From an uncultured virus (IMG/VR IMGVR_UViG_3300049732_000141) (lineage: Duplodnaviria; Heunggongvirae; Uroviricota; Caudoviricetes): a stretch of 64,000 bases of DNA. A program made the translations under genes and the position numbers. Of the stretch, positions 1-64,000 are shown piece after piece. The stretch is from the IMG/VR virus record IMGVR_UViG_3300049732_000141. One strand, given 5' to 3'. Each line of letters opens with the position of its first letter. The first letter of the stretch is position 1. The notes under the pieces are model-generated. The model did no database searches and had not been told where the DNA came from. It saw only the letters and a list, made by a program, of their open reading frames with translations.

Positions 1-124
1 TGCTTCCCGGAGCAGCCGCAGCAGCACTTGCCGTCCTTGCCGCTGTAGACCGAGGAGACCTCGGCCACCGTCATCGCCCCGAGTTCCTGCGCCTGCGCCA
101 ACGTCAAAGGTTCGTAAGACATGC

Positions 125-307
125 CTACCACCCTCCCATCACATCGACTGAGGCCCGGCGCTCCCGGGCGAAGGACACGAACTGCCGGGCTGCCGCATCC
201 GTGGGGAACGCCAACTCCGCCGTCTTGTCGGTGACGTCCACCACCCGGCCGCCGAGGCGCTTGGCCTCGGCTTCGATCTCCGGCTGCCGCTCCGGGGTAA
301 TGTCCAC
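125..307 (-). CDS. small hypothetical early protein
   Basis: ORF track, protein-like composition, downstream of sigma-54 site at 363-378; start uncertain. Confidence 0.5.
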   Translation of the reverse strand: MDITPERQPEIEAEAKRLGGRVVDVTDKTAELAFPTDAAARQFVSFARERRASVDVMGGW

Positions 308-362
308 CCCGGCCGCTACGAATCGCTGTTCTTACGCGGGTCATCGTCATGCCCCCATCTAG

Positions 363-378
363 TGCAAGGCCCGTGCCA
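363..378 (-). promoter_or_regulatory. sigma-54 (-24/-12) promoter P1
   Basis: Minus strand TGGCACG-GGCC-TTGCA, intergenic. Confidence 0.8.
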
Positions 379-465
379 GCCCGGCCGGGCTGAATCCCGC
401 CGGATTCCCGGGGGTTCCACGGCGGGGTGGCCACTTCTGATACCCGTTTCGGCGGCAGCATTACG

Positions 466-684
466 TTACCGGGCGTCCTTCCAAGCGCCCGGGTTCGGGG
501 GCAACGGGCCGCCGTCCAAGGCCGCCAGCGCCGTTTGAAACAACTCCTCCGAGATGGCCTGTAGCTGCGCCGCTCGGTTCGGGTTCCGGTCGCTCTCCGC
601 GATCCGGATGGCACCGGCCAGCGCCTGCGCTCGTCGCAGCGCCTCCACCGGCCGGTGCAACCGCGCCCGGGGATCTCGGCTCAC
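466..684 (-). CDS. hypothetical protein
   Basis: GTGA overlap with the upstream ORF's stop. Confidence 0.55.
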   Translation of the reverse strand: MSRDPRARLHRPVEALRRAQALAGAIRIAESDRNPNRAAQLQAISEELFQTALAALDGGPLPPNPGAWKDAR

Positions 685-1472
685 GCCTTGACCTTCTCGA
701 CGACCACCGGCTGCGGCTTGCGCCGGATGACGCGCACCCGCTGGAGCACGCACCGCTCGACGCCGTCCTTGTTGGTCCGCTCCGAGGCGTCAGTGACGGC
801 GGCCTTGAGCGTCGGGTGGCCCTCCCCGATGCCCTCGTAGCGTTCCCCGACCGAGTTCGGCACGACGAAATAGTTGTTCGGCTTCTGCTTTTTCATGGCT
901 GCTCCTTTGGGAAAGATGGCGAACCGGCGCGGGTCTCCGCCGTAGAGGCTCCAGAAGTTCCGGCGCTTGGCCTCGTCCCTCGAAATACCGAGGCGCTCGG
1001 CCACCACTGAGTGAAAGTCCATGTTCAGCGTGAGGTATTTCTGCAGATGCGCCCGGTAGCTCTCGGGCGTTCGGATGTCGCTGCCCGGCCAGTAGGTCGG
1101 GAAGAAACGCCACACGTAGAAGTCCCCGCGAGGGCTCTGCATGTGCTTGGCGATGGCATCGATGACCATCGGCTTCCGATGGCCTCCGATCAACATTCGC
1201 AGCGCGTGGGCCGCCGACGTGTTGGGCCCGCGCAAGGAAATGATCATCTCCTTGTCTTCCACGCGCACCAGAAACCGATGCACGACGGTCGGGGGTCCCT
1301 TGCGCTTCATCCAGCCCGGATAGGACACCTCCCTCGATCCGAGATCTCGCAGGAGCGTGAACTGGATCGCATCCCCGTAGATGTGTCCGGTATTCATCTC
1401 ATAGAACTGACCGACACGTTCCGGATGCACCCCGGCCTGCACCGGCTGGCCAATGGAGAGAAAGCGATTCAT
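681..1472 (-). CDS. hypothetical protein (possible internal start at 896)
   Basis: ATG after GGAGGA RBS, ATGA overlap. Confidence 0.65.
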   Translation of the reverse strand: MNRFLSIGQPVQAGVHPERVGQFYEMNTGHIYGDAIQFTLLRDLGSREVSYPGWMKRKGPPTVVHRFLVRVEDKEMIISLRGPNTSAAHALRMLIGGHRKPMVIDAIAKHMQSPRGDFYVWRFFPTYWPGSDIRTPESYRAHLQKYLTLNMDFHSVVAERLGISRDEAKRRNFWSLYGGDPRRFAIFPKGAAMKKQKPNNYFVVPNSVGERYEGIGEGHPTLKAAVTDASERTNKDGVERCVLQRVRVIRRKPQPVVVEKVKA

Positions 1473-1978
1473 CGTTCCTCCTTCGAGCAGCACCGCTGCC
1501 CGCAATTCACCTCGCGCCAGTCCCGGCGCGGGAGCAGGTCGTCCAGATTCCACGACACGAAGCCTTCGATCTCATCTTCGAGCCGCACTCCGCCGACGAT
1601 GTCCGAGTAGGTCGTGACGATCTTCGTGGGCTTCGGAAGCTTAGTGACCCGGAGCGTGCGCTTCCCATCGACCTCCGACCGCACGCAGATGCCGGTCACC
1701 CGGCGGCCCATGAAGCTCTCGCGCACGCGCAGCCAGTGGCCCCGCTCGGTCGGGGTGAACCGCATGTCGTCAAACCGCCAGCCCTCCGTCAGCTTCAGGC
1801 AGCGCTTGCACTCCAGATAGTCCCGCTGCACCCCGGCCGCGCACCATTGGAATGCCTGCGTGGGCCCGACGCGGGCTCCGCAGATGGGCTTGCCGTCCCG
1901 CGCCGCGTGGACCTTCGTGGCCCGGGTCGCGGAGTCCGAGATCATCCCGGGGATGCCCCACCAGCCGGTCGAGATCAC
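1469..1978 (-). CDS. hypothetical protein with Cys/His Zn-binding motifs
   Basis: GTGA overlap; H..C..CxxC pattern. Confidence 0.6.
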   Translation of the reverse strand: MISTGWWGIPGMISDSATRATKVHAARDGKPICGARVGPTQAFQWCAAGVQRDYLECKRCLKLTEGWRFDDMRFTPTERGHWLRVRESFMGRRVTGICVRSEVDGKRTLRVTKLPKPTKIVTTYSDIVGGVRLEDEIEGFVSWNLDDLLPRRDWREVNCGQRCCSKEER

Positions 1979-2310
1979 TTCGGCAGCAGGTCCTTGGCCC
2001 GCTGGCAGACTTCGATCACGAAGTCGTCGGGGAGCTTGCTCCAGTCGATGTGCCTCACGCGGGCCCGGGCCGAAGCCACGCGCACCTCGCGGAGCCGTTC
2101 CGGAGTGGCCTCGTAGATCCAGCACGTATGCCAATCGCCCGCATCCCCCATCCGCTGGCCGTCCTTCCGGCGGAAGCGCTCCTTGCTGGCCAGCACGATC
2201 TGCGTCGGGGTGATCTTCGCCACGCGCTCGATCCGCTGCGTGGTCAGAGCCCCGCCGTTCACCACGACGAGGTTGCCGATGACGAGCTTCTCGATCCACT
2301 GGGCTTCCAT
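1975..2310 (-). CDS. hypothetical protein
   Basis: TAATG overlap, GGAGGAG RBS. Confidence 0.7.
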   Translation of the reverse strand: MEAQWIEKLVIGNLVVVNGGALTTQRIERVAKITPTQIVLASKERFRRKDGQRMGDAGDWHTCWIYEATPERLREVRVASARARVRHIDWSKLPDDFVIEVCQRAKDLLPK

Positions 2311-2738
2311 TACTGCTCCTCCGTCACGAGATCCTGAATCCGGGCGTTCGTGATTCTGTTGCTCGGGTTGTCGAGGTAGTCGATGACGACCTGCGCCTTG
2401 TAGAACCCCTTCGCCGGGCCGTAGGAGTCCCGCGCCCACCGAGTGTATTTCGAGCGCAGCACACCCTTGATCTCCGGAGCCGTCAGGCCGCGCTTGGCCA
2501 GCATCTCCGCCAGCCGGGCCCACTGCGTCGGACCGAAGGAATCGTAGGAGTAGCCGTTCGAGGCCTCCCGCGCCGCGATCCGCGCCGCCGCCTTGCTCAC
2601 GGTCTCCTGCGCTCGGCCCCACGCGGGCGCGGGCGTGACCTTGATCGAGTCCTCGGTCGCCACGAACCGGCTCGGCTTCAGGGCCGCCACTTCCGCTTCG
2701 AGCGCCGCGATCCGTTCCGCCATCTGCTGCTTGGTCAT
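2310..2738 (-). CDS. hypothetical protein
   Basis: AGGAGG RBS, N-terminal coiled coil. Confidence 0.7.
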   Translation of the reverse strand: MTKQQMAERIAALEAEVAALKPSRFVATEDSIKVTPAPAWGRAQETVSKAAARIAAREASNGYSYDSFGPTQWARLAEMLAKRGLTAPEIKGVLRSKYTRWARDSYGPAKGFYKAQVVIDYLDNPSNRITNARIQDLVTEEQ

Positions 2739-2775
2739 CGTCGTTCCTCCTTGGCCGCCGCTCGGCGGCCGAATC

Positions 2776-3063
2776 CTACTCGTAGTAGACGCCGCCGAGG
2801 GCTCCGCGCACCCGCACCAGCCCAAGGCCGGTCAGGGCTTCGTGCTTGGCGCGGGCGTTCCGGTTCCGACGCTGCCGCGCCGCGTCCGCGATCACCAGCC
2901 GGGCGAACTCGCGCTCCTCGGGCTGGCCGTAGACCCGGGCCACCATCGGTTTGCCCTCGGGGCTCGTCCCGGTCTGCGTGCTCAGGATCTGCCGCACCGT
3001 CCCGTCACTCGACACCTCGTAGCGTTTCCCGTCGTAGGTCAGTCGGCTCGCTTTGCAGGTCAT
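2776..3063 (-). CDS. hypothetical early protein
   Basis: GGAGG RBS directly after promoter P2. Confidence 0.7.
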   Translation of the reverse strand: MTCKASRLTYDGKRYEVSSDGTVRQILSTQTGTSPEGKPMVARVYGQPEEREFARLVIADAARQRRNRNARAKHEALTGLGLVRVRGALGGVYYE

Positions 3064-3088
3064 GGTCGCGCCCTCCGCCGGTCTATAG

Positions 3089-3104
3089 TGCAAGCGCCGT
3101 GCCA
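3089..3104 (-). promoter_or_regulatory. sigma-54 promoter P2
   Basis: TGGCACG-GCGC-TTGCA, intergenic. Confidence 0.8.
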
Positions 3105-3217
3105 GCCCCGGCCGGGCGGAATCCGGCCGGATTCCCGAGGGTGCCCCGGGCGACCGACCCCCGGAGGTTACAATCCCGGAATCGTTATTACAGCCCTTGT
3201 CATAGCCCTTCTTCGGG

Positions 3218-3466
3218 CTACCAGCCCGCTGGCCGCCGGACGTTGGCCCTTATTCCGGCTACCGTCGCGTCCCCGGGGAACGTCCCCTGTGGGCATCGGC
3301 AGTTCGGCGGCCGGTAGTTCTTCGGCGGAGGCGATTGGCCCGGCACGTGTTTCCAGCAGGCCGGGTCGCCGCAGCCACCGGGCCCGTTGTGATTCTCGTC
3401 GTGGCAGATGAGCAAGCAGCCCTCGGGCAGCTTGAGATCATCGAGAAACGAGCGCAGGAACTTCAT
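3218..3466 (-). CDS. Cys-rich hypothetical protein
   Basis: ATGA overlap; several Cys/His. Confidence 0.55.
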   Translation of the reverse strand: MKFLRSFLDDLKLPEGCLLICHDENHNGPGGCGDPACWKHVPGQSPPPKNYRPPNCRCPQGTFPGDATVAGIRANVRRPAGW

Positions 3467-4170
3467 CGACGCCCCCGCATCTGCGCCGGGCACCCGCCGA
3501 TCATCCGATGCCTGACGAACTTCCCCTTGGCCGCGCAATACGTGCAGAAGCCCTCGGCCTTGGCGCGGTCGATGTTCGCCTGCATCCGTTCCCGCTGCGC
3601 CTCGCGGTCCAGCCGCAGCCGCTCGATGGCCGCCCGGTGATTCCGCTCCCGCTCTTCATATTCCATCCACCGCAGATGCTCTTGGCCCCGGGCCAGCCGC
3701 GCCGCGTCGAGCGGCATGTTCGGGTTGGCCTCGCACCACGGATTGGCGCAGCGCCCCTGCGTGCCGACCGTCACGCTCTTCGCGTGCTCCGGCGGAGCCT
3801 CCGCGAGGTAGAACGCCGAGGAGCAGAACGGGCACGTCACCCACGGGTAGCGCGGGTCGCCAAGCATGACGTCCGCCATGCGCCGCTGGCCCAACACCGT
3901 CCGCACAATGGTCTGAGCGCACGCGCCGGGCACTTGGGAGACGGGCAGGAGCAAGGGCACGTCCTCGCGCAGGAGCGCCGCGCCGCACTCGCACAGGCCG
4001 GGCTGACCCCCGATCCGCAGTTCGTTGGCCTCGCTCGTCGTCAGCCTGCCGTCGCGCACGCATCTCAGAATCATGGAGCCCTCCTTGGCGAAGCCCGCAA
4101 AGTAACTGAACTCGTCGAACACCAGACTGGGCCGGTCCGGGTCGCGGTAGAGAAGGCCGGTCACCATCAC
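3463..4170 (-). CDS. Zn-finger-containing hypothetical protein
   Basis: CPFC, CANPWC and CTYC motifs; GTGA overlap. Confidence 0.55.
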   Translation of the reverse strand: MMVTGLLYRDPDRPSLVFDEFSYFAGFAKEGSMILRCVRDGRLTTSEANELRIGGQPGLCECGAALLREDVPLLLPVSQVPGACAQTIVRTVLGQRRMADVMLGDPRYPWVTCPFCSSAFYLAEAPPEHAKSVTVGTQGRCANPWCEANPNMPLDAARLARGQEHLRWMEYEERERNHRAAIERLRLDREAQRERMQANIDRAKAEGFCTYCAAKGKFVRHRMIGGCPAQMRGRR

Positions 4171-4460
4171 GCCACGTGGATGGCCGCGAGAATCAAAGCC
4201 CGCGTCCACGGGTTGCCGTTGTAGTAGATGCCCTCGCGCTTGCGCGTCTGCTTGAGCGCCTCATCGAACTCGATCAGGGGCACCATCCGATCCCCAATAC
4301 GACAGTCCAGCAGCCCCGCTTGATAGCCCTCCTGCAGGCCAGAGAACACCATCACGTGATGGGTCTCGGTGTCGTAGGACCAGACCATCCTCTCGAAGGG
4401 CTGGTCATTCCACTCGTCGCACGTAATCGGAGTGAACCGCCTCCGCACTCGTAGCATCAT
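4167..4460 (-). CDS. hypothetical protein
   Basis: AGGAGG RBS, ATGA overlap. Confidence 0.65.
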   Translation of the reverse strand: MMLRVRRRFTPITCDEWNDQPFERMVWSYDTETHHVMVFSGLQEGYQAGLLDCRIGDRMVPLIEFDEALKQTRKREGIYYNGNPWTRALILAAIHVA

Positions 4461-4810
4461 GCTGACCTCCTGTAGCTCTGCTTCTGCTGCTCGTTCTCGC
4501 TCTGCGTCATCCACCGGAGATGGTTGGGGTTGACGCACATCTTGTTCTCGCCTCCCGGGCACGTATGCCCGGCTCGATGCTCCGGGCTTGGCGCGGGCCC
4601 GTGGAACCACTCGCACACGATGCGGGCCACGCGATCCACGCTGCGCCCCTTGGTATGGATCACCGGGCGCGGGCCCGAACGTGTCCGGCTACACGCGCCG
4701 CGCCACAGGATGCACCCGCCGGGTGCCGAGGGTGCTGCCGTCTTGGCCCACACCCGCTGCCAGAGATCCCCGCGCCAGCCGACCGCGCAGCCTCCGCCTT
4801 GGGGTCTCAT
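4457..4810 (-). CDS. HNH endonuclease (phage type)
   Basis: CILWRG...VARIV...HTC...CVNPNHL...N pattern. Confidence 0.75.
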   Translation of the reverse strand: MRPQGGGCAVGWRGDLWQRVWAKTAAPSAPGGCILWRGACSRTRSGPRPVIHTKGRSVDRVARIVCEWFHGPAPSPEHRAGHTCPGGENKMCVNPNHLRWMTQSENEQQKQSYRRSA

Positions 4811-5130
4811 CGTTGGCGGCCTTTCAGGTTCCGCAGGGAACTCGCTGTTGGGATCTGCCACGTCATCGCCTGCAGCAGCGCTCGGGCTCGGCGTGACGGC
4901 CGCTTCGTCAGGAAGCCCGTGCCTCGCCCCTGCGTGTAGGGAATGCGTCTGCGGTCCCGAGGGCTGAACTGCCTCGCGCTCGGGTCCAACACGACGCCAT
5001 GCCCGCGCAGGAACCAGTGGCGTTCTCCGTCCGGCATCCGCAGCACGCATGGCGTCCAGCCTGCGCGTTTGCCTCCAAGGGCGTGGTAGAGCGCCTCGCT
5101 GGCGACGTAGCAATTGCCGCGCCTCGTCAT
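4807..5130 (-). CDS. hypothetical protein with possible Cys-His-Asp triad
   Basis: GNCYVASEALYH...HWFL...LDP. Confidence 0.6.
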   Translation of the reverse strand: MTRRGNCYVASEALYHALGGKRAGWTPCVLRMPDGERHWFLRGHGVVLDPSARQFSPRDRRRIPYTQGRGTGFLTKRPSRRARALLQAMTWQIPTASSLRNLKGRQR

Positions 5131-5312
5131 GCGTGCTCCGAGTGGATGGAGGCGCTCCCATCAGGATGCACCACCATCACGTTGCGATGGCTGCGAAAGG
5201 CCTTCTGCTTGGCGTAGGCCAGCGCGTCATCGGGTTCGAGGAACTCGGCCAGCTTCCGGGCGTCGATCCGCCCGGTCGTGGTGATCGTCAGCAGGAACAC
5301 GTGGAACTTCAT
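5127..5312 (-). CDS. small hypothetical protein
   Basis: ATGA overlaps at both ends. Confidence 0.55.
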   Translation of the reverse strand: MKFHVFLLTITTTGRIDARKLAEFLEPDDALAYAKQKAFRSHRNVMVVHPDGSASIHSEHA

Positions 5313-5632
5313 GACAGCACCGCCAGCGTGAGCGCCTGCAGGGCTTCGACGTCCTCGGCAAACGCGGAAGGAGTCGCGGGCTTCCCGTAGCAGAGGCCCT
5401 CGGGCGTGACCATCTCCCCGTGCGCGAGGCGTCCGATCTGCTGCCACACGCTGCCCGAGAAGCGCTCGACCTTGGCGACCGACTGCGTCTTGTAGGCGTC
5501 CGAGATGATGGTGATGCGAACCTTGTGCGGCTTGCCCCCGGCCCGCAGATCGTAGATCGCCTCGAACCGAACGCCCTGCGTGCCGTCCTTGGCGATGCTC
5601 TGGTGACGCTGCACGAATTCTCCGTTGAACAT
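5309..5632 (-). CDS. hypothetical protein
   Basis: AAAGGAG RBS. Confidence 0.7.
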   Translation of the reverse strand: MFNGEFVQRHQSIAKDGTQGVRFEAIYDLRAGGKPHKVRITIISDAYKTQSVAKVERFSGSVWQQIGRLAHGEMVTPEGLCYGKPATPSAFAEDVEALQALTLAVLS

Positions 5633-5781
5633 GGCGTGCTCCTTTGGCCTACGCTTGCTGCGAGGCCGGTTGACGTGCTCCTACTCTCGCTCGGGAATCG
5701 TGACCCACACCAGCTTGCCGCTCGGGGCATACACCGGGTAGATCACGCAGCCCATCTTCGCGCTCCACTTCGGCGCGGGCT

Positions 5782-6321
5782 TCACTGGCCCTCCTTGCGG
5801 GCGAGGCGCTCGAAGCGCCGGAACTCCTCGTAGGCTCCCGCCAGCCGCGTGACGTCCTGCAGCGCCGCGCCAATGTTGTGCGCGTCGTGGTGGTGGATGA
5901 TCTCCCGAACGCCCGGGTTCGCATCGGCCAAGCGCTCCTGCGCCTCGCGCACGCGGTTGGCGAGGATGCTCAGCGCCGCGCCGTAGTCCGTGACGATCAG
6001 GCTGCGCTCGGCAGCCAGCCCCTCGGCCAGCACCGTGACGCTGGTCCCCTTGGCCGGGGCGACAGGCGCATCGGGGAGGGCCGCGATGTATCGAGCGTAG
6101 GTGTAGCCCTCGGTGTTCACCAGCACCCGGCGGTTGCCCGGCAGCAGGGCCACGAAGAACCGAGGCATCTCCTGCGCGAAGTGCGCCATCGGATGCGGAG
6201 TTCGGATCTCGATGTGCGGCAGGGCTTCGGCCGCCTCGATGGTCGAGGGGCTCGTCACCCGGGGTGCGTCTGCCCAGTCGCATGCCTTGCGTGCCCAACG
6301 AATCGCGTCGATGTTGATCAT
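5782..6321 (-). CDS. hypothetical early protein
   Basis: AGGAGG RBS directly after promoter P3. Confidence 0.7.
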   Translation of the reverse strand: MINIDAIRWARKACDWADAPRVTSPSTIEAAEALPHIEIRTPHPMAHFAQEMPRFFVALLPGNRRVLVNTEGYTYARYIAALPDAPVAPAKGTSVTVLAEGLAAERSLIVTDYGAALSILANRVREAQERLADANPGVREIIHHHDAHNIGAALQDVTRLAGAYEEFRRFERLARKEGQ

Positions 6322-6349
6322 GGCGTCGTTCCTCCTGCCCCCATCCCTA

Positions 6350-6365
6350 TGCAACCCACGTGCCA
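6350..6365 (-). promoter_or_regulatory. sigma-54 promoter P3
   Basis: TGGCACG-TGGG-TTGCA, intergenic. Confidence 0.8.
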
Positions 6366-6446
6366 AGCGGAAAGCCTAGCGTTTGCCCCTGCTCGTGGGC
6401 AGGGCTGCCTCATGTGGATGGCAGCCCTGCGATCACGATTACGTTC

Positions 6447-6797
6447 TTAGAAGCTCGGGTCGCGGTAGGCTTCCCGCGTGCCCAAGCGCAGCCCTGCGCC
6501 CCGTCCCGTTTCGCGCCAGCAGCCCTTCTTGTTCAGGCGGAAGGTGCGCTTCCGGCCGTTGGGGTTGGGCGTGTAGCGATACTCCTGATGCTCGGAGAGC
6601 ATCTTGCCCGCGATCAGTTCGGTGTCGTCCTCGGTGACCTCGATGGTCTTGCCGCTCGGGGACACCTTCGTGATGGTGCCCGCGTAGCGATCCGTCCACG
6701 CCAGCACCGTCGCGCCCATGCCCACTTCGGGCTTCGGCTGGCCCGGGCCGCTCATCATCCAGTTGCTCACGCTGTTCGTGTCGCTGCCAAGTCTCAT
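6447..6797 (-). CDS. phage hypothetical protein
   Basis: AGGAGG RBS; PEVGMGAT..WTDRY..TI motif recalled from other phages. Confidence 0.7.
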   Translation of the reverse strand: MRLGSDTNSVSNWMMSGPGQPKPEVGMGATVLAWTDRYAGTITKVSPSGKTIEVTEDDTELIAGKMLSEHQEYRYTPNPNGRKRTFRLNKKGCWRETGRGAGLRLGTREAYRDPSF

Positions 6798-6806
6798 GGG
6801 AACCTC

Positions 6807-7112
6807 CTACAGGCGTTCGGGGTTGGCGGAGCCTATCATCCGGCCCGCGAGCTTGAGGGGCTGCGCCGGGTAGCTGGCCACCAGCTTGCGCTCCCCGCGA
6901 TTCGTGTAGATGCGGGCTGCGCGAACCTTGGTCGGGCCAAGGTGCGCGTTCGCGCCGCCGGGCTGCGTCGAGGCCTCGAAGCGCTCGACGTAGAGCTTCA
7001 GGTTGGCGTCGGTCGGGCGGCCGAACTCGCGGGCCGTCCAGCCTGCCGGGGTATAGATGAAGCCCGGGACGTCAATCTCGATGGCGTAAGCCGGGGTGTA
7101 GGTTCTGCCCAT
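6807..7112 (-). CDS. hypothetical early protein
   Basis: AGGAGG RBS directly after promoter P4. Confidence 0.7.
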   Translation of the reverse strand: MGRTYTPAYAIEIDVPGFIYTPAGWTAREFGRPTDANLKLYVERFEASTQPGGANAHLGPTKVRAARIYTNRGERKLVASYPAQPLKLAGRMIGSANPERL

Positions 7113-7138
7113 CTGGTCGCCTCCTGCCCCACTGATGG

Positions 7139-7154
7139 TGCAAGCAGCGTGCCA
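7139..7154 (-). promoter_or_regulatory. sigma-54 promoter P4
   Basis: TGGCACG-CTGC-TTGCA, intergenic. Confidence 0.8.
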
Positions 7155-7341
7155 CCCCGAATGCCCGGGGATCTGGCCCTCCTTGGGCCCTGCTGCGCCA
7201 TTCCGATTGCAAAACCCTACGTGGTGTGTCGGTTTCTGCAATCGCCGTGGCAGGCGCTCCGGCTGCCCACTTCGGGCGACGTTTGCGTCGGTCGGATCAC
7301 GTTTCTCGTTTGGCAGCTTGCCCTCGCTGCGAGAACAGGAG

Positions 7342-7553
7342 CGTCATGACGTTTCTGGAGTGACTCCCGTGAGAGACACTCGCAGACTCAGAAACGTCAT
7401 GACGATTCTGGAGAGACACCTGCGTGACACTCTCTCAGACTCAGAAGCGTAATGACAATTTCGGAGCGACTCTCGTCTGAGACACTCGCAGACTCAGAAA
7501 CGTCATGACAATTTTGGAGAGACAGTCGAGACAGTCGCGCCGGAGACAGTGTC
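7342..7553. repeat. four tandem 53-bp units with palindromic core CAGAAACGTCATGACGATTCTG
   Basis: CGT(C/A)ATGAC starts at 7342, 7395, 7448 and 7501. Confidence 0.9.
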
Positions 7554-7643
7554 TTTCCGCTCCGCTTTTGTAATTATCCCCCTAACCCCTAGAGGATTCC
7601 CGGAACTGGGACCAGAGACAGTCAACTGAGACACTGACTGTCT

Positions 7644-7807
7644 GATTACAAATCCCACATTTGGCATCGCACCTGAAAAGAGACTCCTCGCTGAGACACT
7701 CGAAGGCGATTACAAATCCCACATCTGCCATCGCGCCGGGCGGAGACAGTCAGAGACAGTCGAAGACAGTCACTGACTGTTCGATTACAGATCCCACATC
7801 TGCAATC
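7644..7807. repeat. three copies of imperfect palindrome GATTACARAT-CCCAC-ATYTGSMATC with GAGACAGT-type repeats between them
   Basis: Copies start at 7644, 7708 and 7783. Confidence 0.9.
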
Positions 7808-7932
7808 GAGTCTCAGGTCGTCTCGGACGACAGATCAGGATCGTCATGTCGGAATTGTTCGAAGGCCGCGACACGTTGCCCGGCGGCCGGGTTTGGCCCG
7901 AACCCGGGCGATGCGAGGCGAAAGGACGACGA

Positions 7933-7960
7933 ACGTCCGATAAGAGTAGTTATGTTAACT
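7933..7960 (+). other. dif-like XerC/XerD recombination site
   Basis: ACGTCCGATAA-GAGTAG-TTATGTTAACT, 11-6-11 layout; right arm 10/11 to the E. coli XerD arm TTATGTTAAAT. Confidence 0.8.
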
Positions 7961-8369
7961 TGCAAGTCCTACTGAACGCGGGACTTACGCGATTCACGCA
8001 TGACGGTGGGCGCTACCAGCGCTCCGGCGGCCGATGCCCGGCCCGAACGTAGGCGGCCGACCAGCGCATGGCGGCCTCCAGCCGGTCCGGGTTGGCCTCG
8101 CGGCGCGGCCGGAACGCCAGCAGGCGGCCCGGGCCTACGCTGCTCCCACGGTCACCTGACCTAAAACGCCCGGGGTCAGGTGTCAAAACGTTGACAGGGG
8201 TGTCAGGAACTACGAAGGCCATCGTAGGGGTCCTCCGCGACCCGGCTGGCGCGGCCTGCCCGGCGTTTGCCGGGCGGCGGTTTCGAGGGCCTGCCACGGG
8301 GCAGCACCTCGTCCATCTCGTCTCGCACTTCGTCCGCCGTAAACCCGCGTGGAACCGAGGGTTGACAGC

Positions 8370-8586
8370 CTTTGGACGACTTGGACGACTTGGACAATGT
8401 ATCTATTTAACATATAAGGAGGAACCAACTAGTTCATCCCTCATCCGTGTGTCAAGTTGAGAGCCCCTCGTCCAACTCCCATGTCGTCCATTCCACCCTA
8501 AAGTCCTGAGCCCTCGGGACTTAGGCTGGACGTGCAAGTGGACGACTGGCCCTTTTCCTCGTCCCCTCCCCGTCCACTGCCCGTCC
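8370..8586. other. putative replication origin
   Basis: Three tandem TTGGACGAC-type 9-mers, AT-rich core 8397-8418, oppositely oriented CGTCC motifs; directly downstream of primase-helicase. Confidence 0.45.
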
Positions 8587-10983
8587 CTAGAAGGGCAGTT
8601 CCTCGTCCTCTTCGGCCCCCGGCTGGCGGCCCACGTCGCCCTCAGCGCGTTCCGGGGTATCCGTGCCCCGGCCTCCCTCGGAGCCCGCCACACGGCCAAG
8701 GACAGCCGGTTCCCCGAGGCCTTCCTGCTCGTCGCCCGGTTCCCGTTCCACCGGCCTCGGATCGGCCAACGGCAGGCGCGGCTCGGCCTTCGGCCCCCGG
8801 GGTGCGCCCGGTGCGGGCGGCGCGGGGGTGGGCGTTTCGACGTCTTCCCAGTCCCCCTTGGTGCCGACCTGCTTGTCAAAGATCTCCCTTGCCCTTGTCA
8901 ATGGCACGAGCGGGTAAGCCATCGCTCGAAGCTTTCCGAGTCGGGGCCTTTCTGCCGGGCCCGCGAAGTAGTCCCTGAGAATGCGCTTCGCCAACTCCAT
9001 CGTGGTCAGGCGACGGAAGATCCGCTGCCGTTCGCACCACCCGAGGTAATCCTCGTGGGCAAGGCTGGTGACCATCAGTTCCGGCCAGTCAGGTCCGTCT
9101 TCGACGATACCCGCTTCCAGCTTGCCTGTCGAGAGCTTCTCGAACCACCACTTGTGCTCGTTGGACAGCGTCAACTCCTGCTGCACCCTGTATTCCTCGG
9201 TCTTCGGCGCACGGCGCACGCGGGCCGGATCGACGGGCCTCCGCAGGAGCAGGTCGAGGAACGCCTGCAGGCCGCCAGCGTCCAACTGCTGCTGCACCTT
9301 GGTGAAATACTCGATGTCCTGCTTGCGGGCGTTGCCGACGAGCAGCGCGAAGAACCGGCGCTCGTCCATATCCGCCGGGCACGACCAGTGCTCGTTGGTG
9401 GCCATCACGATGTGGCAGAAGTTGGCCTCCTCTTCCGAGTCGATGCGCTTGCGCGTCACCGTCAGCGTGGGCTCCGTGATGACGCGCTTCAGCGCACCCA
9501 GTTCCTTCTTGTCGCCAGCGAAGAACGCCTCGTCCGCGAACACCAGCACCTTGCCGGACAAATGAGCGTTGAAGTGGCCCGTCAGGTGGTCCACCTTGTC
9601 GAGGTGGGCGAAGTGGCGGCCGAAGATGCGGCCGAGGTTGCGGGCGAAGATGCCCTTGCCTACGCCCTGACCGCCGCGCAGCACGACGGCCACGTCGGCG
9701 GGCACGCCGGGACGCTGCACGAGCAGGGCGCACCAGTCCATCAGATACTCGTAGTAGGACTGGTTCCCGCTGCAGATGTTGTTCAGCAGGTGGTCGAGGA
9801 AGAGCGTGCAGTCGCCGGGCGCGGGCTCAATGGCGAGGCCCTTCCAGAGGTTCAGGTCTTCGGGATGCGCCGCGTGCGGAGGCGGAGCGAATACGACGGA
9901 GCGGAACTGTCGGCGCTTCGGGTGCTCACGCCAGATCTCGAACTTGGAGCGCGTCTCGACTTCGGTCTCGCCCTTCCTCGGACCCTTGGCGATTTGACGG
10001 GTGCCGAGGGCCACCTTCTGGTTGGCATACCACGCATACATGGCACGCTCGGACTGGAACACGACCTTGTCGGCCTTCTCGGTGCCAATCACGGTGTCCG
10101 CGCCGATGGTGACGTAGAAGTGCTTGGCGTTCATCTCCTCGACGATGGCCTCGAACTTCTCCTCCGCACTCCGGCCCGCGCCGAACCACGCACGCAGACG
10201 CTCGACGACGTCCTTGCCGAAGATCTTCTCCAAGGCCGGGCCGCCAGTCGTCTTGGCACCCTCGGCCGGGGTCTTCGAGTAGGTGCTGCGGACGCTGCTC
10301 TCGCAGTCCTTCCACACCTCGCCCTCGGCCTGCAGCGTGATCTCCGAGAGGATCTCGATGCACTCCTTGGCATCGATCTTCTGGCGGTAGAGGAACCCCG
10401 TGAGGTCGAGCAGCGCCTGATGGCGTCCGCTCTTGGGCCACGACCGCACGATCAGCGCCGTGACGGCCGTGAGCAGCACAGCGCGGCGCAGGGTCTTGCC
10501 ATCCACGCTCGACGCCTCACGGTCGGCTTCCCACGTCAGCGTTTCACCCGAGGCTCCGTGGAGCGAGGGCGGGAGCACCGTCTGATACGTGGGGCCCGTC
10601 CGGATTTCGCAGAGCATCCCGACCTTGGGCTTGCCGTCGCCATCGGGGCGGGGCACGTCGCGGAACTGCTCCAGCTTCATGCCCTCGACGCGATACCAGT
10701 AGTGGCTGGAGGGCTTGCCCGGGCGGCCGTGGATGCGGCCGGTCGTCGGCAGGAACCGATGGGCGGCCTTCACCGCCTCCATGCAGTCGAGGTCGATGTC
10801 CACGAGGTCGCCGGTGAGCGCCGTGCCAACGTTGTCGGTCTCCCCAAAGTCCTCGACGGCGAACTTCACCTCGGGGTCGTTCCAGCCCTTGATCCTCGGG
10901 CCCTTCTCGCCACGGGGGATCGGGTGCGGGCGTCCGAAGCCCTCGTTGAGATACCGCTGCACCAGAAAACGAACGTCGCTCAC
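8587..10983 (-). CDS. Prim-Pol primase fused to SF3 (D5/NrS-1-like) helicase
   Basis: N-terminal KGP..W, DIDLD, HYWY, PPS motifs; Walker A GGQGVGKG, Walker B FADE. Confidence 0.9.
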   Translation of the reverse strand: MSDVRFLVQRYLNEGFGRPHPIPRGEKGPRIKGWNDPEVKFAVEDFGETDNVGTALTGDLVDIDLDCMEAVKAAHRFLPTTGRIHGRPGKPSSHYWYRVEGMKLEQFRDVPRPDGDGKPKVGMLCEIRTGPTYQTVLPPSLHGASGETLTWEADREASSVDGKTLRRAVLLTAVTALIVRSWPKSGRHQALLDLTGFLYRQKIDAKECIEILSEITLQAEGEVWKDCESSVRSTYSKTPAEGAKTTGGPALEKIFGKDVVERLRAWFGAGRSAEEKFEAIVEEMNAKHFYVTIGADTVIGTEKADKVVFQSERAMYAWYANQKVALGTRQIAKGPRKGETEVETRSKFEIWREHPKRRQFRSVVFAPPPHAAHPEDLNLWKGLAIEPAPGDCTLFLDHLLNNICSGNQSYYEYLMDWCALLVQRPGVPADVAVVLRGGQGVGKGIFARNLGRIFGRHFAHLDKVDHLTGHFNAHLSGKVLVFADEAFFAGDKKELGALKRVITEPTLTVTRKRIDSEEEANFCHIVMATNEHWSCPADMDERRFFALLVGNARKQDIEYFTKVQQQLDAGGLQAFLDLLLRRPVDPARVRRAPKTEEYRVQQELTLSNEHKWWFEKLSTGKLEAGIVEDGPDWPELMVTSLAHEDYLGWCERQRIFRRLTTMELAKRILRDYFAGPAERPRLGKLRAMAYPLVPLTRAREIFDKQVGTKGDWEDVETPTPAPPAPGAPRGPKAEPRLPLADPRPVEREPGDEQEGLGEPAVLGRVAGSEGGRGTDTPERAEGDVGRQPGAEEDEELPF

Positions 10984-11312
10984 CGCTTGCTCCTTTTCGG
11001 CAGGTGCAGTGGTCCCTGTGGCACGTAGGGGTGCGGGCGGGGCCCGCAGTATCCCGGGTCATGAATCTTGTCACCCTGTCGTCCGAGGCAGATGGCGCAG
11101 GGACGTGGGTCAGTGGATCTCTCGGCGGCCTCGACGGTCTCCTTGGCCAGTTCCTGCCACGACGGTTCGAACTGCGTCGTGAGCCTCACGCCCTGCTGGA
11201 GCTTTCGCTGGCAGCCCTTACAGACGATCCACTCGATGGGCCGCCGGGCCGGGCCCGAGGGCTTGCCGAGGAATCGGTGGGCGTGCTTGTAGAACACGCA
11301 GAGGCGTCTCAC
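10980..11312 (-). CDS. Zn-finger hypothetical protein
   Basis: CxxC motifs, GTGA overlaps. Confidence 0.55.
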   Translation of the reverse strand: MRRLCVFYKHAHRFLGKPSGPARRPIEWIVCKGCQRKLQQGVRLTTQFEPSWQELAKETVEAAERSTDPRPCAICLGRQGDKIHDPGYCGPRPHPYVPQGPLHLPKRSKR

Positions 11313-11872
11313 CGTTCCCTCCACTGCTTGACCCATCCGCTGATCTCTTCCAGCGTGACGGGCCTGTAGTCGGTCATCTCGGTGCAGACGTTGACGTAGA
11401 CGGCGGGCGGTCCCCCGCCCTCCGGGTCCTTGAGCCCCCTCGGGACTTCGTAGAGGCGCGGCAGGTTCTGATGCACGTGCCCGTGGACGTTCGCGTGCTG
11501 ACTCCCTTGGCTCCACGGAGCGATAGGCACGTGCGTGAAGATCAGGTGGTTCAGCACGCGCATCCCCATGATCTCCTCGAAGTAGCGGGCATACAGCTTC
11601 GTCCGGAAGATGTCGTGGTTGCCCCGCACCAGCCTTTTGTGGCCGTTCAGCCGGGGCATCACGCGGTCGATGTCCTGCTGGCGCATGGCGACGTCCCCGA
11701 GGTGGTAGATCTTGTCCTGCGGACGCACCACTTCGTTCCAGCGCTCGATCATCGTCTCGTCCATCTCCTCGACGGACTCGAAGTTCCGCGCCGGGCTGCC
11801 GTCCGCCAATTTGAAGTCGGTGACCATGCGGGCGTGCCCGAAGTGAGTATCGCTCGTGATCCAGATCGTCAT
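11309..11872 (-). CDS. calcineurin-like metallophosphoesterase
   Basis: SDTHFGH, HLGD, GNHD, HGHVH. Confidence 0.9.
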   Translation of the reverse strand: MTIWITSDTHFGHARMVTDFKLADGSPARNFESVEEMDETMIERWNEVVRPQDKIYHLGDVAMRQQDIDRVMPRLNGHKRLVRGNHDIFRTKLYARYFEEIMGMRVLNHLIFTHVPIAPWSQGSQHANVHGHVHQNLPRLYEVPRGLKDPEGGGPPAVYVNVCTEMTDYRPVTLEEISGWVKQWRER

Positions 11873-12129
11873 CGTCCGTATCCTGCGTTGTCGAGAGCGA
11901 GCTTCAGCAAGTGCCACACGTTCAGTCGAAGCCGTGGGAAGCCGGTGACCACGGATCGACGGGCGGGCTTCACGAAGATGTGATGGCCCTCCTGCCCTTT
12001 GCGGCCGAAGGCTGCTCGATAGTTGCCCGAAGCCTGCGTGCCGGTGCCGTCGTTGGAGATCAGCGCCTGCCCGAGTGTGGTGGTCTTGCCGGTGATGGCG
12101 CTTACGAGTTGGACGGTGACGACGATCAT
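11869..12129 (-). CDS. hypothetical protein
   Basis: ATGA overlaps at both ends. Confidence 0.65.
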   Translation of the reverse strand: MIVVTVQLVSAITGKTTTLGQALISNDGTGTQASGNYRAAFGRKGQEGHHIFVKPARRSVVTGFPRLRLNVWHLLKLALDNAGYGR

Positions 12130-12851
12130 AAAGAGAACCCCATGTCGCTGTTGCCGTAACCGCAGTGAACGCAGCTTTCAGACGTGCAGAGGAACCCGGC
12201 GTCCACCTTCAGGGCCTTCTGTCCGCACTTGGGGCAGACGAGGGCTCCCTGCAGGAGCTTCGGGTCGCGGAAGTCGGCGTCCCTCTTGAGGAAGTCCTTG
12301 TAGACCTGCTTGGGCTCGTCCTCGACGATCCCGCGCCAAGCCCGGCCGACGAGCGCCATCAGGTCGGCCTCCGAGGTGCGAACGAAGCCGCACTCGACCG
12401 CAGCCCGCACGTCGTCGGGCACGAAGAGCCTGTTGTGGCGCAGGTTGATGTGCTCGATGATCGCAGCGAGGTCGTCGGCCGCCTTGATTGTCCGGTGGTC
12501 CTGTTCGCTGATCAGAGGGAGCCCGAGGGCGAACTCGATGGTGGAAGTCACCTGCGCCTCGATGTCCCGGTAGCCTTTCATGGAATCCGAGTGCTTCAGG
12601 TTCCGGCTCACGTCCCCGAGGTAGGCTTCCGAGTCGTCGTGGTGCAGCGCGTGGAGCGCCAACTCCATCGGCACGAGCATGGAGACGAGCATCGCGTGCT
12701 GCCCGACCGAGTAAAACTGGGGGATTTGCCCGGCAAACCTGCAACAATTCGAGAGGCCCCGGGCGATGTCTCGGATATCGACTTCCTCAACCTTCAGGTT
12801 GCTGAGGTCGATGACCCGCCCCGTATAGGTGCGGATCGTGATGGGGTTCAT
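12126..12851 (-). CDS. HD-domain 5'-deoxynucleotidase (YfbR/YfdR-like) with C-terminal Zn ribbon
   Basis: DIARGLSN.CRFAG..FYSVGQH..ALHHD..EAYLGD..KAAD. Confidence 0.85.
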   Translation of the reverse strand: MNPITIRTYTGRVIDLSNLKVEEVDIRDIARGLSNCCRFAGQIPQFYSVGQHAMLVSMLVPMELALHALHHDDSEAYLGDVSRNLKHSDSMKGYRDIEAQVTSTIEFALGLPLISEQDHRTIKAADDLAAIIEHINLRHNRLFVPDDVRAAVECGFVRTSEADLMALVGRAWRGIVEDEPKQVYKDFLKRDADFRDPKLLQGALVCPKCGQKALKVDAGFLCTSESCVHCGYGNSDMGFSL

Positions 12852-13156
12852 GGGGTCACCCGAACGTGGGCTGCCCGCAGGCCGCCGGTGGTCCGGCCGT
12901 TCCTGTCGGTGCTCTTGGGCTCCTCGTAGGGTTCGAACTCGACGTGCTGTCCCGGGGCCAACGTGACCCTCTGCAGGGGCGTCAGGGGCACAAGGAACTC
13001 GTTCTCCTTGCTGACGATCAGCCCCTCGACGTCGTGGGCGTGGAAGAACCTGCTCTGGCCGTCCTCGTCGATCAGGAAGCCGAAGCCACCGCGCACGAAG
13101 TGGCCGCCTTGGGGATCACGAACTGGTTTGACGATGCGACTGATCCGTCCCTGCAT
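12848..13156 (-). CDS. cold-shock domain (OB-fold) protein
   Basis: RNP1 GFGFL, RNP2 FFH, V.FE...G..A..V ending. Confidence 0.75.
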   Translation of the reverse strand: MQGRISRIVKPVRDPQGGHFVRGGFGFLIDEDGQSRFFHAHDVEGLIVSKENEFLVPLTPLQRVTLAPGQHVEFEPYEEPKSTDRNGRTTGGLRAAHVRVTP

Positions 13157-13309
13157 TCCTCTCCTCCATTCCTTCGATCAAAGTCTAGCACATCGAGCGG
13201 CCCAATCCCGGGCAGGCAAACACGACGCCGACCACGTCGTGAGGGTGCCGTGCCTGCCCGGGTAACCCACCCTCGGGCCCGGGCGGGGAACCTCCGCACC
13301 CTTGGATGT

Positions 13310-13705
13310 CTACGAAGCCTTTCGTCGAGCCGTCTTGGCAGCCCGGCGCTCGGCCCTCGTGGGCTTGTAGCCCATGACGTGGCGCAGGCTGCCGTCCGTG
13401 AAGTAGACCATCGGCCGTCCGCGCATGTCGCGGATCACCACGCTGGTGGGCTCCGGAGCGCCGGACGAGCGGCGCGGGCGGAGCAGCCCGGGCTGGACGT
13501 CCTTCAGGGCCCGCAGGAGGCGGCCCCGGGTGACTGCCTGCCCGGCGAGTTCGGCCTTGGCTTCGGTGTATTTGGCCCTGACCAACTGGCCCACGGCCTT
13601 CGGCTGCTGGATCGTCTTGAGCAGCAGGTTCTTGATGGTGTTCGCCCGGCTGCTGCCTCCGACCTGCAGCACCCGGCGCGGGGACGTATCGGATGGTTTG
13701 TTCAT
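13310..13705 (-). CDS. basic hypothetical protein
   Basis: GGAGG RBS, ATGA overlap. Confidence 0.6.
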   Translation of the reverse strand: MNKPSDTSPRRVLQVGGSSRANTIKNLLLKTIQQPKAVGQLVRAKYTEAKAELAGQAVTRGRLLRALKDVQPGLLRPRRSSGAPEPTSVVIRDMRGRPMVYFTDGSLRHVMGYKPTRAERRAAKTARRKAS

Positions 13706-14004
13706 GACTTCAATCCTCCATTCTTGGCCTCTTCGGTGGCCGGGACCTGCACACAATCGAGCGTGACGACGTTGGGTCCGATCAACTCCATCACGCAGAC
13801 CTGTCGCGTGGCGACAGGCTTTGGCGGGAGAGGTTCGAGCACGATGGCGGCCATCGCCAGCAGGACTCCGACGACGAGGCAGAAGAAGAGCACCCGTCGC
13901 GTCGTGGTCGAGAGATACGACCGGGTCAGGCCCGCCACGACGAGCGTGGCGATCCCGAACACGATCAGGACGATCCCGAGGATGCCGGTGATGACCGCCC
14001 CCAT
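13702..14004 (-). CDS. membrane protein (2 TM)
   Basis: Two hydrophobic segments. Confidence 0.6.
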   Translation of the reverse strand: MGAVITGILGIVLIVFGIATLVVAGLTRSYLSTTTRRVLFFCLVVGVLLAMAAIVLEPLPPKPVATRQVCVMELIGPNVVTLDCVQVPATEEAKNGGLKS

Positions 14005-14006
14005 GA

Positions 14007-14192
14007 CTACTCCTTCGCTCCGGCGGGAGTGGCCGCGAGAGGCCGCTGCAGCAGGTAGCAGATCTCGTTGCTGTTGGGCAGCAGGGTTGCCGCGACGACT
14101 TTCCACCCTTCCCTCCCCTCGTTGGTCAGCTTCAGGGACACGCCCTCGTGGTCCACGATGGGATTGAGGGTCACGACTTTGTATTCGAGCAT
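14007..14192 (-). CDS. DUF4177-like small protein
   Basis: EYKVV...L...G.EGW.VV. Confidence 0.55.
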   Translation of the reverse strand: MLEYKVVTLNPIVDHEGVSLKLTNEGREGWKVVAATLLPNSNEICYLLQRPLAATPAGAKE

Positions 14193-14398
14193 TACTTCAC
14201 TCCTTCGAGAATGGAGGCGACCTTGAGCAGATGGCGGAACGCCTCGTCTCCGTCCATCTGACTGACGCTGCCCTCGGTCAGTTCGAGGGCCATGAGCTTG
14301 GCCATTCGGCAATCAGCGCGAAGGAACCCGCAGCAGGAGCAGCGCTCAAGCGGCTCCCACGTGTGCTCCTTGCCGGGCTTGCAGGGCGGGGGGTTCAC
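14192..14398 (-). CDS. small hypothetical protein
   Basis: Overlapping start/stop codons. Confidence 0.5.
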   Translation of the reverse strand: MNPPPCKPGKEHTWEPLERCSCCGFLRADCRMAKLMALELTEGSVSQMDGDEAFRHLLKVASILEGVK

Positions 14399-14589
14399 GC
14401 CTTCCTCCCGTTGGGGTTGCGGCGCATCTGCAGCCACGCCCATCCGAAAGAGAGCAGACAGATGACGCCAATGACCCCCACGAACCAGAACACGAACTCC
14501 GGACTCGGGTCGAAGTTATTCGGCCCGCTGCGGTTGCGGTGGGCATGCGATGCCGCCGCTGCGACGGCTCCGGCTGCTGCCGCGTTCAT
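14395..14589 (-). CDS. small membrane protein
   Basis: One TM segment, ATGA overlap. Confidence 0.5.
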   Translation of the reverse strand: MNAAAAGAVAAAASHAHRNRSGPNNFDPSPEFVFWFVGVIGVICLLSFGWAWLQMRRNPNGRKA

Positions 14590-14903
14590 CGCCCGGCCAG
14601 CGTCTGCGTGTCGGTGCCCGGCACTTCCGCGCCAAGGCCGCCAGTGTTCAGCCGCTGCAGTTCCCCTTGGAAATGCTGCAGGACCCGCTGCGCCTCCCCG
14701 ATCTCGGCTTGGCACTTCAGCTTGGCCTGATCGAGCAGCAGCGCCTGCGCGTCCACCAGTGTGGCCGCCCGGCCCACGCCCTTGCCGCCCACGGCCACGA
14801 CGTATCCCGTCTGCTCGGGCGACAGGTCGCCGGGCTCATGGATCGTCAGAAAGGTCCGCCCCTCCGTGGGGTTGGGAATCGACCGGTAGCTTCGTCTCGC
14901 CAT
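14586..14903 (-). CDS. hypothetical protein
   Basis: GAGGAGG RBS. Confidence 0.65.
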   Translation of the reverse strand: MARRSYRSIPNPTEGRTFLTIHEPGDLSPEQTGYVVAVGGKGVGRAATLVDAQALLLDQAKLKCQAEIGEAQRVLQHFQGELQRLNTGGLGAEVPGTDTQTLAGR

Positions 14904-14913
14904 CAGATCCTCC

Positions 14914-15630
14914 TCAGTGTTCCAGAAACACGACGTCGTTCCGGCGGCCCTCGAAGCAGTAACCGCAGGAGATACAGTTGGGCTTCTCGCCCGTCTCCTC
15001 GGGGCACACGAAGGCCGGAACGCCATCCACGGCCCGCATGATGAGGCGGCCCTGCCGCTCCTGCACGCGCAGCCGCTGCTCCATCGGCCAACCGCCCTTG
15101 GGTTCGTTGCGGTGAATCCACGAACGACGCCACCCGGCAGGCGGCGCGTCCTTCGTGCTCGGGTCCATCGACGCGAACAGCTGCACGTTGGGCAGCGCCC
15201 GCAGGCGTTCCAGCGCCGGGAGCAGCGAGGGCACGCGCCAGCTTCGGGTGTAGGCCCACACCATCACGTCCGGTCGCGCCGTGATCCGCTCGATCCAGTT
15301 CTCGATGTAGATGACCGAGTCGAAGTCGCCGGAGACGTGCAGGCGCAGGATCTTGCAGGCTTCCGGGATCGGCGGGACGTCGTTGCCGCTGCTGTTCCGC
15401 TGGTAGACCTCGCGCACGGCCCCGGAGATCCGCTTGGCGTAGCAGATGTCCTCGCACTCGACGGTCGCGCCGGGGCAGGTCCCGAGGGCGTTCAGGAAGC
15501 CGCTGGTGCCTCCCGGCAGCCGGGAGTAGGTGAAGACGTCGAGCCCGATCTTGAGGTTGCCCATCCCGTAGCGGGAGATCTCCACGCCACGAGTATCGGG
15601 GAGGTAGACGGTAATGGGCACTGCCTTCAT
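14914..15630 (-). CDS. Gp88-family (radical-SAM-related Fe-S) phage protein
   Basis: GNLK..TCPGAT..C...CYA..RLHVSGDF..WAYTRS..C..C..C. Confidence 0.8.
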   Translation of the reverse strand: MKAVPITVYLPDTRGVEISRYGMGNLKIGLDVFTYSRLPGGTSGFLNALGTCPGATVECEDICYAKRISGAVREVYQRNSSGNDVPPIPEACKILRLHVSGDFDSVIYIENWIERITARPDVMVWAYTRSWRVPSLLPALERLRALPNVQLFASMDPSTKDAPPAGWRRSWIHRNEPKGGWPMEQRLRVQERQGRLIMRAVDGVPAFVCPEETGEKPNCISCGYCFEGRRNDVVFLEH

Positions 15631-15757
15631 CTGGTCTCCTTCAAACGTTGCATCCCGGCGCGAGTCTCACGCGCTTCCCGAACGATTGGGGTGGTGTGCC
15701 GCTTTTACGGCGTCTCCACTGAAACCGGGTGGTGCTTTCACTTCCCCGGATGCAAAC

Positions 15758-16009
15758 CTATCTTACCCTGACGTTCGTCTGCCTGTCGAGCGATTCCGAT
15801 GGTCCGATGCGCCACGGGTCGATCCGAATGTTCCGCCCGTGGTAATACCACTCCTGTCGGTCGTGCCGGGCCCGAACCCATCGGTCCTCCGGGACCCCGT
15901 GCGCGGCCATCAGCGCACGGACCGATGCAAGAGCCGTGCCGAAGTTCAGAGTCACGTCGTAGACGCGCTCGGTGTTGGGGCCGCCGAGGAACACGAGGTA
16001 GATCCTCAC
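15758..16009 (-). CDS. hypothetical protein
   Basis: GTGA overlap with MTase stop. Confidence 0.55.
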   Translation of the reverse strand: MRIYLVFLGGPNTERVYDVTLNFGTALASVRALMAAHGVPEDRWVRARHDRQEWYYHGRNIRIDPWRIGPSESLDRQTNVRVR

Positions 16010-17124
16010 AGCCCCGCACGCGCCCGCAGGGCCTGCCCCTGCTCGGCGTCCCCCGAGTCGATGAGCGCCTGCCCGATCCGGGCGCAGCAGATCTTGAGGT
16101 AGTCGGCCTCCCTCTCGATCCCGATGAAGTTCCGTCCCTCCAGCACGGCGGCCACCCCCGTGGTGCCGGACCCCATGAACGGGTCGATGATCGTGTGACC
16201 CGGCCGGGAGACGAGCCGGATCATCCGGCGCATCAGATCGACGGGCTTCACGGTGGGGTGGACGTTCTTCCGGTCGTCCTCCTGCTTCTCGATCTCGGTC
16301 AGGGTGATGTTCTTCCCGCCGCACTCGTGGCACTTGGACGTCTTGAAGGAGAGCTTCCGGCTCTTGCCGCAGTCCTTGCAGTCGCTCCGGAACTGCCCGC
16401 TGGCGAGGTTCGACGAGAACGTCGCCTCGATGTCGAGGCCGTCGCATCCGTAGTCCCGCTCCTTCGCGGAGGGCTTCGACACGAAGAACGTCCCGGGATA
16501 CTTCTCGACGATGGCCCGCACCTCCTCGTAGCCGTCCACGAGGCTCTGGTCCATCAGCACGTCGGTGGGGTGCTTGCCGTCCTCCTTCTTCCACTCCTGC
16601 GCGTGGAGTTGGCCCCGGCCTTCCTTCTTGAACAGGGCCCCGAGGGGCTTGTCTGTCGGCACACGGCCGACGAAGATCGGCTCCCCGCCCGGGCGCAGGT
16701 CGGTCGGGTTCTTCACCTGACCCGTGGCGTAGAGCCACATCATGACGCGAGGGATGTCGTAGCCTGCCTCCAGCAGGCCGAAGTGGACAGGGCCGATGGT
16801 GCGGAGCGCCGTGAACGCCAGCAGATGCGATCCGGGCTTGAGTGAATTCTTCAGGAGTCCGTAGGACCACTTCCGGGTGAAATCCTCGAACTGTCGAGAG
16901 TCATCGGCGGTCGAAGCGAACTTGCCGCCGAGGTCCGTGTCTTTGAACGTGTCCCAGTCCTTGCCCGCCCCGCCGGAGAAGTCGAAGCCGTAGGGCGGAT
17001 CGGTGACGCAGGCGTCGGCGCGGCGCGAGGGCGCTTCCATGAGATTGCCCTCGTCGTCTCTGAAGCCTCCCGTGGCGTTCAGGCGCTCGATGCTATCTCC
17101 GTGAATCAGCGTGATTTTCGGCAC
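16006..17124 (-). CDS. beta-class N4/N6 DNA methyltransferase
   Basis: TDPPY (motif IV), HPTVKP, DPFMGSGTT (motif I), GIE. Confidence 0.92.
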   Translation of the reverse strand: MPKITLIHGDSIERLNATGGFRDDEGNLMEAPSRRADACVTDPPYGFDFSGGAGKDWDTFKDTDLGGKFASTADDSRQFEDFTRKWSYGLLKNSLKPGSHLLAFTALRTIGPVHFGLLEAGYDIPRVMMWLYATGQVKNPTDLRPGGEPIFVGRVPTDKPLGALFKKEGRGQLHAQEWKKEDGKHPTDVLMDQSLVDGYEEVRAIVEKYPGTFFVSKPSAKERDYGCDGLDIEATFSSNLASGQFRSDCKDCGKSRKLSFKTSKCHECGGKNITLTEIEKQEDDRKNVHPTVKPVDLMRRMIRLVSRPGHTIIDPFMGSGTTGVAAVLEGRNFIGIEREADYLKICCARIGQALIDSGDAEQGQALRARAGL

Positions 17125-17149
17125 AAAGTGGCTCCTTTTCGAAGAGAAC

Positions 17150-17181
17150 CCACGGCCGATCCCGGGCGGGACCGGCCGTGG
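17150..17181 (-). terminator. putative intrinsic terminator
   Basis: CCACGGCCG..CGGCCGTGG stem followed by a pyrimidine tract on the minus strand. Confidence 0.5.
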
Positions 17182-17190
17182 TCTTGCGGA

Positions 17191-17955
17191 CTACATCTCG
17201 GGGTCGGCGGGTTCGTCGCCCGGCTGACGGCCACCGCCGTCTTCCGGCTCGGCCTGATGATCGACGACGATGTTCTTCCCCTGCAGGCTGTCGTAGAGCG
17301 AGGAGGCGAACTGCGCGTCCTCCGGCGTCGGCGCACCGGCGGGCTTGATGACGAACTTCCCGAAGGAGCCGAACTTGTTCTTGGCCGACACCGTGCCCAC
17401 GGTGTAGAGGCCTGCGAACACCGGCCCGCTCCGCATTTTGATGATCTGCTGGAACTGCTTCGCCACCGAGATGTTCGAGGACTTCATGGAGAGCACGATG
17501 ATCTCCATGCTCGGGACCAGCAGAACCACCCAGTCGTAGAAGCGGGTGGCGAGGGGCTTCTCGTCGTCGGTGAACTCGCAGCGCGGGTCGTCCCACGGGA
17601 CATCGCGGTCCTTGATGCCGCCCCCCTCGTCGTAGGGGTTGAACTCGATGGCGTGCTTCTTGAGCGCGATGGGGATGAACCTCACCGGCTGGCCGTAGAT
17701 CTCGCCGGTGAGCGAGTTGAAGAGGTCCGTGAACTTGAGCCCCTCGATGAACTTGTCGCCGGGCTCCAGTTGCGGGGACGTCTTCTGCGCGATGGCGAGG
17801 AACGGGAGCACCACGTCTTTCGAGTCGATGCTCTCTTTGCCGCGCCGGTCTTCCTTCGTGAATCCGTCCGCGACAGCCAGCGCCTGCTGGCCCTGCGGAA
17901 CGGTGAGCGCCGTCGTGGGCTTTTCAGCCACGGCGGCCGGGGTCTGTCGAGCCAT
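17191..17955 (-). CDS. putative single-stranded DNA-binding protein
   Basis: Located in replication module; acidic C-terminal tail. Confidence 0.55.
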   Translation of the reverse strand: MARQTPAAVAEKPTTALTVPQGQQALAVADGFTKEDRRGKESIDSKDVVLPFLAIAQKTSPQLEPGDKFIEGLKFTDLFNSLTGEIYGQPVRFIPIALKKHAIEFNPYDEGGGIKDRDVPWDDPRCEFTDDEKPLATRFYDWVVLLVPSMEIIVLSMKSSNISVAKQFQQIIKMRSGPVFAGLYTVGTVSAKNKFGSFGKFVIKPAGAPTPEDAQFASSLYDSLQGKNIVVDHQAEPEDGGGRQPGDEPADPEM

Positions 17956-17968
17956 ACGTGTCCTCCTT

Positions 17969-18535
17969 TTAGGACTTGGTCCGGGAGAGTTTTTCGCTCA
18001 GGAAGATGCGGACCCCCGGGATCTTGCTCCGCACCTCACTGATGGTCTTGGTCCCGCCGGTCTCCGGATCGGGCACCTCCACCTCTTCGATCTCGAACTC
18101 GCCTGCGAGTGCCTCTTCCTTCACGAAGGTCTTGAGGCGTCCCGCGATCTCGCTGGCCTTCAGGGCCAACTGGTCCTCCATGCCATTGTCGCGGAAGTAT
18201 TGCACGATCTGCTCCACGTCGGCAGCCCGAACGACGGGGAAGGGCTCGACGTTCTTGGACCACGTGAACCCGTGGGCCTTGACGCCATCGACGTTCAGGC
18301 CTTCCAGCCGCTCTCGGATCATGATGTCGAGCGCGTCGTAGGTCGTGTTCAGGGCCTTCAACTCGGCGGCCTTCTCCGCGATCTTCGGTTCGAGCGCGTT
18401 CAACTCCTCCATCAGTTCGGTGTGGGACTTGCCCTCCCGCTCCTTGATGGCTGCCGAGATGGCCTCGTCCCGCTCGGACGGCTGCACCGGGATCTTGCCC
18501 TTGAGGGCCTTGTATTTGCCGCCTTTACCTGCCAC
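17969..18535 (-). CDS. coiled-coil replication-module protein
   Basis: GAGGAGG RBS; coiled coil followed by a beta domain. Confidence 0.7.
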   Translation of the reverse strand: MAGKGGKYKALKGKIPVQPSERDEAISAAIKEREGKSHTELMEELNALEPKIAEKAAELKALNTTYDALDIMIRERLEGLNVDGVKAHGFTWSKNVEPFPVVRAADVEQIVQYFRDNGMEDQLALKASEIAGRLKTFVKEEALAGEFEIEEVEVPDPETGGTKTISEVRSKIPGVRIFLSEKLSRTKS

Positions 18536-18767
18536 TCCATCCTCCTCTCGCGAGGGCCCGGCCATACCGGATCACCCCGTCCATCGTCACGCCCGCGAGG
18601 GCGCACCAGAATTCCAGATCTTCACTCGGCTCCGTCAAAAACCGCCGGGCGTCCTCGGTGTCTTCCCACGAGGCCATCGAGCCGGGGTGCCGTTCGACCG
18701 TATGGCTGACGGCATCTTCCATTGCCCGAATCAAGACCGCCGCAGCCAGCCATCGGTAATCGTTCAA
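18525..18767 (-). CDS. hypothetical protein
   Basis: GGAGG before TTG; LAAAVL..A..D..A..F..C pattern. Confidence 0.65.
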   Translation of the reverse strand: MNDYRWLAAAVLIRAMEDAVSHTVERHPGSMASWEDTEDARRFLTEPSEDLEFWCALAGVTMDGVIRYGRALARGGWSGR

Positions 18768-18779
18768 CGTCGCCTCCAC

Positions 18780-18795
18780 TGCACTTCCCGTGCCA
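18780..18795 (-). promoter_or_regulatory. sigma-54 promoter P8
   Basis: TGGCACG-GGAA-GTGCA, intergenic. Confidence 0.65.
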
Positions 18796-18859
18796 ACTGA
18801 TGTTCACCGAATCGGCCATGTTCACCACAGAGTGAACATGCGAACGTCCATAACGCTGG

Positions 18860-20413
18860 TCACTCTGACGTCAGGACGTGACGCCACGTGGCGGCAGTCC
18901 AGCGTGCGATGTCGTCCTTGGCCCGCAGAGCGGCCAGCTTGTGATGGTCGATGGTCCTCTGCCCCTTCGGGCCCGTGGCGATCACGTCCACGTAACGGAT
19001 CTTGTTCACCTGCCCCGGCCGGTCGATGCGCCCTCGGGCCTGCAGCCAGACCCGCAGCTTCGGGTCGAGGCTCAGGGTGGCCGCGAGGCTGGCCCCGGCG
19101 AGGTTCAGGGCGGCCCCACCGGCCGAGGCGTTGCCCGTGACGGCCACGCGCCCCTTGGGCTGGTATTCGGGGGCCAGCACGCGCACGGCGGCCTCCCGTT
19201 CGGCCTTGGGCTGGCTTCCGTAGAGCCGGTGGCTCTCCCACCCGGCTGCCTCCAGCCGTGCAGCGCAGCGCTCCACCTCGGCGCGGAACAGGCACCACGT
19301 GAGCAGGCGCTCGGGGGCGTTGCCCGGTTGCGCCAGCCAGTCCATGTAGCCGTCGATCTTTTCCGAGGAGATCTCCTTGGCGGGCTCCGGGTCCTCCATG
19401 AACTCGCCGGTCTCCGGGTCCATCTTGTGGATGCCCCCGAGGTAGCCGCTGGTGATCTGCGAGAGGCGCATGAACTTGACGAGCGCCTGCGAGGCCAGCG
19501 CCGCCCGCTCCATGCCGTCCTTCTCGACCTTATCGAGCCAGACAACCATGTCGTCCCGCATCTGGCGGTAGATGGCCCACGTCGAATCGGTGAGCTTCAC
19601 CTCGATGGTGACCGGGTCGAGGATCTCCGGCAGGTCGAAGCAGTCGCGGGTCTCGCGGCGCAGGACGAACGGCCTGATCTTCTCCCGGAGTTCTTCGAGG
19701 TTTTGCCAGCCGGTGATGAGCGGGAACGAGACGTTCGGCTTCAGGATGGCATAACGCGCCCGGAACTGCATGTAGCCGGTCCAGCACACCTTGCCCCGCA
19801 GGTTCCGATACTGCGTGCAGAGGATTTTCGGGTGGAGCAACCGCATCTGCGCGTAGAGGTCGAGCGGGTTGTCGGCAATTGGCGTGCCGTTGAGGATGAC
19901 GACCCGCTCCGACTGCACGCGGATGGCGTTGCACGCCTTCCACTGCTTCGTGCTGTGGTCCTTGAGCGCCCACCCCTCGTCGCACACCAACCAGACCCGG
20001 CGGCCCTTGAGGACTCTCTGCAGGTCGGCCAGCCGGTCGTCGCGGCGCACGAACTCGTAGTTCGTGACGATCCACGTCAGTCCGTCGCTGCGCTTCCGGT
20101 GGATGTCTTTCGGCCGGTGCGTCGAGTATTCGACGACGTCGTTCTGCACGCGGTCCCACCCGTGCTTGGCGATCTCCCCGATCATCGGGTCGGGGTTGGC
20201 CCACACGACGCGGGCGAACGCCGGGGCGACCACCACGACGGTATCGATCACTCCCTCCATGAAGAGGGCCTGAGCAGCGTCGATGACCTGCTTGGTCTTG
20301 CCCGCACCGACCTGATCGAACAGGGCGAAGAAGAGGTTATCGATCAGCGCCTGCGTCCCCGCGATCTGGTGCTGACGCGGCTTGGTCTTGGCGAGGCTCC
20401 AGTCGATGGTCAC
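18860..20413 (-). CDS. SNF2-family (SF2) helicase
   Basis: GAGKT, NYE, CDEG, LNGTP, QARGRIDRPGQ. Confidence 0.9.
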   Translation of the reverse strand: MTIDWSLAKTKPRQHQIAGTQALIDNLFFALFDQVGAGKTKQVIDAAQALFMEGVIDTVVVVAPAFARVVWANPDPMIGEIAKHGWDRVQNDVVEYSTHRPKDIHRKRSDGLTWIVTNYEFVRRDDRLADLQRVLKGRRVWLVCDEGWALKDHSTKQWKACNAIRVQSERVVILNGTPIADNPLDLYAQMRLLHPKILCTQYRNLRGKVCWTGYMQFRARYAILKPNVSFPLITGWQNLEELREKIRPFVLRRETRDCFDLPEILDPVTIEVKLTDSTWAIYRQMRDDMVVWLDKVEKDGMERAALASQALVKFMRLSQITSGYLGGIHKMDPETGEFMEDPEPAKEISSEKIDGYMDWLAQPGNAPERLLTWCLFRAEVERCAARLEAAGWESHRLYGSQPKAEREAAVRVLAPEYQPKGRVAVTGNASAGGAALNLAGASLAATLSLDPKLRVWLQARGRIDRPGQVNKIRYVDVIATGPKGQRTIDHHKLAALRAKDDIARWTAATWRHVLTSE

Positions 20414-21393
20414 TGCTGCGCCCTCCGTGGGAAGTTCCCCTTGGCGGCTTCCGCGCAGATGCGCCGGGCCTCCATGTTGATGCCGGTCGCCTCGGTGGCG
20501 ATCCAGTTGAGGTCCCGCTGCTTCATCATCCGGAGCAGCGTGCCCTTCCACTTCTTGCCGAAGTTGATCACGGCCTCGCCGTCCTTGTTCCAGAGGATCT
20601 TGCCGTCCCGGTCCACGGCGTTCGGGTCACGGGGCCACTGCAGGTCGTGCAGGGACTGGACGCTGCGGGGCAGATTGAACCGGAGAATCTGCGCCATGAT
20701 CACGTCGCGGGAGACCTGCACGTCGTAGAGCGCCCGGTGCGCCCCCTCGGCCTTCCGCCCGAGGAAGTATTCGCTGGCGTCCGACAGCGTGCGGGCCTGC
20801 CCGACCTGCCACAGCCGGTAGCCGTCGAGGATGCGGGCGTCGTCGTAGGACCACTTCATGCCCGTGCGTTCGAACTCCGCCTGCATGAGCGGCAGGTCAT
20901 AGTGCTTGAGATTGAATCCGCCGAAGTCACAGCCGGTGAACCCGCCGTGCAGGTTCTCCGCCAGCCGGGCGAACGTCGGCGCGTCCTTGACCATCTCATC
21001 GGTGATGCCGTGGCCCGGGTAGTCCTTCCCATTGCCGTGGCTGGCCTCGTGCGGAATGGGGACGGTCGGGTTGATGTATCCCTGCCATTCCTTCACCGTG
21101 CCGTCCGGCTTGATGAGAATGAACCCGAGTTCGCAGATGCGGTCCTGTGCCGGGTTGGGGCCCGTCGTCTCGGTGTCGAACAGCAGGAGCGGCCGGGTGA
21201 TGGCCAGCAGGTCCATGATCGACGCCGGGAGCGGAGCCTGCTCGTCGAACAGCCCCGGCTCCGTGGGAGGAGCCGAGGGCGTCCTCTCCTCGGGACCTGC
21301 GACGGCCTCTTGGCCGTTCGGATGGGCCGGGCAGTAGATCTCGCCCTCCGGGGCCATTGCGACACACGTGGGAACACCGCAGGGCTTCGTCAA
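20410..21393 (-). CDS. DnaQ-like DEDDh 3'-5' exonuclease
   Basis: FDTETTG, N...YD, HRALYD. Confidence 0.9.
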   Translation of the reverse strand: MTKPCGVPTCVAMAPEGEIYCPAHPNGQEAVAGPEERTPSAPPTEPGLFDEQAPLPASIMDLLAITRPLLLFDTETTGPNPAQDRICELGFILIKPDGTVKEWQGYINPTVPIPHEASHGNGKDYPGHGITDEMVKDAPTFARLAENLHGGFTGCDFGGFNLKHYDLPLMQAEFERTGMKWSYDDARILDGYRLWQVGQARTLSDASEYFLGRKAEGAHRALYDVQVSRDVIMAQILRFNLPRSVQSLHDLQWPRDPNAVDRDGKILWNKDGEAVINFGKKWKGTLLRMMKQRDLNWIATEATGINMEARRICAEAAKGNFPRRAQQ

Positions 21394-21809
21394 TCTGCCT
21401 CCTCATGGTCCATGACAATCTGCACCTTGATGAACTCTGCGAGTTCCTCGTAGGTCGAAAAGATCACACGAGGCTTGGGCTCACCTCGGGACGGAAAGAT
21501 GCGGGGCCACAGTTGACTAGCGATGTCCCGAGGGGTCCAGACTTCTAGCCAGTTCTGATCCATCTTGATGATCCAGCAGAGGCCGTTGCTGGCCACAGAA
21601 AGTTGGTGGCACATCAGCACCTGTCTCTTGGATTTTTCGCTGCGGGCATTGAGCTTTTTACTCTCGATCCACGCAGTGCGGCCCATCCATGTGATGGAGA
21701 AGTCGGGGATGCCGGTCGTGGCCTTGTCGGCGTGCTTGATCCGGACAGAGCCCGGCATCTTCGCCCGGCATGCTTTCATGAGGCTGACGGTGCGGTCTCG
21801 TTCGCTCAC
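21390..21809 (-). CDS. PD-(D/E)xK nuclease (VRR-NUC/resolvase-like)
   Basis: GIPD...WIESK...Q. Confidence 0.75.
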   Translation of the reverse strand: MSERDRTVSLMKACRAKMPGSVRIKHADKATTGIPDFSITWMGRTAWIESKKLNARSEKSKRQVLMCHQLSVASNGLCWIIKMDQNWLEVWTPRDIASQLWPRIFPSRGEPKPRVIFSTYEELAEFIKVQIVMDHEEAD

Positions 21810-21988
21810 TGCGGCCTCCCCTGCCAGCCCGGGTTCCGGCCCTTCAGCCCCTCGGGCACGAAGCGCTCATCGCCCTCCTGCCAAGGATCGTTAGCCCGGC
21901 GGCCTTCCAGACGCAGGCAGACCGCGCACCGCTCGTAGCAATCGAGCGTGCGAACGCAGGCCCAAATGTGACCGTTGGGAGGCATGAT
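21806..21988 (-). CDS. small hypothetical protein
   Basis: Fills gap between polymerase and nuclease genes; start uncertain. Confidence 0.4.
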   Translation of the reverse strand: MMPPNGHIWACVRTLDCYERCAVCLRLEGRRANDPWQEGDERFVPEGLKGRNPGWQGRPQ

Positions 21989-21998
21989 GTCAGGGAGT

Positions 21999-23987
21999 TT
22001 AGCCACCGGACTTTGCCTCCGCCCAGTTGGCTCCCGACCGCACATCCCAAATGATCGGAACGCGGAGCGGGTGATACTGCGTATTGAAGCACTCGATGAT
22101 CTGCGGCATCTTGCTCGGGTTCCTGAAGTCGCCGTTGAACTCGTCGTGGACGGTGAAGCGCGGGGTGATCTCCAACTGATGCCGGTTCCGATGGAGCGCC
22201 ACGAGCACGAGCTTGTTGATGTCGGCAGCCGACCCCTGAATCGAGCGGTTGAGGGCCGAGTAATGCCGGTCGTGAGGCCCGAACCGGGCCCGGCGGCCGA
22301 GGACCGTCTTGACGTAGCCCCTGTGGCGCAGGCCCCGGCGGTAGAAGTCTCGGCACGCCCGACCGCAGCCTCTGTCGCCCTCCTTGTGCCCGGGCATCGC
22401 CAGATGGCTGGCCAACTGCAGCGTGGGTTTCACCGTGGGGAACATGCCGTGATAGGTCTCCGAGAGCTTGACCACCTCTTGGAACTTCGGGCCGCCCGCG
22501 TCGAGCGGTTCGTCCATCGCCGGGATCTGATTGGCGGGCACCTTCAACTGGGAGGCCAGCTTGCGAATGCCCGCGCCGTAGACCTGCGCGAAGTTGACGG
22601 CCTTTGTATCCTCGCGGATCAGGTCCTTGCCGGTGAACTCGTTGATGAGTCGCTGCACGAGTTCGTGGTAGTCCGTCTTGGCGTCCGTGCGATACGCCTC
22701 GATGATCTTCTTGTCCCGGGACTTGTCACCGAAGATGCGATATTCGATCTGGCTGGCGTCCGCCGATCCCCACAGGCCTTCCTGCGGCACGAAGAGTTCC
22801 CGGATGATGTATTTCTTCGTGAAGGACTTCTTCTGGCGCTTCACACCGAAGACCTGCTGGACGTTCGCGCCCTCCTGCGGGTTGGGAGCCGCCGAGGAGA
22901 ACCGGCCGCTGACCGCGCCCCCGCCGCCGTCTTCGTCCTCCCGCTGGAAGGGCAACTGGTGCAGTTCGTAGCGCAGGATGCCGTCGCGGGAGGTGCTGCT
23001 CTGATACTTGAGCAGGAACTTCGACCGCAGGCTGGCGAGTTGCTTGGCCTCCCGCAGGTCCTGCACGGTCGGATGTTCGATCTTCTCCAGCAGCGAGTCC
23101 GCGAAACTCGGCTGGCCCGTTTCCGGGTCGAGGGGCACCTCGATCTTGAGGTTCTTGAACATCCGCATGATGTCGTCCCGGGAGTCCGGGGTCGCCAGCT
23201 TGTGGCCCGCCTTCTGGATGCGCCACATGACCGCTTCGAGATCCCGCTGAGATTCCTCGCACCAGAGGTGCAGCTTCTCTTGATTGATCGGAGCGCCGTT
23301 GTGCTCCATCTCGACGACGGCCGGGATGATCTGCTCTTCGAGTTCCCGCACCCGGTGCAGGTCCTCCGCCGTCAGTTGGGGCCACATGGCGGCTTTGAGC
23401 CGGGCGACGGTCGTGACGTCATGGATGGCCCGGTGCGCGATCAGCCCGGCAGGGTAGTCCGCGAACTTGGTGGGGTCCAGCACGAACCCGTTTACCGTGG
23501 TCATCTTCCCGGCCGGGTCCTTCAGGATGTCGCGGGCGAGGACTTCCTGATTGAATCGCTGCCGGTGATCGTCGAGCAGCGCCGCGTAGTGCGCGACGTC
23601 CCCGAACGTGCAGCCCAAGTCGTCGAAGTTGACCCCGTCCCGCCGGGCCAGATGCAGGTCGAACTTCGTCCGGATGTTGGTGATCTTCTTCCCGGCCAAC
23701 TCGCCCTTGCACCACCGGAAGAACGTCGCCGGATCAATGTTGGGGCCGACCCGATGGCGCACGGGGAAATACCACGACCGGCCGTCGTCGGTGAGGATGG
23801 CTCCGCCGATGAGCACGTCGCCATCCCACCAACGAACGCCGGTGGATTCGAAGTCCATGAACACCTCGGAGACCCCGTGCAGACTGGGGAGTTCCGGGAG
23901 ACGCCACTCGGAGACGGATTCGTGCATCTGGTCCCTATAGAGGCCATCGAGAAAGTTGCCCTGCCCGGGGTCCTTCGTGCGTGCCAT
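21999..23987 (-). CDS. polA: family A DNA polymerase with N-terminal 3'-5' exonuclease
   Basis: DFEST exo I; SGRFSS; DASQIEYR (A); R...KAVNFAQVYG (B); NRSIQGSAAD; VHDE (C). Confidence 0.95.
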   Translation of the reverse strand: MARTKDPGQGNFLDGLYRDQMHESVSEWRLPELPSLHGVSEVFMDFESTGVRWWDGDVLIGGAILTDDGRSWYFPVRHRVGPNIDPATFFRWCKGELAGKKITNIRTKFDLHLARRDGVNFDDLGCTFGDVAHYAALLDDHRQRFNQEVLARDILKDPAGKMTTVNGFVLDPTKFADYPAGLIAHRAIHDVTTVARLKAAMWPQLTAEDLHRVRELEEQIIPAVVEMEHNGAPINQEKLHLWCEESQRDLEAVMWRIQKAGHKLATPDSRDDIMRMFKNLKIEVPLDPETGQPSFADSLLEKIEHPTVQDLREAKQLASLRSKFLLKYQSSTSRDGILRYELHQLPFQREDEDGGGGAVSGRFSSAAPNPQEGANVQQVFGVKRQKKSFTKKYIIRELFVPQEGLWGSADASQIEYRIFGDKSRDKKIIEAYRTDAKTDYHELVQRLINEFTGKDLIREDTKAVNFAQVYGAGIRKLASQLKVPANQIPAMDEPLDAGGPKFQEVVKLSETYHGMFPTVKPTLQLASHLAMPGHKEGDRGCGRACRDFYRRGLRHRGYVKTVLGRRARFGPHDRHYSALNRSIQGSAADINKLVLVALHRNRHQLEITPRFTVHDEFNGDFRNPSKMPQIIECFNTQYHPLRVPIIWDVRSGANWAEAKSGG

Positions 23988-23994
23988 GCGCTCC

Positions 23995-24564
23995 TTAGAT
24001 CATCCGGGCAGCTTCGACGTTCAGGTTCAGGCTGTCCCGCGTCATCTGAGTGTAGTCGAAGATGACCACATTCTGGTAGCGAGAAAGTGCGTCCCTCACG
24101 AGGGTCCAACGGTGATGGGCCTCCAACAGGAACGCCTCCGTTTGGAAGGCTGGCCGCTCCCGGCCGGGCTGCTGGACGTTCTGGAGGGTCACCTCGTAGG
24201 GCGGCAGGCAGATGATGACCGGCACCCTGAGTTCCTCCAACGTCTGGTTGATCGCCAGCGTTTCGAGGGCGTCCACACCGGCTGCCGCTCGGAGCATGGG
24301 CCCGTAGACGATCTCCGAGAGGTGGAAGCGGTCGAAGGCGATGGGTTCCGAGAGGTGGGCTGCCACCTGATCGAGGTAGGCGCGAACCGCCGGTCGGTTG
24401 CCCGCCCACCCCTCCGTGGCCTGATCGCTGCAGGTCCCATCGGCAGCCGTGGCCCCGACGCCCGCCCTCAGCGCCCGGAACTTCCTCGGGGCCAGCCCGA
24501 GGCCGTCGATGACCGTGGATTTGCCCCCTCCGTCAGGTCCCTCGACGATGACGAGTCGCTTCAT
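23995..24564 (-). CDS. P-loop deoxynucleotide monophosphate kinase (thymidylate kinase-like)
   Basis: VEGPDGGGKST, FDRFHLSEIVYG. Confidence 0.85.
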   Translation of the reverse strand: MKRLVIVEGPDGGGKSTVIDGLGLAPRKFRALRAGVGATAADGTCSDQATEGWAGNRPAVRAYLDQVAAHLSEPIAFDRFHLSEIVYGPMLRAAAGVDALETLAINQTLEELRVPVIICLPPYEVTLQNVQQPGRERPAFQTEAFLLEAHHRWTLVRDALSRYQNVVIFDYTQMTRDSLNLNVEAARMI

Positions 24565-24755
24565 CGGTAGCCTCCCCTCCGTGGCTGGACGTTGGAGATC
24601 CAGTCCGCCAGCCGGTTCCACGTGCGGTAGCCGAGTTGATACCCGCCGACGATGGCCGTCATGAGCAGACCAACGAGGAAGGGCACGAACACGATGATGA
24701 ACATGATCAGCGCCACGACGAGGCGCGGGATCACGGTGAAGAACAGGAATTTCAT
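24561..24755 (-). CDS. small membrane protein
   Basis: Long hydrophobic segment. Confidence 0.6.
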   Translation of the reverse strand: MKFLFFTVIPRLVVALIMFIIVFVPFLVGLLMTAIVGGYQLGYRTWNRLADWISNVQPRRGGYR

Positions 24756-25015
24756 GTTGTCCTCCCGGGCAGGCGGCCCAAGGCAAGGGGGATCTGGACT
24801 TGACCCGTGGTGGGATCAACGACCGGCAGGCCGGTCAGTTGATAGGTGTTCCCGCAGCCGAGGCACCCGACGCCCGCGCCGGGCTTGCCGTGGAGCAGGT
24901 GCGTCCGCCCGCAGGGCGAAGGGCACGTGACGTTGGTCGCCACGAACCACTCGCCTACGGTTGGCTGTCCGATGATGGCTTCCGGCCTGCCGATGAGAGA
25001 AGGCCCTCCGCTCAT
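24752..25015 (-). CDS. Zn-ribbon hypothetical protein
   Basis: CPSPC...CLGC; ATGA overlap. Confidence 0.55.
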   Translation of the reverse strand: MSGGPSLIGRPEAIIGQPTVGEWFVATNVTCPSPCGRTHLLHGKPGAGVGCLGCGNTYQLTGLPVVDPTTGQVQIPLALGRLPGRTT

Positions 25016-25467
25016 GAGGCCTCCCACTCCACCGGAGCCGTGGGAATCCGGTCGCCCCGATTGGTCCCGTTGAACACGACGATCATCGTCGGGAAGGGGC
25101 AGACCGCGTCGGCTCCGACGTGGCGCACCTTCGAGTGCATGACGAGGACTCGGGACGCGTGACCGAGGGCGAGTTGTTTGAAGTAGAGCGTGCCCATCGT
25201 GTCGAGCCGCAGCACGGCAGCGAACGGGCGCTTGTGATGTCCGGCCATGCCCCGGGCGCGGGACAGCCGATCCTTGTCCGTTTCGTCAGGGATGCCGAGA
25301 GGATGGACGAACTCGGCTCCCGGCACGAGCCGGGCGAGGATCGCCAGCGTTTCCTCGTCGTAGGGCTGCGCTCCACGGCCGGTGGTCAGGTGGCAGGACG
25401 GTTCGGGGGCTTTCCCCGCAGCCGCTGCCCCGGCTGCCATGCGCTTGCGACGTCGTCGGTTGCTCAT
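25012..25467 (-). CDS. possible degenerate phage Dam-type MTase-like protein
   Basis: C-terminus T.YF...CPFPTMIVVF resembles phage N6-adenine MTases, but no NPPY. Confidence 0.4.
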   Translation of the reverse strand: MSNRRRRKRMAAGAAAAGKAPEPSCHLTTGRGAQPYDEETLAILARLVPGAEFVHPLGIPDETDKDRLSRARGMAGHHKRPFAAVLRLDTMGTLYFKQLALGHASRVLVMHSKVRHVGADAVCPFPTMIVVFNGTNRGDRIPTAPVEWEAS

Positions 25468-26537
25468 ACTTCCTCCTTGATCCGAAGCAGCCCGGCCTGC
25501 TTCAGTCGGGAGACGAGGGATGCCGGGTGGGCGACCTTCAGTTCGATCATCTGCTGGCGGGTGGCGTCGGCCAAGGCCGACGCGCTCATCGCGCCGTGGG
25601 CTTCGAGGGTGCTGCGGATCAGTTGCGCCGCTGCAGAGCGGGGCCACTGCTCGGCGTTGCCGGGGTCGAGTTCGAGGAGGGCTCCGGGCTTGCGGCTGCT
25701 AACTCGGCGTTCCGCCGCCGCTGGCACGTCACGCACGGGGGCTTCCACATGGGTTCGCTCGGCAGGCTCTTCGGCTGCGCGAACAGGCCCCACCGGCTGC
25801 ACAGGCTCTTGCCGTTCCGAAAGTAGTGTTCTTTGTTCGCGTTCAGGAGCCAGTTCCAGCCTTCCGATGTTGTCCTCGTCATAGTTGACTCCGATGAAGT
25901 AGCGGAGGTGGTCGCTGAACACGCAGATCATCAGCACGCGCTTCTCCGCGTAGACGCGCTTCGCAGCTTCGTGCGTTGAGTCGGCCGTGGGGAACGGACC
26001 GATCACCTCGGACTTGCCGCCCTCCTTGGTGATCACGAGGCTGTAGGGCCCGGGGTGCCGGTCGTAGACTTCTCGCAGGTCCATACGTTTCCTTCCTGAC
26101 CACCAGTGCTCGACCAGCTTCCGGAGCGTGGTCCTGAACTCCGGGCCGTGCTTGCAGCGCCGACCGTGCGCCCGGTCGGCAATCGTATGCGCCACCTCGT
26201 GGAGCGCCAACCCGACCCGCAGGCAGCCGATCCTGCCGCCGGGCGTGCTTGGCAGCACGATCCGCCGGGCTCCCGCCCGGCCACGCACCCCGCGCCGAAA
26301 CACGATCTTGACCGGCCCGTATCGCGGGGCCAACGGCCGTGGCGGCCAGATCCCCATCTCCAGCGCGTCCGTCATCATAACGATGGCCTCCTCCTGAGTG
26401 CAAGGAGTGCCGTGCGCCGCGACGAGCGGCTTGAGCCAACCTTCGCGCCGGGCCTCCGAGACGACCCGCGTGTATTCACCGATCAACGTGGCCTCGGCCC
26501 GGCCGCCGATGCGGAACGGGCGCGGGAGGTCCGGCAT
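25464..26537 (-). CDS. SprT-like HExxH zinc metalloprotease fused to unknown C-terminal domains
   Basis: ALHEVAH...HGPEF. Confidence 0.7.
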   Translation of the reverse strand: MPDLPRPFRIGGRAEATLIGEYTRVVSEARREGWLKPLVAAHGTPCTQEEAIVMMTDALEMGIWPPRPLAPRYGPVKIVFRRGVRGRAGARRIVLPSTPGGRIGCLRVGLALHEVAHTIADRAHGRRCKHGPEFRTTLRKLVEHWWSGRKRMDLREVYDRHPGPYSLVITKEGGKSEVIGPFPTADSTHEAAKRVYAEKRVLMICVFSDHLRYFIGVNYDEDNIGRLELAPEREQRTLLSERQEPVQPVGPVRAAEEPAERTHVEAPVRDVPAAAERRVSSRKPGALLELDPGNAEQWPRSAAAQLIRSTLEAHGAMSASALADATRQQMIELKVAHPASLVSRLKQAGLLRIKEEV

Positions 26538-26572
26538 GATGGCCGACGTTTCACGCTGCTGCCCGGTTCGTC

Positions 26573-26743
26573 TCAACTCCGCCTCGCTGCTTCGAGGGCT
26601 GCCCGCACTTCCTTGATGACCGCCGGATCGACCACGGGGCTCATCTCCCGGGAATCGCGCCGCCACTGCCCGTAGACGATCCCCCGGCGGATCTCGTAGA
26701 GGAATCCGTCGTCCAGACGAACCTGACGTGAGGCTGCTGCCAT
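26573..26743 (-). CDS. small hypothetical protein
   Basis: GGAGG RBS after promoter P5. Confidence 0.65.
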   Translation of the reverse strand: MAAASRQVRLDDGFLYEIRRGIVYGQWRRDSREMSPVVDPAVIKEVRAALEAARRS

Positions 26744-26767
26744 AGGGTTCACCTCCGTCATGTGTGA

Positions 26768-26783
26768 TGCAAGTCCCGTGCCG
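26768..26783 (-). promoter_or_regulatory. sigma-54 promoter P5 (leftward)
   Basis: CGGCACG-GGAC-TTGCA. Confidence 0.7.
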
Positions 26784-26913
26784 TCGAGCACGCGCCTGAA
26801 TCCGGGGCACGGCCCCGAGGGCGATGACAACGTTCGTGGTCACTCTGACAATTCTGTCGTCCCCTCCCGGGGACGCCCTCGGGTCCAGCCCGCGTTTCCG
26901 GGCCGATTCCGGT

Positions 26914-26929
26914 TGGCACGGGTCGTGCA
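26914..26929 (+). promoter_or_regulatory. sigma-54 promoter P6 (rightward)
   Basis: TGGCACG-GGTC-GTGCA. Confidence 0.65.
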
Positions 26930-27316
26930 TCACACACTGGCGTGAAGCGCGATGGCGACAAGTGGCTCGGGGTGGTTGGCGCGGCTTACTTCCTCGGGAC
27001 CATTCTGATGTCGATTCTCTTGTAACGGGTCCGGGGTCCCGTTGTATGATCCCCGGTGAAGGAGGGGGTCATGGACCTTGGTCGATTGAACCGACGAATG
27101 GCGGAAGCCGGGGACGTGCTGGAGGCTGCGGCCGAAGGCCGGGACTTCCTCGGTTCCATTCAAGAACGGAGGAGCGATGACACCACTGAAGGATTGCCGA
27201 TTCGCAGTCTACGGGAGCGTCGACTACGACTTCTTCTACGCCCGGGGTTGGCGCATCAAGACTGACGCGCCCGCGCCGAAGGCCGGGGACGTCGTGACGA
27301 TGGTGCGGAGGGCGTC

Positions 27317-27505
27317 ATGAACCGCCGGGAGTTCTTCCTCGACGCAGCGAAGCGGGCCCTCGACCGGGTGGACCCGAAGGACCGGGCGGAGATCCAGCGC
27401 CACCTGTCGGGCCTCGACGGCGGCCGTTGGGCCGGGTTGCGGCCTACGGGGGACGCGGGCCGGGACCGGCTGGTGGCCGCCCGGCTGAACCTCGGACGAA
27501 CGTAA
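27317..27505 (+). CDS. small hypothetical protein
   Basis: GGAGG RBS, ATGA overlap. Confidence 0.55.
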   Translation: MNRREFFLDAAKRALDRVDPKDRAEIQRHLSGLDGGRWAGLRPTGDAGRDRLVAARLNLGRT

Positions 27506-27578
27506 TCGGCATACCACGTCTGTAACCTCGACGGCCGGTCCCGTGCCCGGAATGGGCATAAACGGGCCCAAAGTGGGG

Positions 27579-27594
27579 TGGCACGGCGTTTGCA
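27579..27594 (+). promoter_or_regulatory. sigma-54 promoter P7
   Basis: TGGCACG-GCGT-TTGCA upstream of helicase RBS. Confidence 0.8.
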
Positions 27595-27637
27595 CATGAC
27601 CAGTGCGTCCGGGCGCAGCCCGGCAGGAGGGTCAAGT

Positions 27638-29107
27638 ATGAGCAAGCAGTGGAGCAGCCAGCAGAACGCGATCTTCGGTTGGTTCGAGCAGCCCAACGAT
27701 TCGAACCTCATCGTCCGTGCCCGCGCCGGGACGGGCAAAACCACCACGATCATCGAGGGCGTGAACCGCGCCCCCGACGCCAGCATCCTCCTCTGCGCTT
27801 TCAATAAGCGCATTGCCGAGGAACTCACCTCGCGCCTGACCAGCCCGAACGCCGCCGCCAAGACGCTGCACTCCATCGGGTTCAGCATCGTGATGAAGTA
27901 TTGGGAGGGCCTGCGGGTGTCCAAGAACACCGACCGGGCCGACGATCTGACGGCCCGCGTGACGGCGCAGACGGACCCGGATGCGATCAAGCGCCTCGTC
28001 ACCAAGCTCCACAGCAAGGCCCGCGAGATCAAGCCGCTGGCCACGGGCGCGGCCGACCTCGAAGACCTCGCGGTCACCTTCGAATGCGTCCCCGACGAGC
28101 GGTGGGCGGGCAGCCGCTACGACCTGCGCTTCGTGTGCGCCGCCGCCTACAAGGCGATGGTGCTGGCCGCCGCCGAGAAGCCGGTCAAGACCGGCATCGA
28201 CTTCGCGGACATGATCTTCCTGCCGGTTCGGAACAAGTGGGTGAACCCGGTTTACGACTTGGTGGTCGTCGACGAGGCGCAGGACATGACGGTCGCGCAA
28301 CTGATGATCGCCCGGGGGATCTGCAAGGGTCGCCTCGCGGTGGTGGGCGACGACCGGCAGGCGATCTACGGGTTCCGGGGCGCGGACTCGGGTAGCCTCG
28401 ACCGCCTCAAGACGGAACTGAACGCCACGGAGCTTGGCCTCACGGTGACCTACCGCTGCGGCCGGGTGATCGTCGACGAGGCCAAGAAGCTGGTGCCGGA
28501 CTTCGAAGCCGGGCCCGCGAACGCCGAGGGCGGGATCACGGACCTGCCGATGCAGAAGCTGGTCGAGACGATCCAGCCGGGCGACTTCCTCCTGAGCCGG
28601 GTGAACGCGCCGCTGGTCGAGACCGCGATGACCCTCCTGCGCGAGGGCAAGCGGGCCCGGGTGGCCGGGCGCGACATCGGCGCGGGCCTCAAGGCCCTCC
28701 TGCGCCGCCTCGCCAAGGGCCCGGCGGCCTCCAGCCTCCCGGCCCTGATGGAGAAGATCCAGAACTGGGCCAACCGCGAGGGCGAGAAGATGGCCCGCGC
28801 CGGGCGGCAGGACAAGGCCGACGCGATTGCGGATCAGGCCGCGATGCTGGTCAACCTCGGGGAGGCCGCCCGCAGCGTGAGCGATGTCGAGGCGCGGATC
28901 GACGCCCTCTTCACGGACGACGGCCTCGGGCAGGCGGGCGTGATCACCTGCAGCAGCGTTCACCGGGCCAAGGGGCTGGAGGCCGAACGGGTGTTCGTGC
29001 TGGCCAGCACCCTGCGCCACAGCGAGTCCACCACGGTCAACGAGGAGCAGAACATCGCCTACGTGGCCATCACCCGCGCCAAGAAGGAGCTTGTATGGGT
29101 CGCTTGA
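27638..29107 (+). CDS. UvrD/Rep-like SF1 helicase
   Basis: ARAGTGKTT, VDEAQD, VGDDRQAIYGFRG, HRAKGLE, YVAITRA. Confidence 0.95.
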   Translation: MSKQWSSQQNAIFGWFEQPNDSNLIVRARAGTGKTTTIIEGVNRAPDASILLCAFNKRIAEELTSRLTSPNAAAKTLHSIGFSIVMKYWEGLRVSKNTDRADDLTARVTAQTDPDAIKRLVTKLHSKAREIKPLATGAADLEDLAVTFECVPDERWAGSRYDLRFVCAAAYKAMVLAAAEKPVKTGIDFADMIFLPVRNKWVNPVYDLVVVDEAQDMTVAQLMIARGICKGRLAVVGDDRQAIYGFRGADSGSLDRLKTELNATELGLTVTYRCGRVIVDEAKKLVPDFEAGPANAEGGITDLPMQKLVETIQPGDFLLSRVNAPLVETAMTLLREGKRARVAGRDIGAGLKALLRRLAKGPAASSLPALMEKIQNWANREGEKMARAGRQDKADAIADQAAMLVNLGEAARSVSDVEARIDALFTDDGLGQAGVITCSSVHRAKGLEAERVFVLASTLRHSESTTVNEEQNIAYVAITRAKKELVWVA

Positions 29108-29319
29108 TCCCCGCACGGATCGTCCGGGACGTCGAACAAGCCTGCCGGGAGTTGCCCGGCAGGCCGCTCATCCTGTCCGTCAGCGCCCCCGACGACTGGG
29201 TGCTGACCGGCCCGTGGGAAACCACGCCTCGCGGGGCCACTCAGGTGGCCAGCGTGGTCTACACGGCGATGCCGGGTGGGTCTTTTGAAGAAGGAGGAGT
29301 CGTATGGGAGGGCCTGTGA
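29095..29319 (+). CDS. hypothetical protein
   Basis: AAGGAG RBS. Confidence 0.55.
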   Translation: MGRLIPARIVRDVEQACRELPGRPLILSVSAPDDWVLTGPWETTPRGATQVASVVYTAMPGGSFEEGGVVWEGL

Positions 29320-29570
29320 GAGGAAACCTGAAGAAGGCTTACGAGTTCATCCGGGACAACCCGGGCACGACTAGCGTGCAGGTCGCCAAGCATCTCGACA
29401 TTCGGCATCCGGTGTTCGGGATGCAGCGTGCCGGGTCGGCCGCCATCGCGGCCCTGCGGAAGCAGGGACTCGTCAAGGACTGTCCGCGTTGCCCGGCGTG
29501 TCGCCGGGCGCTTTCACGGCACGAGAGGAACGTGCCATTGTTCGTGACGGGGAATGGGTCCCCGCTCTAA
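29304..29570 (+). CDS. winged-HTH/Zn-finger small protein
   Basis: I.DNPG.TS.QVAKHL; CPRCPAC. Confidence 0.6.
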   Translation: MGGPVRGNLKKAYEFIRDNPGTTSVQVAKHLDIRHPVFGMQRAGSAAIAALRKQGLVKDCPRCPACRRALSRHERNVPLFVTGNGSPL

Positions 29571-29580
29571 GGAGGAACGT

Positions 29581-30042
29581 ATGAATGGGACACAGAAGCG
29601 AGGCAAGGTCGCTCCTCAACTTGTTCTGGAGGTGCGACAGGATCACATCGACAAAGGCATCCTCAAGAATGCCTCCGCGTGTATGGTCGCGCAGGCAGTG
29701 ATGTCGCGGTTTCCGGAGGCGCAATACATCCGGTGCGATACGAGGGAAGTGTCATTCTCGCTGCCAAGCAAGAAGATCCGTCGTCGTTACTTCATGACGC
29801 CGGGCACAGCGAAGGCCGTGGTTCACTTCGACCGGGGAGAAAAGGACAAGCTGACCCCGTTCGTTGCCCGCCTGAACGACGGCATCGAAGTTCCGATGGG
29901 CTGGCGGGCCAAGCATCCGGGCAGCACGCGTAAGCACAAGCTCTACCGGAAGACCGGCAAGGGCATCCGCTACACGAAGCATCGACACTTCGGGGCCTGC
30001 AACATCAGTCAGGCTGACGCGGAGATCTACACGGATCAGTAG
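29581..30042 (+). CDS. hypothetical protein
   Basis: AAGGAGG RBS. Confidence 0.7.
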   Translation: MNGTQKRGKVAPQLVLEVRQDHIDKGILKNASACMVAQAVMSRFPEAQYIRCDTREVSFSLPSKKIRRRYFMTPGTAKAVVHFDRGEKDKLTPFVARLNDGIEVPMGWRAKHPGSTRKHKLYRKTGKGIRYTKHRHFGACNISQADAEIYTDQ

Positions 30043-30593
30043 TTCCGGACTTCCCAAAACACCGTGTTCCTGCCCGGCAGGAACCCGAGGTCGACGGCGT
30101 AGCAAGTGAACTCCACCGTGTGGCCGGGATAGACTTCGAGGAGCGCCTCAAGGTCATCCCGGCTACTCGGGTCCATGAACCGGAGCAGGAGGTCGAGGAC
30201 CTGCACGCCCGACACCGGCTTCAGGTGCCCGTCCCGGATCGAATCCCGCATCCGGCGGCCGTCCACCACGGGCCCGAGAAGCCCGTGCCAACCCCCAAGC
30301 CCTCGGCACACCTCGCCCTGAATCGTCCCCATGTGGTCCGGCGCGGCCTCGCTGACGCTATAACGCCGCCCTTCGGCGGCCCACCGGGCGGCCGTCCCGA
30401 GGATGTCGGGGCGTTGGGCCATCTCGAAAGCGCCCCCGCCGCCCGCGCCAAGCTGACGGAAGCCGACGAGGGGCACGCCCGAGTCGTAGGCGGCCTGCGG
30501 GTCGCGCCACGTGCGGAGGCGGTTGCCAAGCACGCCCGCCTCCCATAGCTCTTGGAACTGGATCTTCGAGCGGATCGCCGGGGCGTTCATCAT
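30036..30593 (-). CDS. phage hypothetical protein
   Basis: AGGAGG RBS; C-terminal VEF...WEVRNY. Confidence 0.7.
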   Translation of the reverse strand: MMNAPAIRSKIQFQELWEAGVLGNRLRTWRDPQAAYDSGVPLVGFRQLGAGGGGAFEMAQRPDILGTAARWAAEGRRYSVSEAAPDHMGTIQGEVCRGLGGWHGLLGPVVDGRRMRDSIRDGHLKPVSGVQVLDLLLRFMDPSSRDDLEALLEVYPGHTVEFTCYAVDLGFLPGRNTVFWEVRNY

Positions 30594-30781
30594 TCCTCCT
30601 TGTTCATTAATTCTGAACGTGCCTTCGCGTCTGAACGGATCGTCTGAATTCTTCGGTTCCGCCTGCACCACGGGCAGGGCGTTCCTCCCCGCTGATGTCG
30701 GCACGAAGGGTCGAAGCGGGCAGACCCGTAGTATGGCCTGCGCCGCTCTTTCCCCGCCTTGATCGCCTTATCAAGACTCAT
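30590..30781 (-). CDS. small phage protein
   Basis: MSLDKAI..GKE.R.PY..S..FD.SCR....CPWC pattern. Confidence 0.65.
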   Translation of the reverse strand: MSLDKAIKAGKERRRPYYGSARFDPSCRHQRGGTPCPWCRRNRRIQTIRSDAKARSELMNKEE

Positions 30782-30793
30782 TCGAGTTGGCCC

Positions 30794-31030
30794 CTAGATG
30801 CCGGGGCCGCCTCCTTCTCCTCCGCCGGAGCCTTGCTCCACGTATGTGCAGTAGTCGGTTCCGTTCATGTTGTTCTTGAAACCGTCCGCACAGTTCAGGC
30901 ACTCGGGTGGCGGAGGCGGACATGGCTCATCGCTCTCGGTCAGCGCCATGACGATGATGATCGCCATCATCCCAAGCAACCAGAACAGCATGCTTGGTGC
31001 CCCACCCACGGGTCCCCAATAGATCGGCAT
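30794..31030 (-). CDS. small membrane protein
   Basis: TM segment, Cys-rich tail. Confidence 0.55.
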   Translation of the reverse strand: MPIYWGPVGGAPSMLFWLLGMMAIIIVMALTESDEPCPPPPPECLNCADGFKNNMNGTDYCTYVEQGSGGGEGGGPGI

Positions 31031-31063
31031 TATTCCCTCACCTCCTTCTGTTTGTAGAGTCGC

Positions 31064-32194
31064 CTAGAAGAGGATGGGCCACGTGCAGGTGCGCCCGCGC
31101 TTCTTGTCGAGCAGGAACAGCGCCTGCTTCGGCGGTTCGTAATCCGCCTTGATCGACAGGGCGAACGCGTTGTAGCCGATCATGGACCCGTTGCAGATGA
31201 AGTTGCCGCCGTCGCGCATCTGGTGGAAGTGCCCGAACACGTCGAGGTCCGCATGGCGGCCCTTGTTCCACTGCGCGATGGCCTTGTTGACCGGAATGTA
31301 GATGCCCCCGACGCCTCCCTGATACTTCACGGCGTGCCCGTGGTGGAACCGGATCGTCGTCTCGTAGACGTCGAGGTAGGAGTGCATGCCGTCCGGGATG
31401 ATGAACTTCACGCGGGGCTCGTTGCGGAAGTAGGCGGCCAGATGGAGATACATGAGGTATTCCAGCGAGTGCCCGTTCTCCGCGCCGAAGCGCGTGGTCT
31501 GCGTCGTCCGTCCGTGGTTGCCCGAGTGGCACGGGAGCACGATCTCATAGTCCGACTCCCGCAGGATGAACTCAATGCCGCCGATGATCATGTTCTGCGC
31601 GGCCACGAGGGCGTGCGCGGGCTGCAGTTCGTTCATCTCGGCGTTTTCCGCGCCGTGGATGTGGTTCGTGATGAAGTCCCCGAGGAGCGCCAGCACGATG
31701 GTCCGGATCTCGATGTCCTGCCGGAGCAGGTTGGTCAGCCGCAGGCCGCTCCTGAAGAACTTCGTGGCCCGGGCCTGCGCGATCTCGACGTTGTAGGTGT
31801 TCAGGCCGCCGATCTCGGGGCCGACGTTCTCCTCCACGTGCCAATCGGAGGCCACCCACACCACGGTGCCTTCGTTCTTGGAGGTGCCGAGCCGGGGCTC
31901 GATCCGAACCGGATCGATGGCGGACCCGAGGACGTCGAACGCGCCGATGACCCGGGTCTGCCGCTCGATGATCTTGAGGGCCTCTTCATACTTCCGCTTC
32001 AGCGTGTGCTGCGAGGATCGGTCGGCGGCCTGCTGGATGTCGGCCTGCACGTCCTCGGGACCGGGTTCCTGCGGGGTCGGGTTGGCGAGTTGTTCCTTCT
32101 GGAGCCGCCACTGGAGGGCGTTCCGCGTGATGCCCAGTGCGGCAGCAGCCTTCCGCTGGCTGCCATACTTCTTGATGGCCTCTCGGATATTCAT
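31064..32194 (-). CDS. HTH + calcineurin-like metallophosphoesterase
   Basis: N-terminal SQRKAAAALGI HTH; SDWH, LGD, GNHGR, HHGH, GHFH. Confidence 0.85.
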   Translation of the reverse strand: MNIREAIKKYGSQRKAAAALGITRNALQWRLQKEQLANPTPQEPGPEDVQADIQQAADRSSQHTLKRKYEEALKIIERQTRVIGAFDVLGSAIDPVRIEPRLGTSKNEGTVVWVASDWHVEENVGPEIGGLNTYNVEIAQARATKFFRSGLRLTNLLRQDIEIRTIVLALLGDFITNHIHGAENAEMNELQPAHALVAAQNMIIGGIEFILRESDYEIVLPCHSGNHGRTTQTTRFGAENGHSLEYLMYLHLAAYFRNEPRVKFIIPDGMHSYLDVYETTIRFHHGHAVKYQGGVGGIYIPVNKAIAQWNKGRHADLDVFGHFHQMRDGGNFICNGSMIGYNAFALSIKADYEPPKQALFLLDKKRGRTCTWPILF

Positions 32195-32211
32195 CGATGT
32201 TGACTCCTATG

Positions 32212-32715
32212 TCACTTCGTGTAGTCGTTGCCCGTCAGGATCATGTCCGCGAGACGATCGGCGCGGTCATACTTCTGGCCCGGGCCATCCCCGACTTGGT
32301 CGGCCCACTTCGAGGCGTAGAGTTCCTTGGCGCAGGCGCTCCAGTTGCGGACCTTGAGAGCCGCAATGGCCTTCTTGAACCCGAGCGCCCTCATGCGCCC
32401 GAGGTTGAACGCCATGTCCACGACGACCCGCTGGCGCACCTCGTCGAGCGCAGTGTATTCCGGCAGCAGGCCCGGGATGGCCTTCTCGATGCGGGCGATG
32501 TCCGCCTTGAGCACCGAGACGGCCTGCTCCCGGGAGAGCCGCACCTCCTGCGGTGTTGCAAAGCGCGTGCCGATGGTGCGGTTGATGAAGTCCACGCCCC
32601 GGGCGGACAGGTTGTAGCCGACGCCCACCGTCAGGAAGCCCTCCGTATCGAGGTAAGGCTTCATCCGGTAGCCCTCGTGCAGGATCAGTTGATCGACCAT
32701 TCGGGTGACGTTCAT
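32212..32715 (-). CDS. endolysin, T4-type (GH24) lysozyme
   Basis: HEG...YLDTEG..TVGVG catalytic E-D-T; MAFNLG; SKW..Q...RA.R. Confidence 0.9.
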   Translation of the reverse strand: MNVTRMVDQLILHEGYRMKPYLDTEGFLTVGVGYNLSARGVDFINRTIGTRFATPQEVRLSREQAVSVLKADIARIEKAIPGLLPEYTALDEVRQRVVVDMAFNLGRMRALGFKKAIAALKVRNWSACAKELYASKWADQVGDGPGQKYDRADRLADMILTGNDYTK

Positions 32716-34178
32716 GAGCGCCTCAGCAGCTTGCGGAACAGGCCTCCGAGGATCTTACGCCAATCGGGGGCCGGAGGTGGAGCCGGTTTCTCTGCGTGTT
32801 TGGTGACGATGACCGTGGCCACAACGGTGGTCTCTCCTCCGACATCGTCCACCGTTGCGGACACTGACCAGAGGCCCGGTTCGGCCAGCACGAATACCGG
32901 CCGCTCCGAGGACGGCAGCGTCCCCTCGGGAACGGTGCGCGAGGGGTCCAACCAGCGCTTCCATGTCACCCCCACCGTCTCCCCGCCGGAGATGACCGCT
33001 TGGAACTGCACCGAGAGCGGGGCGTCCCCGCCGCCGGTGCTGGCCAGCACGGCCGTGATCTTCGGTGGAGCGGGTTCGGCCGGGGGAATCGGGGTCGGGC
33101 CCGGCTTGGGCGGCTTGGGCGGGTCGGCGGGCGGCTGCGGGCCCGGCAGGGGCACCTCGGGGTTGAGGGCCCGGAGCGGCTGGTCCCCGCCCCTGACGGG
33201 CAGCAGGCGGCCACCCCCGGCCTGCGGGCTGTAATCGGCGGCCACCACCCACCCCCCGGGGATTACACAAATGGACTGGGCGTATTCCGGCACCCGGCCG
33301 TCCCACAGGGCCAGCCGGAGGGTATCCCGGGCCCCCGGGGCCGCCGTGGGCCACTGTTCGGCCGCCAGCGAGGCCTCCTCGCCCTTACCCACGATCAGGG
33401 TGCGGCCGAGGGCCGGGTGGCAGGCGAGGGTATTCGTGCCCTCGGACGGGGTGATGATCGGGTCGCCCGTCGCCGTGCGCGTCACTTCGCGGAGGACCCG
33501 AAGGCCCGGGCGCGACCAGTGGCAAAGGAACGCCTTCCCGGTCCACGTTACTTCGTGGTCCTCGCACTTGTCGCCCGAGGCGTCAAGCTCTCGAAACGCG
33601 CCAACCGTGGTCAACGTGACCGGATCGAGCATCTGCACCCACGCTCGTCCGAAGCCGAAGGCGCAGACGACGCCATCGTGGTAGGCCAGCACCGGGCCGC
33701 CGCGAAACGAGTCCGCACCGGCCAGCGCCATGAGTTGAACGGGTGCTCCGCCGTGCGGGACCTTGGCGACGACGGGCACGCGCACGTCCCCGGCCATCAG
33801 AGCCGTGCCCACGAACCAAGCCCACGGGGTCCAGACGATGCCGCAGCGTTCGGTGAAAGTGCTGGCCCCGCCGGTGTCCACGACACGGATCGGTTCCGAG
33901 ACGGTGACGTCGTTGACCTTTCGCAGCCACCGGGTGTTGGCCCCGTTGTCAAACGCGAGGTAGGTGATAGCGAACGACTCATCGGAGCCGGAGGCCGCCA
34001 CCATTGCCCACGCGCAGAAGGACCCCTCGGTGGACACGCGGAACCGCTGGCCGAGCAGTTGACCGTCCACGTTGAAGTATTGCGCCCATACGACGGCGGG
34101 GTCGCCTTCGCAGAACACGACGAGGCCGCACTTGGCCCGGTCGTTCCATGCCACTGAATGTCGTGCGAGACGGATCAT
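32712..34178 (-). CDS. beta-rich protein with Pro linker, PKD-like domain and amphipathic C-terminus
   Basis: G.APLSVQF...W...PG.WSV..TV.D PKD pattern. Confidence 0.65.
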   Translation of the reverse strand: MIRLARHSVAWNDRAKCGLVVFCEGDPAVVWAQYFNVDGQLLGQRFRVSTEGSFCAWAMVAASGSDESFAITYLAFDNGANTRWLRKVNDVTVSEPIRVVDTGGASTFTERCGIVWTPWAWFVGTALMAGDVRVPVVAKVPHGGAPVQLMALAGADSFRGGPVLAYHDGVVCAFGFGRAWVQMLDPVTLTTVGAFRELDASGDKCEDHEVTWTGKAFLCHWSRPGLRVLREVTRTATGDPIITPSEGTNTLACHPALGRTLIVGKGEEASLAAEQWPTAAPGARDTLRLALWDGRVPEYAQSICVIPGGWVVAADYSPQAGGGRLLPVRGGDQPLRALNPEVPLPGPQPPADPPKPPKPGPTPIPPAEPAPPKITAVLASTGGGDAPLSVQFQAVISGGETVGVTWKRWLDPSRTVPEGTLPSSERPVFVLAEPGLWSVSATVDDVGGETTVVATVIVTKHAEKPAPPPAPDWRKILGGLFRKLLRRS

Positions 34179-34387
34179 GCGAGACCTGCGTCTTTCTTCG
34201 CCATCTCCATGCGGAACGTCGCATCGGAGGCCAGCCACTGGACCAGCTTGGCGATCTCCTCGGGTGACTTGCTGCCGCCGAAGATCGCCTGCAGGGCCCC
34301 GGAGATAGCCGGGATGCCCACGACGGCGAGCTTCCCGAGGGCCTTGACGATCTCGGCTGCGACCATGATTTCGGCGGGCGTCAGCAT
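34175..34387 (-). CDS. small lysis-region protein
   Basis: TAATG and ATGA overlaps; hydrophobic N-terminal half. Confidence 0.6.
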   Translation of the reverse strand: MLTPAEIMVAAEIVKALGKLAVVGIPAISGALQAIFGGSKSPEEIAKLVQWLASDATFRMEMAKKDAGLA

Positions 34388-34893
34388 TACGAGACTCCTT
34401 TGCCGAGCGCGTTGACGCGCTCCTTGAGCGTAGCGATGAGGGCGTGGATCATCTGCGTCTCCTTGACGCCGTTGATCTTCGTGAGCAGGGAATCGAGCCG
34501 CAGGATGGCCTGCCCGAGGGGCACCAGCGCCTTCAACGGGTCGCCCTTGCTGAGAGCCAGCGCCACCTCCCGCTGCGCCGCGAAGGCGGCCAAGAACTGC
34601 AACGAGATATCGATGTGGAGCGCCGTCGTCAGGCCCATCTGGTGGGCCAACGGAGTGCAGGTCGTGATCGGACGCTTCGTGCTGGCGTCCACGACGTTGC
34701 ACAGCTTGCGCTCTTCGTCCTGCAACTGGCCGAGGGTGACTTCGACCGACACGGCCAACTCGACCACGGATGGCGGCCGACGAAGGGCGCAGCCTCCCAT
34801 CAGGAGCATGCCGATGAGCACGAGCACGATGAAGATCGCGTAGTTGTTCTGATAGAGGTCCGGATGGACCGCACGTTGCTGTCGTCGTTTCAT
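34387..34893 (-). CDS. putative lipoprotein (spanin-like?)
   Basis: Hydrophobic stretch ending LMGGC (lipobox-like). Confidence 0.6.
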   Translation of the reverse strand: MKRRQQRAVHPDLYQNNYAIFIVLVLIGMLLMGGCALRRPPSVVELAVSVEVTLGQLQDEERKLCNVVDASTKRPITTCTPLAHQMGLTTALHIDISLQFLAAFAAQREVALALSKGDPLKALVPLGQAILRLDSLLTKINGVKETQMIHALIATLKERVNALGKGVS

Positions 34894-35528
34894 TTGAGCA
34901 CCTCCAACCATCCCTGTTCCTGCCACTGCGCGAACTGTGTCGGGTTCCGGAGCAGCCCGGAGTGCCCCACGTCGTCCACGCGAACGTTGACGTCGGCACT
35001 CGGGTGCTTGCGCCCGGAGCCGACCTTGCCGTCAAACAGCGTGCCAAACACCTGCCACCAGTCCGAGTTGTCGGAGTGGATGTGCAGCCAGTGCTTGATG
35101 TTCGGCCGGGCCTTGGCTGTCACGTCGCGCATATCCTTGCGCGGGGGCCCGGTCACCGTGATTAGCGTGTGGATCTTCAGCCCGAGGGCCGCCGCGTAGA
35201 GGGCGACCTGCATGCCATGGCTGTGGGTGATCACGTTCAGTTGATCGCCCGGGACGGCCCTCTCGGGACACTGCGGAGGCACGCAGAACCAATAGAGGTT
35301 CCAGCCCGCCGAGGCCCACACCAGCAGATCGCCATCGCCAAACCCGACGCCCCCGAGGTTCGTGGACCAGATGAATGGCACGGCCTCCCCCTCGTGGTTC
35401 CTGCCGAAGAGCGGCTCGATGCCGTTGCTCCGAAGAAAGGAGACGAAGGCGGAGCCGGGCATATACCACCGGGTCGTGGTGTCGTCGTTGCGCCAGTCGT
35501 GGGTGCCGGAAACGAGGACTGTCTTCAT
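34890..35528 (-). CDS. alpha/beta-hydrolase fold protein
   Basis: VSGT oxyanion region, ITHSHG nucleophile elbow, D..Q, GHS. Confidence 0.75.
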   Translation of the reverse strand: MKTVLVSGTHDWRNDDTTTRWYMPGSAFVSFLRSNGIEPLFGRNHEGEAVPFIWSTNLGGVGFGDGDLLVWASAGWNLYWFCVPPQCPERAVPGDQLNVITHSHGMQVALYAAALGLKIHTLITVTGPPRKDMRDVTAKARPNIKHWLHIHSDNSDWWQVFGTLFDGKVGSGRKHPSADVNVRVDDVGHSGLLRNPTQFAQWQEQGWLEVLK

Positions 35529-35546
35529 CGAGCCTCCATCATACGA

Positions 35547-35936
35547 CTAACTGCCGATCACGCCGAGGAAAGTTCCCGTCCTCCCGTGCCATTTCTTCAG
35601 GTAATCCGTCAAGCCGAGCGAGACGCCTTCCTTCGGGCAGTAGACATAACCGTTGTCGATCACGACGAGGTGCCCGCCGGGGTTCTCCTTGGCCCGGCGG
35701 CCGGACCACAGCACCGTGACGACGGCCTTGCTCGTCAGCCGCGTGCGGGACCGGCGCAGCCGGATACCGGCCCGCCGGGCGGCCGTGGCGAACTCCCGCA
35801 CGTAAACGCCCTCGGTGCGGGCCCGTGGAGCCACTGAGGCCATCACGGAGGCCGCCTGCGCGTAGGTCTTGCCCATCAGCATGGCCAAGCACGCGATGCC
35901 GCAGTCGGAGGCGGCACGCTGGCGGACGAGCTTCAC
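35547..35936 (-). CDS. C39-like cysteine peptidase
   Basis: Q....DCGIACLAM...HLVV......CP. Confidence 0.8.
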   Translation of the reverse strand: MKLVRQRAASDCGIACLAMLMGKTYAQAASVMASVAPRARTEGVYVREFATAARRAGIRLRRSRTRLTSKAVVTVLWSGRRAKENPGGHLVVIDNGYVYCPKEGVSLGLTDYLKKWHGRTGTFLGVIGS

Positions 35937-36193
35937 CCGCCGATATAGAGCGTCGAGATCAGGTGAAAGAGGAACGCGATCAGCGCCGCGCCGAAAGTCA
36001 TGCCGAGCCACCGGACGGTCTTGCGGGTGCCCTCGACGACCGTGATGCGCCTGTCGTGTTCGGCCACGGTGCCTCCAACCTTGTCGATCTTCTCGCTGAG
36101 TTCTCTGTGAGAACCCCGCTGCTCCTCCCGCATATCCTGCAGGAAGCTCTGCAGATCGAACGTTGCCGTGGTCGTGCCCTTTTTCCGCGCCAT
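35933..36193 (-). CDS. holin/hemolysin XhlA-like membrane protein
   Basis: Coiled coil plus single C-terminal TM, in lysis region. Confidence 0.55.
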   Translation of the reverse strand: MARKKGTTTATFDLQSFLQDMREEQRGSHRELSEKIDKVGGTVAEHDRRITVVEGTRKTVRWLGMTFGAALIAFLFHLISTLYIGG

Positions 36194-36194
36194 G

Positions 36195-39100
36195 TTACTC
36201 CCCTACTGCGATGAGCAGTGACTTGTGATAGAAGAACCGATTCACCCCGACCTTGTTCGTGCCACCGAAGTAGATCGCAGGCACCGAGGGTTCCCCCTCG
36301 GGCACGTTGTTCGTTTCGGCCGTCTCCGGGCCGTCGTTGATGCTGAAGTAGACCGTGCTTGGCGTATCTCCGGAGGCCGGAATCCAACGGATACGCAGGA
36401 TGGCCTCCGCCGGAAGGTCCGAGGAACCGCCGACGATGGTCGCCAGCCCGCTGGTCGTGCTCAGGTTGTTGGCTCCATTCTTCGTCAGGCCCACCCACGC
36501 GCCCTCTCCGCCGTCCGAACGGTAGGCGATAGCCGTATACCATCCGGGCGTAGCAGGCGAAACGATAGTCTGCGAATCGGTCAGCGCCACCGTGCTGATG
36601 GCGAAGAAGATCCGGACCGAAGAGATGTCGGCCACCGCAATGCGGGCCACGGCGTCGAAGGGACGGTCCCACAGCGAGGTCGAGAAGGCCGTGCCGTTGT
36701 TGACGTAGCTGGTCGTGTTGATCGTCGGCCCGGCGTTGAAACGCCGATAGTAACGGCCGTTGATTGTCTGGTAGACCGGCGTGCCCGGGTTCGTGTTGGC
36801 CCACGCCGACATCTGGATCGGGATGCCGGTGCCGGTGATCGCCACGGCCTCGGCCACGATGGAGCCCATGACCGTGGGGCCAAAGCCCTGCGAGGCCTGC
36901 GCGGGCATGTCGAGATACCAGCCGAAGCGGGTCTCTCCGCCTCCCTGCTTGTAGTAGCGGACGCCGTTACTCCGGATGTAGGTCGTGCCCACAGGAGCTT
37001 CGAACACTCCCTGCGGATGGACGTCCCCTCGGAGCAGGCCGCCGCTTCCCCCGATGCTGCCCACTCCGACGAGCCCGGTGCTGACGGCCGCTCCGCCAGA
37101 GCCGATGGTCTCCTTGCCGATCTGCATCAGCAGGTCTTCGAGGTCGAATCGCACCGAGGAGGCCGTCACGTTGTAGCGCGGCAGGACCAGATCCGACTCG
37201 TCGTGGATCTGGTCGATGGAGACGTCCTGAATCAGGAACGTGCCGCTGATCGGCGGGTTGGTCAGGTTGATGTTGACACGCTGGCCGGACTTCGACTTCG
37301 GGTCGCGGGTAGAATACCGAACCGTGATGATGGGCTTGGAGAACAACTCCAGTTCCGCGTTCGCCCGCATATACAACTGCTGCGGTAGATACAGGGAGTC
37401 GTCCTTGATGACCACCTCGTGAACGCCGTCCGTGGGGTTGCCGTCCGCGTCCAGTTCGACCTTGCCCATCGCTTCCTGCGAGGCAAAGTCGTTGATCTGC
37501 ATGTAGAACCGGACGGAACTTCCCGCCGGGATGGCGTCCGTGATCGCCTGCGTCAGGAACACCGCGCCCGGACCCGGCTCGTTCGTGCCCGGCGCGAAAT
37601 AGATCAGCACCTTGCCGTTGACAATGATCTCGCCTCCGGCCTCCCCGAAGATCGAGCAGTCGGACACCTGAAGCTGACTGTCGCCCGGCGCGGCATCCTC
37701 GGTCACTGAGGTGCCCATGCCGAGGATCGTCACGCGGTTCCGAAGCTGCGACTGATCCTTCGTGCTGGTGATCGGCTGGTCCCGGATCAGCAGCGTGCTG
37801 TTGTGATCGATGTCCTCCGGCGGATCGGTATCCTCCAGATACGGCCCATCCGGGTTCGGCCAAATCAGACTCGGGGTGTCTCCCGTGAAGCGCGGCCGGT
37901 CGCCGTAGTCGATCTCGGTGTTGTCCGGCTCCCCGGTGCTGCCGTAGGGCATGTTGCACCAGAAGTGCGGGATAAAGACCGCCGGGTCATCGACAATGAT
38001 CCCGCCGCTGCCCGTGGGTGGGAGCTTCTTCGCATAGATCTTGTAGTAGGCCGGGCTCACCCCGTTGATGTCCGGGAAGAGCGGCAGCGAGAGGAACGTC
38101 GGGAAGTTCAGCGTCGTCGAGAGGCCCGGCCCGGTGCCACTCGGCAGAGGCGTCTGCCCGAGATACACCGAGTTCGAGAATGGCGACGGCAGGGACTCCG
38201 TGCCGTCCTGATAGACCGCCGACGCCTGAAACACCCAGTTCCCGTTCGAGCCCGTTTGCACGTTCGGAGGCGGGAAGTTGGTCCCACTCGGGTTCAAGAA
38301 CGGATCATCGTAGGTGACGATGCCCACCACGGGGGCCGTGATCGGGGCCGGGGTGGGCGGGGTAACCGGCGGGGTGATGATCGCACCCTGACTGCCCTCG
38401 TAGACGATGGGAGCCGCGACGATGCCGCCCGGGAACACCGTGATGCTGGTCGTCGTGTTGTCATTGATCCGCCAGCCGCGAATCATCGGGAACGTGCCGC
38501 GCCCGAAGTAGATCCGGCGGCCTACGCAGGTGATCCCGCCGCCCGGGTCGGTCCCGAGGGGGATATCGTCCATCTGCATGTAGTTCGTGCCCGTGAACGG
38601 CACGATGGCCGAGATGGGGCCGAGGCGCGACTCGACGCCATTCGAATACAGGAACGTGGACCGCACGTAGTAGTAGCCGGTCGTGAAGCTGGCCAGATAC
38701 TCGATGGGCCCGTCCTCGGTCAACGTAATGGGCGTCCCGGGACCCGGCGAAGTCGGCACCGTGACCACGCCCTCGGGCGGAGGCACGTGGAAGAAGTGCA
38801 TGTCCTTGTCATAGTCCACATACCAGTGACCGCCGCCGATGCTGCGGGCGATCTCCGAGAGGCAGGTCATCAGGTCCATCGTGCCGTCGAACTCCGCCGA
38901 CACCGGCGCGAGGTTCGTCTGCACGTGTTCGACCGTGAATCCCGGGGCGAACTTCGCCATCAGGTCGATGACCACGGTGGACGCCGACACGTTCACATAC
39001 TTGCCGGACGGGCGATACTTGTTGAGCAACCACGTGAAGTCCGTGGCCATGCAGTTCCAGACCAGTTGGTTCGTCTGGCCCTCGTAAGCCTGATCGACGG

Positions 39101-39872
39101 ACTGAATGATGCCCCGGAAGAGCACTCGGTCGCCGTCCTCCGGATCGGTGATCTCGATCTCCTCGCCGGGCAACGGTTCCTGACTCTCGCCGTCCACGGA
39201 GAACGTCGCCGTGTTCGGGGCATTGTTCAGCGCATCTCGAATGCCGACGCCCGGCATCCGGCGGAAGTCCTCGCCACGCACCAGCAGCGTGTATTTGAAT
39301 CCGTTTCGGAGGGTGGCCTCATTGTCATCCGGGTCCACCACCCGCACGTCCACGAAGCCCTCCGCGTGCGAGGGCGTGGTGCAGGCGATGTGCGAGGAAT
39401 CGATGAACACCACGTTGGTGGCCGCATCGTCCCCGAAGAACACCGTCGAACCGTCCACGAAGTTGAAGCCGACGATGACCACGTCGGTGCCGCCGCCGAA
39501 GGGCCCGAAGGGTGGCTCGACGCCCGTGATGACGGCCTCGTAGTAGATGAAGCCATCCACCAGCGTGTGGCTGCCGCCGTAGGTCGTGACCGTGACATCG
39601 ACGGCCCCGGCCTCCGTGGCCGCAGGCACGACGCACGTGATCTCCGTCGCGGAGACAACCACCACGCTCGTGGCGGCCACCCCGCCGATGAGCACCTCGG
39701 GAGCCGAGCCGTCCTGATGGTTGGCAAACCGGATGCCGCTGATCGTGACCGAAACGCCGCCCGCCAAATAGCTGGAATTCGGATCAACCGAATAGACGAC
39801 GGGCCCCGTCTCCGCCCAGTGATTGGACGGAGTCGGAGCCGCCGCCGGGAAGAAGGGAGGCTTAAAGGCCAA
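36195..39872 (-). CDS. tail tip/hub protein with two N-terminal IPT/TIG domains
   Basis: Two PxxGxxxGGTxVxIxG repeats; position after the tape measure region. Confidence 0.8.
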   Translation of the reverse strand: MAFKPPFFPAAAPTPSNHWAETGPVVYSVDPNSSYLAGGVSVTISGIRFANHQDGSAPEVLIGGVAATSVVVVSATEITCVVPAATEAGAVDVTVTTYGGSHTLVDGFIYYEAVITGVEPPFGPFGGGTDVVIVGFNFVDGSTVFFGDDAATNVVFIDSSHIACTTPSHAEGFVDVRVVDPDDNEATLRNGFKYTLLVRGEDFRRMPGVGIRDALNNAPNTATFSVDGESQEPLPGEEIEITDPEDGDRVLFRGIIQSVDQAYEGQTNQLVWNCMATDFTWLLNKYRPSGKYVNVSASTVVIDLMAKFAPGFTVEHVQTNLAPVSAEFDGTMDLMTCLSEIARSIGGGHWYVDYDKDMHFFHVPPPEGVVTVPTSPGPGTPITLTEDGPIEYLASFTTGYYYVRSTFLYSNGVESRLGPISAIVPFTGTNYMQMDDIPLGTDPGGGITCVGRRIYFGRGTFPMIRGWRINDNTTTSITVFPGGIVAAPIVYEGSQGAIITPPVTPPTPAPITAPVVGIVTYDDPFLNPSGTNFPPPNVQTGSNGNWVFQASAVYQDGTESLPSPFSNSVYLGQTPLPSGTGPGLSTTLNFPTFLSLPLFPDINGVSPAYYKIYAKKLPPTGSGGIIVDDPAVFIPHFWCNMPYGSTGEPDNTEIDYGDRPRFTGDTPSLIWPNPDGPYLEDTDPPEDIDHNSTLLIRDQPITSTKDQSQLRNRVTILGMGTSVTEDAAPGDSQLQVSDCSIFGEAGGEIIVNGKVLIYFAPGTNEPGPGAVFLTQAITDAIPAGSSVRFYMQINDFASQEAMGKVELDADGNPTDGVHEVVIKDDSLYLPQQLYMRANAELELFSKPIITVRYSTRDPKSKSGQRVNINLTNPPISGTFLIQDVSIDQIHDESDLVLPRYNVTASSVRFDLEDLLMQIGKETIGSGGAAVSTGLVGVGSIGGSGGLLRGDVHPQGVFEAPVGTTYIRSNGVRYYKQGGGETRFGWYLDMPAQASQGFGPTVMGSIVAEAVAITGTGIPIQMSAWANTNPGTPVYQTINGRYYRRFNAGPTINTTSYVNNGTAFSTSLWDRPFDAVARIAVADISSVRIFFAISTVALTDSQTIVSPATPGWYTAIAYRSDGGEGAWVGLTKNGANNLSTTSGLATIVGGSSDLPAEAILRIRWIPASGDTPSTVYFSINDGPETAETNNVPEGEPSVPAIYFGGTNKVGVNRFFYHKSLLIAVGE

Positions 39873-39884
39873 CGTGTCGGCTCC

Positions 39885-40454
39885 TTAGTTGCCGCCGTTG
39901 GACGTCGGATCGATCAGCGAGAACTGGTGCAGCGTCATGCTGCCGGTCGCCACGGTCTGCGTGAAGAACAGGTCCACCTGCTGTGAGGCCGTCGTGTCGA
40001 AGTTCGACCCGACCGCGGGGGCCGTGTTCCACGGCAGGATGGCCGTCAGGACCCCCTTCGGGGCCGTCGCCGGGACCCCGAGGATGTCCTCGCACGTCCA
40101 CGTGCCGACGCCCATCAGGTTGCCGGTCGAGCCGATGGCCCGGGCAGTCAGCCAGATCTCCAGCTTCCAGCCCACCGTGGTGTGCGCCGCGACCGTGTCG
40201 AGCAGCACCGCGAGGCCGTCGAACACCACGGTGCCGCCGAGGCGCACGTCGAACCGCGCCGTGCCCGGGGTCGTGATGACGGACGAGATGCGGCCCGCCG
40301 CCTTGATCAGCAGTTGCTTGCCGATGGAGTTGAAGTAGTTCGGGCGAAGAGTGAACTTCGCCTGCGACGGGAGCGCCGAGGCAGCCGCAGCCGCCGTCAG
40401 AGTCGAGCCGTCACCAGTTGCCGTTTCCAGAGTCTCCCAAAATCCACGCGCCAT
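39885..40454 (-). CDS. minor tail/virion protein
   Basis: Beta-rich; between TMP and tail tip genes. Confidence 0.65.
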   Translation of the reverse strand: MARGFWETLETATGDGSTLTAAAAASALPSQAKFTLRPNYFNSIGKQLLIKAAGRISSVITTPGTARFDVRLGGTVVFDGLAVLLDTVAAHTTVGWKLEIWLTARAIGSTGNLMGVGTWTCEDILGVPATAPKGVLTAILPWNTAPAVGSNFDTTASQQVDLFFTQTVATGSMTLHQFSLIDPTSNGGN

Positions 40455-40472
40455 TGTTCACCCCTCCCGAGG

Positions 40473-43253
40473 TTAGGCCGACCAGAACTGTCGGCTCATC
40501 TTGATCTTCTGCATCATTTCCCGGGCCACGGTCCTGCCGTCCCCGTTGACACTCACGTTGAACACCACCGACTGCTTCGGCACCCGGCTGGCGAAGAACT
40601 CGCCCATGCTTCCCGAACCACCACCCTCCATCGGCACGATGGCCTCCTTGCCGTGGAGCACCGCCAGCGTGCCGGAACCGAAGTCTCCGTATCCGCCCCC
40701 GGCGAAGCCCGGCGAATCCTTCTTCAGCATCTGGAGCAGCATCGGATACGCCTGCTTGAGCAGGTTGTATCGCAACTGCATCTGCAGATACGTATCCCAC
40801 GATTTGAAGTCCTTCACGTTGGCCTGCGCGGTCGGCAGCAAGTTTTCCAGCGCACGCAGGTCTTCGAGCAGCTTCTTGGGGCCGCCCTGCCGCTCGACGT
40901 CATACTCCGAGATCGGGTCGGCCGTCGTGGAGAAGCTCTGCATGATCTCCTTGGCCTGCCCGGCCAGCCCGGACATCTTGCCGGAGATCTCGGTCGCCTT
41001 GGCCGAGACGCTGTCCAGCGCCCCGCCGAGGCCCGCACGCCACATGGCGGCCGTCTGAGCCGCCGCATCGGCCTGCATCTTCAGGTTCTGGATGTGCGTC
41101 TGCGTGAACTCCGAGGAGTTCCGCGCCGCGAAGTCGTAAGCCTCCTGCGCGTCCCGAGCGAGCTTCTGCCAATACGCCTTGCTGTTGACGTCCGCCTCCA
41201 GCCGACGCTGGTTCTCCTGCTGATACATCTCGCGGGACATCTGACCGACCCACGTGTAGAAGTCCGCCGTCGCGGTCTTGGCCTTGATGTGCGACTCGAT
41301 CTGCTGCCGCTCCCACTGCCGAATGTGCAGCATCGTCATATCGGTCGCCACGCCGCTCCGCGCCTCGCGCAGCGCGTGATACTCGTTCCACCGGGCGAGG
41401 CTATCCTGCTGAGCCTTGGCCTCCAGCTTCATGGCCTCCTGTTCGGCATCCAGCGCCTTCGCCACGGCCGTGATCTGAGTAGCCGTCACGCCGTAGGCAG
41501 TCGCCAGCGTGCCCTGCGCGACACCCGCTTCGAGGTAGCCCTTGATGGCGGCCACCTGCGTCTGGTCCATCGCCTGCACGGTGAGCTTCCACGAATCACC
41601 GGAGGACTTGAGTTCGGCCTGCGCCGCTGCGAGCTTCTTGGACTCGGCCTCGGTCTTGGCGAGGATGTGGGCGCGGGCCTGCTCCATGACCTGCAGGTTC
41701 TTCGTCTCGACGGCCGCCACGCGCTTCGCCTCGGCCTCCTTGGCGGCAGCCGCAGCCGCAGCTTCGGCCGCCTGCGCGGCTTGCGCCGTCTTGTGCGCCG
41801 CGTCAGCCTGCTTGAGCAGTTCCTCGTTCAGCTTGCGGGACTCGATGGCGGCCCGCGCCTCCTCGGCGGAGAAGCCCTGCAGCCGGAGCCCGAGGTTCTC
41901 GAAGAACCCGCTCACGGCTTCCGTCTGGCCGATCTTGTAGGCCGCCACAACCGCGCCAATGGCCACGGCCAGCGCCCCGAGGGGGCCAATCGCGGCCATC
42001 GCGCCCTCCGCCAACAGCGCGACGGACGCCCGGGCGTCGGCCAAGCTGGAGAAGTCCAGCGTCTTGAGCACTCCGGCGGCCGAGCCCACGGCACCCGTGA
42101 TGCCCTGCCAGATCTTCGGCCACGAGGTCAGCGCCGTGCCGAGGTTGCCCGCCACACCGATCAGGCCCTCGATGGTATTGCCCGCGACCTGCAGTGCTCC
42201 ACCGGCAGCCACGACGCCGACGCCCGCAGCCACGGACCATTTCGCCACTTCCTTGAACCAGTCGGGGAGAGTGTTCCACTCCTGCACGACGGTCTTGGCG
42301 AGATTCGTGACCCACTGCCACGCGTCCCGGAACCACTGGATGACCTTCGGGCCGTAGTAGGCCACCTGATCAGCGAAGGCGTTCACCCACTCCAGAATCT
42401 TTTCCTGCACGCTGGCCGTGTCCCCGAATGCGGAGAACAGCGCGTCCCGGATGGCCGTGAAAGCCTTCACGACGTTCGGGGACGTGGCGACGGCCTTCAG
42501 CAGGTCGTTGTAGAAGTTCGTCCACGTGGTCTGGATCTGCGCGATGATCTCATCCACGCCGTCCGTCTGCTCCCCGAGCTTGGCCGTTGCCTTGCCGACC
42601 GCCTCCAGAATGCCGAGGCGGGCCGCGTGCAGCTTGCCCTCATTCGTGAGGTGGTCCACGGTCGTTCCGAGGGTCTCCGCATACTTCTTCTCGGCGGCCT
42701 CCAGATCGATGCGCCCGGTCAACTGCTGCAGGGACCGCGTGCGGCCCGTGAGCAGCGCCTGATTGACGGTCTCCAGCGCCTGCGCGACGTCCTGCCCGGT
42801 CGCCTGCGCGAGGGCGAACGCGCCGTCCGCCATCTGTTTGAACTGGTCATCGGTGAGGTTCAGACCGGCCGCAAGGTCCTGATTGACCATCTGCATGAGC
42901 CGCAGATCGTCGATGGTGCCGTGCGTGCCGGTTCGCAGTTTGCCGAGGAGCGTGTCGCCCATTCGGCCAGCGCCCTCGGTGAGGCGTTCGAAGCTCTCCG
43001 CGACGTCCCCGATCATCGCCCCTCGGGTCGTGAAGTCCGTCACGATCCCGAGGGCCGAACGGATCGCTCCCTCCACGGCGCGAATCGCCACCTCGGCCGT
43101 GAAGAAGGCCGTGGCCTGCTGCGTCACCGTGCTTCCCATGCGAGAGAACATTCGCTCGAACTGCTCGACGGAGACCGTCGAGAGGTCGAGCACGGGCGTC
43201 AGCTTGTCATCAAGCTCGACCCGTCCGGAGAGAACGCCAATGTCCAAACTCAC
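40473..43253 (-). CDS. tape measure protein
   Basis: Long Ala-rich helical protein after tail chaperones; C-terminal FAGGG...LHGKEAIVP. Confidence 0.9.
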   Translation of the reverse strand: MSLDIGVLSGRVELDDKLTPVLDLSTVSVEQFERMFSRMGSTVTQQATAFFTAEVAIRAVEGAIRSALGIVTDFTTRGAMIGDVAESFERLTEGAGRMGDTLLGKLRTGTHGTIDDLRLMQMVNQDLAAGLNLTDDQFKQMADGAFALAQATGQDVAQALETVNQALLTGRTRSLQQLTGRIDLEAAEKKYAETLGTTVDHLTNEGKLHAARLGILEAVGKATAKLGEQTDGVDEIIAQIQTTWTNFYNDLLKAVATSPNVVKAFTAIRDALFSAFGDTASVQEKILEWVNAFADQVAYYGPKVIQWFRDAWQWVTNLAKTVVQEWNTLPDWFKEVAKWSVAAGVGVVAAGGALQVAGNTIEGLIGVAGNLGTALTSWPKIWQGITGAVGSAAGVLKTLDFSSLADARASVALLAEGAMAAIGPLGALAVAIGAVVAAYKIGQTEAVSGFFENLGLRLQGFSAEEARAAIESRKLNEELLKQADAAHKTAQAAQAAEAAAAAAAKEAEAKRVAAVETKNLQVMEQARAHILAKTEAESKKLAAAQAELKSSGDSWKLTVQAMDQTQVAAIKGYLEAGVAQGTLATAYGVTATQITAVAKALDAEQEAMKLEAKAQQDSLARWNEYHALREARSGVATDMTMLHIRQWERQQIESHIKAKTATADFYTWVGQMSREMYQQENQRRLEADVNSKAYWQKLARDAQEAYDFAARNSSEFTQTHIQNLKMQADAAAQTAAMWRAGLGGALDSVSAKATEISGKMSGLAGQAKEIMQSFSTTADPISEYDVERQGGPKKLLEDLRALENLLPTAQANVKDFKSWDTYLQMQLRYNLLKQAYPMLLQMLKKDSPGFAGGGYGDFGSGTLAVLHGKEAIVPMEGGGSGSMGEFFASRVPKQSVVFNVSVNGDGRTVAREMMQKIKMSRQFWSA

Positions 43254-43645
43254 CGTTTACGCCGCCTTTGTTTGAGGGCCTCCTCGGCCTTGGCCGAGGC
43301 AGCCATCATCATACCAATGAGCCGCTGTTGCTGCCAGCTTTGCCGTGGAGCCGCCTGAGCGGCCTCCTCGGGGGTCTTGCCGAACTCCAGCAGGAAATCC
43401 TTGGGCGCGAAGTGCTTCTTCATCCCCGCCTGCGCCGCCGCGATGTTCCACATGGTGGCGCAGATCGATGCCGCATGCCAGTCGTCCCGAGCCGCTCCGA
43501 TGGGCTCGATCCGGTCGTAAGCCTGCCACTCAAGGAGGTCCTCGTAGGACATCTCCTTGAGCAGCCGGTCTGGACTTACTCGGCCGAGGGCGAGGGCGAG
43601 GCGGCAGGCGAAGCGCCGGAGCCCGCTTCGCCGGAGTCGTTTTTT
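43250..43645 (-). CDS. tail assembly chaperone gpT part (-1 frameshift extension)
   Basis: -1 frame RRFACRLALALGR...MSYEDLLEW is open from the slippery site. Confidence 0.8.
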   Translation of the reverse strand, partial: KKRLRRSGLRRFACRLALALGRVSPDRLLKEMSYEDLLEWQAYDRIEPIGAARDDWHAASICATMWNIAAAQAGMKKHFAPKDFLLEFGKTPEEAAQAAPRQSWQQQRLIGMMMAASAKAEEALKQRRRKR

Positions 43646-43992
43646 ACCGACTCCGCCTTCCCGACGCCGATGCCGTTGAGCCTCAGCGCCCGCTCGATCA
43701 GCTTCTTGCAGTCGCTGGCGTCCTTGCGCCGGAGCTTCTCGATCATGCTGTCGTGCTGGTCGGCAGGGAGGCCATTGCCGTCCTCATCGACGAGGGCCTT
43801 GACCAGCATGCGGAAGCCCGCCAGCTTGGCCTTCTCCTTGTCATCGTTTTCCTCGACCCACGCCAGCATGTCGAACGCGCTCAGCGAGGCGAGACGCACG
43901 GTGCCCCCGAACGCCTCGACCGTGTCGAACTTCCGGTCGTCAGCCGTCTCCAGTTCCGCAAACGACAGGACCTTCTTCTTTCGTTCCGCCAT
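43576..43992 (-). CDS. tail assembly chaperone gpG
   Basis: Position; slippery heptamer A AAA AAC near 3' end. Confidence 0.85.
   Translation of the reverse strand: MAERKKKVLSFAELETADDRKFDTVEAFGGTVRLASLSAFDMLAWVEENDDKEKAKLAGFRMLVKALVDEDGNGLPADQHDSMIEKLRRKDASDCKKLIERALRLNGIGVGKAESVKNDSGEAGSGASPAASPSPSAE
43639..43645 (-). other. programmed -1 frameshift site AAAAAAC
   Basis: GTA AAA AAC in gpG frame. Confidence 0.8.
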
Positions 43993-43994
43993 GA

Positions 43995-44411
43995 TTACCT
44001 CTCTCCCTTTTTAGCGATGACGTTGAATTGCACCTTGATCTGGCTGCCCGTCTCGTCCACCCCGCCGTCGAACGGCTCCTGCAGTGGCTTGATCCAGACA
44101 TACCAACCTGAGTTCACGAACATGTTTCGGATGTTCAGCGCGAGATACACTTCCTCGGCGCGGGCGCGGGCATCCTCGTAGGCATCCGCCCGCACGGTGA
44201 TCTGCGCGGCAGGCTGGATGTAGGCCGGAATGATGGCCGAGTTCTGCGTGTGGTCGGGCGACGTGCCGCCCGTCTCGATGATGTGGACGGTCGGCTCTCC
44301 CGAGGGTAGCCGGGGCACGTTCGCATTGGTCGAGTAGAACAGATCGACGCCCCCGTCGCCTGCCCCTGCGTCCTCGATCAGCGTGACCAGATCTTCCAGA
44401 AACGTCGCCAT
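43995..44411 (-). CDS. tail terminator / minor capsid-type protein
   Basis: ETGG...P..Q..VRA pattern; position. Confidence 0.7.
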   Translation of the reverse strand: MATFLEDLVTLIEDAGAGDGGVDLFYSTNANVPRLPSGEPTVHIIETGGTSPDHTQNSAIIPAYIQPAAQITVRADAYEDARARAEEVYLALNIRNMFVNSGWYVWIKPLQEPFDGGVDETGSQIKVQFNVIAKKGER

Positions 44412-44419
44412 GTCTGCTC

Positions 44420-44809
44420 CTATCGGTTCATGTCTTCCAATTGCAACCGCCGGGCCACCCGGGCCGCCATCGTCCGGCGGCTCTCCATGATGACCGATTC
44501 GAGGAACTTGGCCTGCCCCACGTCGTGCTTGGCCGTCAAGTTCTCATGCACGAAGATCGCGTAGGGAGCCGCCGGGCCGCCACACACGATCAGCGTGTAG
44601 ATGATCTCGCGCTCCCGGAACGGGCCCTGCGGGTGAACCGACCCCCGCAGATGGCCCTCGTCAACCGGCGTGCGCCGCTTCACCTCGGTCGAGTCGATCT
44701 CCGTTTCCTGATACAGCGCCGCCCCCGCTCGATCCGGGAAGTTCTTCTTGATCCGCTGGATCTTGTTTCGCATCTCCCGAGCGCCCCTGAGCTTGGCTCC
44801 TGACGGCAT
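44420..44809 (-). CDS. HK97 gp10-like tail completion protein
   Basis: TPVDEGHLRGS...YAIFVHE...GQAKFLE. Confidence 0.8.
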   Translation of the reverse strand: MPSGAKLRGAREMRNKIQRIKKNFPDRAGAALYQETEIDSTEVKRRTPVDEGHLRGSVHPQGPFREREIIYTLIVCGGPAAPYAIFVHENLTAKHDVGQAKFLESVIMESRRTMAARVARRLQLEDMNR

Positions 44810-46673
44810 TCAGTGTCTCCACGTATCGGCGGCCAATGCGGGCCCACTGGTATTCTGGCCGGGCCACCAGCGCCAACCCGCGCTCACGCAGGTTCATCCG
44901 CTGTTCCCGGTTCGAATACAGGTCCTTGAGGGCTTGCACGGCGGCCTGTTCGTCCATAATACCTCCGATGGCGTTCGCCACCGGAGTCACGGACGTCATC
45001 GAGCAGGGCACCATCAGTGCGGCATCTGCGGCCCACTCCCCGAGGGCCGACCAATGCGGCAGGATCTGCGGAATACCGCAGGCCATGCCCTCCATCGTCG
45101 TCAGGCCCCATCCCTCGCCCTGCGTCGTGGTCATCTGCACGTCGAACGCCCGGTAGGTGTTCCTCACCCCCTCGTCCGTTGCGCCCGCCCACACGTCTGG
45201 CTGCGACAGGATCAGCCGCCGGAAGTTCGGCACGCTGAACCCGTAGTAGGCCGCCAACTGCTGCACGTTCACCCCGACATCGCCCGTGGGGCACACGTGC
45301 AGGTAGAGAAACGCATCCTGCGCCTTCGTCTCGTCGAGGAACCGGGCGAAGTAGCGCACCGTCAGGTCGAGGTGCTTGCGCGGCTGGTTCCGGTTGACGT
45401 TGCCGACGATGAAGATCTCTTCCCGGCAGAGAGCCTCGGGAAGCCCGAGGGCCTGCCTTGCCTCGACCTTGTCGCCCGGCGTGAACGTCGTGCGGTCGGT
45501 CCCGAGGGGGATCACCGTGCTTGGGGCCTTGAGACCGGCGAGGTTGGCCTCCTCCTGCGCGAAGCGGGTCCAGAAGATCACGTGGTCGAGCCCCTGCAGC
45601 ATCGAGGCGCGGCAGTTGGCCCCGTCCACGGCGATGACCCCGACCATCTTCGGCCGGATGGCGTTGATCTTCGGGATCTCCTTCATGTAGCGCGGGATGT
45701 TCCACGGGTCCTGCTGGATCACGACGACGTCCGGCTCATACTTGTCGATCATCTCGGCCAGACGTGAAGCACCGAAGGGCTCCTCCCGGGTGAACGCCCG
45801 CGCCGCCGGATGCATCGGGTATGGATAGTTGTGGGGCTCCCCTCGGTAATTGATCCCGAGCACCACGACCTTCCACTCCTGAGACACGGTCTTGAGGATC
45901 TCATGAGTGCAACGGGCGAAGCCGCTGTCGCAGCCCGCGTCTCCCACCCATAGCAGCACTGGGCGCTCCCGCACGGGCGGGGGCGCGGAGGGCTTGGCCG
46001 GGCCGGTGTAGACGTAGTCCGGGCCGCCCCACAGGGGCATCCTGACGCCCCGGCTGCCGGGTGTGAGCGTGCTGGCCACCTCGGCGTGCTGCACGAAGCT
46101 TGGCACGGAGGCCAAGATCTGCGGAATGCGGAGCGCCTGCAGCCAATAGCGCATCGCCAGATCGTAGGCCCCGGTGCTGACTCCGCCGTCCGGCCCGGTC
46201 ACGGTCGGGTTCTTTTCGAGGTAGGCGATGAGCCCCGGCGCGAACTTCACATCGAGCGCGAACGCCTGCGTGCAGCAGAACACGGACGTCGGGTAGTTCC
46301 AACTCGTGAACTTCTGCATGGACCGGATCTTCGGGTGGGGCACCGAGAAGGAATACATCGGAATCGAGGGCCGGGCATGGTCCGTCAACCAGCGCTCGAC
46401 GCTGCCGAACAGGTCCTTGCACGGCTCGATGTCGTCCTCCAGAAAGAGAATGAAATCGGAGCCAACCTGCAGCGCCCGGTGCAGGCCCTCCTTCAGCGCG
46501 GAGATGACGTTCTCCGTGGCCGTTCGCTGGTTGGAGCAGAGGACGTTCACCTCGGGCATGCCGAGCGGATCGTCCGCGTGCGACCTCTGAATGAGATCCA
46601 GTGTCCTCTTACAGATGGTCTCCCGAGCGGGAGTGGTGATCATGACCGCCGTGACTGTGAACTTCTCCTTCAT
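44661..46673 (-). CDS. two-domain glycosyltransferase (GT-A plus GT-B/GT4)
   Basis: LFLEDD (GT-A); SGFA, NRNQPRK, GEGWGL..MEGMACG.P (GT4). Confidence 0.85.
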   Translation of the reverse strand: MKEKFTVTAVMITTPARETICKRTLDLIQRSHADDPLGMPEVNVLCSNQRTATENVISALKEGLHRALQVGSDFILFLEDDIEPCKDLFGSVERWLTDHARPSIPMYSFSVPHPKIRSMQKFTSWNYPTSVFCCTQAFALDVKFAPGLIAYLEKNPTVTGPDGGVSTGAYDLAMRYWLQALRIPQILASVPSFVQHAEVASTLTPGSRGVRMPLWGGPDYVYTGPAKPSAPPPVRERPVLLWVGDAGCDSGFARCTHEILKTVSQEWKVVVLGINYRGEPHNYPYPMHPAARAFTREEPFGASRLAEMIDKYEPDVVVIQQDPWNIPRYMKEIPKINAIRPKMVGVIAVDGANCRASMLQGLDHVIFWTRFAQEEANLAGLKAPSTVIPLGTDRTTFTPGDKVEARQALGLPEALCREEIFIVGNVNRNQPRKHLDLTVRYFARFLDETKAQDAFLYLHVCPTGDVGVNVQQLAAYYGFSVPNFRRLILSQPDVWAGATDEGVRNTYRAFDVQMTTTQGEGWGLTTMEGMACGIPQILPHWSALGEWAADAALMVPCSMTSVTPVANAIGGIMDEQAAVQALKDLYSNREQRMNLRERGLALVARPEYQWARIGRRYVETLNAVRSQAQGRSGDAKQDPADQEELPGSSGGGAVSGNGDRLDRGEAAHAG

Positions 46674-48064
46674 GCCATCCTCGCAGCGATGAGCAGCACC
46701 GACGTGAACGTGGCGTTGCCGAGCTTCAGGTTGAGGTGCGGTTCGAGTTGGAACGGCTGGTGATCGACGTAGGCGTCGTGCGGGTGCGTGCCCGGCGTCA
46801 GCAGGATCGGCCACAGGCGGTTGCCCTGCTGCGCCACCAGATGCGTGAGTTCGATCAGGTGCGCCCCGGTGAACACGCAGAGGTTCTCGGCCTCGAAAGG
46901 CGTCCCGCCGATCAGGAACTCCGTCGTGTGCGCCGCGATGCCGCCGTGCTTCAGGCAGCGCATCTGGTTGAGGAAGAAGTTCATCCCCGCCCGCACCCCG
47001 CCAAGGTGCTCCAGACACGACGTGGACCACGTGAAGTCGAACCGGCCGTGCAGGCCGATGGGGATGTCCCGCATGTCCACCGGCTGGTAGGCCACGTTCC
47101 GGTCGAAGGTCGGCTTGCTGGTGATGCCCTCGTAGGGCAGGTCCGCCAGCGCCGCAGCGTGCTGCGCCGTGTTCCACACGCCCGGCGCGGGTCGGTCCGT
47201 GGCTACCACCGAGGCTCCCTGCTCCGCGAACCAAGCCGGGAGGCGCTCCTTGCCCACCCCGAACCCGAGGACGTTGCGCGGGTGCCCGCTGCCGAACCGA
47301 TCCACGAACGCCTGCGCGATGCTGCAGTGCTCCCACAGCTTCCGGTGGATCTTCTTGAAGGCGTCGAGTTCCTTCATGCGGGCCTCGAACCACGGCTCGT
47401 CGAAGTCCGAGCGCCGCACGCGCCGGGGCCCAAGGCCACGGTGGAACAGGAAGCGCTCGAAGTCGTCGGGGAAGTCGAAGTCATCGGTGCCGTCGTCGGG
47501 GATCTCCACGTGGTGGCCCCAGTCCCGGATGTCGTTCGGCTCCGTGTCCACCGGGTGACCCGTGAAGGCGCAGTAGGCGGGCCAGTCGCTGCCGGGACCA
47601 GCCCGGTGCAGCGCGTCCGCGTAGACGTCGTGGTCCTCGGGACCGAAGGAGCAGCCGAACATCTCCGCGCCGGGCTTGCCTGTGGCTGCGCTTGGCTTCA
47701 GGCGGGCGAAGTGCGTCCAGCCGAGCCCGTGGTCCTTGACCATGATGTCGGCCGCCGCCTCGGTGAGATACACGTCACCGAGCACGACGAGCGTGCGGTC
47801 TGTCAGATGCCAGAACGGCCGAGTCGCCAGCCGCGCCATCGCGTTGCTGGACTCGTAGGGGATCGTCACCGTCCGCGCCCCGAGTGCGTGGTAGGGGTGA
47901 TGCGGATGGCAGGTGATCACGATGTCGCTGATCCCTCGCGCCTGCAGCAGACGAACGGTGCGGTCGATCAAACGCTCCCCGTTCACCATCGCTTGGTGCT
48001 TGCGGACGCCAAGGTAGTTGTTCCACCGGCTGCCGCTCCCGGCGGCCGTGATAATCGCTCTCAT
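46670..48064 (-). CDS. nucleotidyltransferase (MobA/LicC-like) fused to class I SAM methyltransferase
   Basis: AAGSGSRW...K...GE.LI; LGDV; DFD; VLGFGVG.E, FDFTWS.SCLEH, LKHGG. Confidence 0.8.
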   Translation of the reverse strand: MRAIITAAGSGSRWNNYLGVRKHQAMVNGERLIDRTVRLLQARGISDIVITCHPHHPYHALGARTVTIPYESSNAMARLATRPFWHLTDRTLVVLGDVYLTEAAADIMVKDHGLGWTHFARLKPSAATGKPGAEMFGCSFGPEDHDVYADALHRAGPGSDWPAYCAFTGHPVDTEPNDIRDWGHHVEIPDDGTDDFDFPDDFERFLFHRGLGPRRVRRSDFDEPWFEARMKELDAFKKIHRKLWEHCSIAQAFVDRFGSGHPRNVLGFGVGKERLPAWFAEQGASVVATDRPAPGVWNTAQHAAALADLPYEGITSKPTFDRNVAYQPVDMRDIPIGLHGRFDFTWSTSCLEHLGGVRAGMNFFLNQMRCLKHGGIAAHTTEFLIGGTPFEAENLCVFTGAHLIELTHLVAQQGNRLWPILLTPGTHPHDAYVDHQPFQLEPHLNLKLGNATFTSVLLIAARMA

Positions 48065-48211
48065 GTTGGGCTCCCTTCTTCACGTGCGTTCATTCGTCTT
48101 ACCCCGCCCGCTGATCTGGCTTTCACCGGGAGCGGGCGGGGCCTTTCTGGTTAGCGCATATCAACCTCTGGTTTGGGGTCTTAGCCCGTGCCAGCCGAGA
48201 ATACCACAGCC

Positions 48212-48583
48212 TTACGCGCCAAGCGAGACTTCAGTGATCAACCCGCGCCCGGTCTCCGGGTCCACGACGGCCGCCGGAGTCCCGAGGATGGGTCCCGTGC
48301 GCCCGTCAGGAAGTGTAATCCGGTCCTTCGGGTTGATCGCCGGGGAAACGTCCCCAACGATGGTCAGAGTGGCCATCACAGGCACCAGCTTGCCGGTCGA
48401 AGTCATGCTCTGCTTCTGCTTGTAATCGACCACCGCACGGAGCGATTCCGCCGCCGAATACGTCGGCGTTCCGGACGTCGTTTGCCCGGTCCACCGCTCC
48501 AAGGTGACCGTGGCCTGCACGCCCTTCGTCAGGGTGTCTGCAATTCCGATGCCAGTTCGAAGGATCTCAAGCGGAAAAGCCAA
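48212..48583 (-). CDS. head closure (stopper) protein
   Basis: Position after adaptor; D.ITLPDG. Confidence 0.7.
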   Translation of the reverse strand: MAFPLEILRTGIGIADTLTKGVQATVTLERWTGQTTSGTPTYSAAESLRAVVDYKQKQSMTSTGKLVPVMATLTIVGDVSPAINPKDRITLPDGRTGPILGTPAAVVDPETGRGLITEVSLGA

Positions 48584-48584
48584 C

Positions 48585-49172
48585 TTAGCCTCCCATCGCC
48601 CGCAGGATCAGGGGGCGCTTCACCGAGGGCTGCTCGAACCACGAGGGCACCAGCAGCCGCCGCACCTCGCCGGGCACGGCCAGCGAGACGTAGTTGAACT
48701 CGGAACCCATGAGGCGGATCTGCGTGTCCATGTCCTCGACCGAGGTGCCCTTGCTCTGGAAGGAGACGGCCACGGACCCGGCGCGAACCGAGGCCACGCC
48801 CTGCTTGGCCGCCTCGTTATCCGCGATGAAGTTGGACCCGGCCAGCATCTGGTAGGCCCACTCACACTGCGCGTCCTTCAGGGGCTGCGTGATGGAGGCC
48901 GCGCCGCTCTCCGCGATATCAAACCCGTTCCGCGTCTGCATGCCGCTGCGGGGCCACGTGAGCGCCTGCACGGCATCGACCGCCGAACCAGTCCACGTGA
49001 AGTTGGCGTCGAGGGCGCGGGCCGCGTGGATCAGCGCCGCTTCCTTCTGCGCGTCCGTCGCGTCGAGCACGGACTGCACCACCGGCAGGCGGTTCTCCGC
49101 GTAGGCTTCGAACTCAAGGAGGGTGGCGTAGCTGTTCTGAGTCGCTGCGCCGGGAGTCGTGTCAAGGGCCAT
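48585..49172 (-). CDS. head-tail adaptor (DnaT-like family)
   Basis: NSYATL..F..Y, KEAAL..A, QALTWPR, AQCE.A. Confidence 0.8.
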   Translation of the reverse strand: MALDTTPGAATQNSYATLLEFEAYAENRLPVVQSVLDATDAQKEAALIHAARALDANFTWTGSAVDAVQALTWPRSGMQTRNGFDIAESGAASITQPLKDAQCEWAYQMLAGSNFIADNEAAKQGVASVRAGSVAVSFQSKGTSVEDMDTQIRLMGSEFNYVSLAVPGEVRRLLVPSWFEQPSVKRPLILRAMGG

Positions 49173-49768
49173 TACTGCTCTCCGTATTTGGCCATGATGG
49201 AGGCCAACTGCTGATAGTGCGTAGCGAAACTCACCATCGTTGGAACCGGCGGGGTGATTTGCGCCCCACCCATCATAACACCAACGACCCGGCCTTTCCT
49301 ATCGACGATGGGACCCCCGGACATCCCTCGGAGCCCCGGGGCCGTCACGACCTGCACGGTCGTATCGTCCACCTCGGCGGTATCGGCCATGTGCAGACCC
49401 TCGAAAAACAGCAGGACCGGAGGCGTGCTGAACCCGAGGACGAGCACCTCATCCCCGCGTAGAGGCGGGGGTCCGAGGCGCAGCGCGGGTTGCCCCTTGG
49501 CTGCCTTCAGCACCGTCAGGCTGGAGTCCCCGGGAATGGCCTCGACAATCTGGACGAGAGCCCCGCCGTTGAGGGTCGTCGTAGGCACGTGGGAAGCATC
49601 GAGACAGTGGGTGGCCGTCACAAAGAGGGCCCTCTTCTGATGAATCGAAAACGCCGTGCAGATGCCATCGGCAATCTCCAGTTTGCCGAGGCTCCTTTCC
49701 AGCCGGTCAATCGGCCAAGACATGGCAAGGGACAACAGGACCCCCGGCAGGAACAGCGCTCGTCTCAT
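49172..49768 (-). CDS. trypsin-like serine protease with signal-like N-terminus
   Basis: CTAF, TATHC, GMSGGPI...G.VVG. Confidence 0.85.
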   Translation of the reverse strand: MRRALFLPGVLLSLAMSWPIDRLERSLGKLEIADGICTAFSIHQKRALFVTATHCLDASHVPTTTLNGGALVQIVEAIPGDSSLTVLKAAKGQPALRLGPPPLRGDEVLVLGFSTPPVLLFFEGLHMADTAEVDDTTVQVVTAPGLRGMSGGPIVDRKGRVVGVMMGGAQITPPVPTMVSFATHYQQLASIMAKYGEQ

Positions 49769-49799
49769 AAGGGAATCACCTCTCGCAGATATCTTACCA

Positions 49800-49845
49800 G
49801 AAAGAGAAGCGGGCGGGCGAGGGGTTCCCTCCCCGGCCGCCGGTA
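49800..49845 (-). terminator. putative terminator after major capsid gene
   Basis: GC-rich stem followed by TTCTCTTT on minus strand. Confidence 0.5.
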
Positions 49846-49870
49846 GGTCGCTGCGGCTCAGCCGCAGGTA

Positions 49871-50944
49871 TTACGAGTGGAGTTCGTAGACGCCCGAGCG
49901 GCTCTGCGCGTCGGAGCGCACGAGCGGCGCACCGATGGCAAAGGCCTTGAAGTTGATCTCGAAGCCGCCGTATTCGTCCCACTGGATCGACTGGATGTTC
50001 TCGCCGTTGACCCACGAGGTGACATCCGACGTCATCTGGACCACGAGCACCTTGCCCGAGGGCATGGTGTCCGCCACGCGCACCGCCGCGATGCTGTCGA
50101 TCTCCTCCAGACGCTGCCGGATCGTCTTGTCCGAGTTCGCCTTGAAGTCGTTCTCCAGCTTCACGCCCGCATCGGTCGGCACGTAGATGATATACGGGCC
50201 GAACATGCGGTCGGTGTGCAGCGCCGAGATGGCCTTCAGAGCATCCGCGAGGATGTTCTCGCCCGTCTTGGCCGACTGCGCCCAGTCGCCGTTGGCAATG
50301 AACGTGCCGTCGTTCCGGTCCGGGTGCGTCAGGTAGCCGTAGATCGGCAGGCCACCGAACGTCTTCGAGCCGTTGAACAGCATGTCCTCCATCGCCTCGG
50401 CCACGACACGGCCAGCCGTGCGGACCTGAGTCGTGTCGAGGGACTCGCCACGCTCACGCGAGGCCGCCAGCACGCGCAGGTTGATGAAGAAGTCCTTGTG
50501 GATGATCGGCAGGGGAAGCTGCGCGAGTTCGAACTCCTGACGGTCGTTGTGGCTGCGGCTGATGCCGTCCAGCGAGACCGTCGCGGGGTCCATGTCCGTC
50601 AGCTTCTCGTAGGCGAACACCGTCTTGCCGAGGGCGTTCGTCACCGGCTTGACGAGGCCGCGACCCATCAGGTCGGCCACGCCGACCAGCCGGATCTTCG
50701 CCTCTTCGAGCAGTGCCTCATCGAAGAACTTCCACTCCTCGTGGCGGAGGGTGTCCGCCGCACGGAGTGCCGAGGTGCTCAGAGCCTTGCCCTCCAGCGC
50801 CAGAGCCTTCAATTGGGCGGTCGCCCAACGTCCGGCCGCGCCGTTGAAGAACTGCTGGCCCGTGGAAACGGCACTCCGCAGAGTGCCGACGCGCCCGGCC
50901 GCCGCCGACCGGATGCCCTTCGTGTTGCTTCGCTTCGTCGCCAT
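49871..50944 (-). CDS. major capsid protein (HK97 fold, linocin/encapsulin-like family)
   Basis: LR..EW..FD..., LPLPIIHKDF, YG.LTHP.R; head-module position. Confidence 0.85.
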   Translation of the reverse strand: MATKRSNTKGIRSAAAGRVGTLRSAVSTGQQFFNGAAGRWATAQLKALALEGKALSTSALRAADTLRHEEWKFFDEALLEEAKIRLVGVADLMGRGLVKPVTNALGKTVFAYEKLTDMDPATVSLDGISRSHNDRQEFELAQLPLPIIHKDFFINLRVLAASRERGESLDTTQVRTAGRVVAEAMEDMLFNGSKTFGGLPIYGYLTHPDRNDGTFIANGDWAQSAKTGENILADALKAISALHTDRMFGPYIIYVPTDAGVKLENDFKANSDKTIRQRLEEIDSIAAVRVADTMPSGKVLVVQMTSDVTSWVNGENIQSIQWDEYGGFEINFKAFAIGAPLVRSDAQSRSGVYELHS

Positions 50945-50983
50945 GTTGTTCTCTGTCTCCTGATTCTGCGCTTCGCTGCGCGA

Positions 50984-51424
50984 TTAGAGGAACTCGACCA
51001 CGATGGCCGTTTCCACGGTGACCGCGCCGCCGGTGCTCTCGACCGCACGCGCAATCGGGTTCGTCGAGCCGCTGGCGTAAGTGCCGTCGCCAGCCGATTC
51101 GAGCAGTTCGTCCTCGGAGATGTTCTCGCCCGACGCGACGTAGCCCACGGCACGCTCGCCCGACTTGAACACGCCGACCTTGACGTAGTCGCCGGACGCG
51201 TAGTCCGCCGACACCGTGCCCGAACCCTGACGCGTGTCGTCGATCCCCGCGCCCAGTTCGTCACGCTCCAGAGCCACGGCCTTGGGGACGAACCCCGTGC
51301 CCGTCTGCTTGGCGATGTCCGAGATGCCCTTGACGAGGTATCCCGGCTTGATCGTTTCGGTGGCCGCACCGTCCTCGTTGACGATGGGGCAGCCGACCTG
51401 CACCACACTTCGCTTCGTCGCCAT
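50984..51424 (-). CDS. capsid decoration/cement protein
   Basis: IKPG.LV...ALE...Y..GD.V...G.NI...LES.GDG; precedes MCP. Confidence 0.7.
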   Translation of the reverse strand: MATKRSVVQVGCPIVNEDGAATETIKPGYLVKGISDIAKQTGTGFVPKAVALERDELGAGIDDTRQGSGTVSADYASGDYVKVGVFKSGERAVGYVASGENISEDELLESAGDGTYASGSTNPIARAVESTGGAVTVETAIVVEFL

Positions 51425-51487
51425 CTTGCTGTCTCCCTCTGCCGGTCCTGCCCGGCTGCTAGTTGTTCAGTTTCAGTTCCTGCCGGG

Positions 51488-51904
51488 TTAGCTGCCGGGC
51501 GTGAACTGCTGCCCGCCACTCGGGCGGATGCTGACATCGGCTTCGAGCCCGCCGTCCACCGGCGCGGTCGCGGCCACGTTCGACACGAACCCGGAGAACA
51601 TCCAGACGGCTCCGTCCGGGTATTCCAGATCGTATCGGTCCTTCGAGCCGCTGAGCCACGCTTCGAGCAGGCCGGTCAGCGCATCGTGAGTCGCCTCGCC
51701 CGAGGGGAGGAAGCCCAGTTTGAACTGAAGCTCGCCCTTCCGGCGAATGCCCACGACGTAGCTGTCGTCGTCGGAGTTGTGATTCGTCGTCTCGATGGGG
51801 TTGCGGGTCAGCGCGGGCGGGGTGATGTCGCGGAGTTCCGCGATGGCAGTCCCGTTCCGCTTGATGATCGTTCCCTGCGCGGAAATCGCTACGGATTCGG
51901 CCAC
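51488..51904 (-). CDS. major tail tube protein
   Basis: GT......I..L.DITPP..TR..IETT...G.R..G...F; YPDG..W.FSG.V. Confidence 0.75.
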   Translation of the reverse strand: MAESVAISAQGTIIKRNGTAIAELRDITPPALTRNPIETTNHNSDDDSYVVGIRRKGELQFKLGFLPSGEATHDALTGLLEAWLSGSKDRYDLEYPDGAVWMFSGFVSNVAATAPVDGGLEADVSIRPSGGQQFTPGS

Positions 51905-51913
51905 GGTCCCCCC

Positions 51914-54229
51914 TTAATGCTTCTTCTGCTGGAACTGCGCCACCAGATCGATGGGCGCAGGAGCAGCCGCGTTGTCCGTCTGAGCCGCACGCGGAGCCTG
52001 CCCGGCGAAGCTGACCGTCTTGGCACCCGAGAGGGCGACAAGCTGATCGAGTTCCGTCTGGTCCTTGCCCGCAAGCTGCTCGTCGGTGAACTGGCACTTG
52101 CCAGTGTCCTTGAGCGCCTTGATCGTCGCGGTCTTGCGGGCCGCCTCGGCAGCCACGAACGCATCGTAGGAGGCCACAGCCGCCTCGTCCGCCTTCGCAG
52201 CCTTCAGCACCCCGATGGCCTCGGCCAGCGTCTTCGGCTGCACCGGAACCTCGACCTGCTTCTCGACGATCTTCTCGACTTCCTTCACCACTTCCTTCGG
52301 GGTGACGGCGGTTTCGAGCGCGGCAATCTGCTCGTCCGTCGCACCTTCGAGGAACTTGGCGCTCTCCTCGGTGAAACTCGCTCCGAGCTTCGCCAGAAGA
52401 GCCTTCACTGCATCTCGCATGTGAATTTCCTTGTCCGGCTGCTTGTTCCCATGACATCCGCACGGAGCAGCCTCTCCCGTGCCGGAACCTTCTTCGAGCG
52501 GCTCATACCGCCCAACGAACTCAACCTCAGTGGCGGTATCACCAACCGAGACGGTGCCATCATCAGCCACCGTAAATGACCGCTGCCGGAGGGGCCGGAG
52601 ACCACCGGCCGGGGGCAGCACATCCCCGGGGGAGGAGTAGTCGACGTCGTAGACGACCGTCCCCTCCTCGGGGTAGAAGTCAAGAATATAGCACATGCGG
52701 CCTTCCTTGGCCTGCAGCGCCTTGCGAAGCCGGTCCTCGATCTCCCGGGCCCCCAGTTCGTCGCCGGACTTCGCGGCATCCCGAAGCACCGACTTCACCC
52801 ACGCCATGACGCTCATACGATCTCCCTCTTCTGCCCGGCGCTTGGCCGGGGAAATCCCGAGGGGGCCCAATGGGAGGGGACCGCCAACCGGGGTGACGCT
52901 GCTCTTCGGGGCCTTCGGCAGCAGCCGGGCGGCCTTCTTCGGCGGGGTGAAGCCCCACTGAGCGAACGCCCGGTCGAAGCCGACCCACTTGCCGTTGCGA
53001 TCCATGCCCCGGTTCGCCAACTCGTATCGGGCGACCTGTCGGCCGGAAATCTTGCCCTTGGCCAGCGCCAGCACGTCCTTCGTCTTGCCGGTCTGGAGCG
53101 GCCCGAGGAGCTTCCACGTCGTCGTGTTCTCCTCGTTGCCTGCCACCTCACCCCGGGTCTTGGCGGAGACCGGCCAGATCTGCTTGGCCTTGTCGAAGCC
53201 CACCCACTCGCCCTCGCGGTCGAGCCCACGGCTGGCCATCTCCAGCCGGGCGACTTCGTTGTAATCCGCCTTGCCGGTCGCGACCTGCGTCAGCGCGTCC
53301 CGGTCGGTGATCTGCGCCAGCCCGTTCAGCTTGGCCTCCGTGGAGTTCTCATCCTTGGCGGCCTCCTGATAGTTGACTGCTTCCTGCACCGGGCGCGGCA
53401 GCGATCCTCGGCCCATCGGGCCGCCTCCGCCGCCACCGCTGGACCACATGCCCTTGTCGTCGCGGGGCTGGTCCGGGTCGAAGCCCGCCGCCCGCATCGA
53501 TTCCTGCAAGGCCGCTCGAACGCCGCAGCCCATCGTGATGCTGCAAGCGCCCGTGTGCCCCGAGGGGAGCAGGGCGAGATGGTCGGGGGACATACGCTTC
53601 CACGTGCCCTTATACTTCCGGCCGCTCAGCGCGTGAACCTTCTCGTCGTGAACCTCGGCCTCGACAAACGCGCCCATCGAGACCTCGATGGGGTCGCCGG
53701 ACTCCAGCCGGGCAACCAGCATCGGGGCAACCTGCATGGCGCGGGCCTTGTCGATCCACGCGTCCATCGTCAGGCGGCCGTCCTTGAGGAAGGCGTTCCG
53801 GGTAAAGCCGAGTGACAGGGCCTCCATGATGTCGGGGGCCGAACCCGAGATGGGCTGGCCCTCCCGCATCGGGTGGCCGTAATACAGGGGCTGGTGGTTC
53901 CAGCGCTCCACCCGGTCTTCAAAGGCCGTCAGGGGCACCAGTTCCGGGGCCGGGGCTCCGAGTGCGTGAATGACCCCCTCGGTCATGGCGATCACGGGAA
54001 CGATCAGGTAGTCCCTGTCGTTCTCCCGCTGTGCCGTAGGCTTGATGGCCGCAGACTTGAGGCTGGTAAACCTGAAGGGCAACACCTCGCCATCATACAT
54101 CAAGGCCGAGATAGCGACGGGTTTCCCGAGGGGCTTGCCATCCCGGCCGATGACCTGAAAGGACACGTGATCGTGGTCCGGCCCCGTGACCTCGATGCCA
54201 TCCACTGGCTGCACGAATCGGTTGCTCAT
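51914..54229 (-). CDS. prohead protease (DUF2213-like) / cargo / scaffold fusion
   Basis: GHP, EVSMG, PDHLALL..GACS..GCG; C-terminal helical scaffold-like region. Confidence 0.8.
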   Translation of the reverse strand: MSNRFVQPVDGIEVTGPDHDHVSFQVIGRDGKPLGKPVAISALMYDGEVLPFRFTSLKSAAIKPTAQRENDRDYLIVPVIAMTEGVIHALGAPAPELVPLTAFEDRVERWNHQPLYYGHPMREGQPISGSAPDIMEALSLGFTRNAFLKDGRLTMDAWIDKARAMQVAPMLVARLESGDPIEVSMGAFVEAEVHDEKVHALSGRKYKGTWKRMSPDHLALLPSGHTGACSITMGCGVRAALQESMRAAGFDPDQPRDDKGMWSSGGGGGGPMGRGSLPRPVQEAVNYQEAAKDENSTEAKLNGLAQITDRDALTQVATGKADYNEVARLEMASRGLDREGEWVGFDKAKQIWPVSAKTRGEVAGNEENTTTWKLLGPLQTGKTKDVLALAKGKISGRQVARYELANRGMDRNGKWVGFDRAFAQWGFTPPKKAARLLPKAPKSSVTPVGGPLPLGPLGISPAKRRAEEGDRMSVMAWVKSVLRDAAKSGDELGAREIEDRLRKALQAKEGRMCYILDFYPEEGTVVYDVDYSSPGDVLPPAGGLRPLRQRSFTVADDGTVSVGDTATEVEFVGRYEPLEEGSGTGEAAPCGCHGNKQPDKEIHMRDAVKALLAKLGASFTEESAKFLEGATDEQIAALETAVTPKEVVKEVEKIVEKQVEVPVQPKTLAEAIGVLKAAKADEAAVASYDAFVAAEAARKTATIKALKDTGKCQFTDEQLAGKDQTELDQLVALSGAKTVSFAGQAPRAAQTDNAAAPAPIDLVAQFQQKKH

Positions 54230-56361
54230 TGCTGATCCACCTCGTAGACACGGACGGTCTTGCCGTTGATCTTGCCCTTGGTGACGCGGGTCACCTTGAA
54301 TCGCTCGTTGTGACCCATCACGAATTCGTCCTCTCCACCCCGAGAGTGACCCCCGAGGTAAAGGCCCCGCTTGGCCCGGATCTTCAGGATCGAGCCCTCC
54401 TTGCCGAACTTGGCCGCGACGGCCGGACGCACCGAGGCCGACTGGAACCCGCGCATCGTCAAGGTATCGCCCGCCTTCGTGTTCAACTCGTGCGTGATCC
54501 CGCGATACACGGTCACCGGAGACTTGAGCTTTGGGGCCTCCGAGATGGCGTCGTCGAAGTCGCGCATGGTCTTGGCCATACGTTCTGAAGGACGACGGTC
54601 GTCGTCATCCTCGTCTGAATCATCGTCATCGTCATCGTCCATGTAGCCGGGGTTTTGACGGAGAGTCGCGTTCCACTGCGCCGCGCCATCCCCGGTGTAA
54701 TCACTGATGGCGTCCGAGAAGCCCTCGAACTGACGGTCGTCGCTGGATTCCAGCGTCTCCATGTAAGCCCGGTGCCTCTCGGCCATAGAGACGGCCGCGT
54801 CCGAATCGTCCTCGGGCAGTTCGCCAAGGTCGCCCTCATCATCCCCGCCGGAACCGGAGCCTCCCCCGGCTGACCATTGCCCATCCTCGTCGCGGGGCTG
54901 GTCCGGGTCGAAGGCAGCGTAACGCACCATCTCCACGTCGCCCTCGGTGTAGAGCACGTCCGAGGGCCACTCCTCGGCTCCACGCCGTGACTGAACCTCC
55001 TCCAAGCGGGCGACCTTAACCACGTTGCCGTGAACCTTGACGAAACCAATACCAGTCACCCGATACTTCCAGCCGTGGTTGAGGATGACCTCACGCTCCG
55101 TATCGGAGGCCGCCGAGCGGTCGCCAAGCACCAGCCCGCGACGGGTCCGAATCTGGAACATGCGAACCTTGGTGCTATCATTATGAAACCCCGCGAAGCC
55201 CAGTGCAGTCACGGGGTGGAAGGAGGAAGACGCGAACCCGCGCATCTCAACCTCATTCCCCACTTGAAAGTCTCGCCCTCCGGAGTTGCGGAACCCGCGA
55301 TACACGGTGATGTCCTGATCCAGTTCCGGTGCGTTCTCAATGTAGCGATGCAGAGCAGCGAGATCTTCGTTGCGCTCCCAGTTTCCATTCTCGCGGCGCA
55401 TCACAGAGTTCATGTGGGTAAAGCCCTCGCTGGTATATTCCTCCAGTGCGGCAGTCCCCATGATGTATTCGTCCTGATCCAAGGGCTCCTTGCCGCCGGT
55501 CCCCTCCTGCACGTATTCTAGCTGTTCCGCGACGGCCGTCCTCTCCATCTCTCGCGCCGCGTCATCGAAGTTCAGGTCAGGAGCCGTATTGGGGGCCTCT
55601 CCAAGAGATCCGCCATCCGTCCACTTACCCTGATCATCGCGGGGCTGATCCGGGTCGAAGGCTCCACGAATCTTCTTGGCCCTCTCCACGACGACCATCG
55701 CCGGGGCCTTCTTGAACCCGGCCAGCTTCAGCGCACGAGACCGATGGCCGCCCTCCAACACGTAGGAGCCCTCGGAGCGGTTGGCGACCACAATCAGGGG
55801 ATTCACCTCTCGGGAGGACTTCAAGACCTCAGCCAGCGCCTGAGTCTGCTTGTAGTCCCGGACGTTCACGTAGTCCGAGATATCCACCCCGAGCTTCTCG
55901 ACGTCCACCTCGCGGATGCCGGGCAGCACATCGTAGTCGCCCTCATCAAAGGTTGACCCAATGGAGGAGGTGTTCGGAATGTCTCGTCGCACCGACAGAT
56001 CGCCCACCCGGCCCGCGTAGATTTCGTCTGCGCCTCGGATGTTGCCGTGAACATCGGTCGGGAAGTTACTCTTGGTGACGTTTGCCTGCGGAAACTCAGA
56101 GGCGGCCCAAGCTGCGTCAGACGTCCACTTGCCAGAATCGTCCCGGGGTTGATCTGGATCGAACGCCGCGTCTCGGGGCTCTGTTATCACGATGGAATCG
56201 TCGTCTCCAACGAATCGGGACTCCAGAACCTCGGCCCGGCGGACGCGCTCCTGCACGACGCGCTCCTGCGCCTCGGCCTCACCCTTGGTCGGGTGGCAGC
56301 CGAGTTTGCGCTTGCCGTCCTTGGTGAACAAGCACCACTGGCTTCCGACTTGCTTGATCAC
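54226..56361 (-). CDS. multi-module protein: ParB/Srx-like domain plus two VIP2-type ADP-ribosyltransferase domains
   Basis: PLIV...VLEGGHR.RAL; YT...N..MR/VYRG/FASSS/EREVIL; YT...N.TLR/VYRG/FQSAS/EDEFV; GTGA start overlap. Confidence 0.85.
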   Translation of the reverse strand: MIKQVGSQWCLFTKDGKRKLGCHPTKGEAEAQERVVQERVRRAEVLESRFVGDDDSIVITEPRDAAFDPDQPRDDSGKWTSDAAWAASEFPQANVTKSNFPTDVHGNIRGADEIYAGRVGDLSVRRDIPNTSSIGSTFDEGDYDVLPGIREVDVEKLGVDISDYVNVRDYKQTQALAEVLKSSREVNPLIVVANRSEGSYVLEGGHRSRALKLAGFKKAPAMVVVERAKKIRGAFDPDQPRDDQGKWTDGGSLGEAPNTAPDLNFDDAAREMERTAVAEQLEYVQEGTGGKEPLDQDEYIMGTAALEEYTSEGFTHMNSVMRRENGNWERNEDLAALHRYIENAPELDQDITVYRGFRNSGGRDFQVGNEVEMRGFASSSFHPVTALGFAGFHNDSTKVRMFQIRTRRGLVLGDRSAASDTEREVILNHGWKYRVTGIGFVKVHGNVVKVARLEEVQSRRGAEEWPSDVLYTEGDVEMVRYAAFDPDQPRDEDGQWSAGGGSGSGGDDEGDLGELPEDDSDAAVSMAERHRAYMETLESSDDRQFEGFSDAISDYTGDGAAQWNATLRQNPGYMDDDDDDDSDEDDDDRRPSERMAKTMRDFDDAISEAPKLKSPVTVYRGITHELNTKAGDTLTMRGFQSASVRPAVAAKFGKEGSILKIRAKRGLYLGGHSRGGEDEFVMGHNERFKVTRVTKGKINGKTVRVYEVDQQ

Positions 56362-56807
56362 AGGTAGATCCTCCCCGAGTTTTCCTGCAGCAGATAGTCC
56401 CCGGACTCCAGCAGGAGGTAGTCCAGCCCCCTGATGTTCACACCCCGAGAAGGCTGGATATTCACGGTCACCCGCAGGAGCCCGTCTACCGGGGCCTGCG
56501 GCTGAAAGCCGCACACGAAGCCCTGCAGCCGCCACGGGGGCCCCTCGGGAACCGTCACCACGTAGGTGTCCTCCGAGGCGTTGGCCCACGCTTCGAGCAA
56601 GGCCGTGTGGACCGGGTCGCCGGGCACGAAGCCGATGTCGAACACCAGTTGCCCGTAGCGCCGGATGTCGGTCCAGTATTCGTCGTCCACGTCGGCGTGC
56701 CGAGTGCGCTCCATCACGGGGCGGTCCAAGGACGGCAGCGTGACGTTCCCCAGTTCGGGAATCGCCGTGCCGTTCATCGTGATCGTCGTGCCGTGGGCGG
56801 AGATCAT
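56358..56807 (-). CDS. tail-tube protein paralogue with C-terminal LLxExG repeat
   Basis: Aligns by eye to 51488-51904 (ISAxGT, IRRxG, LLEAW, APVDG). Confidence 0.75.
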   Translation of the reverse strand: MISAHGTTITMNGTAIPELGNVTLPSLDRPVMERTRHADVDDEYWTDIRRYGQLVFDIGFVPGDPVHTALLEAWANASEDTYVVTVPEGPPWRLQGFVCGFQPQAPVDGLLRVTVNIQPSRGVNIRGLDYLLLESGDYLLQENSGRIYL

Positions 56808-56808
56808 G

Positions 56809-57459
56809 TTAGCCGAGGTCTCCGGGGGCTCCAGTCACCTCGCACACCATATTGAAAATGACCGCGACAAGGTCCGTCGCCGTGCCCCACGCAGTGCCAT
56901 CGTTCTTCTTGAAGGCCAGCCTGTTGCCCGTCACGCGAGAGATGGCCTGTCCCACCTGTTGATTAGCGAAGCCATCCACTGACCAGACGTTGAACCCGAA
57001 AGAGTCATGTCCGTTGAACGTGATGTTCGGCATGCCGGTGATGCGAAGTTCCGTGCCCGCGCCGCTGATCGTCGTGGCGACAAAGGCTCCTTTGATCAGA
57101 ATGGCTGAGGCGCTCACGCGCAGCCACTTGAAGTAGCTCAGGTCGGCCAAGTCCACCGACCACGTTCCGCTGTTCGAAGTGAAGGTCAGAGAACTGTGAT
57201 CGATGTCTGTCCACGCCGAGTTCGGGAGTCGCGGGTCCTCCGTCGTCACAAAGGGATTCCCTGCGGTCGGCGGAGGACCGAGGGCGCTCCCGGTCAGCGC
57301 TCCCTTCTGATCATCAGTCGGACGGTTCGGGTCCGCCTCGTTCAGCGCTTCGACCGTGACCTTCTTCGTCGTGGACTCGCTGACATCCACAATCGGCAGC
57401 ACGTCATCGACAGCCACCGTGACGATCTCAGTGAGTTCGGAAATCCTCTGGTCAGCCAT
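56809..57459 (-). CDS. fibre/spike-like virion protein
   Basis: MADQRISEL N-terminus, NPFVT..DPRL. Confidence 0.65.
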   Translation of the reverse strand: MADQRISELTEIVTVAVDDVLPIVDVSESTTKKVTVEALNEADPNRPTDDQKGALTGSALGPPPTAGNPFVTTEDPRLPNSAWTDIDHSSLTFTSNSGTWSVDLADLSYFKWLRVSASAILIKGAFVATTISGAGTELRITGMPNITFNGHDSFGFNVWSVDGFANQQVGQAISRVTGNRLAFKKNDGTAWGTATDLVAVIFNMVCEVTGAPGDLG

Positions 57460-58344
57460 TTATGCTACCCTCGTCCCCAAGAGATACGAGCCCGGATGCA
57501 CCGTGCTCGGGTTGGCGTTCGCCGTGTTCTGCGCCCACCGAATACGCAGGTTCCCCGGGGTGCTCCCTACGATGACGTGGCCAAGGAGCATCGTGGACTG
57601 CCGCAGTCCGAGGCCCGCTCCGGGCGACACCTGCTCTTGCCCAAGGTCATGGGTGTCCGCGCCCTGAAAGCCGCCCCCGGCCGCCTGCTGCGGAGACATG
57701 TGCCAGACCCCCGTGGCCCCGGAAGGGCCCGAGAGTGAGAACTTCACGTCGGGCGTGCCCGCCGCATCGTAGACCAGCATGGACAGGATCACCCACCGGC
57801 TGTTCGCGGGCAGCGCCAACACCATCTCAGTGTCGTCCACAAGCACGACTGAGTTGACGACACTCTGAGCAGCCGTCTTGGGCGCGAACAAGCCCACGCC
57901 CGGCGCTCCCTGTGGGCCGGTGGGTCCGGGAGGCCCCGGGGGGCCTGCGGGACCAACGAATCCGCTCATAGCTACCAGCCTCGCATCGATGGCTTTCAGT
58001 ATATCCTCTTCTTCCTGATTATCTGCCTCAGAAAAAAGAGTCGTGATCGTGACCTGCCCTCCGACAGGACCCTGCGTGTATTGCGCTCGAAAGACTCGCG
58101 CCCGCGCAGCCAGTGAAAAGGAGTGCTCCTCTCCGACCAGCATGGTGTGACTCTGCGTCAGGTCATCCAGTGGCGGATGCTCTCCGTCATCCGTCCAGAT
58201 CAGCTTGACTCCGTCTACCGCCGAAGCCTGCTCCGCCCGCATCGTGACCAACACGGATCGGAAGCCATTGATCGTTTCCCACCGGCCATTCCACTGTTCC
58301 CCCGGGCCGAGGTATCCGTCGAAAGAGTTATGCTCTCCCATCAT
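57460..58344 (-). CDS. collagen-repeat fibre-like protein
   Basis: GPAGPPGPPGPTGPQGAPG; C-terminal WAQN beta domain. Confidence 0.7.
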   Translation of the reverse strand: MMGEHNSFDGYLGPGEQWNGRWETINGFRSVLVTMRAEQASAVDGVKLIWTDDGEHPPLDDLTQSHTMLVGEEHSFSLAARARVFRAQYTQGPVGGQVTITTLFSEADNQEEEDILKAIDARLVAMSGFVGPAGPPGPPGPTGPQGAPGVGLFAPKTAAQSVVNSVVLVDDTEMVLALPANSRWVILSMLVYDAAGTPDVKFSLSGPSGATGVWHMSPQQAAGGGFQGADTHDLGQEQVSPGAGLGLRQSTMLLGHVIVGSTPGNLRIRWAQNTANANPSTVHPGSYLLGTRVA

Positions 58345-59201
58345 GAACCCTCCCTAGCGATGCCCATCGTGCAGCGACACCGGGGGTGGGCGGGCGGAGC
58401 ATCAATACGCTCTCCATCCACGTTGAAGTCCCCATCGAGATCAGCCGTCTCCCCGTCCATCGGTTCGCAGATCGGGCACAGCCGGTCATCGGGGGTCACA
58501 ATCCACTCTTTCCTTTCATTGCCGGTCAGAAGCCCGGCCTCAACCGCCTGCTCCCACGCCTCAAGCTGTCCCTGATTGGCCGCACGCATCGTCTCGGTGC
58601 GGGCAATCGTCTCTGCCCGCTCCTCATCACCAATCAGGTTCTCGATCTCATCCGCGATGTCCCGGGGGTCGATCTGCTCCGAGAATGACCGCTCGATCAG
58701 GTCGTGGATCTTCTTCCGGGTCGTCTTGTTGACCTCATCCACCAACTCCGCCGCGTGCTTCTCGGCCCACTCCTGCGCCCGGGGGTTGGTGACGTCGAAC
58801 TTCCAACTCCGGATCTCCGGAGCCGCCGCTCGAAGGGCCTCCGCCCGGCGGGCCCGAGGGATCAACCTGCCTGCCCGGGTGCCCGTGCGTTCAACGACCG
58901 CCAGCAGCAGCTTCCGCACGGGCTTGGCCCACACGCGGGTGCCAGCCGCCACGGCCCGGTCCACCCGGCGCAGGACGGCCGCCTGATCCCGGTCCTCCAG
59001 CGCCTGCGCCAGCGCCCGCCCGCGCACGTCCTCGCGCATGCGCGTGAAGGCCCGCAGGGCCAGCCGCCGAAGCTCCGGCCGGGCCCTGTCCGCCGACCGC
59101 AGCACGTGGCTCCAGCGCCGCCGGGGCCGCGCCAACAGGCGGGGGTCCGCCTCGTCAGGCACCAGCAGGGACTCTTCTCGAAGGATCTGCTCCCTCAGCA
59201 C
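58341..59201 (-). CDS. MuF / SPP1 gp7-like minor head protein
   Basis: RA.TIARTET..A, KEW...DDRLC..C, PPAHPRCRC. Confidence 0.9.
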   Translation of the reverse strand: MLREQILREESLLVPDEADPRLLARPRRRWSHVLRSADRARPELRRLALRAFTRMREDVRGRALAQALEDRDQAAVLRRVDRAVAAGTRVWAKPVRKLLLAVVERTGTRAGRLIPRARRAEALRAAAPEIRSWKFDVTNPRAQEWAEKHAAELVDEVNKTTRKKIHDLIERSFSEQIDPRDIADEIENLIGDEERAETIARTETMRAANQGQLEAWEQAVEAGLLTGNERKEWIVTPDDRLCPICEPMDGETADLDGDFNVDGERIDAPPAHPRCRCTMGIAREGS

Positions 59202-60745
59202 TAGAGTTCCGTTTCTGTGATCGAGGAGATCAGCCCCCTGCTATCCCGCGTGATGTCCCGGCGCGTCTGGCGCTTCTGCGCGGCCCGCTTTTTGAACGGG
59301 AACGGAGGCTTCTTGCCGGGGGGCTTCGGCTTGCCCTCCTCGCCCTCTTCCTTCTCACCGGGCTTCGGCTTGGCCTCCGGATCAGCGTCCGGATCGGCCT
59401 CGGGGTCCGCCGCATCCGGGTTCTCCAGCGCGAACGCTTCCTGCTTCTTGGCGTCGATCTCGGCCCGCTGGTCATCGGTGAAGGGCTCCATGTCGAGCGC
59501 CCGCTCCCGGATCTCATCGGTCGTGACGACCGTGTCCCCCTGCGTCTGGTTGATCGCAGCGTAAGCCTTCGCCAGATCCGCCTTCTCCGCGTCCGACTTG
59601 GTGCGGATCTGCGACCATCGCACCTCGTAGTCCGGGGCCTCTGGCAGCACGCCGAGTTCGATCAGCCGGTCCACGAATGGCCGGATGATCATCGGCTCCG
59701 CATACTCCCCGCGCCGCGACTCGATGTCACGGTCGTAGCTGACGCGGTCCTGCTCGGCCGCCAGCTTGGCCTGCTCCGACCCCATGAGGATTCGCTGCGG
59801 GATGCCAACCGAAGCCGAGATCTGCTCGATGACGGCGCGGGCCGGGCTGTCGAAGTTGGCAACGTCGGAGCCGAGAGACTTGATCTCGACGCCTCGCGTC
59901 AGCAGGGTGCGCTCCATCTTGTGGATGTAGTTCTCGACCTCCTGCTCAAGCTCCTGCTCCTCCGACTCCTCCAACTCCATCGTCGGGTCGAGGTTGAACT
60001 GCATGCCCTGATCGGCACGCTTCCAGAAGGCCTCGGCTCCGCCGCCGGTGACCTTCTCCAGATCGTCAAACAGGTTCCACACGCGCAGCAGGCGCGGGGC
60101 CCCAAACAACGGGTCCTCCAGCGTGTTGTCCGCGACGTGAATGACCCGGGTGTAATGCACCCGCATGTTGATCGGGGCCACACCGGACGGGGTCTGCCGG
60201 GTGATGGTGTAGAAGATCGGCTTGCCGAACCGGGGGTCCTCGACGTCCGTCACGTAGGATTCGATCTTGGCCTCGTCCTCACCGAAGCAGGAGAGGTAGA
60301 CCAACTGATCCGCCGTGCAAGACTTGAGTTCCTCCTCGGGCTTGCCCGGGGCTCCGAGGAAGATGACTCCATAGCGGCCGATGCCGGACAGGACGTCGAT
60401 CTTCTTCAGCGTGGTCCAAATCTTGAGGCGCTTGTTCAGGTCCTCGAACGACTTCTCGAACTCCGTTTCCTTGTTGGGGTCCTCGTCCTCGATCAGTTCC
60501 GCGCCGCCACGCCACGTATCGCCGGGCTTGGACTCCACGACGCGGGCCGCCACGCCGTTCCGGTCGTAGCGTCCCCTGAAGTCCTTGACGTCGAGGATGC
60601 GCTTGTAGCCAAGCACCTCGTAGAGGTTGCGCTTGCCCTCGTAGGTGATCCCGGCCTTGGTGGACCACAGGCTTCGCCCGGCCAACGCCGAGGCGGCCTG
60701 CACCAGCGCCCTCAGCCGACCCCCCATCGGTTTCTTTCCTGCCAT
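59201..60745 (-). CDS. portal protein (DUF1073-like)
   Basis: Between TerL and MuF; PRFGKP.Y, VHYTRVIH, IP.RILMG. Confidence 0.85.
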   Translation of the reverse strand: MAGKKPMGGRLRALVQAASALAGRSLWSTKAGITYEGKRNLYEVLGYKRILDVKDFRGRYDRNGVAARVVESKPGDTWRGGAELIEDEDPNKETEFEKSFEDLNKRLKIWTTLKKIDVLSGIGRYGVIFLGAPGKPEEELKSCTADQLVYLSCFGEDEAKIESYVTDVEDPRFGKPIFYTITRQTPSGVAPINMRVHYTRVIHVADNTLEDPLFGAPRLLRVWNLFDDLEKVTGGGAEAFWKRADQGMQFNLDPTMELEESEEQELEQEVENYIHKMERTLLTRGVEIKSLGSDVANFDSPARAVIEQISASVGIPQRILMGSEQAKLAAEQDRVSYDRDIESRRGEYAEPMIIRPFVDRLIELGVLPEAPDYEVRWSQIRTKSDAEKADLAKAYAAINQTQGDTVVTTDEIRERALDMEPFTDDQRAEIDAKKQEAFALENPDAADPEADPDADPEAKPKPGEKEEGEEGKPKPPGKKPPFPFKKRAAQKRQTRRDITRDSRGLISSITETEL

Positions 60746-60753
60746 GATCCCTC

Positions 60754-61026
60754 TCAGTTGGTTTTCTGTGGCGGAAGCCGCGAGTATAGCTCTTCGAGGC
60801 CGGGCCGCCAGACTTCTATAGGATACCCCATTCTTTCGCAGGCTTGCATCGCCCTTAACGCGAGGGTCAAGGTAGCGGAGAACACCTCCCCGGCGGTCAC
60901 CCCGCCCGCCACGGTCTTCATCCCGTCGAGGGCCGCATCGGTCAACATGCGGACGACCTCGGGGTCCGGAGGTCGAGGGTTCACGCCGCTCGGGCGACCC
61001 GCTGCTTCTTTTTCGCGCTCCGCCAT
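60754..61026 (-). CDS. hypothetical protein
   Basis: GAGGGG RBS; fills TerL-portal gap. Confidence 0.6.
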   Translation of the reverse strand: MAEREKEAAGRPSGVNPRPPDPEVVRMLTDAALDGMKTVAGGVTAGEVFSATLTLALRAMQACERMGYPIEVWRPGLEELYSRLPPQKTN

Positions 61027-62945
61027 ACACCCCTCACCCTCTGCGCCGTCCCGGCGCTCACCATGACCCCGGCCACCGCGTTGGCGATATCGTCGTGCTC
61101 CCCCTGCCGGTGATCCACAGAGTCCCGGCCGGTGCGCCCGACCCGGCGTTCGAGGTTCACGAATTGATTGACGACCCGCCGGTGGTGTTCGGCGTCCAGC
61201 AGTTCACAGAGCTTGGCGTTCACCATCGGCACGAACTCCAGATACAGTTCGCTGCGGGTTTTCTCGGACAGTTCGTAGTTCACGCCGTGCTTGCGGAGGG
61301 CCTTGCGGGGCCACTCCCCGCCGTAGGCGTCCCCCACGACTTTGAACACCCGATAGTCCTGACAGATCTGCGCGACCTCACGACTGACGTCGTCGGGGTC
61401 GAACTTCGCCTTCCACTCGACCACCTTATCGAGCACCGGCAGCTTGATCTTGACCCCGGCCACGGTCCGCTCCTCGTCGTGCGCGATGGCCAGCACGTAG
61501 GAGTCCGAGGAGCCACCGGAGGGGTCCACGAAGGCCCGATACCGCTTGTTCCGGTCGTAGCCCATCTCGTAGCGCCCGGGAATGCTGACCGCCTCCAGCG
61601 CGTCCCGAGAGAAGATGGCCTCCAGATCGCTCCGGAACTCCCCGCCATATTCGGCCTTGGCGCTCTCAGGGTCTTCCTCGTAGAAGTCGCGGATCTCGTC
61701 CACCAACTCCTCGGAGCCGTCCGGGCGCATGCTCAGGGTGTCGGCCTGCCACGAGAGATGCTTGGCTTCCTCCCGGCCGTAGTTCTTCCGCCAGTGGTCA
61801 TACAGTTCCCCGCGCTTCGCGTAGGGAGAGGACAGCATGATCAGCATCGAGCCGGGCACGCCGAGGGTGGCCGGGCGCATCGCACGCATGACCTTCTTGT
61901 CCTGCTTGGCGCTCTCCGGGTCGGTCGGCCAGAACGCGATCTCGTCCATCAGCGCCGCGACCACGGTATATCCACGGGTTCCGGCCTCGCCCACGGCGCG
62001 GATCTCGATGGTGATGCCGTTCTTCAACTCGATGATGTTCTTGGTCGGCTCGTCCTCCATCGTCTCACGGAGGAAGTCCACGGTCTTGACCATCGCCCGC
62101 ACGTATTCGCGGATGACGCCCGCCTGCGCCTTGTCGCGGGCAAGGATCATGACCATGCCCTTGGTGCCAAGCTTGAGCTTGTAGGTGCGGCAGCAGGCGA
62201 GATACACGCCGATAAGCGCCGTGATGTAAGACTTGCCGCCGCGCCGTCCGACGATCAGGGAGATGACCTTCGACGCCCACGTCGGCCACTTCTTCCTGCC
62301 GGTGCAACGGGTGAAGATCTCCTCCGGGGTCGCGCCCGTGGGGATCTTGGCCGCTCCACGTGGCACGTCCTCCGGAGCCGCGTTCACGTAGCCCGGCATG
62401 GCCTCGCCGTTCGCGTGGTTCCTCAGCAAGTCCTCCGGCGGGAGCCCGAAGGCCGCAGCGAGGAACACGCGCCATGCCAGCCACGTCTGCGCCGGATGCA
62501 CCTTGGACTCCTCGGTTGCCGGGGGAGGTGCCGAGGGGTCTTCGTCCTCGTCCCGCTCAGGTGGGTCAAAGTGCTGCAGCATCTCGTCGAACAGCCGCAG
62601 GATCGTCCAGCCCCGCTTGTAGAGGGGCTTCTCCGGCTTCGGGGGCGCAGGCTTGGTCGGCTCGGGACCGGCGGGAGGCAGCGTGGGGAGCGTGAACCCC
62701 GCCTCGATGATCAGGGACTTGACGTCCCGAGGCTCCCGCATATTGAGTTCGTTCGCCATGAGCCGCACCGCATTGTGCAGGTGCTGCACAGTCGGCCAGA
62801 ACTCACGGACCTTCTCGACGCGGGCCTGCCGTTGGGCAAGCTGCTGTTGCCGCCGCTTCTCTCGCCCCTTACGGGCGAACTCCGTCATGTCCCGTTGGTT
62901 CCGGGCGACAAGTTCAGGATCGACTGGCTGTTGATCGTCGGACAT
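60981..62945 (-). CDS. terL: terminase large subunit with long N-terminal extension
   Basis: GRRGGKS Walker A, LMDE Walker B, LSSP, VDPSGG..D, HDD. Confidence 0.9.
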   Translation of the reverse strand: MSDDQQPVDPELVARNQRDMTEFARKGREKRRQQQLAQRQARVEKVREFWPTVQHLHNAVRLMANELNMREPRDVKSLIIEAGFTLPTLPPAGPEPTKPAPPKPEKPLYKRGWTILRLFDEMLQHFDPPERDEDEDPSAPPPATEESKVHPAQTWLAWRVFLAAAFGLPPEDLLRNHANGEAMPGYVNAAPEDVPRGAAKIPTGATPEEIFTRCTGRKKWPTWASKVISLIVGRRGGKSYITALIGVYLACCRTYKLKLGTKGMVMILARDKAQAGVIREYVRAMVKTVDFLRETMEDEPTKNIIELKNGITIEIRAVGEAGTRGYTVVAALMDEIAFWPTDPESAKQDKKVMRAMRPATLGVPGSMLIMLSSPYAKRGELYDHWRKNYGREEAKHLSWQADTLSMRPDGSEELVDEIRDFYEEDPESAKAEYGGEFRSDLEAIFSRDALEAVSIPGRYEMGYDRNKRYRAFVDPSGGSSDSYVLAIAHDEERTVAGVKIKLPVLDKVVEWKAKFDPDDVSREVAQICQDYRVFKVVGDAYGGEWPRKALRKHGVNYELSEKTRSELYLEFVPMVNAKLCELLDAEHHRRVVNQFVNLERRVGRTGRDSVDHRQGEHDDIANAVAGVMVSAGTAQRVRGVWRSAKKKQRVARAA

Positions 62946-62972
62946 TCGTAGGGAGATCTTACCTCGAACGGA

Positions 62973-63006
62973 GGCCCGGGAGGCCCACCTTTCGGCCTCC
63001 CGGGTC
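62973..63006. terminator. intergenic hairpin
   Basis: CCCGGGAGGCC...GGCCTCCCGGG stem, no U-tract. Confidence 0.45.
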
Positions 63007-63023
63007 GATCACCGTTCTGTCGC

Positions 63024-63362
63024 TTAGAAGGTCGGGTCCGTCTCCGGCGTGCCGACGAGGAACTGGATGTTCTGCGCCTCGCCCGGCGTGACCGTCACCG
63101 TCAGAGGCGGAACGCTGCTGATCAGACGCGTGCCGCTCGACATATCCGCGTCCCCGGTCACGGTGATGTCCGTCACGCCCGGAACCCGGGCGCGGAAGAT
63201 CGCCGTTCGGCCATCAGGAGCCACCTCCAGAATGCCGAGGGCCGGAACCTGCACCGTCCAGACGGGGACGCCGTCCAACTGCGCGGGCTGCGGATTGGTG
63301 CCTCCCGTAACCGGCTGCAGTTCGATGGGAATAAACTGACCTACCCGAAGTGATACTTCCAC
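63024..63362 (-). CDS. Ig-like domain protein
   Basis: GGAGG RBS before GTG; P.W.V....I..V..DG.....PG..ITV..D. Confidence 0.6.
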   Translation of the reverse strand: MEVSLRVGQFIPIELQPVTGGTNPQPAQLDGVPVWTVQVPALGILEVAPDGRTAIFRARVPGVTDITVTGDADMSSGTRLISSVPPLTVTVTPGEAQNIQFLVGTPETDPTF

Positions 63363-63476
63363 AGTGCGCCTCCCCCTGATGAGAAAGTGAATGTTCTTGG
63401 CGCGTCGTCGCCCTCGACGAAGCCACCTGAACAAGAGCAGAAGCAGTCTAACTCTGTTCACTCTCCCCGTCCAGCC

Positions 63477-63971
63477 TCACGGCTCTCGGCGTCGTCCGAG
63501 GATGTAGTCCGGCCGCCGGGCCGCGTTCGGCGGGCACACGCAGAGTAGCATCCACCCGCGATTCAAATCCTCCTGAAGAGAATCCGTGCAGTAATCCGTC
63601 TCCACCTTGACCTCGTTGATCGAGAGCAGACCGATGTGGGGCACCTGCACGTAGGTATTCACGACCTTGGCATCGGGCTCGGGGCCGCACATCGGGAGCA
63701 CCGTCGTGCCCTTGAGCCGCTTGATCTCGAACGTCACGCCGATGGCCAGCAGCGCCTCGCCCTCCGTCTGCAGGTCGATGTAGATCTCGGCTCCGTAGCC
63801 GGGCCACGTCCAGCCCTTCTTCAGTTCCTCCCGGGCGGGCATCTCGACATCACTCCCGGCAATCTTCGCCACGACCCGATAGGCGTGGGCCAACTCTTCG
63901 TCGGTGCCCTCGGCCGCCAGCTTCTCCAGCCGGGCTCGGCCCTCGTAAGTGAACATGACCTTGGCGATCAT
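63477..63971 (-). CDS. hypothetical protein
   Basis: GGAGG RBS; GW..L.VC....RRPDYILG. Confidence 0.65.
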   Translation of the reverse strand: MIAKVMFTYEGRARLEKLAAEGTDEELAHAYRVVAKIAGSDVEMPAREELKKGWTWPGYGAEIYIDLQTEGEALLAIGVTFEIKRLKGTTVLPMCGPEPDAKVVNTYVQVPHIGLLSINEVKVETDYCTDSLQEDLNRGWMLLCVCPPNAARRPDYILGRRREP

Positions 63972-64000
63972 TTCTGCACCTCCCACACCCCGTTCCGCTG

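Follow-up and report, generated by a model that had tools for sequence, protein, structure and literature searches.

Dif-Type Site and Its Surroundings

The DNA analyzed here (the window, 64,000 nucleotides at its full length) carries at positions 7933–7960 the 28-bp sequence ACGTCCGATAA-GAGTAG-TTATGTTAACT, in which two 11-bp arms flank a 6-bp centre (11-6-11) with inner ATAA/TTAT symmetry. The sequence is placed in a non-coding gap that extends from the stop codon of a primase gene (8587) to a cluster of small genes (~7112); from right to left, the order is primase, origin-like stretch, dif-type site, repeat array, and small genes. The XerC-type arm of 11 bp (7933–7943, + strand), which would be bound by XerC as judged from its letters, is identical to the left arm of Anaeromyxobacter dif as given in PMC2731167 and in the supplement of PMC3025954, and also to that of the chromosomal sites of G367, G024, and G148. 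The central region, or spacer, of 6 bp (GAGTAG, 7944–7949, +) is read from the sequence and is followed by the XerD-type arm of 11 bp (7950–7960, +), which is more common than any other right arm among the listed matches of the Vicinamibacteria class, is the same in 8 of 10 phage sites, and differs by a single base from the arm of E. coli K12 in Table 1 of PMC2731167.

This dif-type sequence is confirmed as genuine, unique in the window, and not a product of chance. The core pattern, searched with at most one mismatch, has a single occurrence per 64-kb window as compared with none in 100 dinucleotide shuffles; when scored with a matrix of 92 chromosomal sites, whose arms are shared with the phage site by construction, the site reaches 36.6 bits and the runner-up position in the window 5.6 bits. 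An earlier sequence-only reading had described a dif-like layout (11-6-11, ATAA/TTAT, non-coding gap) and a right arm that departs from the XerD arm of E. coli at one base; the layout is borne out by the reading of the sequence and by the shuffle test, and the arm by the published table (PMC2731167). A single dif-type site, not two inverted ones, is present in the window of this dsDNA tailed phage. KOPS polarity about the site is absent from the window (6 motifs toward, 5 away), and no KOPS bias was found in five relatives; both counts refer to the E. coli-type motif, from which that of the host may differ. Similarly, the window shows no GC-skew switch at the phage site, and no sigma-70 promoters or terminators were found close to it.

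An inverted repeat, AAGTCC-N11-GGACTT (7964–7986), abuts the XerD arm, and a second AAGTCC/GGACTT inverted repeat with N10 spacing lies at 8501–8522; both were read directly. On the XerC side, an array at 7336–7830, directly upstream of the small-gene cluster, consists of three nested repeat families, i.e., a 53-bp unit in 3.4 copies with the palindrome GTCATGAC, a 30-bp unit in 3 copies, and 12 copies of GAGAC, all on a single strand, as compared with 55 for the entire window. Contigs break inside this array in all four runs. The array, which could be a set of operator, packaging, or accessory sites, is located 100–600 bp from the XerC arm, as compared with ~200 bp of accessory sequence at cer/psi-type sites; it is not conserved, no such array having been seen beside the sites of relatives.

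Between the site and the primase gene, short repeats in both orientations surround an A+T-rich core (8300–8580); by 6-mer counts, the top 6-mer occurs 8 times in this stretch against a maximum of 7 over 200 shuffles, and 7 of 11 primase-downstream regions exceed their shuffle maximum. By likeness to primase-helicase replicons, the stretch is regarded as a putative replication origin. Within its A+T-rich core, a lone stretch at ~8403–8413 (− strand) is one base off the E. coli XerD arm; it is partnerless and may be due to chance. The adjoining gene (8587–10983, −) encodes a DUF5906/VapE-like primase-helicase of 798 aa, which has a prim-pol domain in relatives and serves as the positional anchor of the site. 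The large subunit of terminase is encoded at 60981–62945 (−) with a long N-terminal extension, for which atlas searches returned no family; in a circular genome, the terminase gene and the site would be separated by ~9.8 kb of small genes, of which 1.8 kb lie beyond the window.

The Phage and the Search for a Recombinase

The window belongs to a siphovirus-type tailed phage with terminase, portal, capsid, tail tube, tape measure, PolA, helicases, and primase-helicase; the longest primase-bearing contig measures 65,837 bp, so that the window comprises all but ~1.8 kb. The phage sequence was found, whole or in part, in 14 soil runs, 7 of which contain at least half of its words and 3 of which are possibly its source, and no close cultured relatives were found (terminase at most 27% and capsid at most 37% identical). 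Contigs over ~5390–8400 are 1.5–2 times deeper than their neighbours in runs X1, X4, and X5, and less clearly so in X3, and X4 contains a variant joint of 3082 to 5639. This excess at ~5.4–8.4 kb, measured as contig-level depth that is blind to ends, is a lead to either a terminal redundancy holding the site or a mixture of strains.

The sequence-only reading had found no tyrosine or serine recombinase in the window, and the scans made here agree with it. No match to either family was obtained from 91 selected window ORFs with Pfam and PHROGs, and none from 80 further window ORFs of at least 150 aa with Pfam; together, these make up 171 of the 327 listed ORFs of at least 70 aa. A six-frame search of G001, a record 99.4% identical that spans 76–54567 of the window, returned no recombinase either, and PF00589 and PF07508 are absent from four near-complete carrier relatives. 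Moreover, none of 5 records yielded ParA, the XafT/DUF3653 domain, or the FtsK-gamma domain; ParM and TubZ families were likewise unmatched among the 171 window ORFs scanned, and a ParB-like stretch inside a head-module protein stays below the cut-off. No repressor family was matched in the window beyond one weak HTH on an exonuclease, and tRNA genes were not found.

Several other genes of this phage were also noted. A gene at 54226–56589 (−), between the Mu F-like and protease/scaffold genes, encodes a head-module protein of 787 aa that combines two Alt-like ADP-ribosyltransferase domains with the weak ParB-like stretch; its product is probably an injected host-takeover enzyme. Glycosyltransferase and nucleotidyltransferase-methyltransferase genes (44884–48064, −) are embedded in the head-tail connector module and possibly serve virion or DNA glycosylation. 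Two tail-tube-like genes (51488–51904 and 56358–56807, −) lie upstream of the capsid gene as part of the head module, and relatives match both of them at one place in that position. Finally, an HTH-exonuclease fusion (31064–32194, −) adjoining the endolysin is among the most conserved genes, with 56–72% identity in three relatives.

Conservation in Related Phages

Relatives were gathered through primase, capsid, and portal searches, and nine related records were found to possess the site at 21–36 bits (G003, G004, G008, G010, G011, G027, L245, L247, and L462); together with the window, these carriers represent about seven lineages. An arms-only scan of the collection led to L160, whose primase and capsid are 42% and 62% identical to those of the window and whose site has the same place and orientation. 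A lack of conservation in related phages had been named beforehand as evidence against the sequence-only reading; on the contrary, the nine related records keep the site. Wherever the primase is present, the site follows it by 0.7–1.0 kb, except in G011, which shares the replication genes alone with the window and has its site elsewhere. In relation to the terminase genes, the site is 15 bp upstream of a terminase gene in G004, G008, G010, and L245, 19 bp upstream in G003, and ~470 bp upstream in L462; it falls between the small and large genes in G027 and, at 4571–4598 of L247, lies in frame within a 666-aa terminase ORF. The small-terminase assignments were made by position, with no Pfam match, and the orientation of the site relative to the terminase genes varies among carriers. 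As for the enzymes themselves, the terminase of the window and G003 (and L247) is of the type with a long N-terminal extension, and G004, G008, and G027 combine another terminase with the same portal family.

In a quick portal tree, all 8 carriers fall inside one clade of 11 rows with 99% support, and none of the 36 rows elsewhere is a carrier; the three site-less rows of this clade are all fragments. This tree has 47 rows, for which 46 of up to 97 loci were kept, and leaves out site-less loci with less than 4.3 kb upstream of the portal (including that of G015), duplicates, and partial portals. The clustering was equalled by none of 500 shuffles, a result that near-copies inflate. Searches of whole records matched the pattern in 8 of 44, of which 5 are credible and 4 of those 5 had been added as known carriers; the matches in G053, G054, and G063 were rejected as chance, with 5.9–10.8 bits as compared with 21–37 for carriers. 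No site was found in G015, which is 99% complete and shares 20 genes. The site therefore characterizes a single clade and not the whole family. Flanks are unrelated between lineages, and the arms are retained; all ten phage sites have both arms at the exact 6-bp spacing. For example, among G004, G008, and G010, which are ~94% identical, 0 of 22 arm bases differ as compared with 1–3 of 6 spacer bases. At least 120 viral contigs (L122–L241) contain the same arm pattern, many of them with common flanks near DNA methylase genes, which suggests another large dif-bearing phage group.

Chromosomal Counterparts and the Probable Host

In the class of G022 (titled Vicinamibacterales), the motif is present in 136 of 301 genomes and is single-copy in 134 of these 136; in both of the two chromosomes sampled it coincides with the flip of the GC skew, and it is therefore taken as the chromosomal dif of the Vicinamibacteria class. 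Both arms occur exactly in G367, G024, and G148, all of this class. Exact copies of both arms also occur in records titled Acidobacteriota, delta-group, Bacillota, Omnitrophota, and Planctomycetota, and arms matched within one base were found in 24 of 301 Acidobacteriota genomes and in 25 of 251 genomes of a delta-group phylum (probably not Myxococcota). Because the arms are exact in many phyla, the site cannot name the host, and the earlier suggestion that it may identify the host did not hold; for uncultivated soil phages, the arms are a weak host clue, pointing here toward Vicinamibacteria.

The window 28-mer is 3 bases from the best Vicinamibacteria-class site, 3 from the site of another record, and 6 from both published Myxococcota sites, and 8 of the 9 sites of relatives are 2–3 bases from a Vicinamibacteria-class site. 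The host is therefore placed, as a best guess with slightly better than an even chance from site similarity, in the Vicinamibacteria (Acidobacteriota). A Myxococcota host, compared through the two published sites, is not the best guess; the resemblance to Myxococcota arms suggested by the sequence-only reading stands for the left arm, which is that of Anaeromyxobacter, whereas the sites of relatives fit Vicinamibacteria best. Hosts may differ within the phage clade, because the G003 site is 3 bases from Anaeromyxobacter and closer to it than to the Vicinamibacteria class. Atlas searches returned no host. CRISPR spacers gave short matches in 18 of 111 genomes, none of the 15 inspected being within an array, and the best of them leading to a primase of 29% identity.

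Search for Integrated Forms and Comparison of Spacers

Related prophages flanked by dif halves, a check that the sequence-only reading had proposed, were not found in the genomes, contigs, and runs examined. The best 120 of 594 capsid homologues all come from contigs no longer than 67,785 bp, and 1 of the best 120 primase homologues is on a contig of 229 kb. A search for the capsid gene gave nothing in 301 Vicinamibacteria-class genomes and a 30% match in one of 251 delta-group genomes. In all 4 runs analyzed, two of which may be the source sample, the site is spanned by unbroken contigs, and no loose contig end at the site was seen among 24 shown of 219. The missing prophages are weak evidence, given that the true hosts are probably unsampled and the genomes incomplete. 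As for the wider family, searches for a tyrosine integrase came up empty in 20 records and gave one positive, a distant provirus, in 37; integrases are missing with or without dif, and dif is therefore not a replacement for an integrase in an otherwise temperate family.

With regard to the spacers, that of the window is absent from 138 distinct chromosomal 28-mers and from 138 class-level matches, and only 1 of 9 distinct phage spacers (that of L247) was found among chromosomal sites, being the spacer of one host site. Singletons account for 30 of 138 class-level spacers by the author's count, from which about three in four true spacer copies would be expected to have been seen if the hosts belong to that class.

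Proposed Function and Alternative Explanations

The site is best described as a maintained mimic of the host chromosomal dif, under selection in one clade of integrase-less soil siphoviruses. As the most likely reading, with a chance just short of even, host XerCD may recombine the phage DNA with itself and in this way circularize or monomerize it. In this view, two copies of the phage site would be bound by host XerC and XerD and recombined with each other; the outcome would be either that an incoming, terminally redundant linear genome is closed into a circle or that multimeric or catenated replication products are converted to unit circles. The job would be that of Cre/loxP in P1, done without a phage recombinase, at entry or during replication. 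Cre/loxP is known to circularize terminally redundant P1 DNA. Binding and catalysis by Xer, recombination between phage sites, the stage of the cycle that is served, the way in which XerD is activated, and the host are inferred.

Self-recombination would be consistent with the fixed arms and free spacer, because it tolerates any spacer. It is further favoured by the clade-wide retention of the site, by phage spacers that are mostly unlike those of hosts, by a location adjoining the terminase genes and origin-like stretch, whichever its orientation, by the integrated form not being found in the genomes and contigs searched, and by both arms being intact, unlike those of TLC/GGI attP as described in PMC5357621. 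On the other side, 28-bp dif-type sites normally require FtsK or accessory proteins (10.1101/2024.04.05.588136), and the XerD activator is unaccounted for, because no KOPS polarity, FtsK-gamma, or XafT/DUF3653 was found; most relatives do without the site; and the site of the window is ~9.8 kb from the terminase gene, while P1 loxP lies opposite the plasmid origin, not beside it. In addition, the site precedes the small terminase gene in some phages and follows it in others, and hence need not fall in the terminal redundancy of every phage. A dif mimic at the genome end, with two copies in packaged, terminally redundant DNA that XerCD circularizes on entry, is unlikely; in this case, the phages, which are apparently virulent, would be kept from recombining into the chromosome by a host-unlike spacer.

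Alternatively, the site could be an attP by which an IMEX phage lysogenizes at chromosomal dif through host XerCD, either LME-1-like or by a VGJ-like, XerC-only route that tolerates a spacer mismatch on the XerD side, although this is somewhat unlikely. Its close match to a terminus-located host dif, the tailed precedent of LME-1 (PMC9765430, PMC12407071), the mismatched centre of VGJ attP (PMC5357621), the first letters of the window spacer (GAG, as in two class-level spacers), and the L247 spacer shared with a host site would all suit an attP. Against these stand the capsid and loose-end searches above, with no prophage in the 301 class genomes, none of the best 120 capsid homologues on a contig exceeding 68 kb, and no junction, together with the own PolA replisome, the lack of a repressor beyond the weak HTH, the L247 site inside the terminase frame, and the sites 15–19 bp from the terminase start in several relatives. 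Quite unlikely is a circular plasmid prophage whose site resolves dimers at cell division in the manner of dif-type sites on large plasmids: a 28-bp site with a 6-bp centre is of the large-plasmid type, an origin-like stretch and a repeat array are close by, and an integrated form was not found; however, the five records lack ParA, the ParB-like stretch is subthreshold, KOPS polarity and a GC-skew switch are absent, the site is beside the putative origin rather than opposite to it, and the proven plasmid prophages described in PMC8026635 have partition proteins and mostly a recombinase of their own. Integration or dimer resolution through host XerCD, the two uses put forward by the sequence-only reading, are both weakened in this way, the former by the missing prophage and the intact XerD arm and the latter by the missing ParA and KOPS polarity.

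XerC and XerD might also bind the site without recombining it, as a roadblock, decoy, or regulator that affects terminase expression or packaging, tethers DNA, or titrates Xer. Conserved arms with a free spacer fit binding alone, five records have the site abutting terminase start codons, and no activator was found; nevertheless, one copy per genome makes a poor decoy, the exact 6-bp spacing and both arms persist in all ten sites, and the orientation and the side relative to the terminase gene vary, all of which leaves binding alone improbable. An origin by chance, or as neutral leftover DNA of a host terminus, would agree with the patchy presence across the wider family, but it is largely refuted by conservation, i.e., by arms that are kept amid unrelated flanks, as well as by the shuffle test (0 of 100) and the inflated tree clustering (0 of 500), and is very improbable indeed.

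Comparison with Known Xer and Cre Systems

The chromosomal dif sites of the Vicinamibacteria class and Anaeromyxobacter resemble the phage site in being 28 bp long, with the 11-6-11 layout, ATAA/TTAT symmetry, and near-identical arms, and in being single-copy and non-coding; chromosomal dif is activated by FtsK at the terminus, whereas the phage site is found in a 66-kb phage, beside a putative origin and packaging genes, with a spacer of its own. Similarly, host XerCD acts on the sites of extrachromosomal elements at cer, psi, and the FtsK-dependent 28-bp sites of large plasmids (10.1101/2024.04.05.588136); the phage differs from these in having no conserved XerC-side accessory region in relatives and no plasmid maintenance genes.

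Phage use of host Xer has so far been described as an integration route. VGJphi, TLCphi, CTXphi, and the gonococcal island are likewise integrase-less with a dif-like site (PMC5357621, PMC6744903), and VGJ attP, like the phage site, departs from dif in its centre (PMC5357621); the Vibrio IMEXs and the gonococcal island are, in these sources, filamentous, satellite, or island elements located at dif. The XerD arm of TLC and GGI is divergent (PMC5357621), and TLC encodes XafT (PMC6744903), neither of which is the case in this phage: in contrast to the TLC/GGI type of IMEX, its XerD arm is canonical, its spacer unmatched, and DUF3653 found in 0 of 5 records. The CTX type folds two inverted dif-like sites as ssDNA (PMC2731167), as opposed to the one site here. 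No recombinase was found in the sequence examined, as would be expected of an IMEX, and integration at host dif, the other mark of an IMEX, was not found in the genomes and contigs searched; a dif-like site alone is no proof of a temperate lifestyle.

The sequence-only reading had stated that Xer-exploiting elements are mainly filamentous phages, islands, and plasmids, which stands with a published tailed exception. Legionella LME-1 is a T7-like tailed phage (PMC12407071) that integrates at Legionella dif as an IMEX of the single recombinase XerL (PMC9765430), and thus, like the phage here, it is tailed and bears a mimic of host dif. The att of LME-1, shortened to 22 bp, has the same sequence as host dif, and LME-1 itself occurs in integrated form (PMC9765430); the phage here has a full two-arm XerC/XerD site with its own spacer, is siphovirus-type with a PolA replisome, and yielded no integrated copy. 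No paper listed in the open-access searches describes a non-integrative dif mimic in tailed phages; 10.1101/633727 deals with an inovirus.

The closest likeness in function would be to P1, which stays monomeric through Cre/loxP (PMC2409434) and from whose head linear two-lox DNA is delivered and circularized by Cre (PMC2841073). P1 and the phage here share one recombination site per genome and, as proposed, a circularizing or monomerizing job; P1 encodes its recombinase and a partition system, with loxP opposite the plasmid origin, whereas the enzyme here would be borrowed and partition genes were not found. For an integrase-less tailed clade that has an intact dif at the junction of origin and terminase and gives no indication of lysogeny, a role in the lytic cycle is suggested; circularization on entry by host XerCD, if true, would add to integration and the resolution of plasmid dimers a third way in which mobile DNA exploits host Xer.
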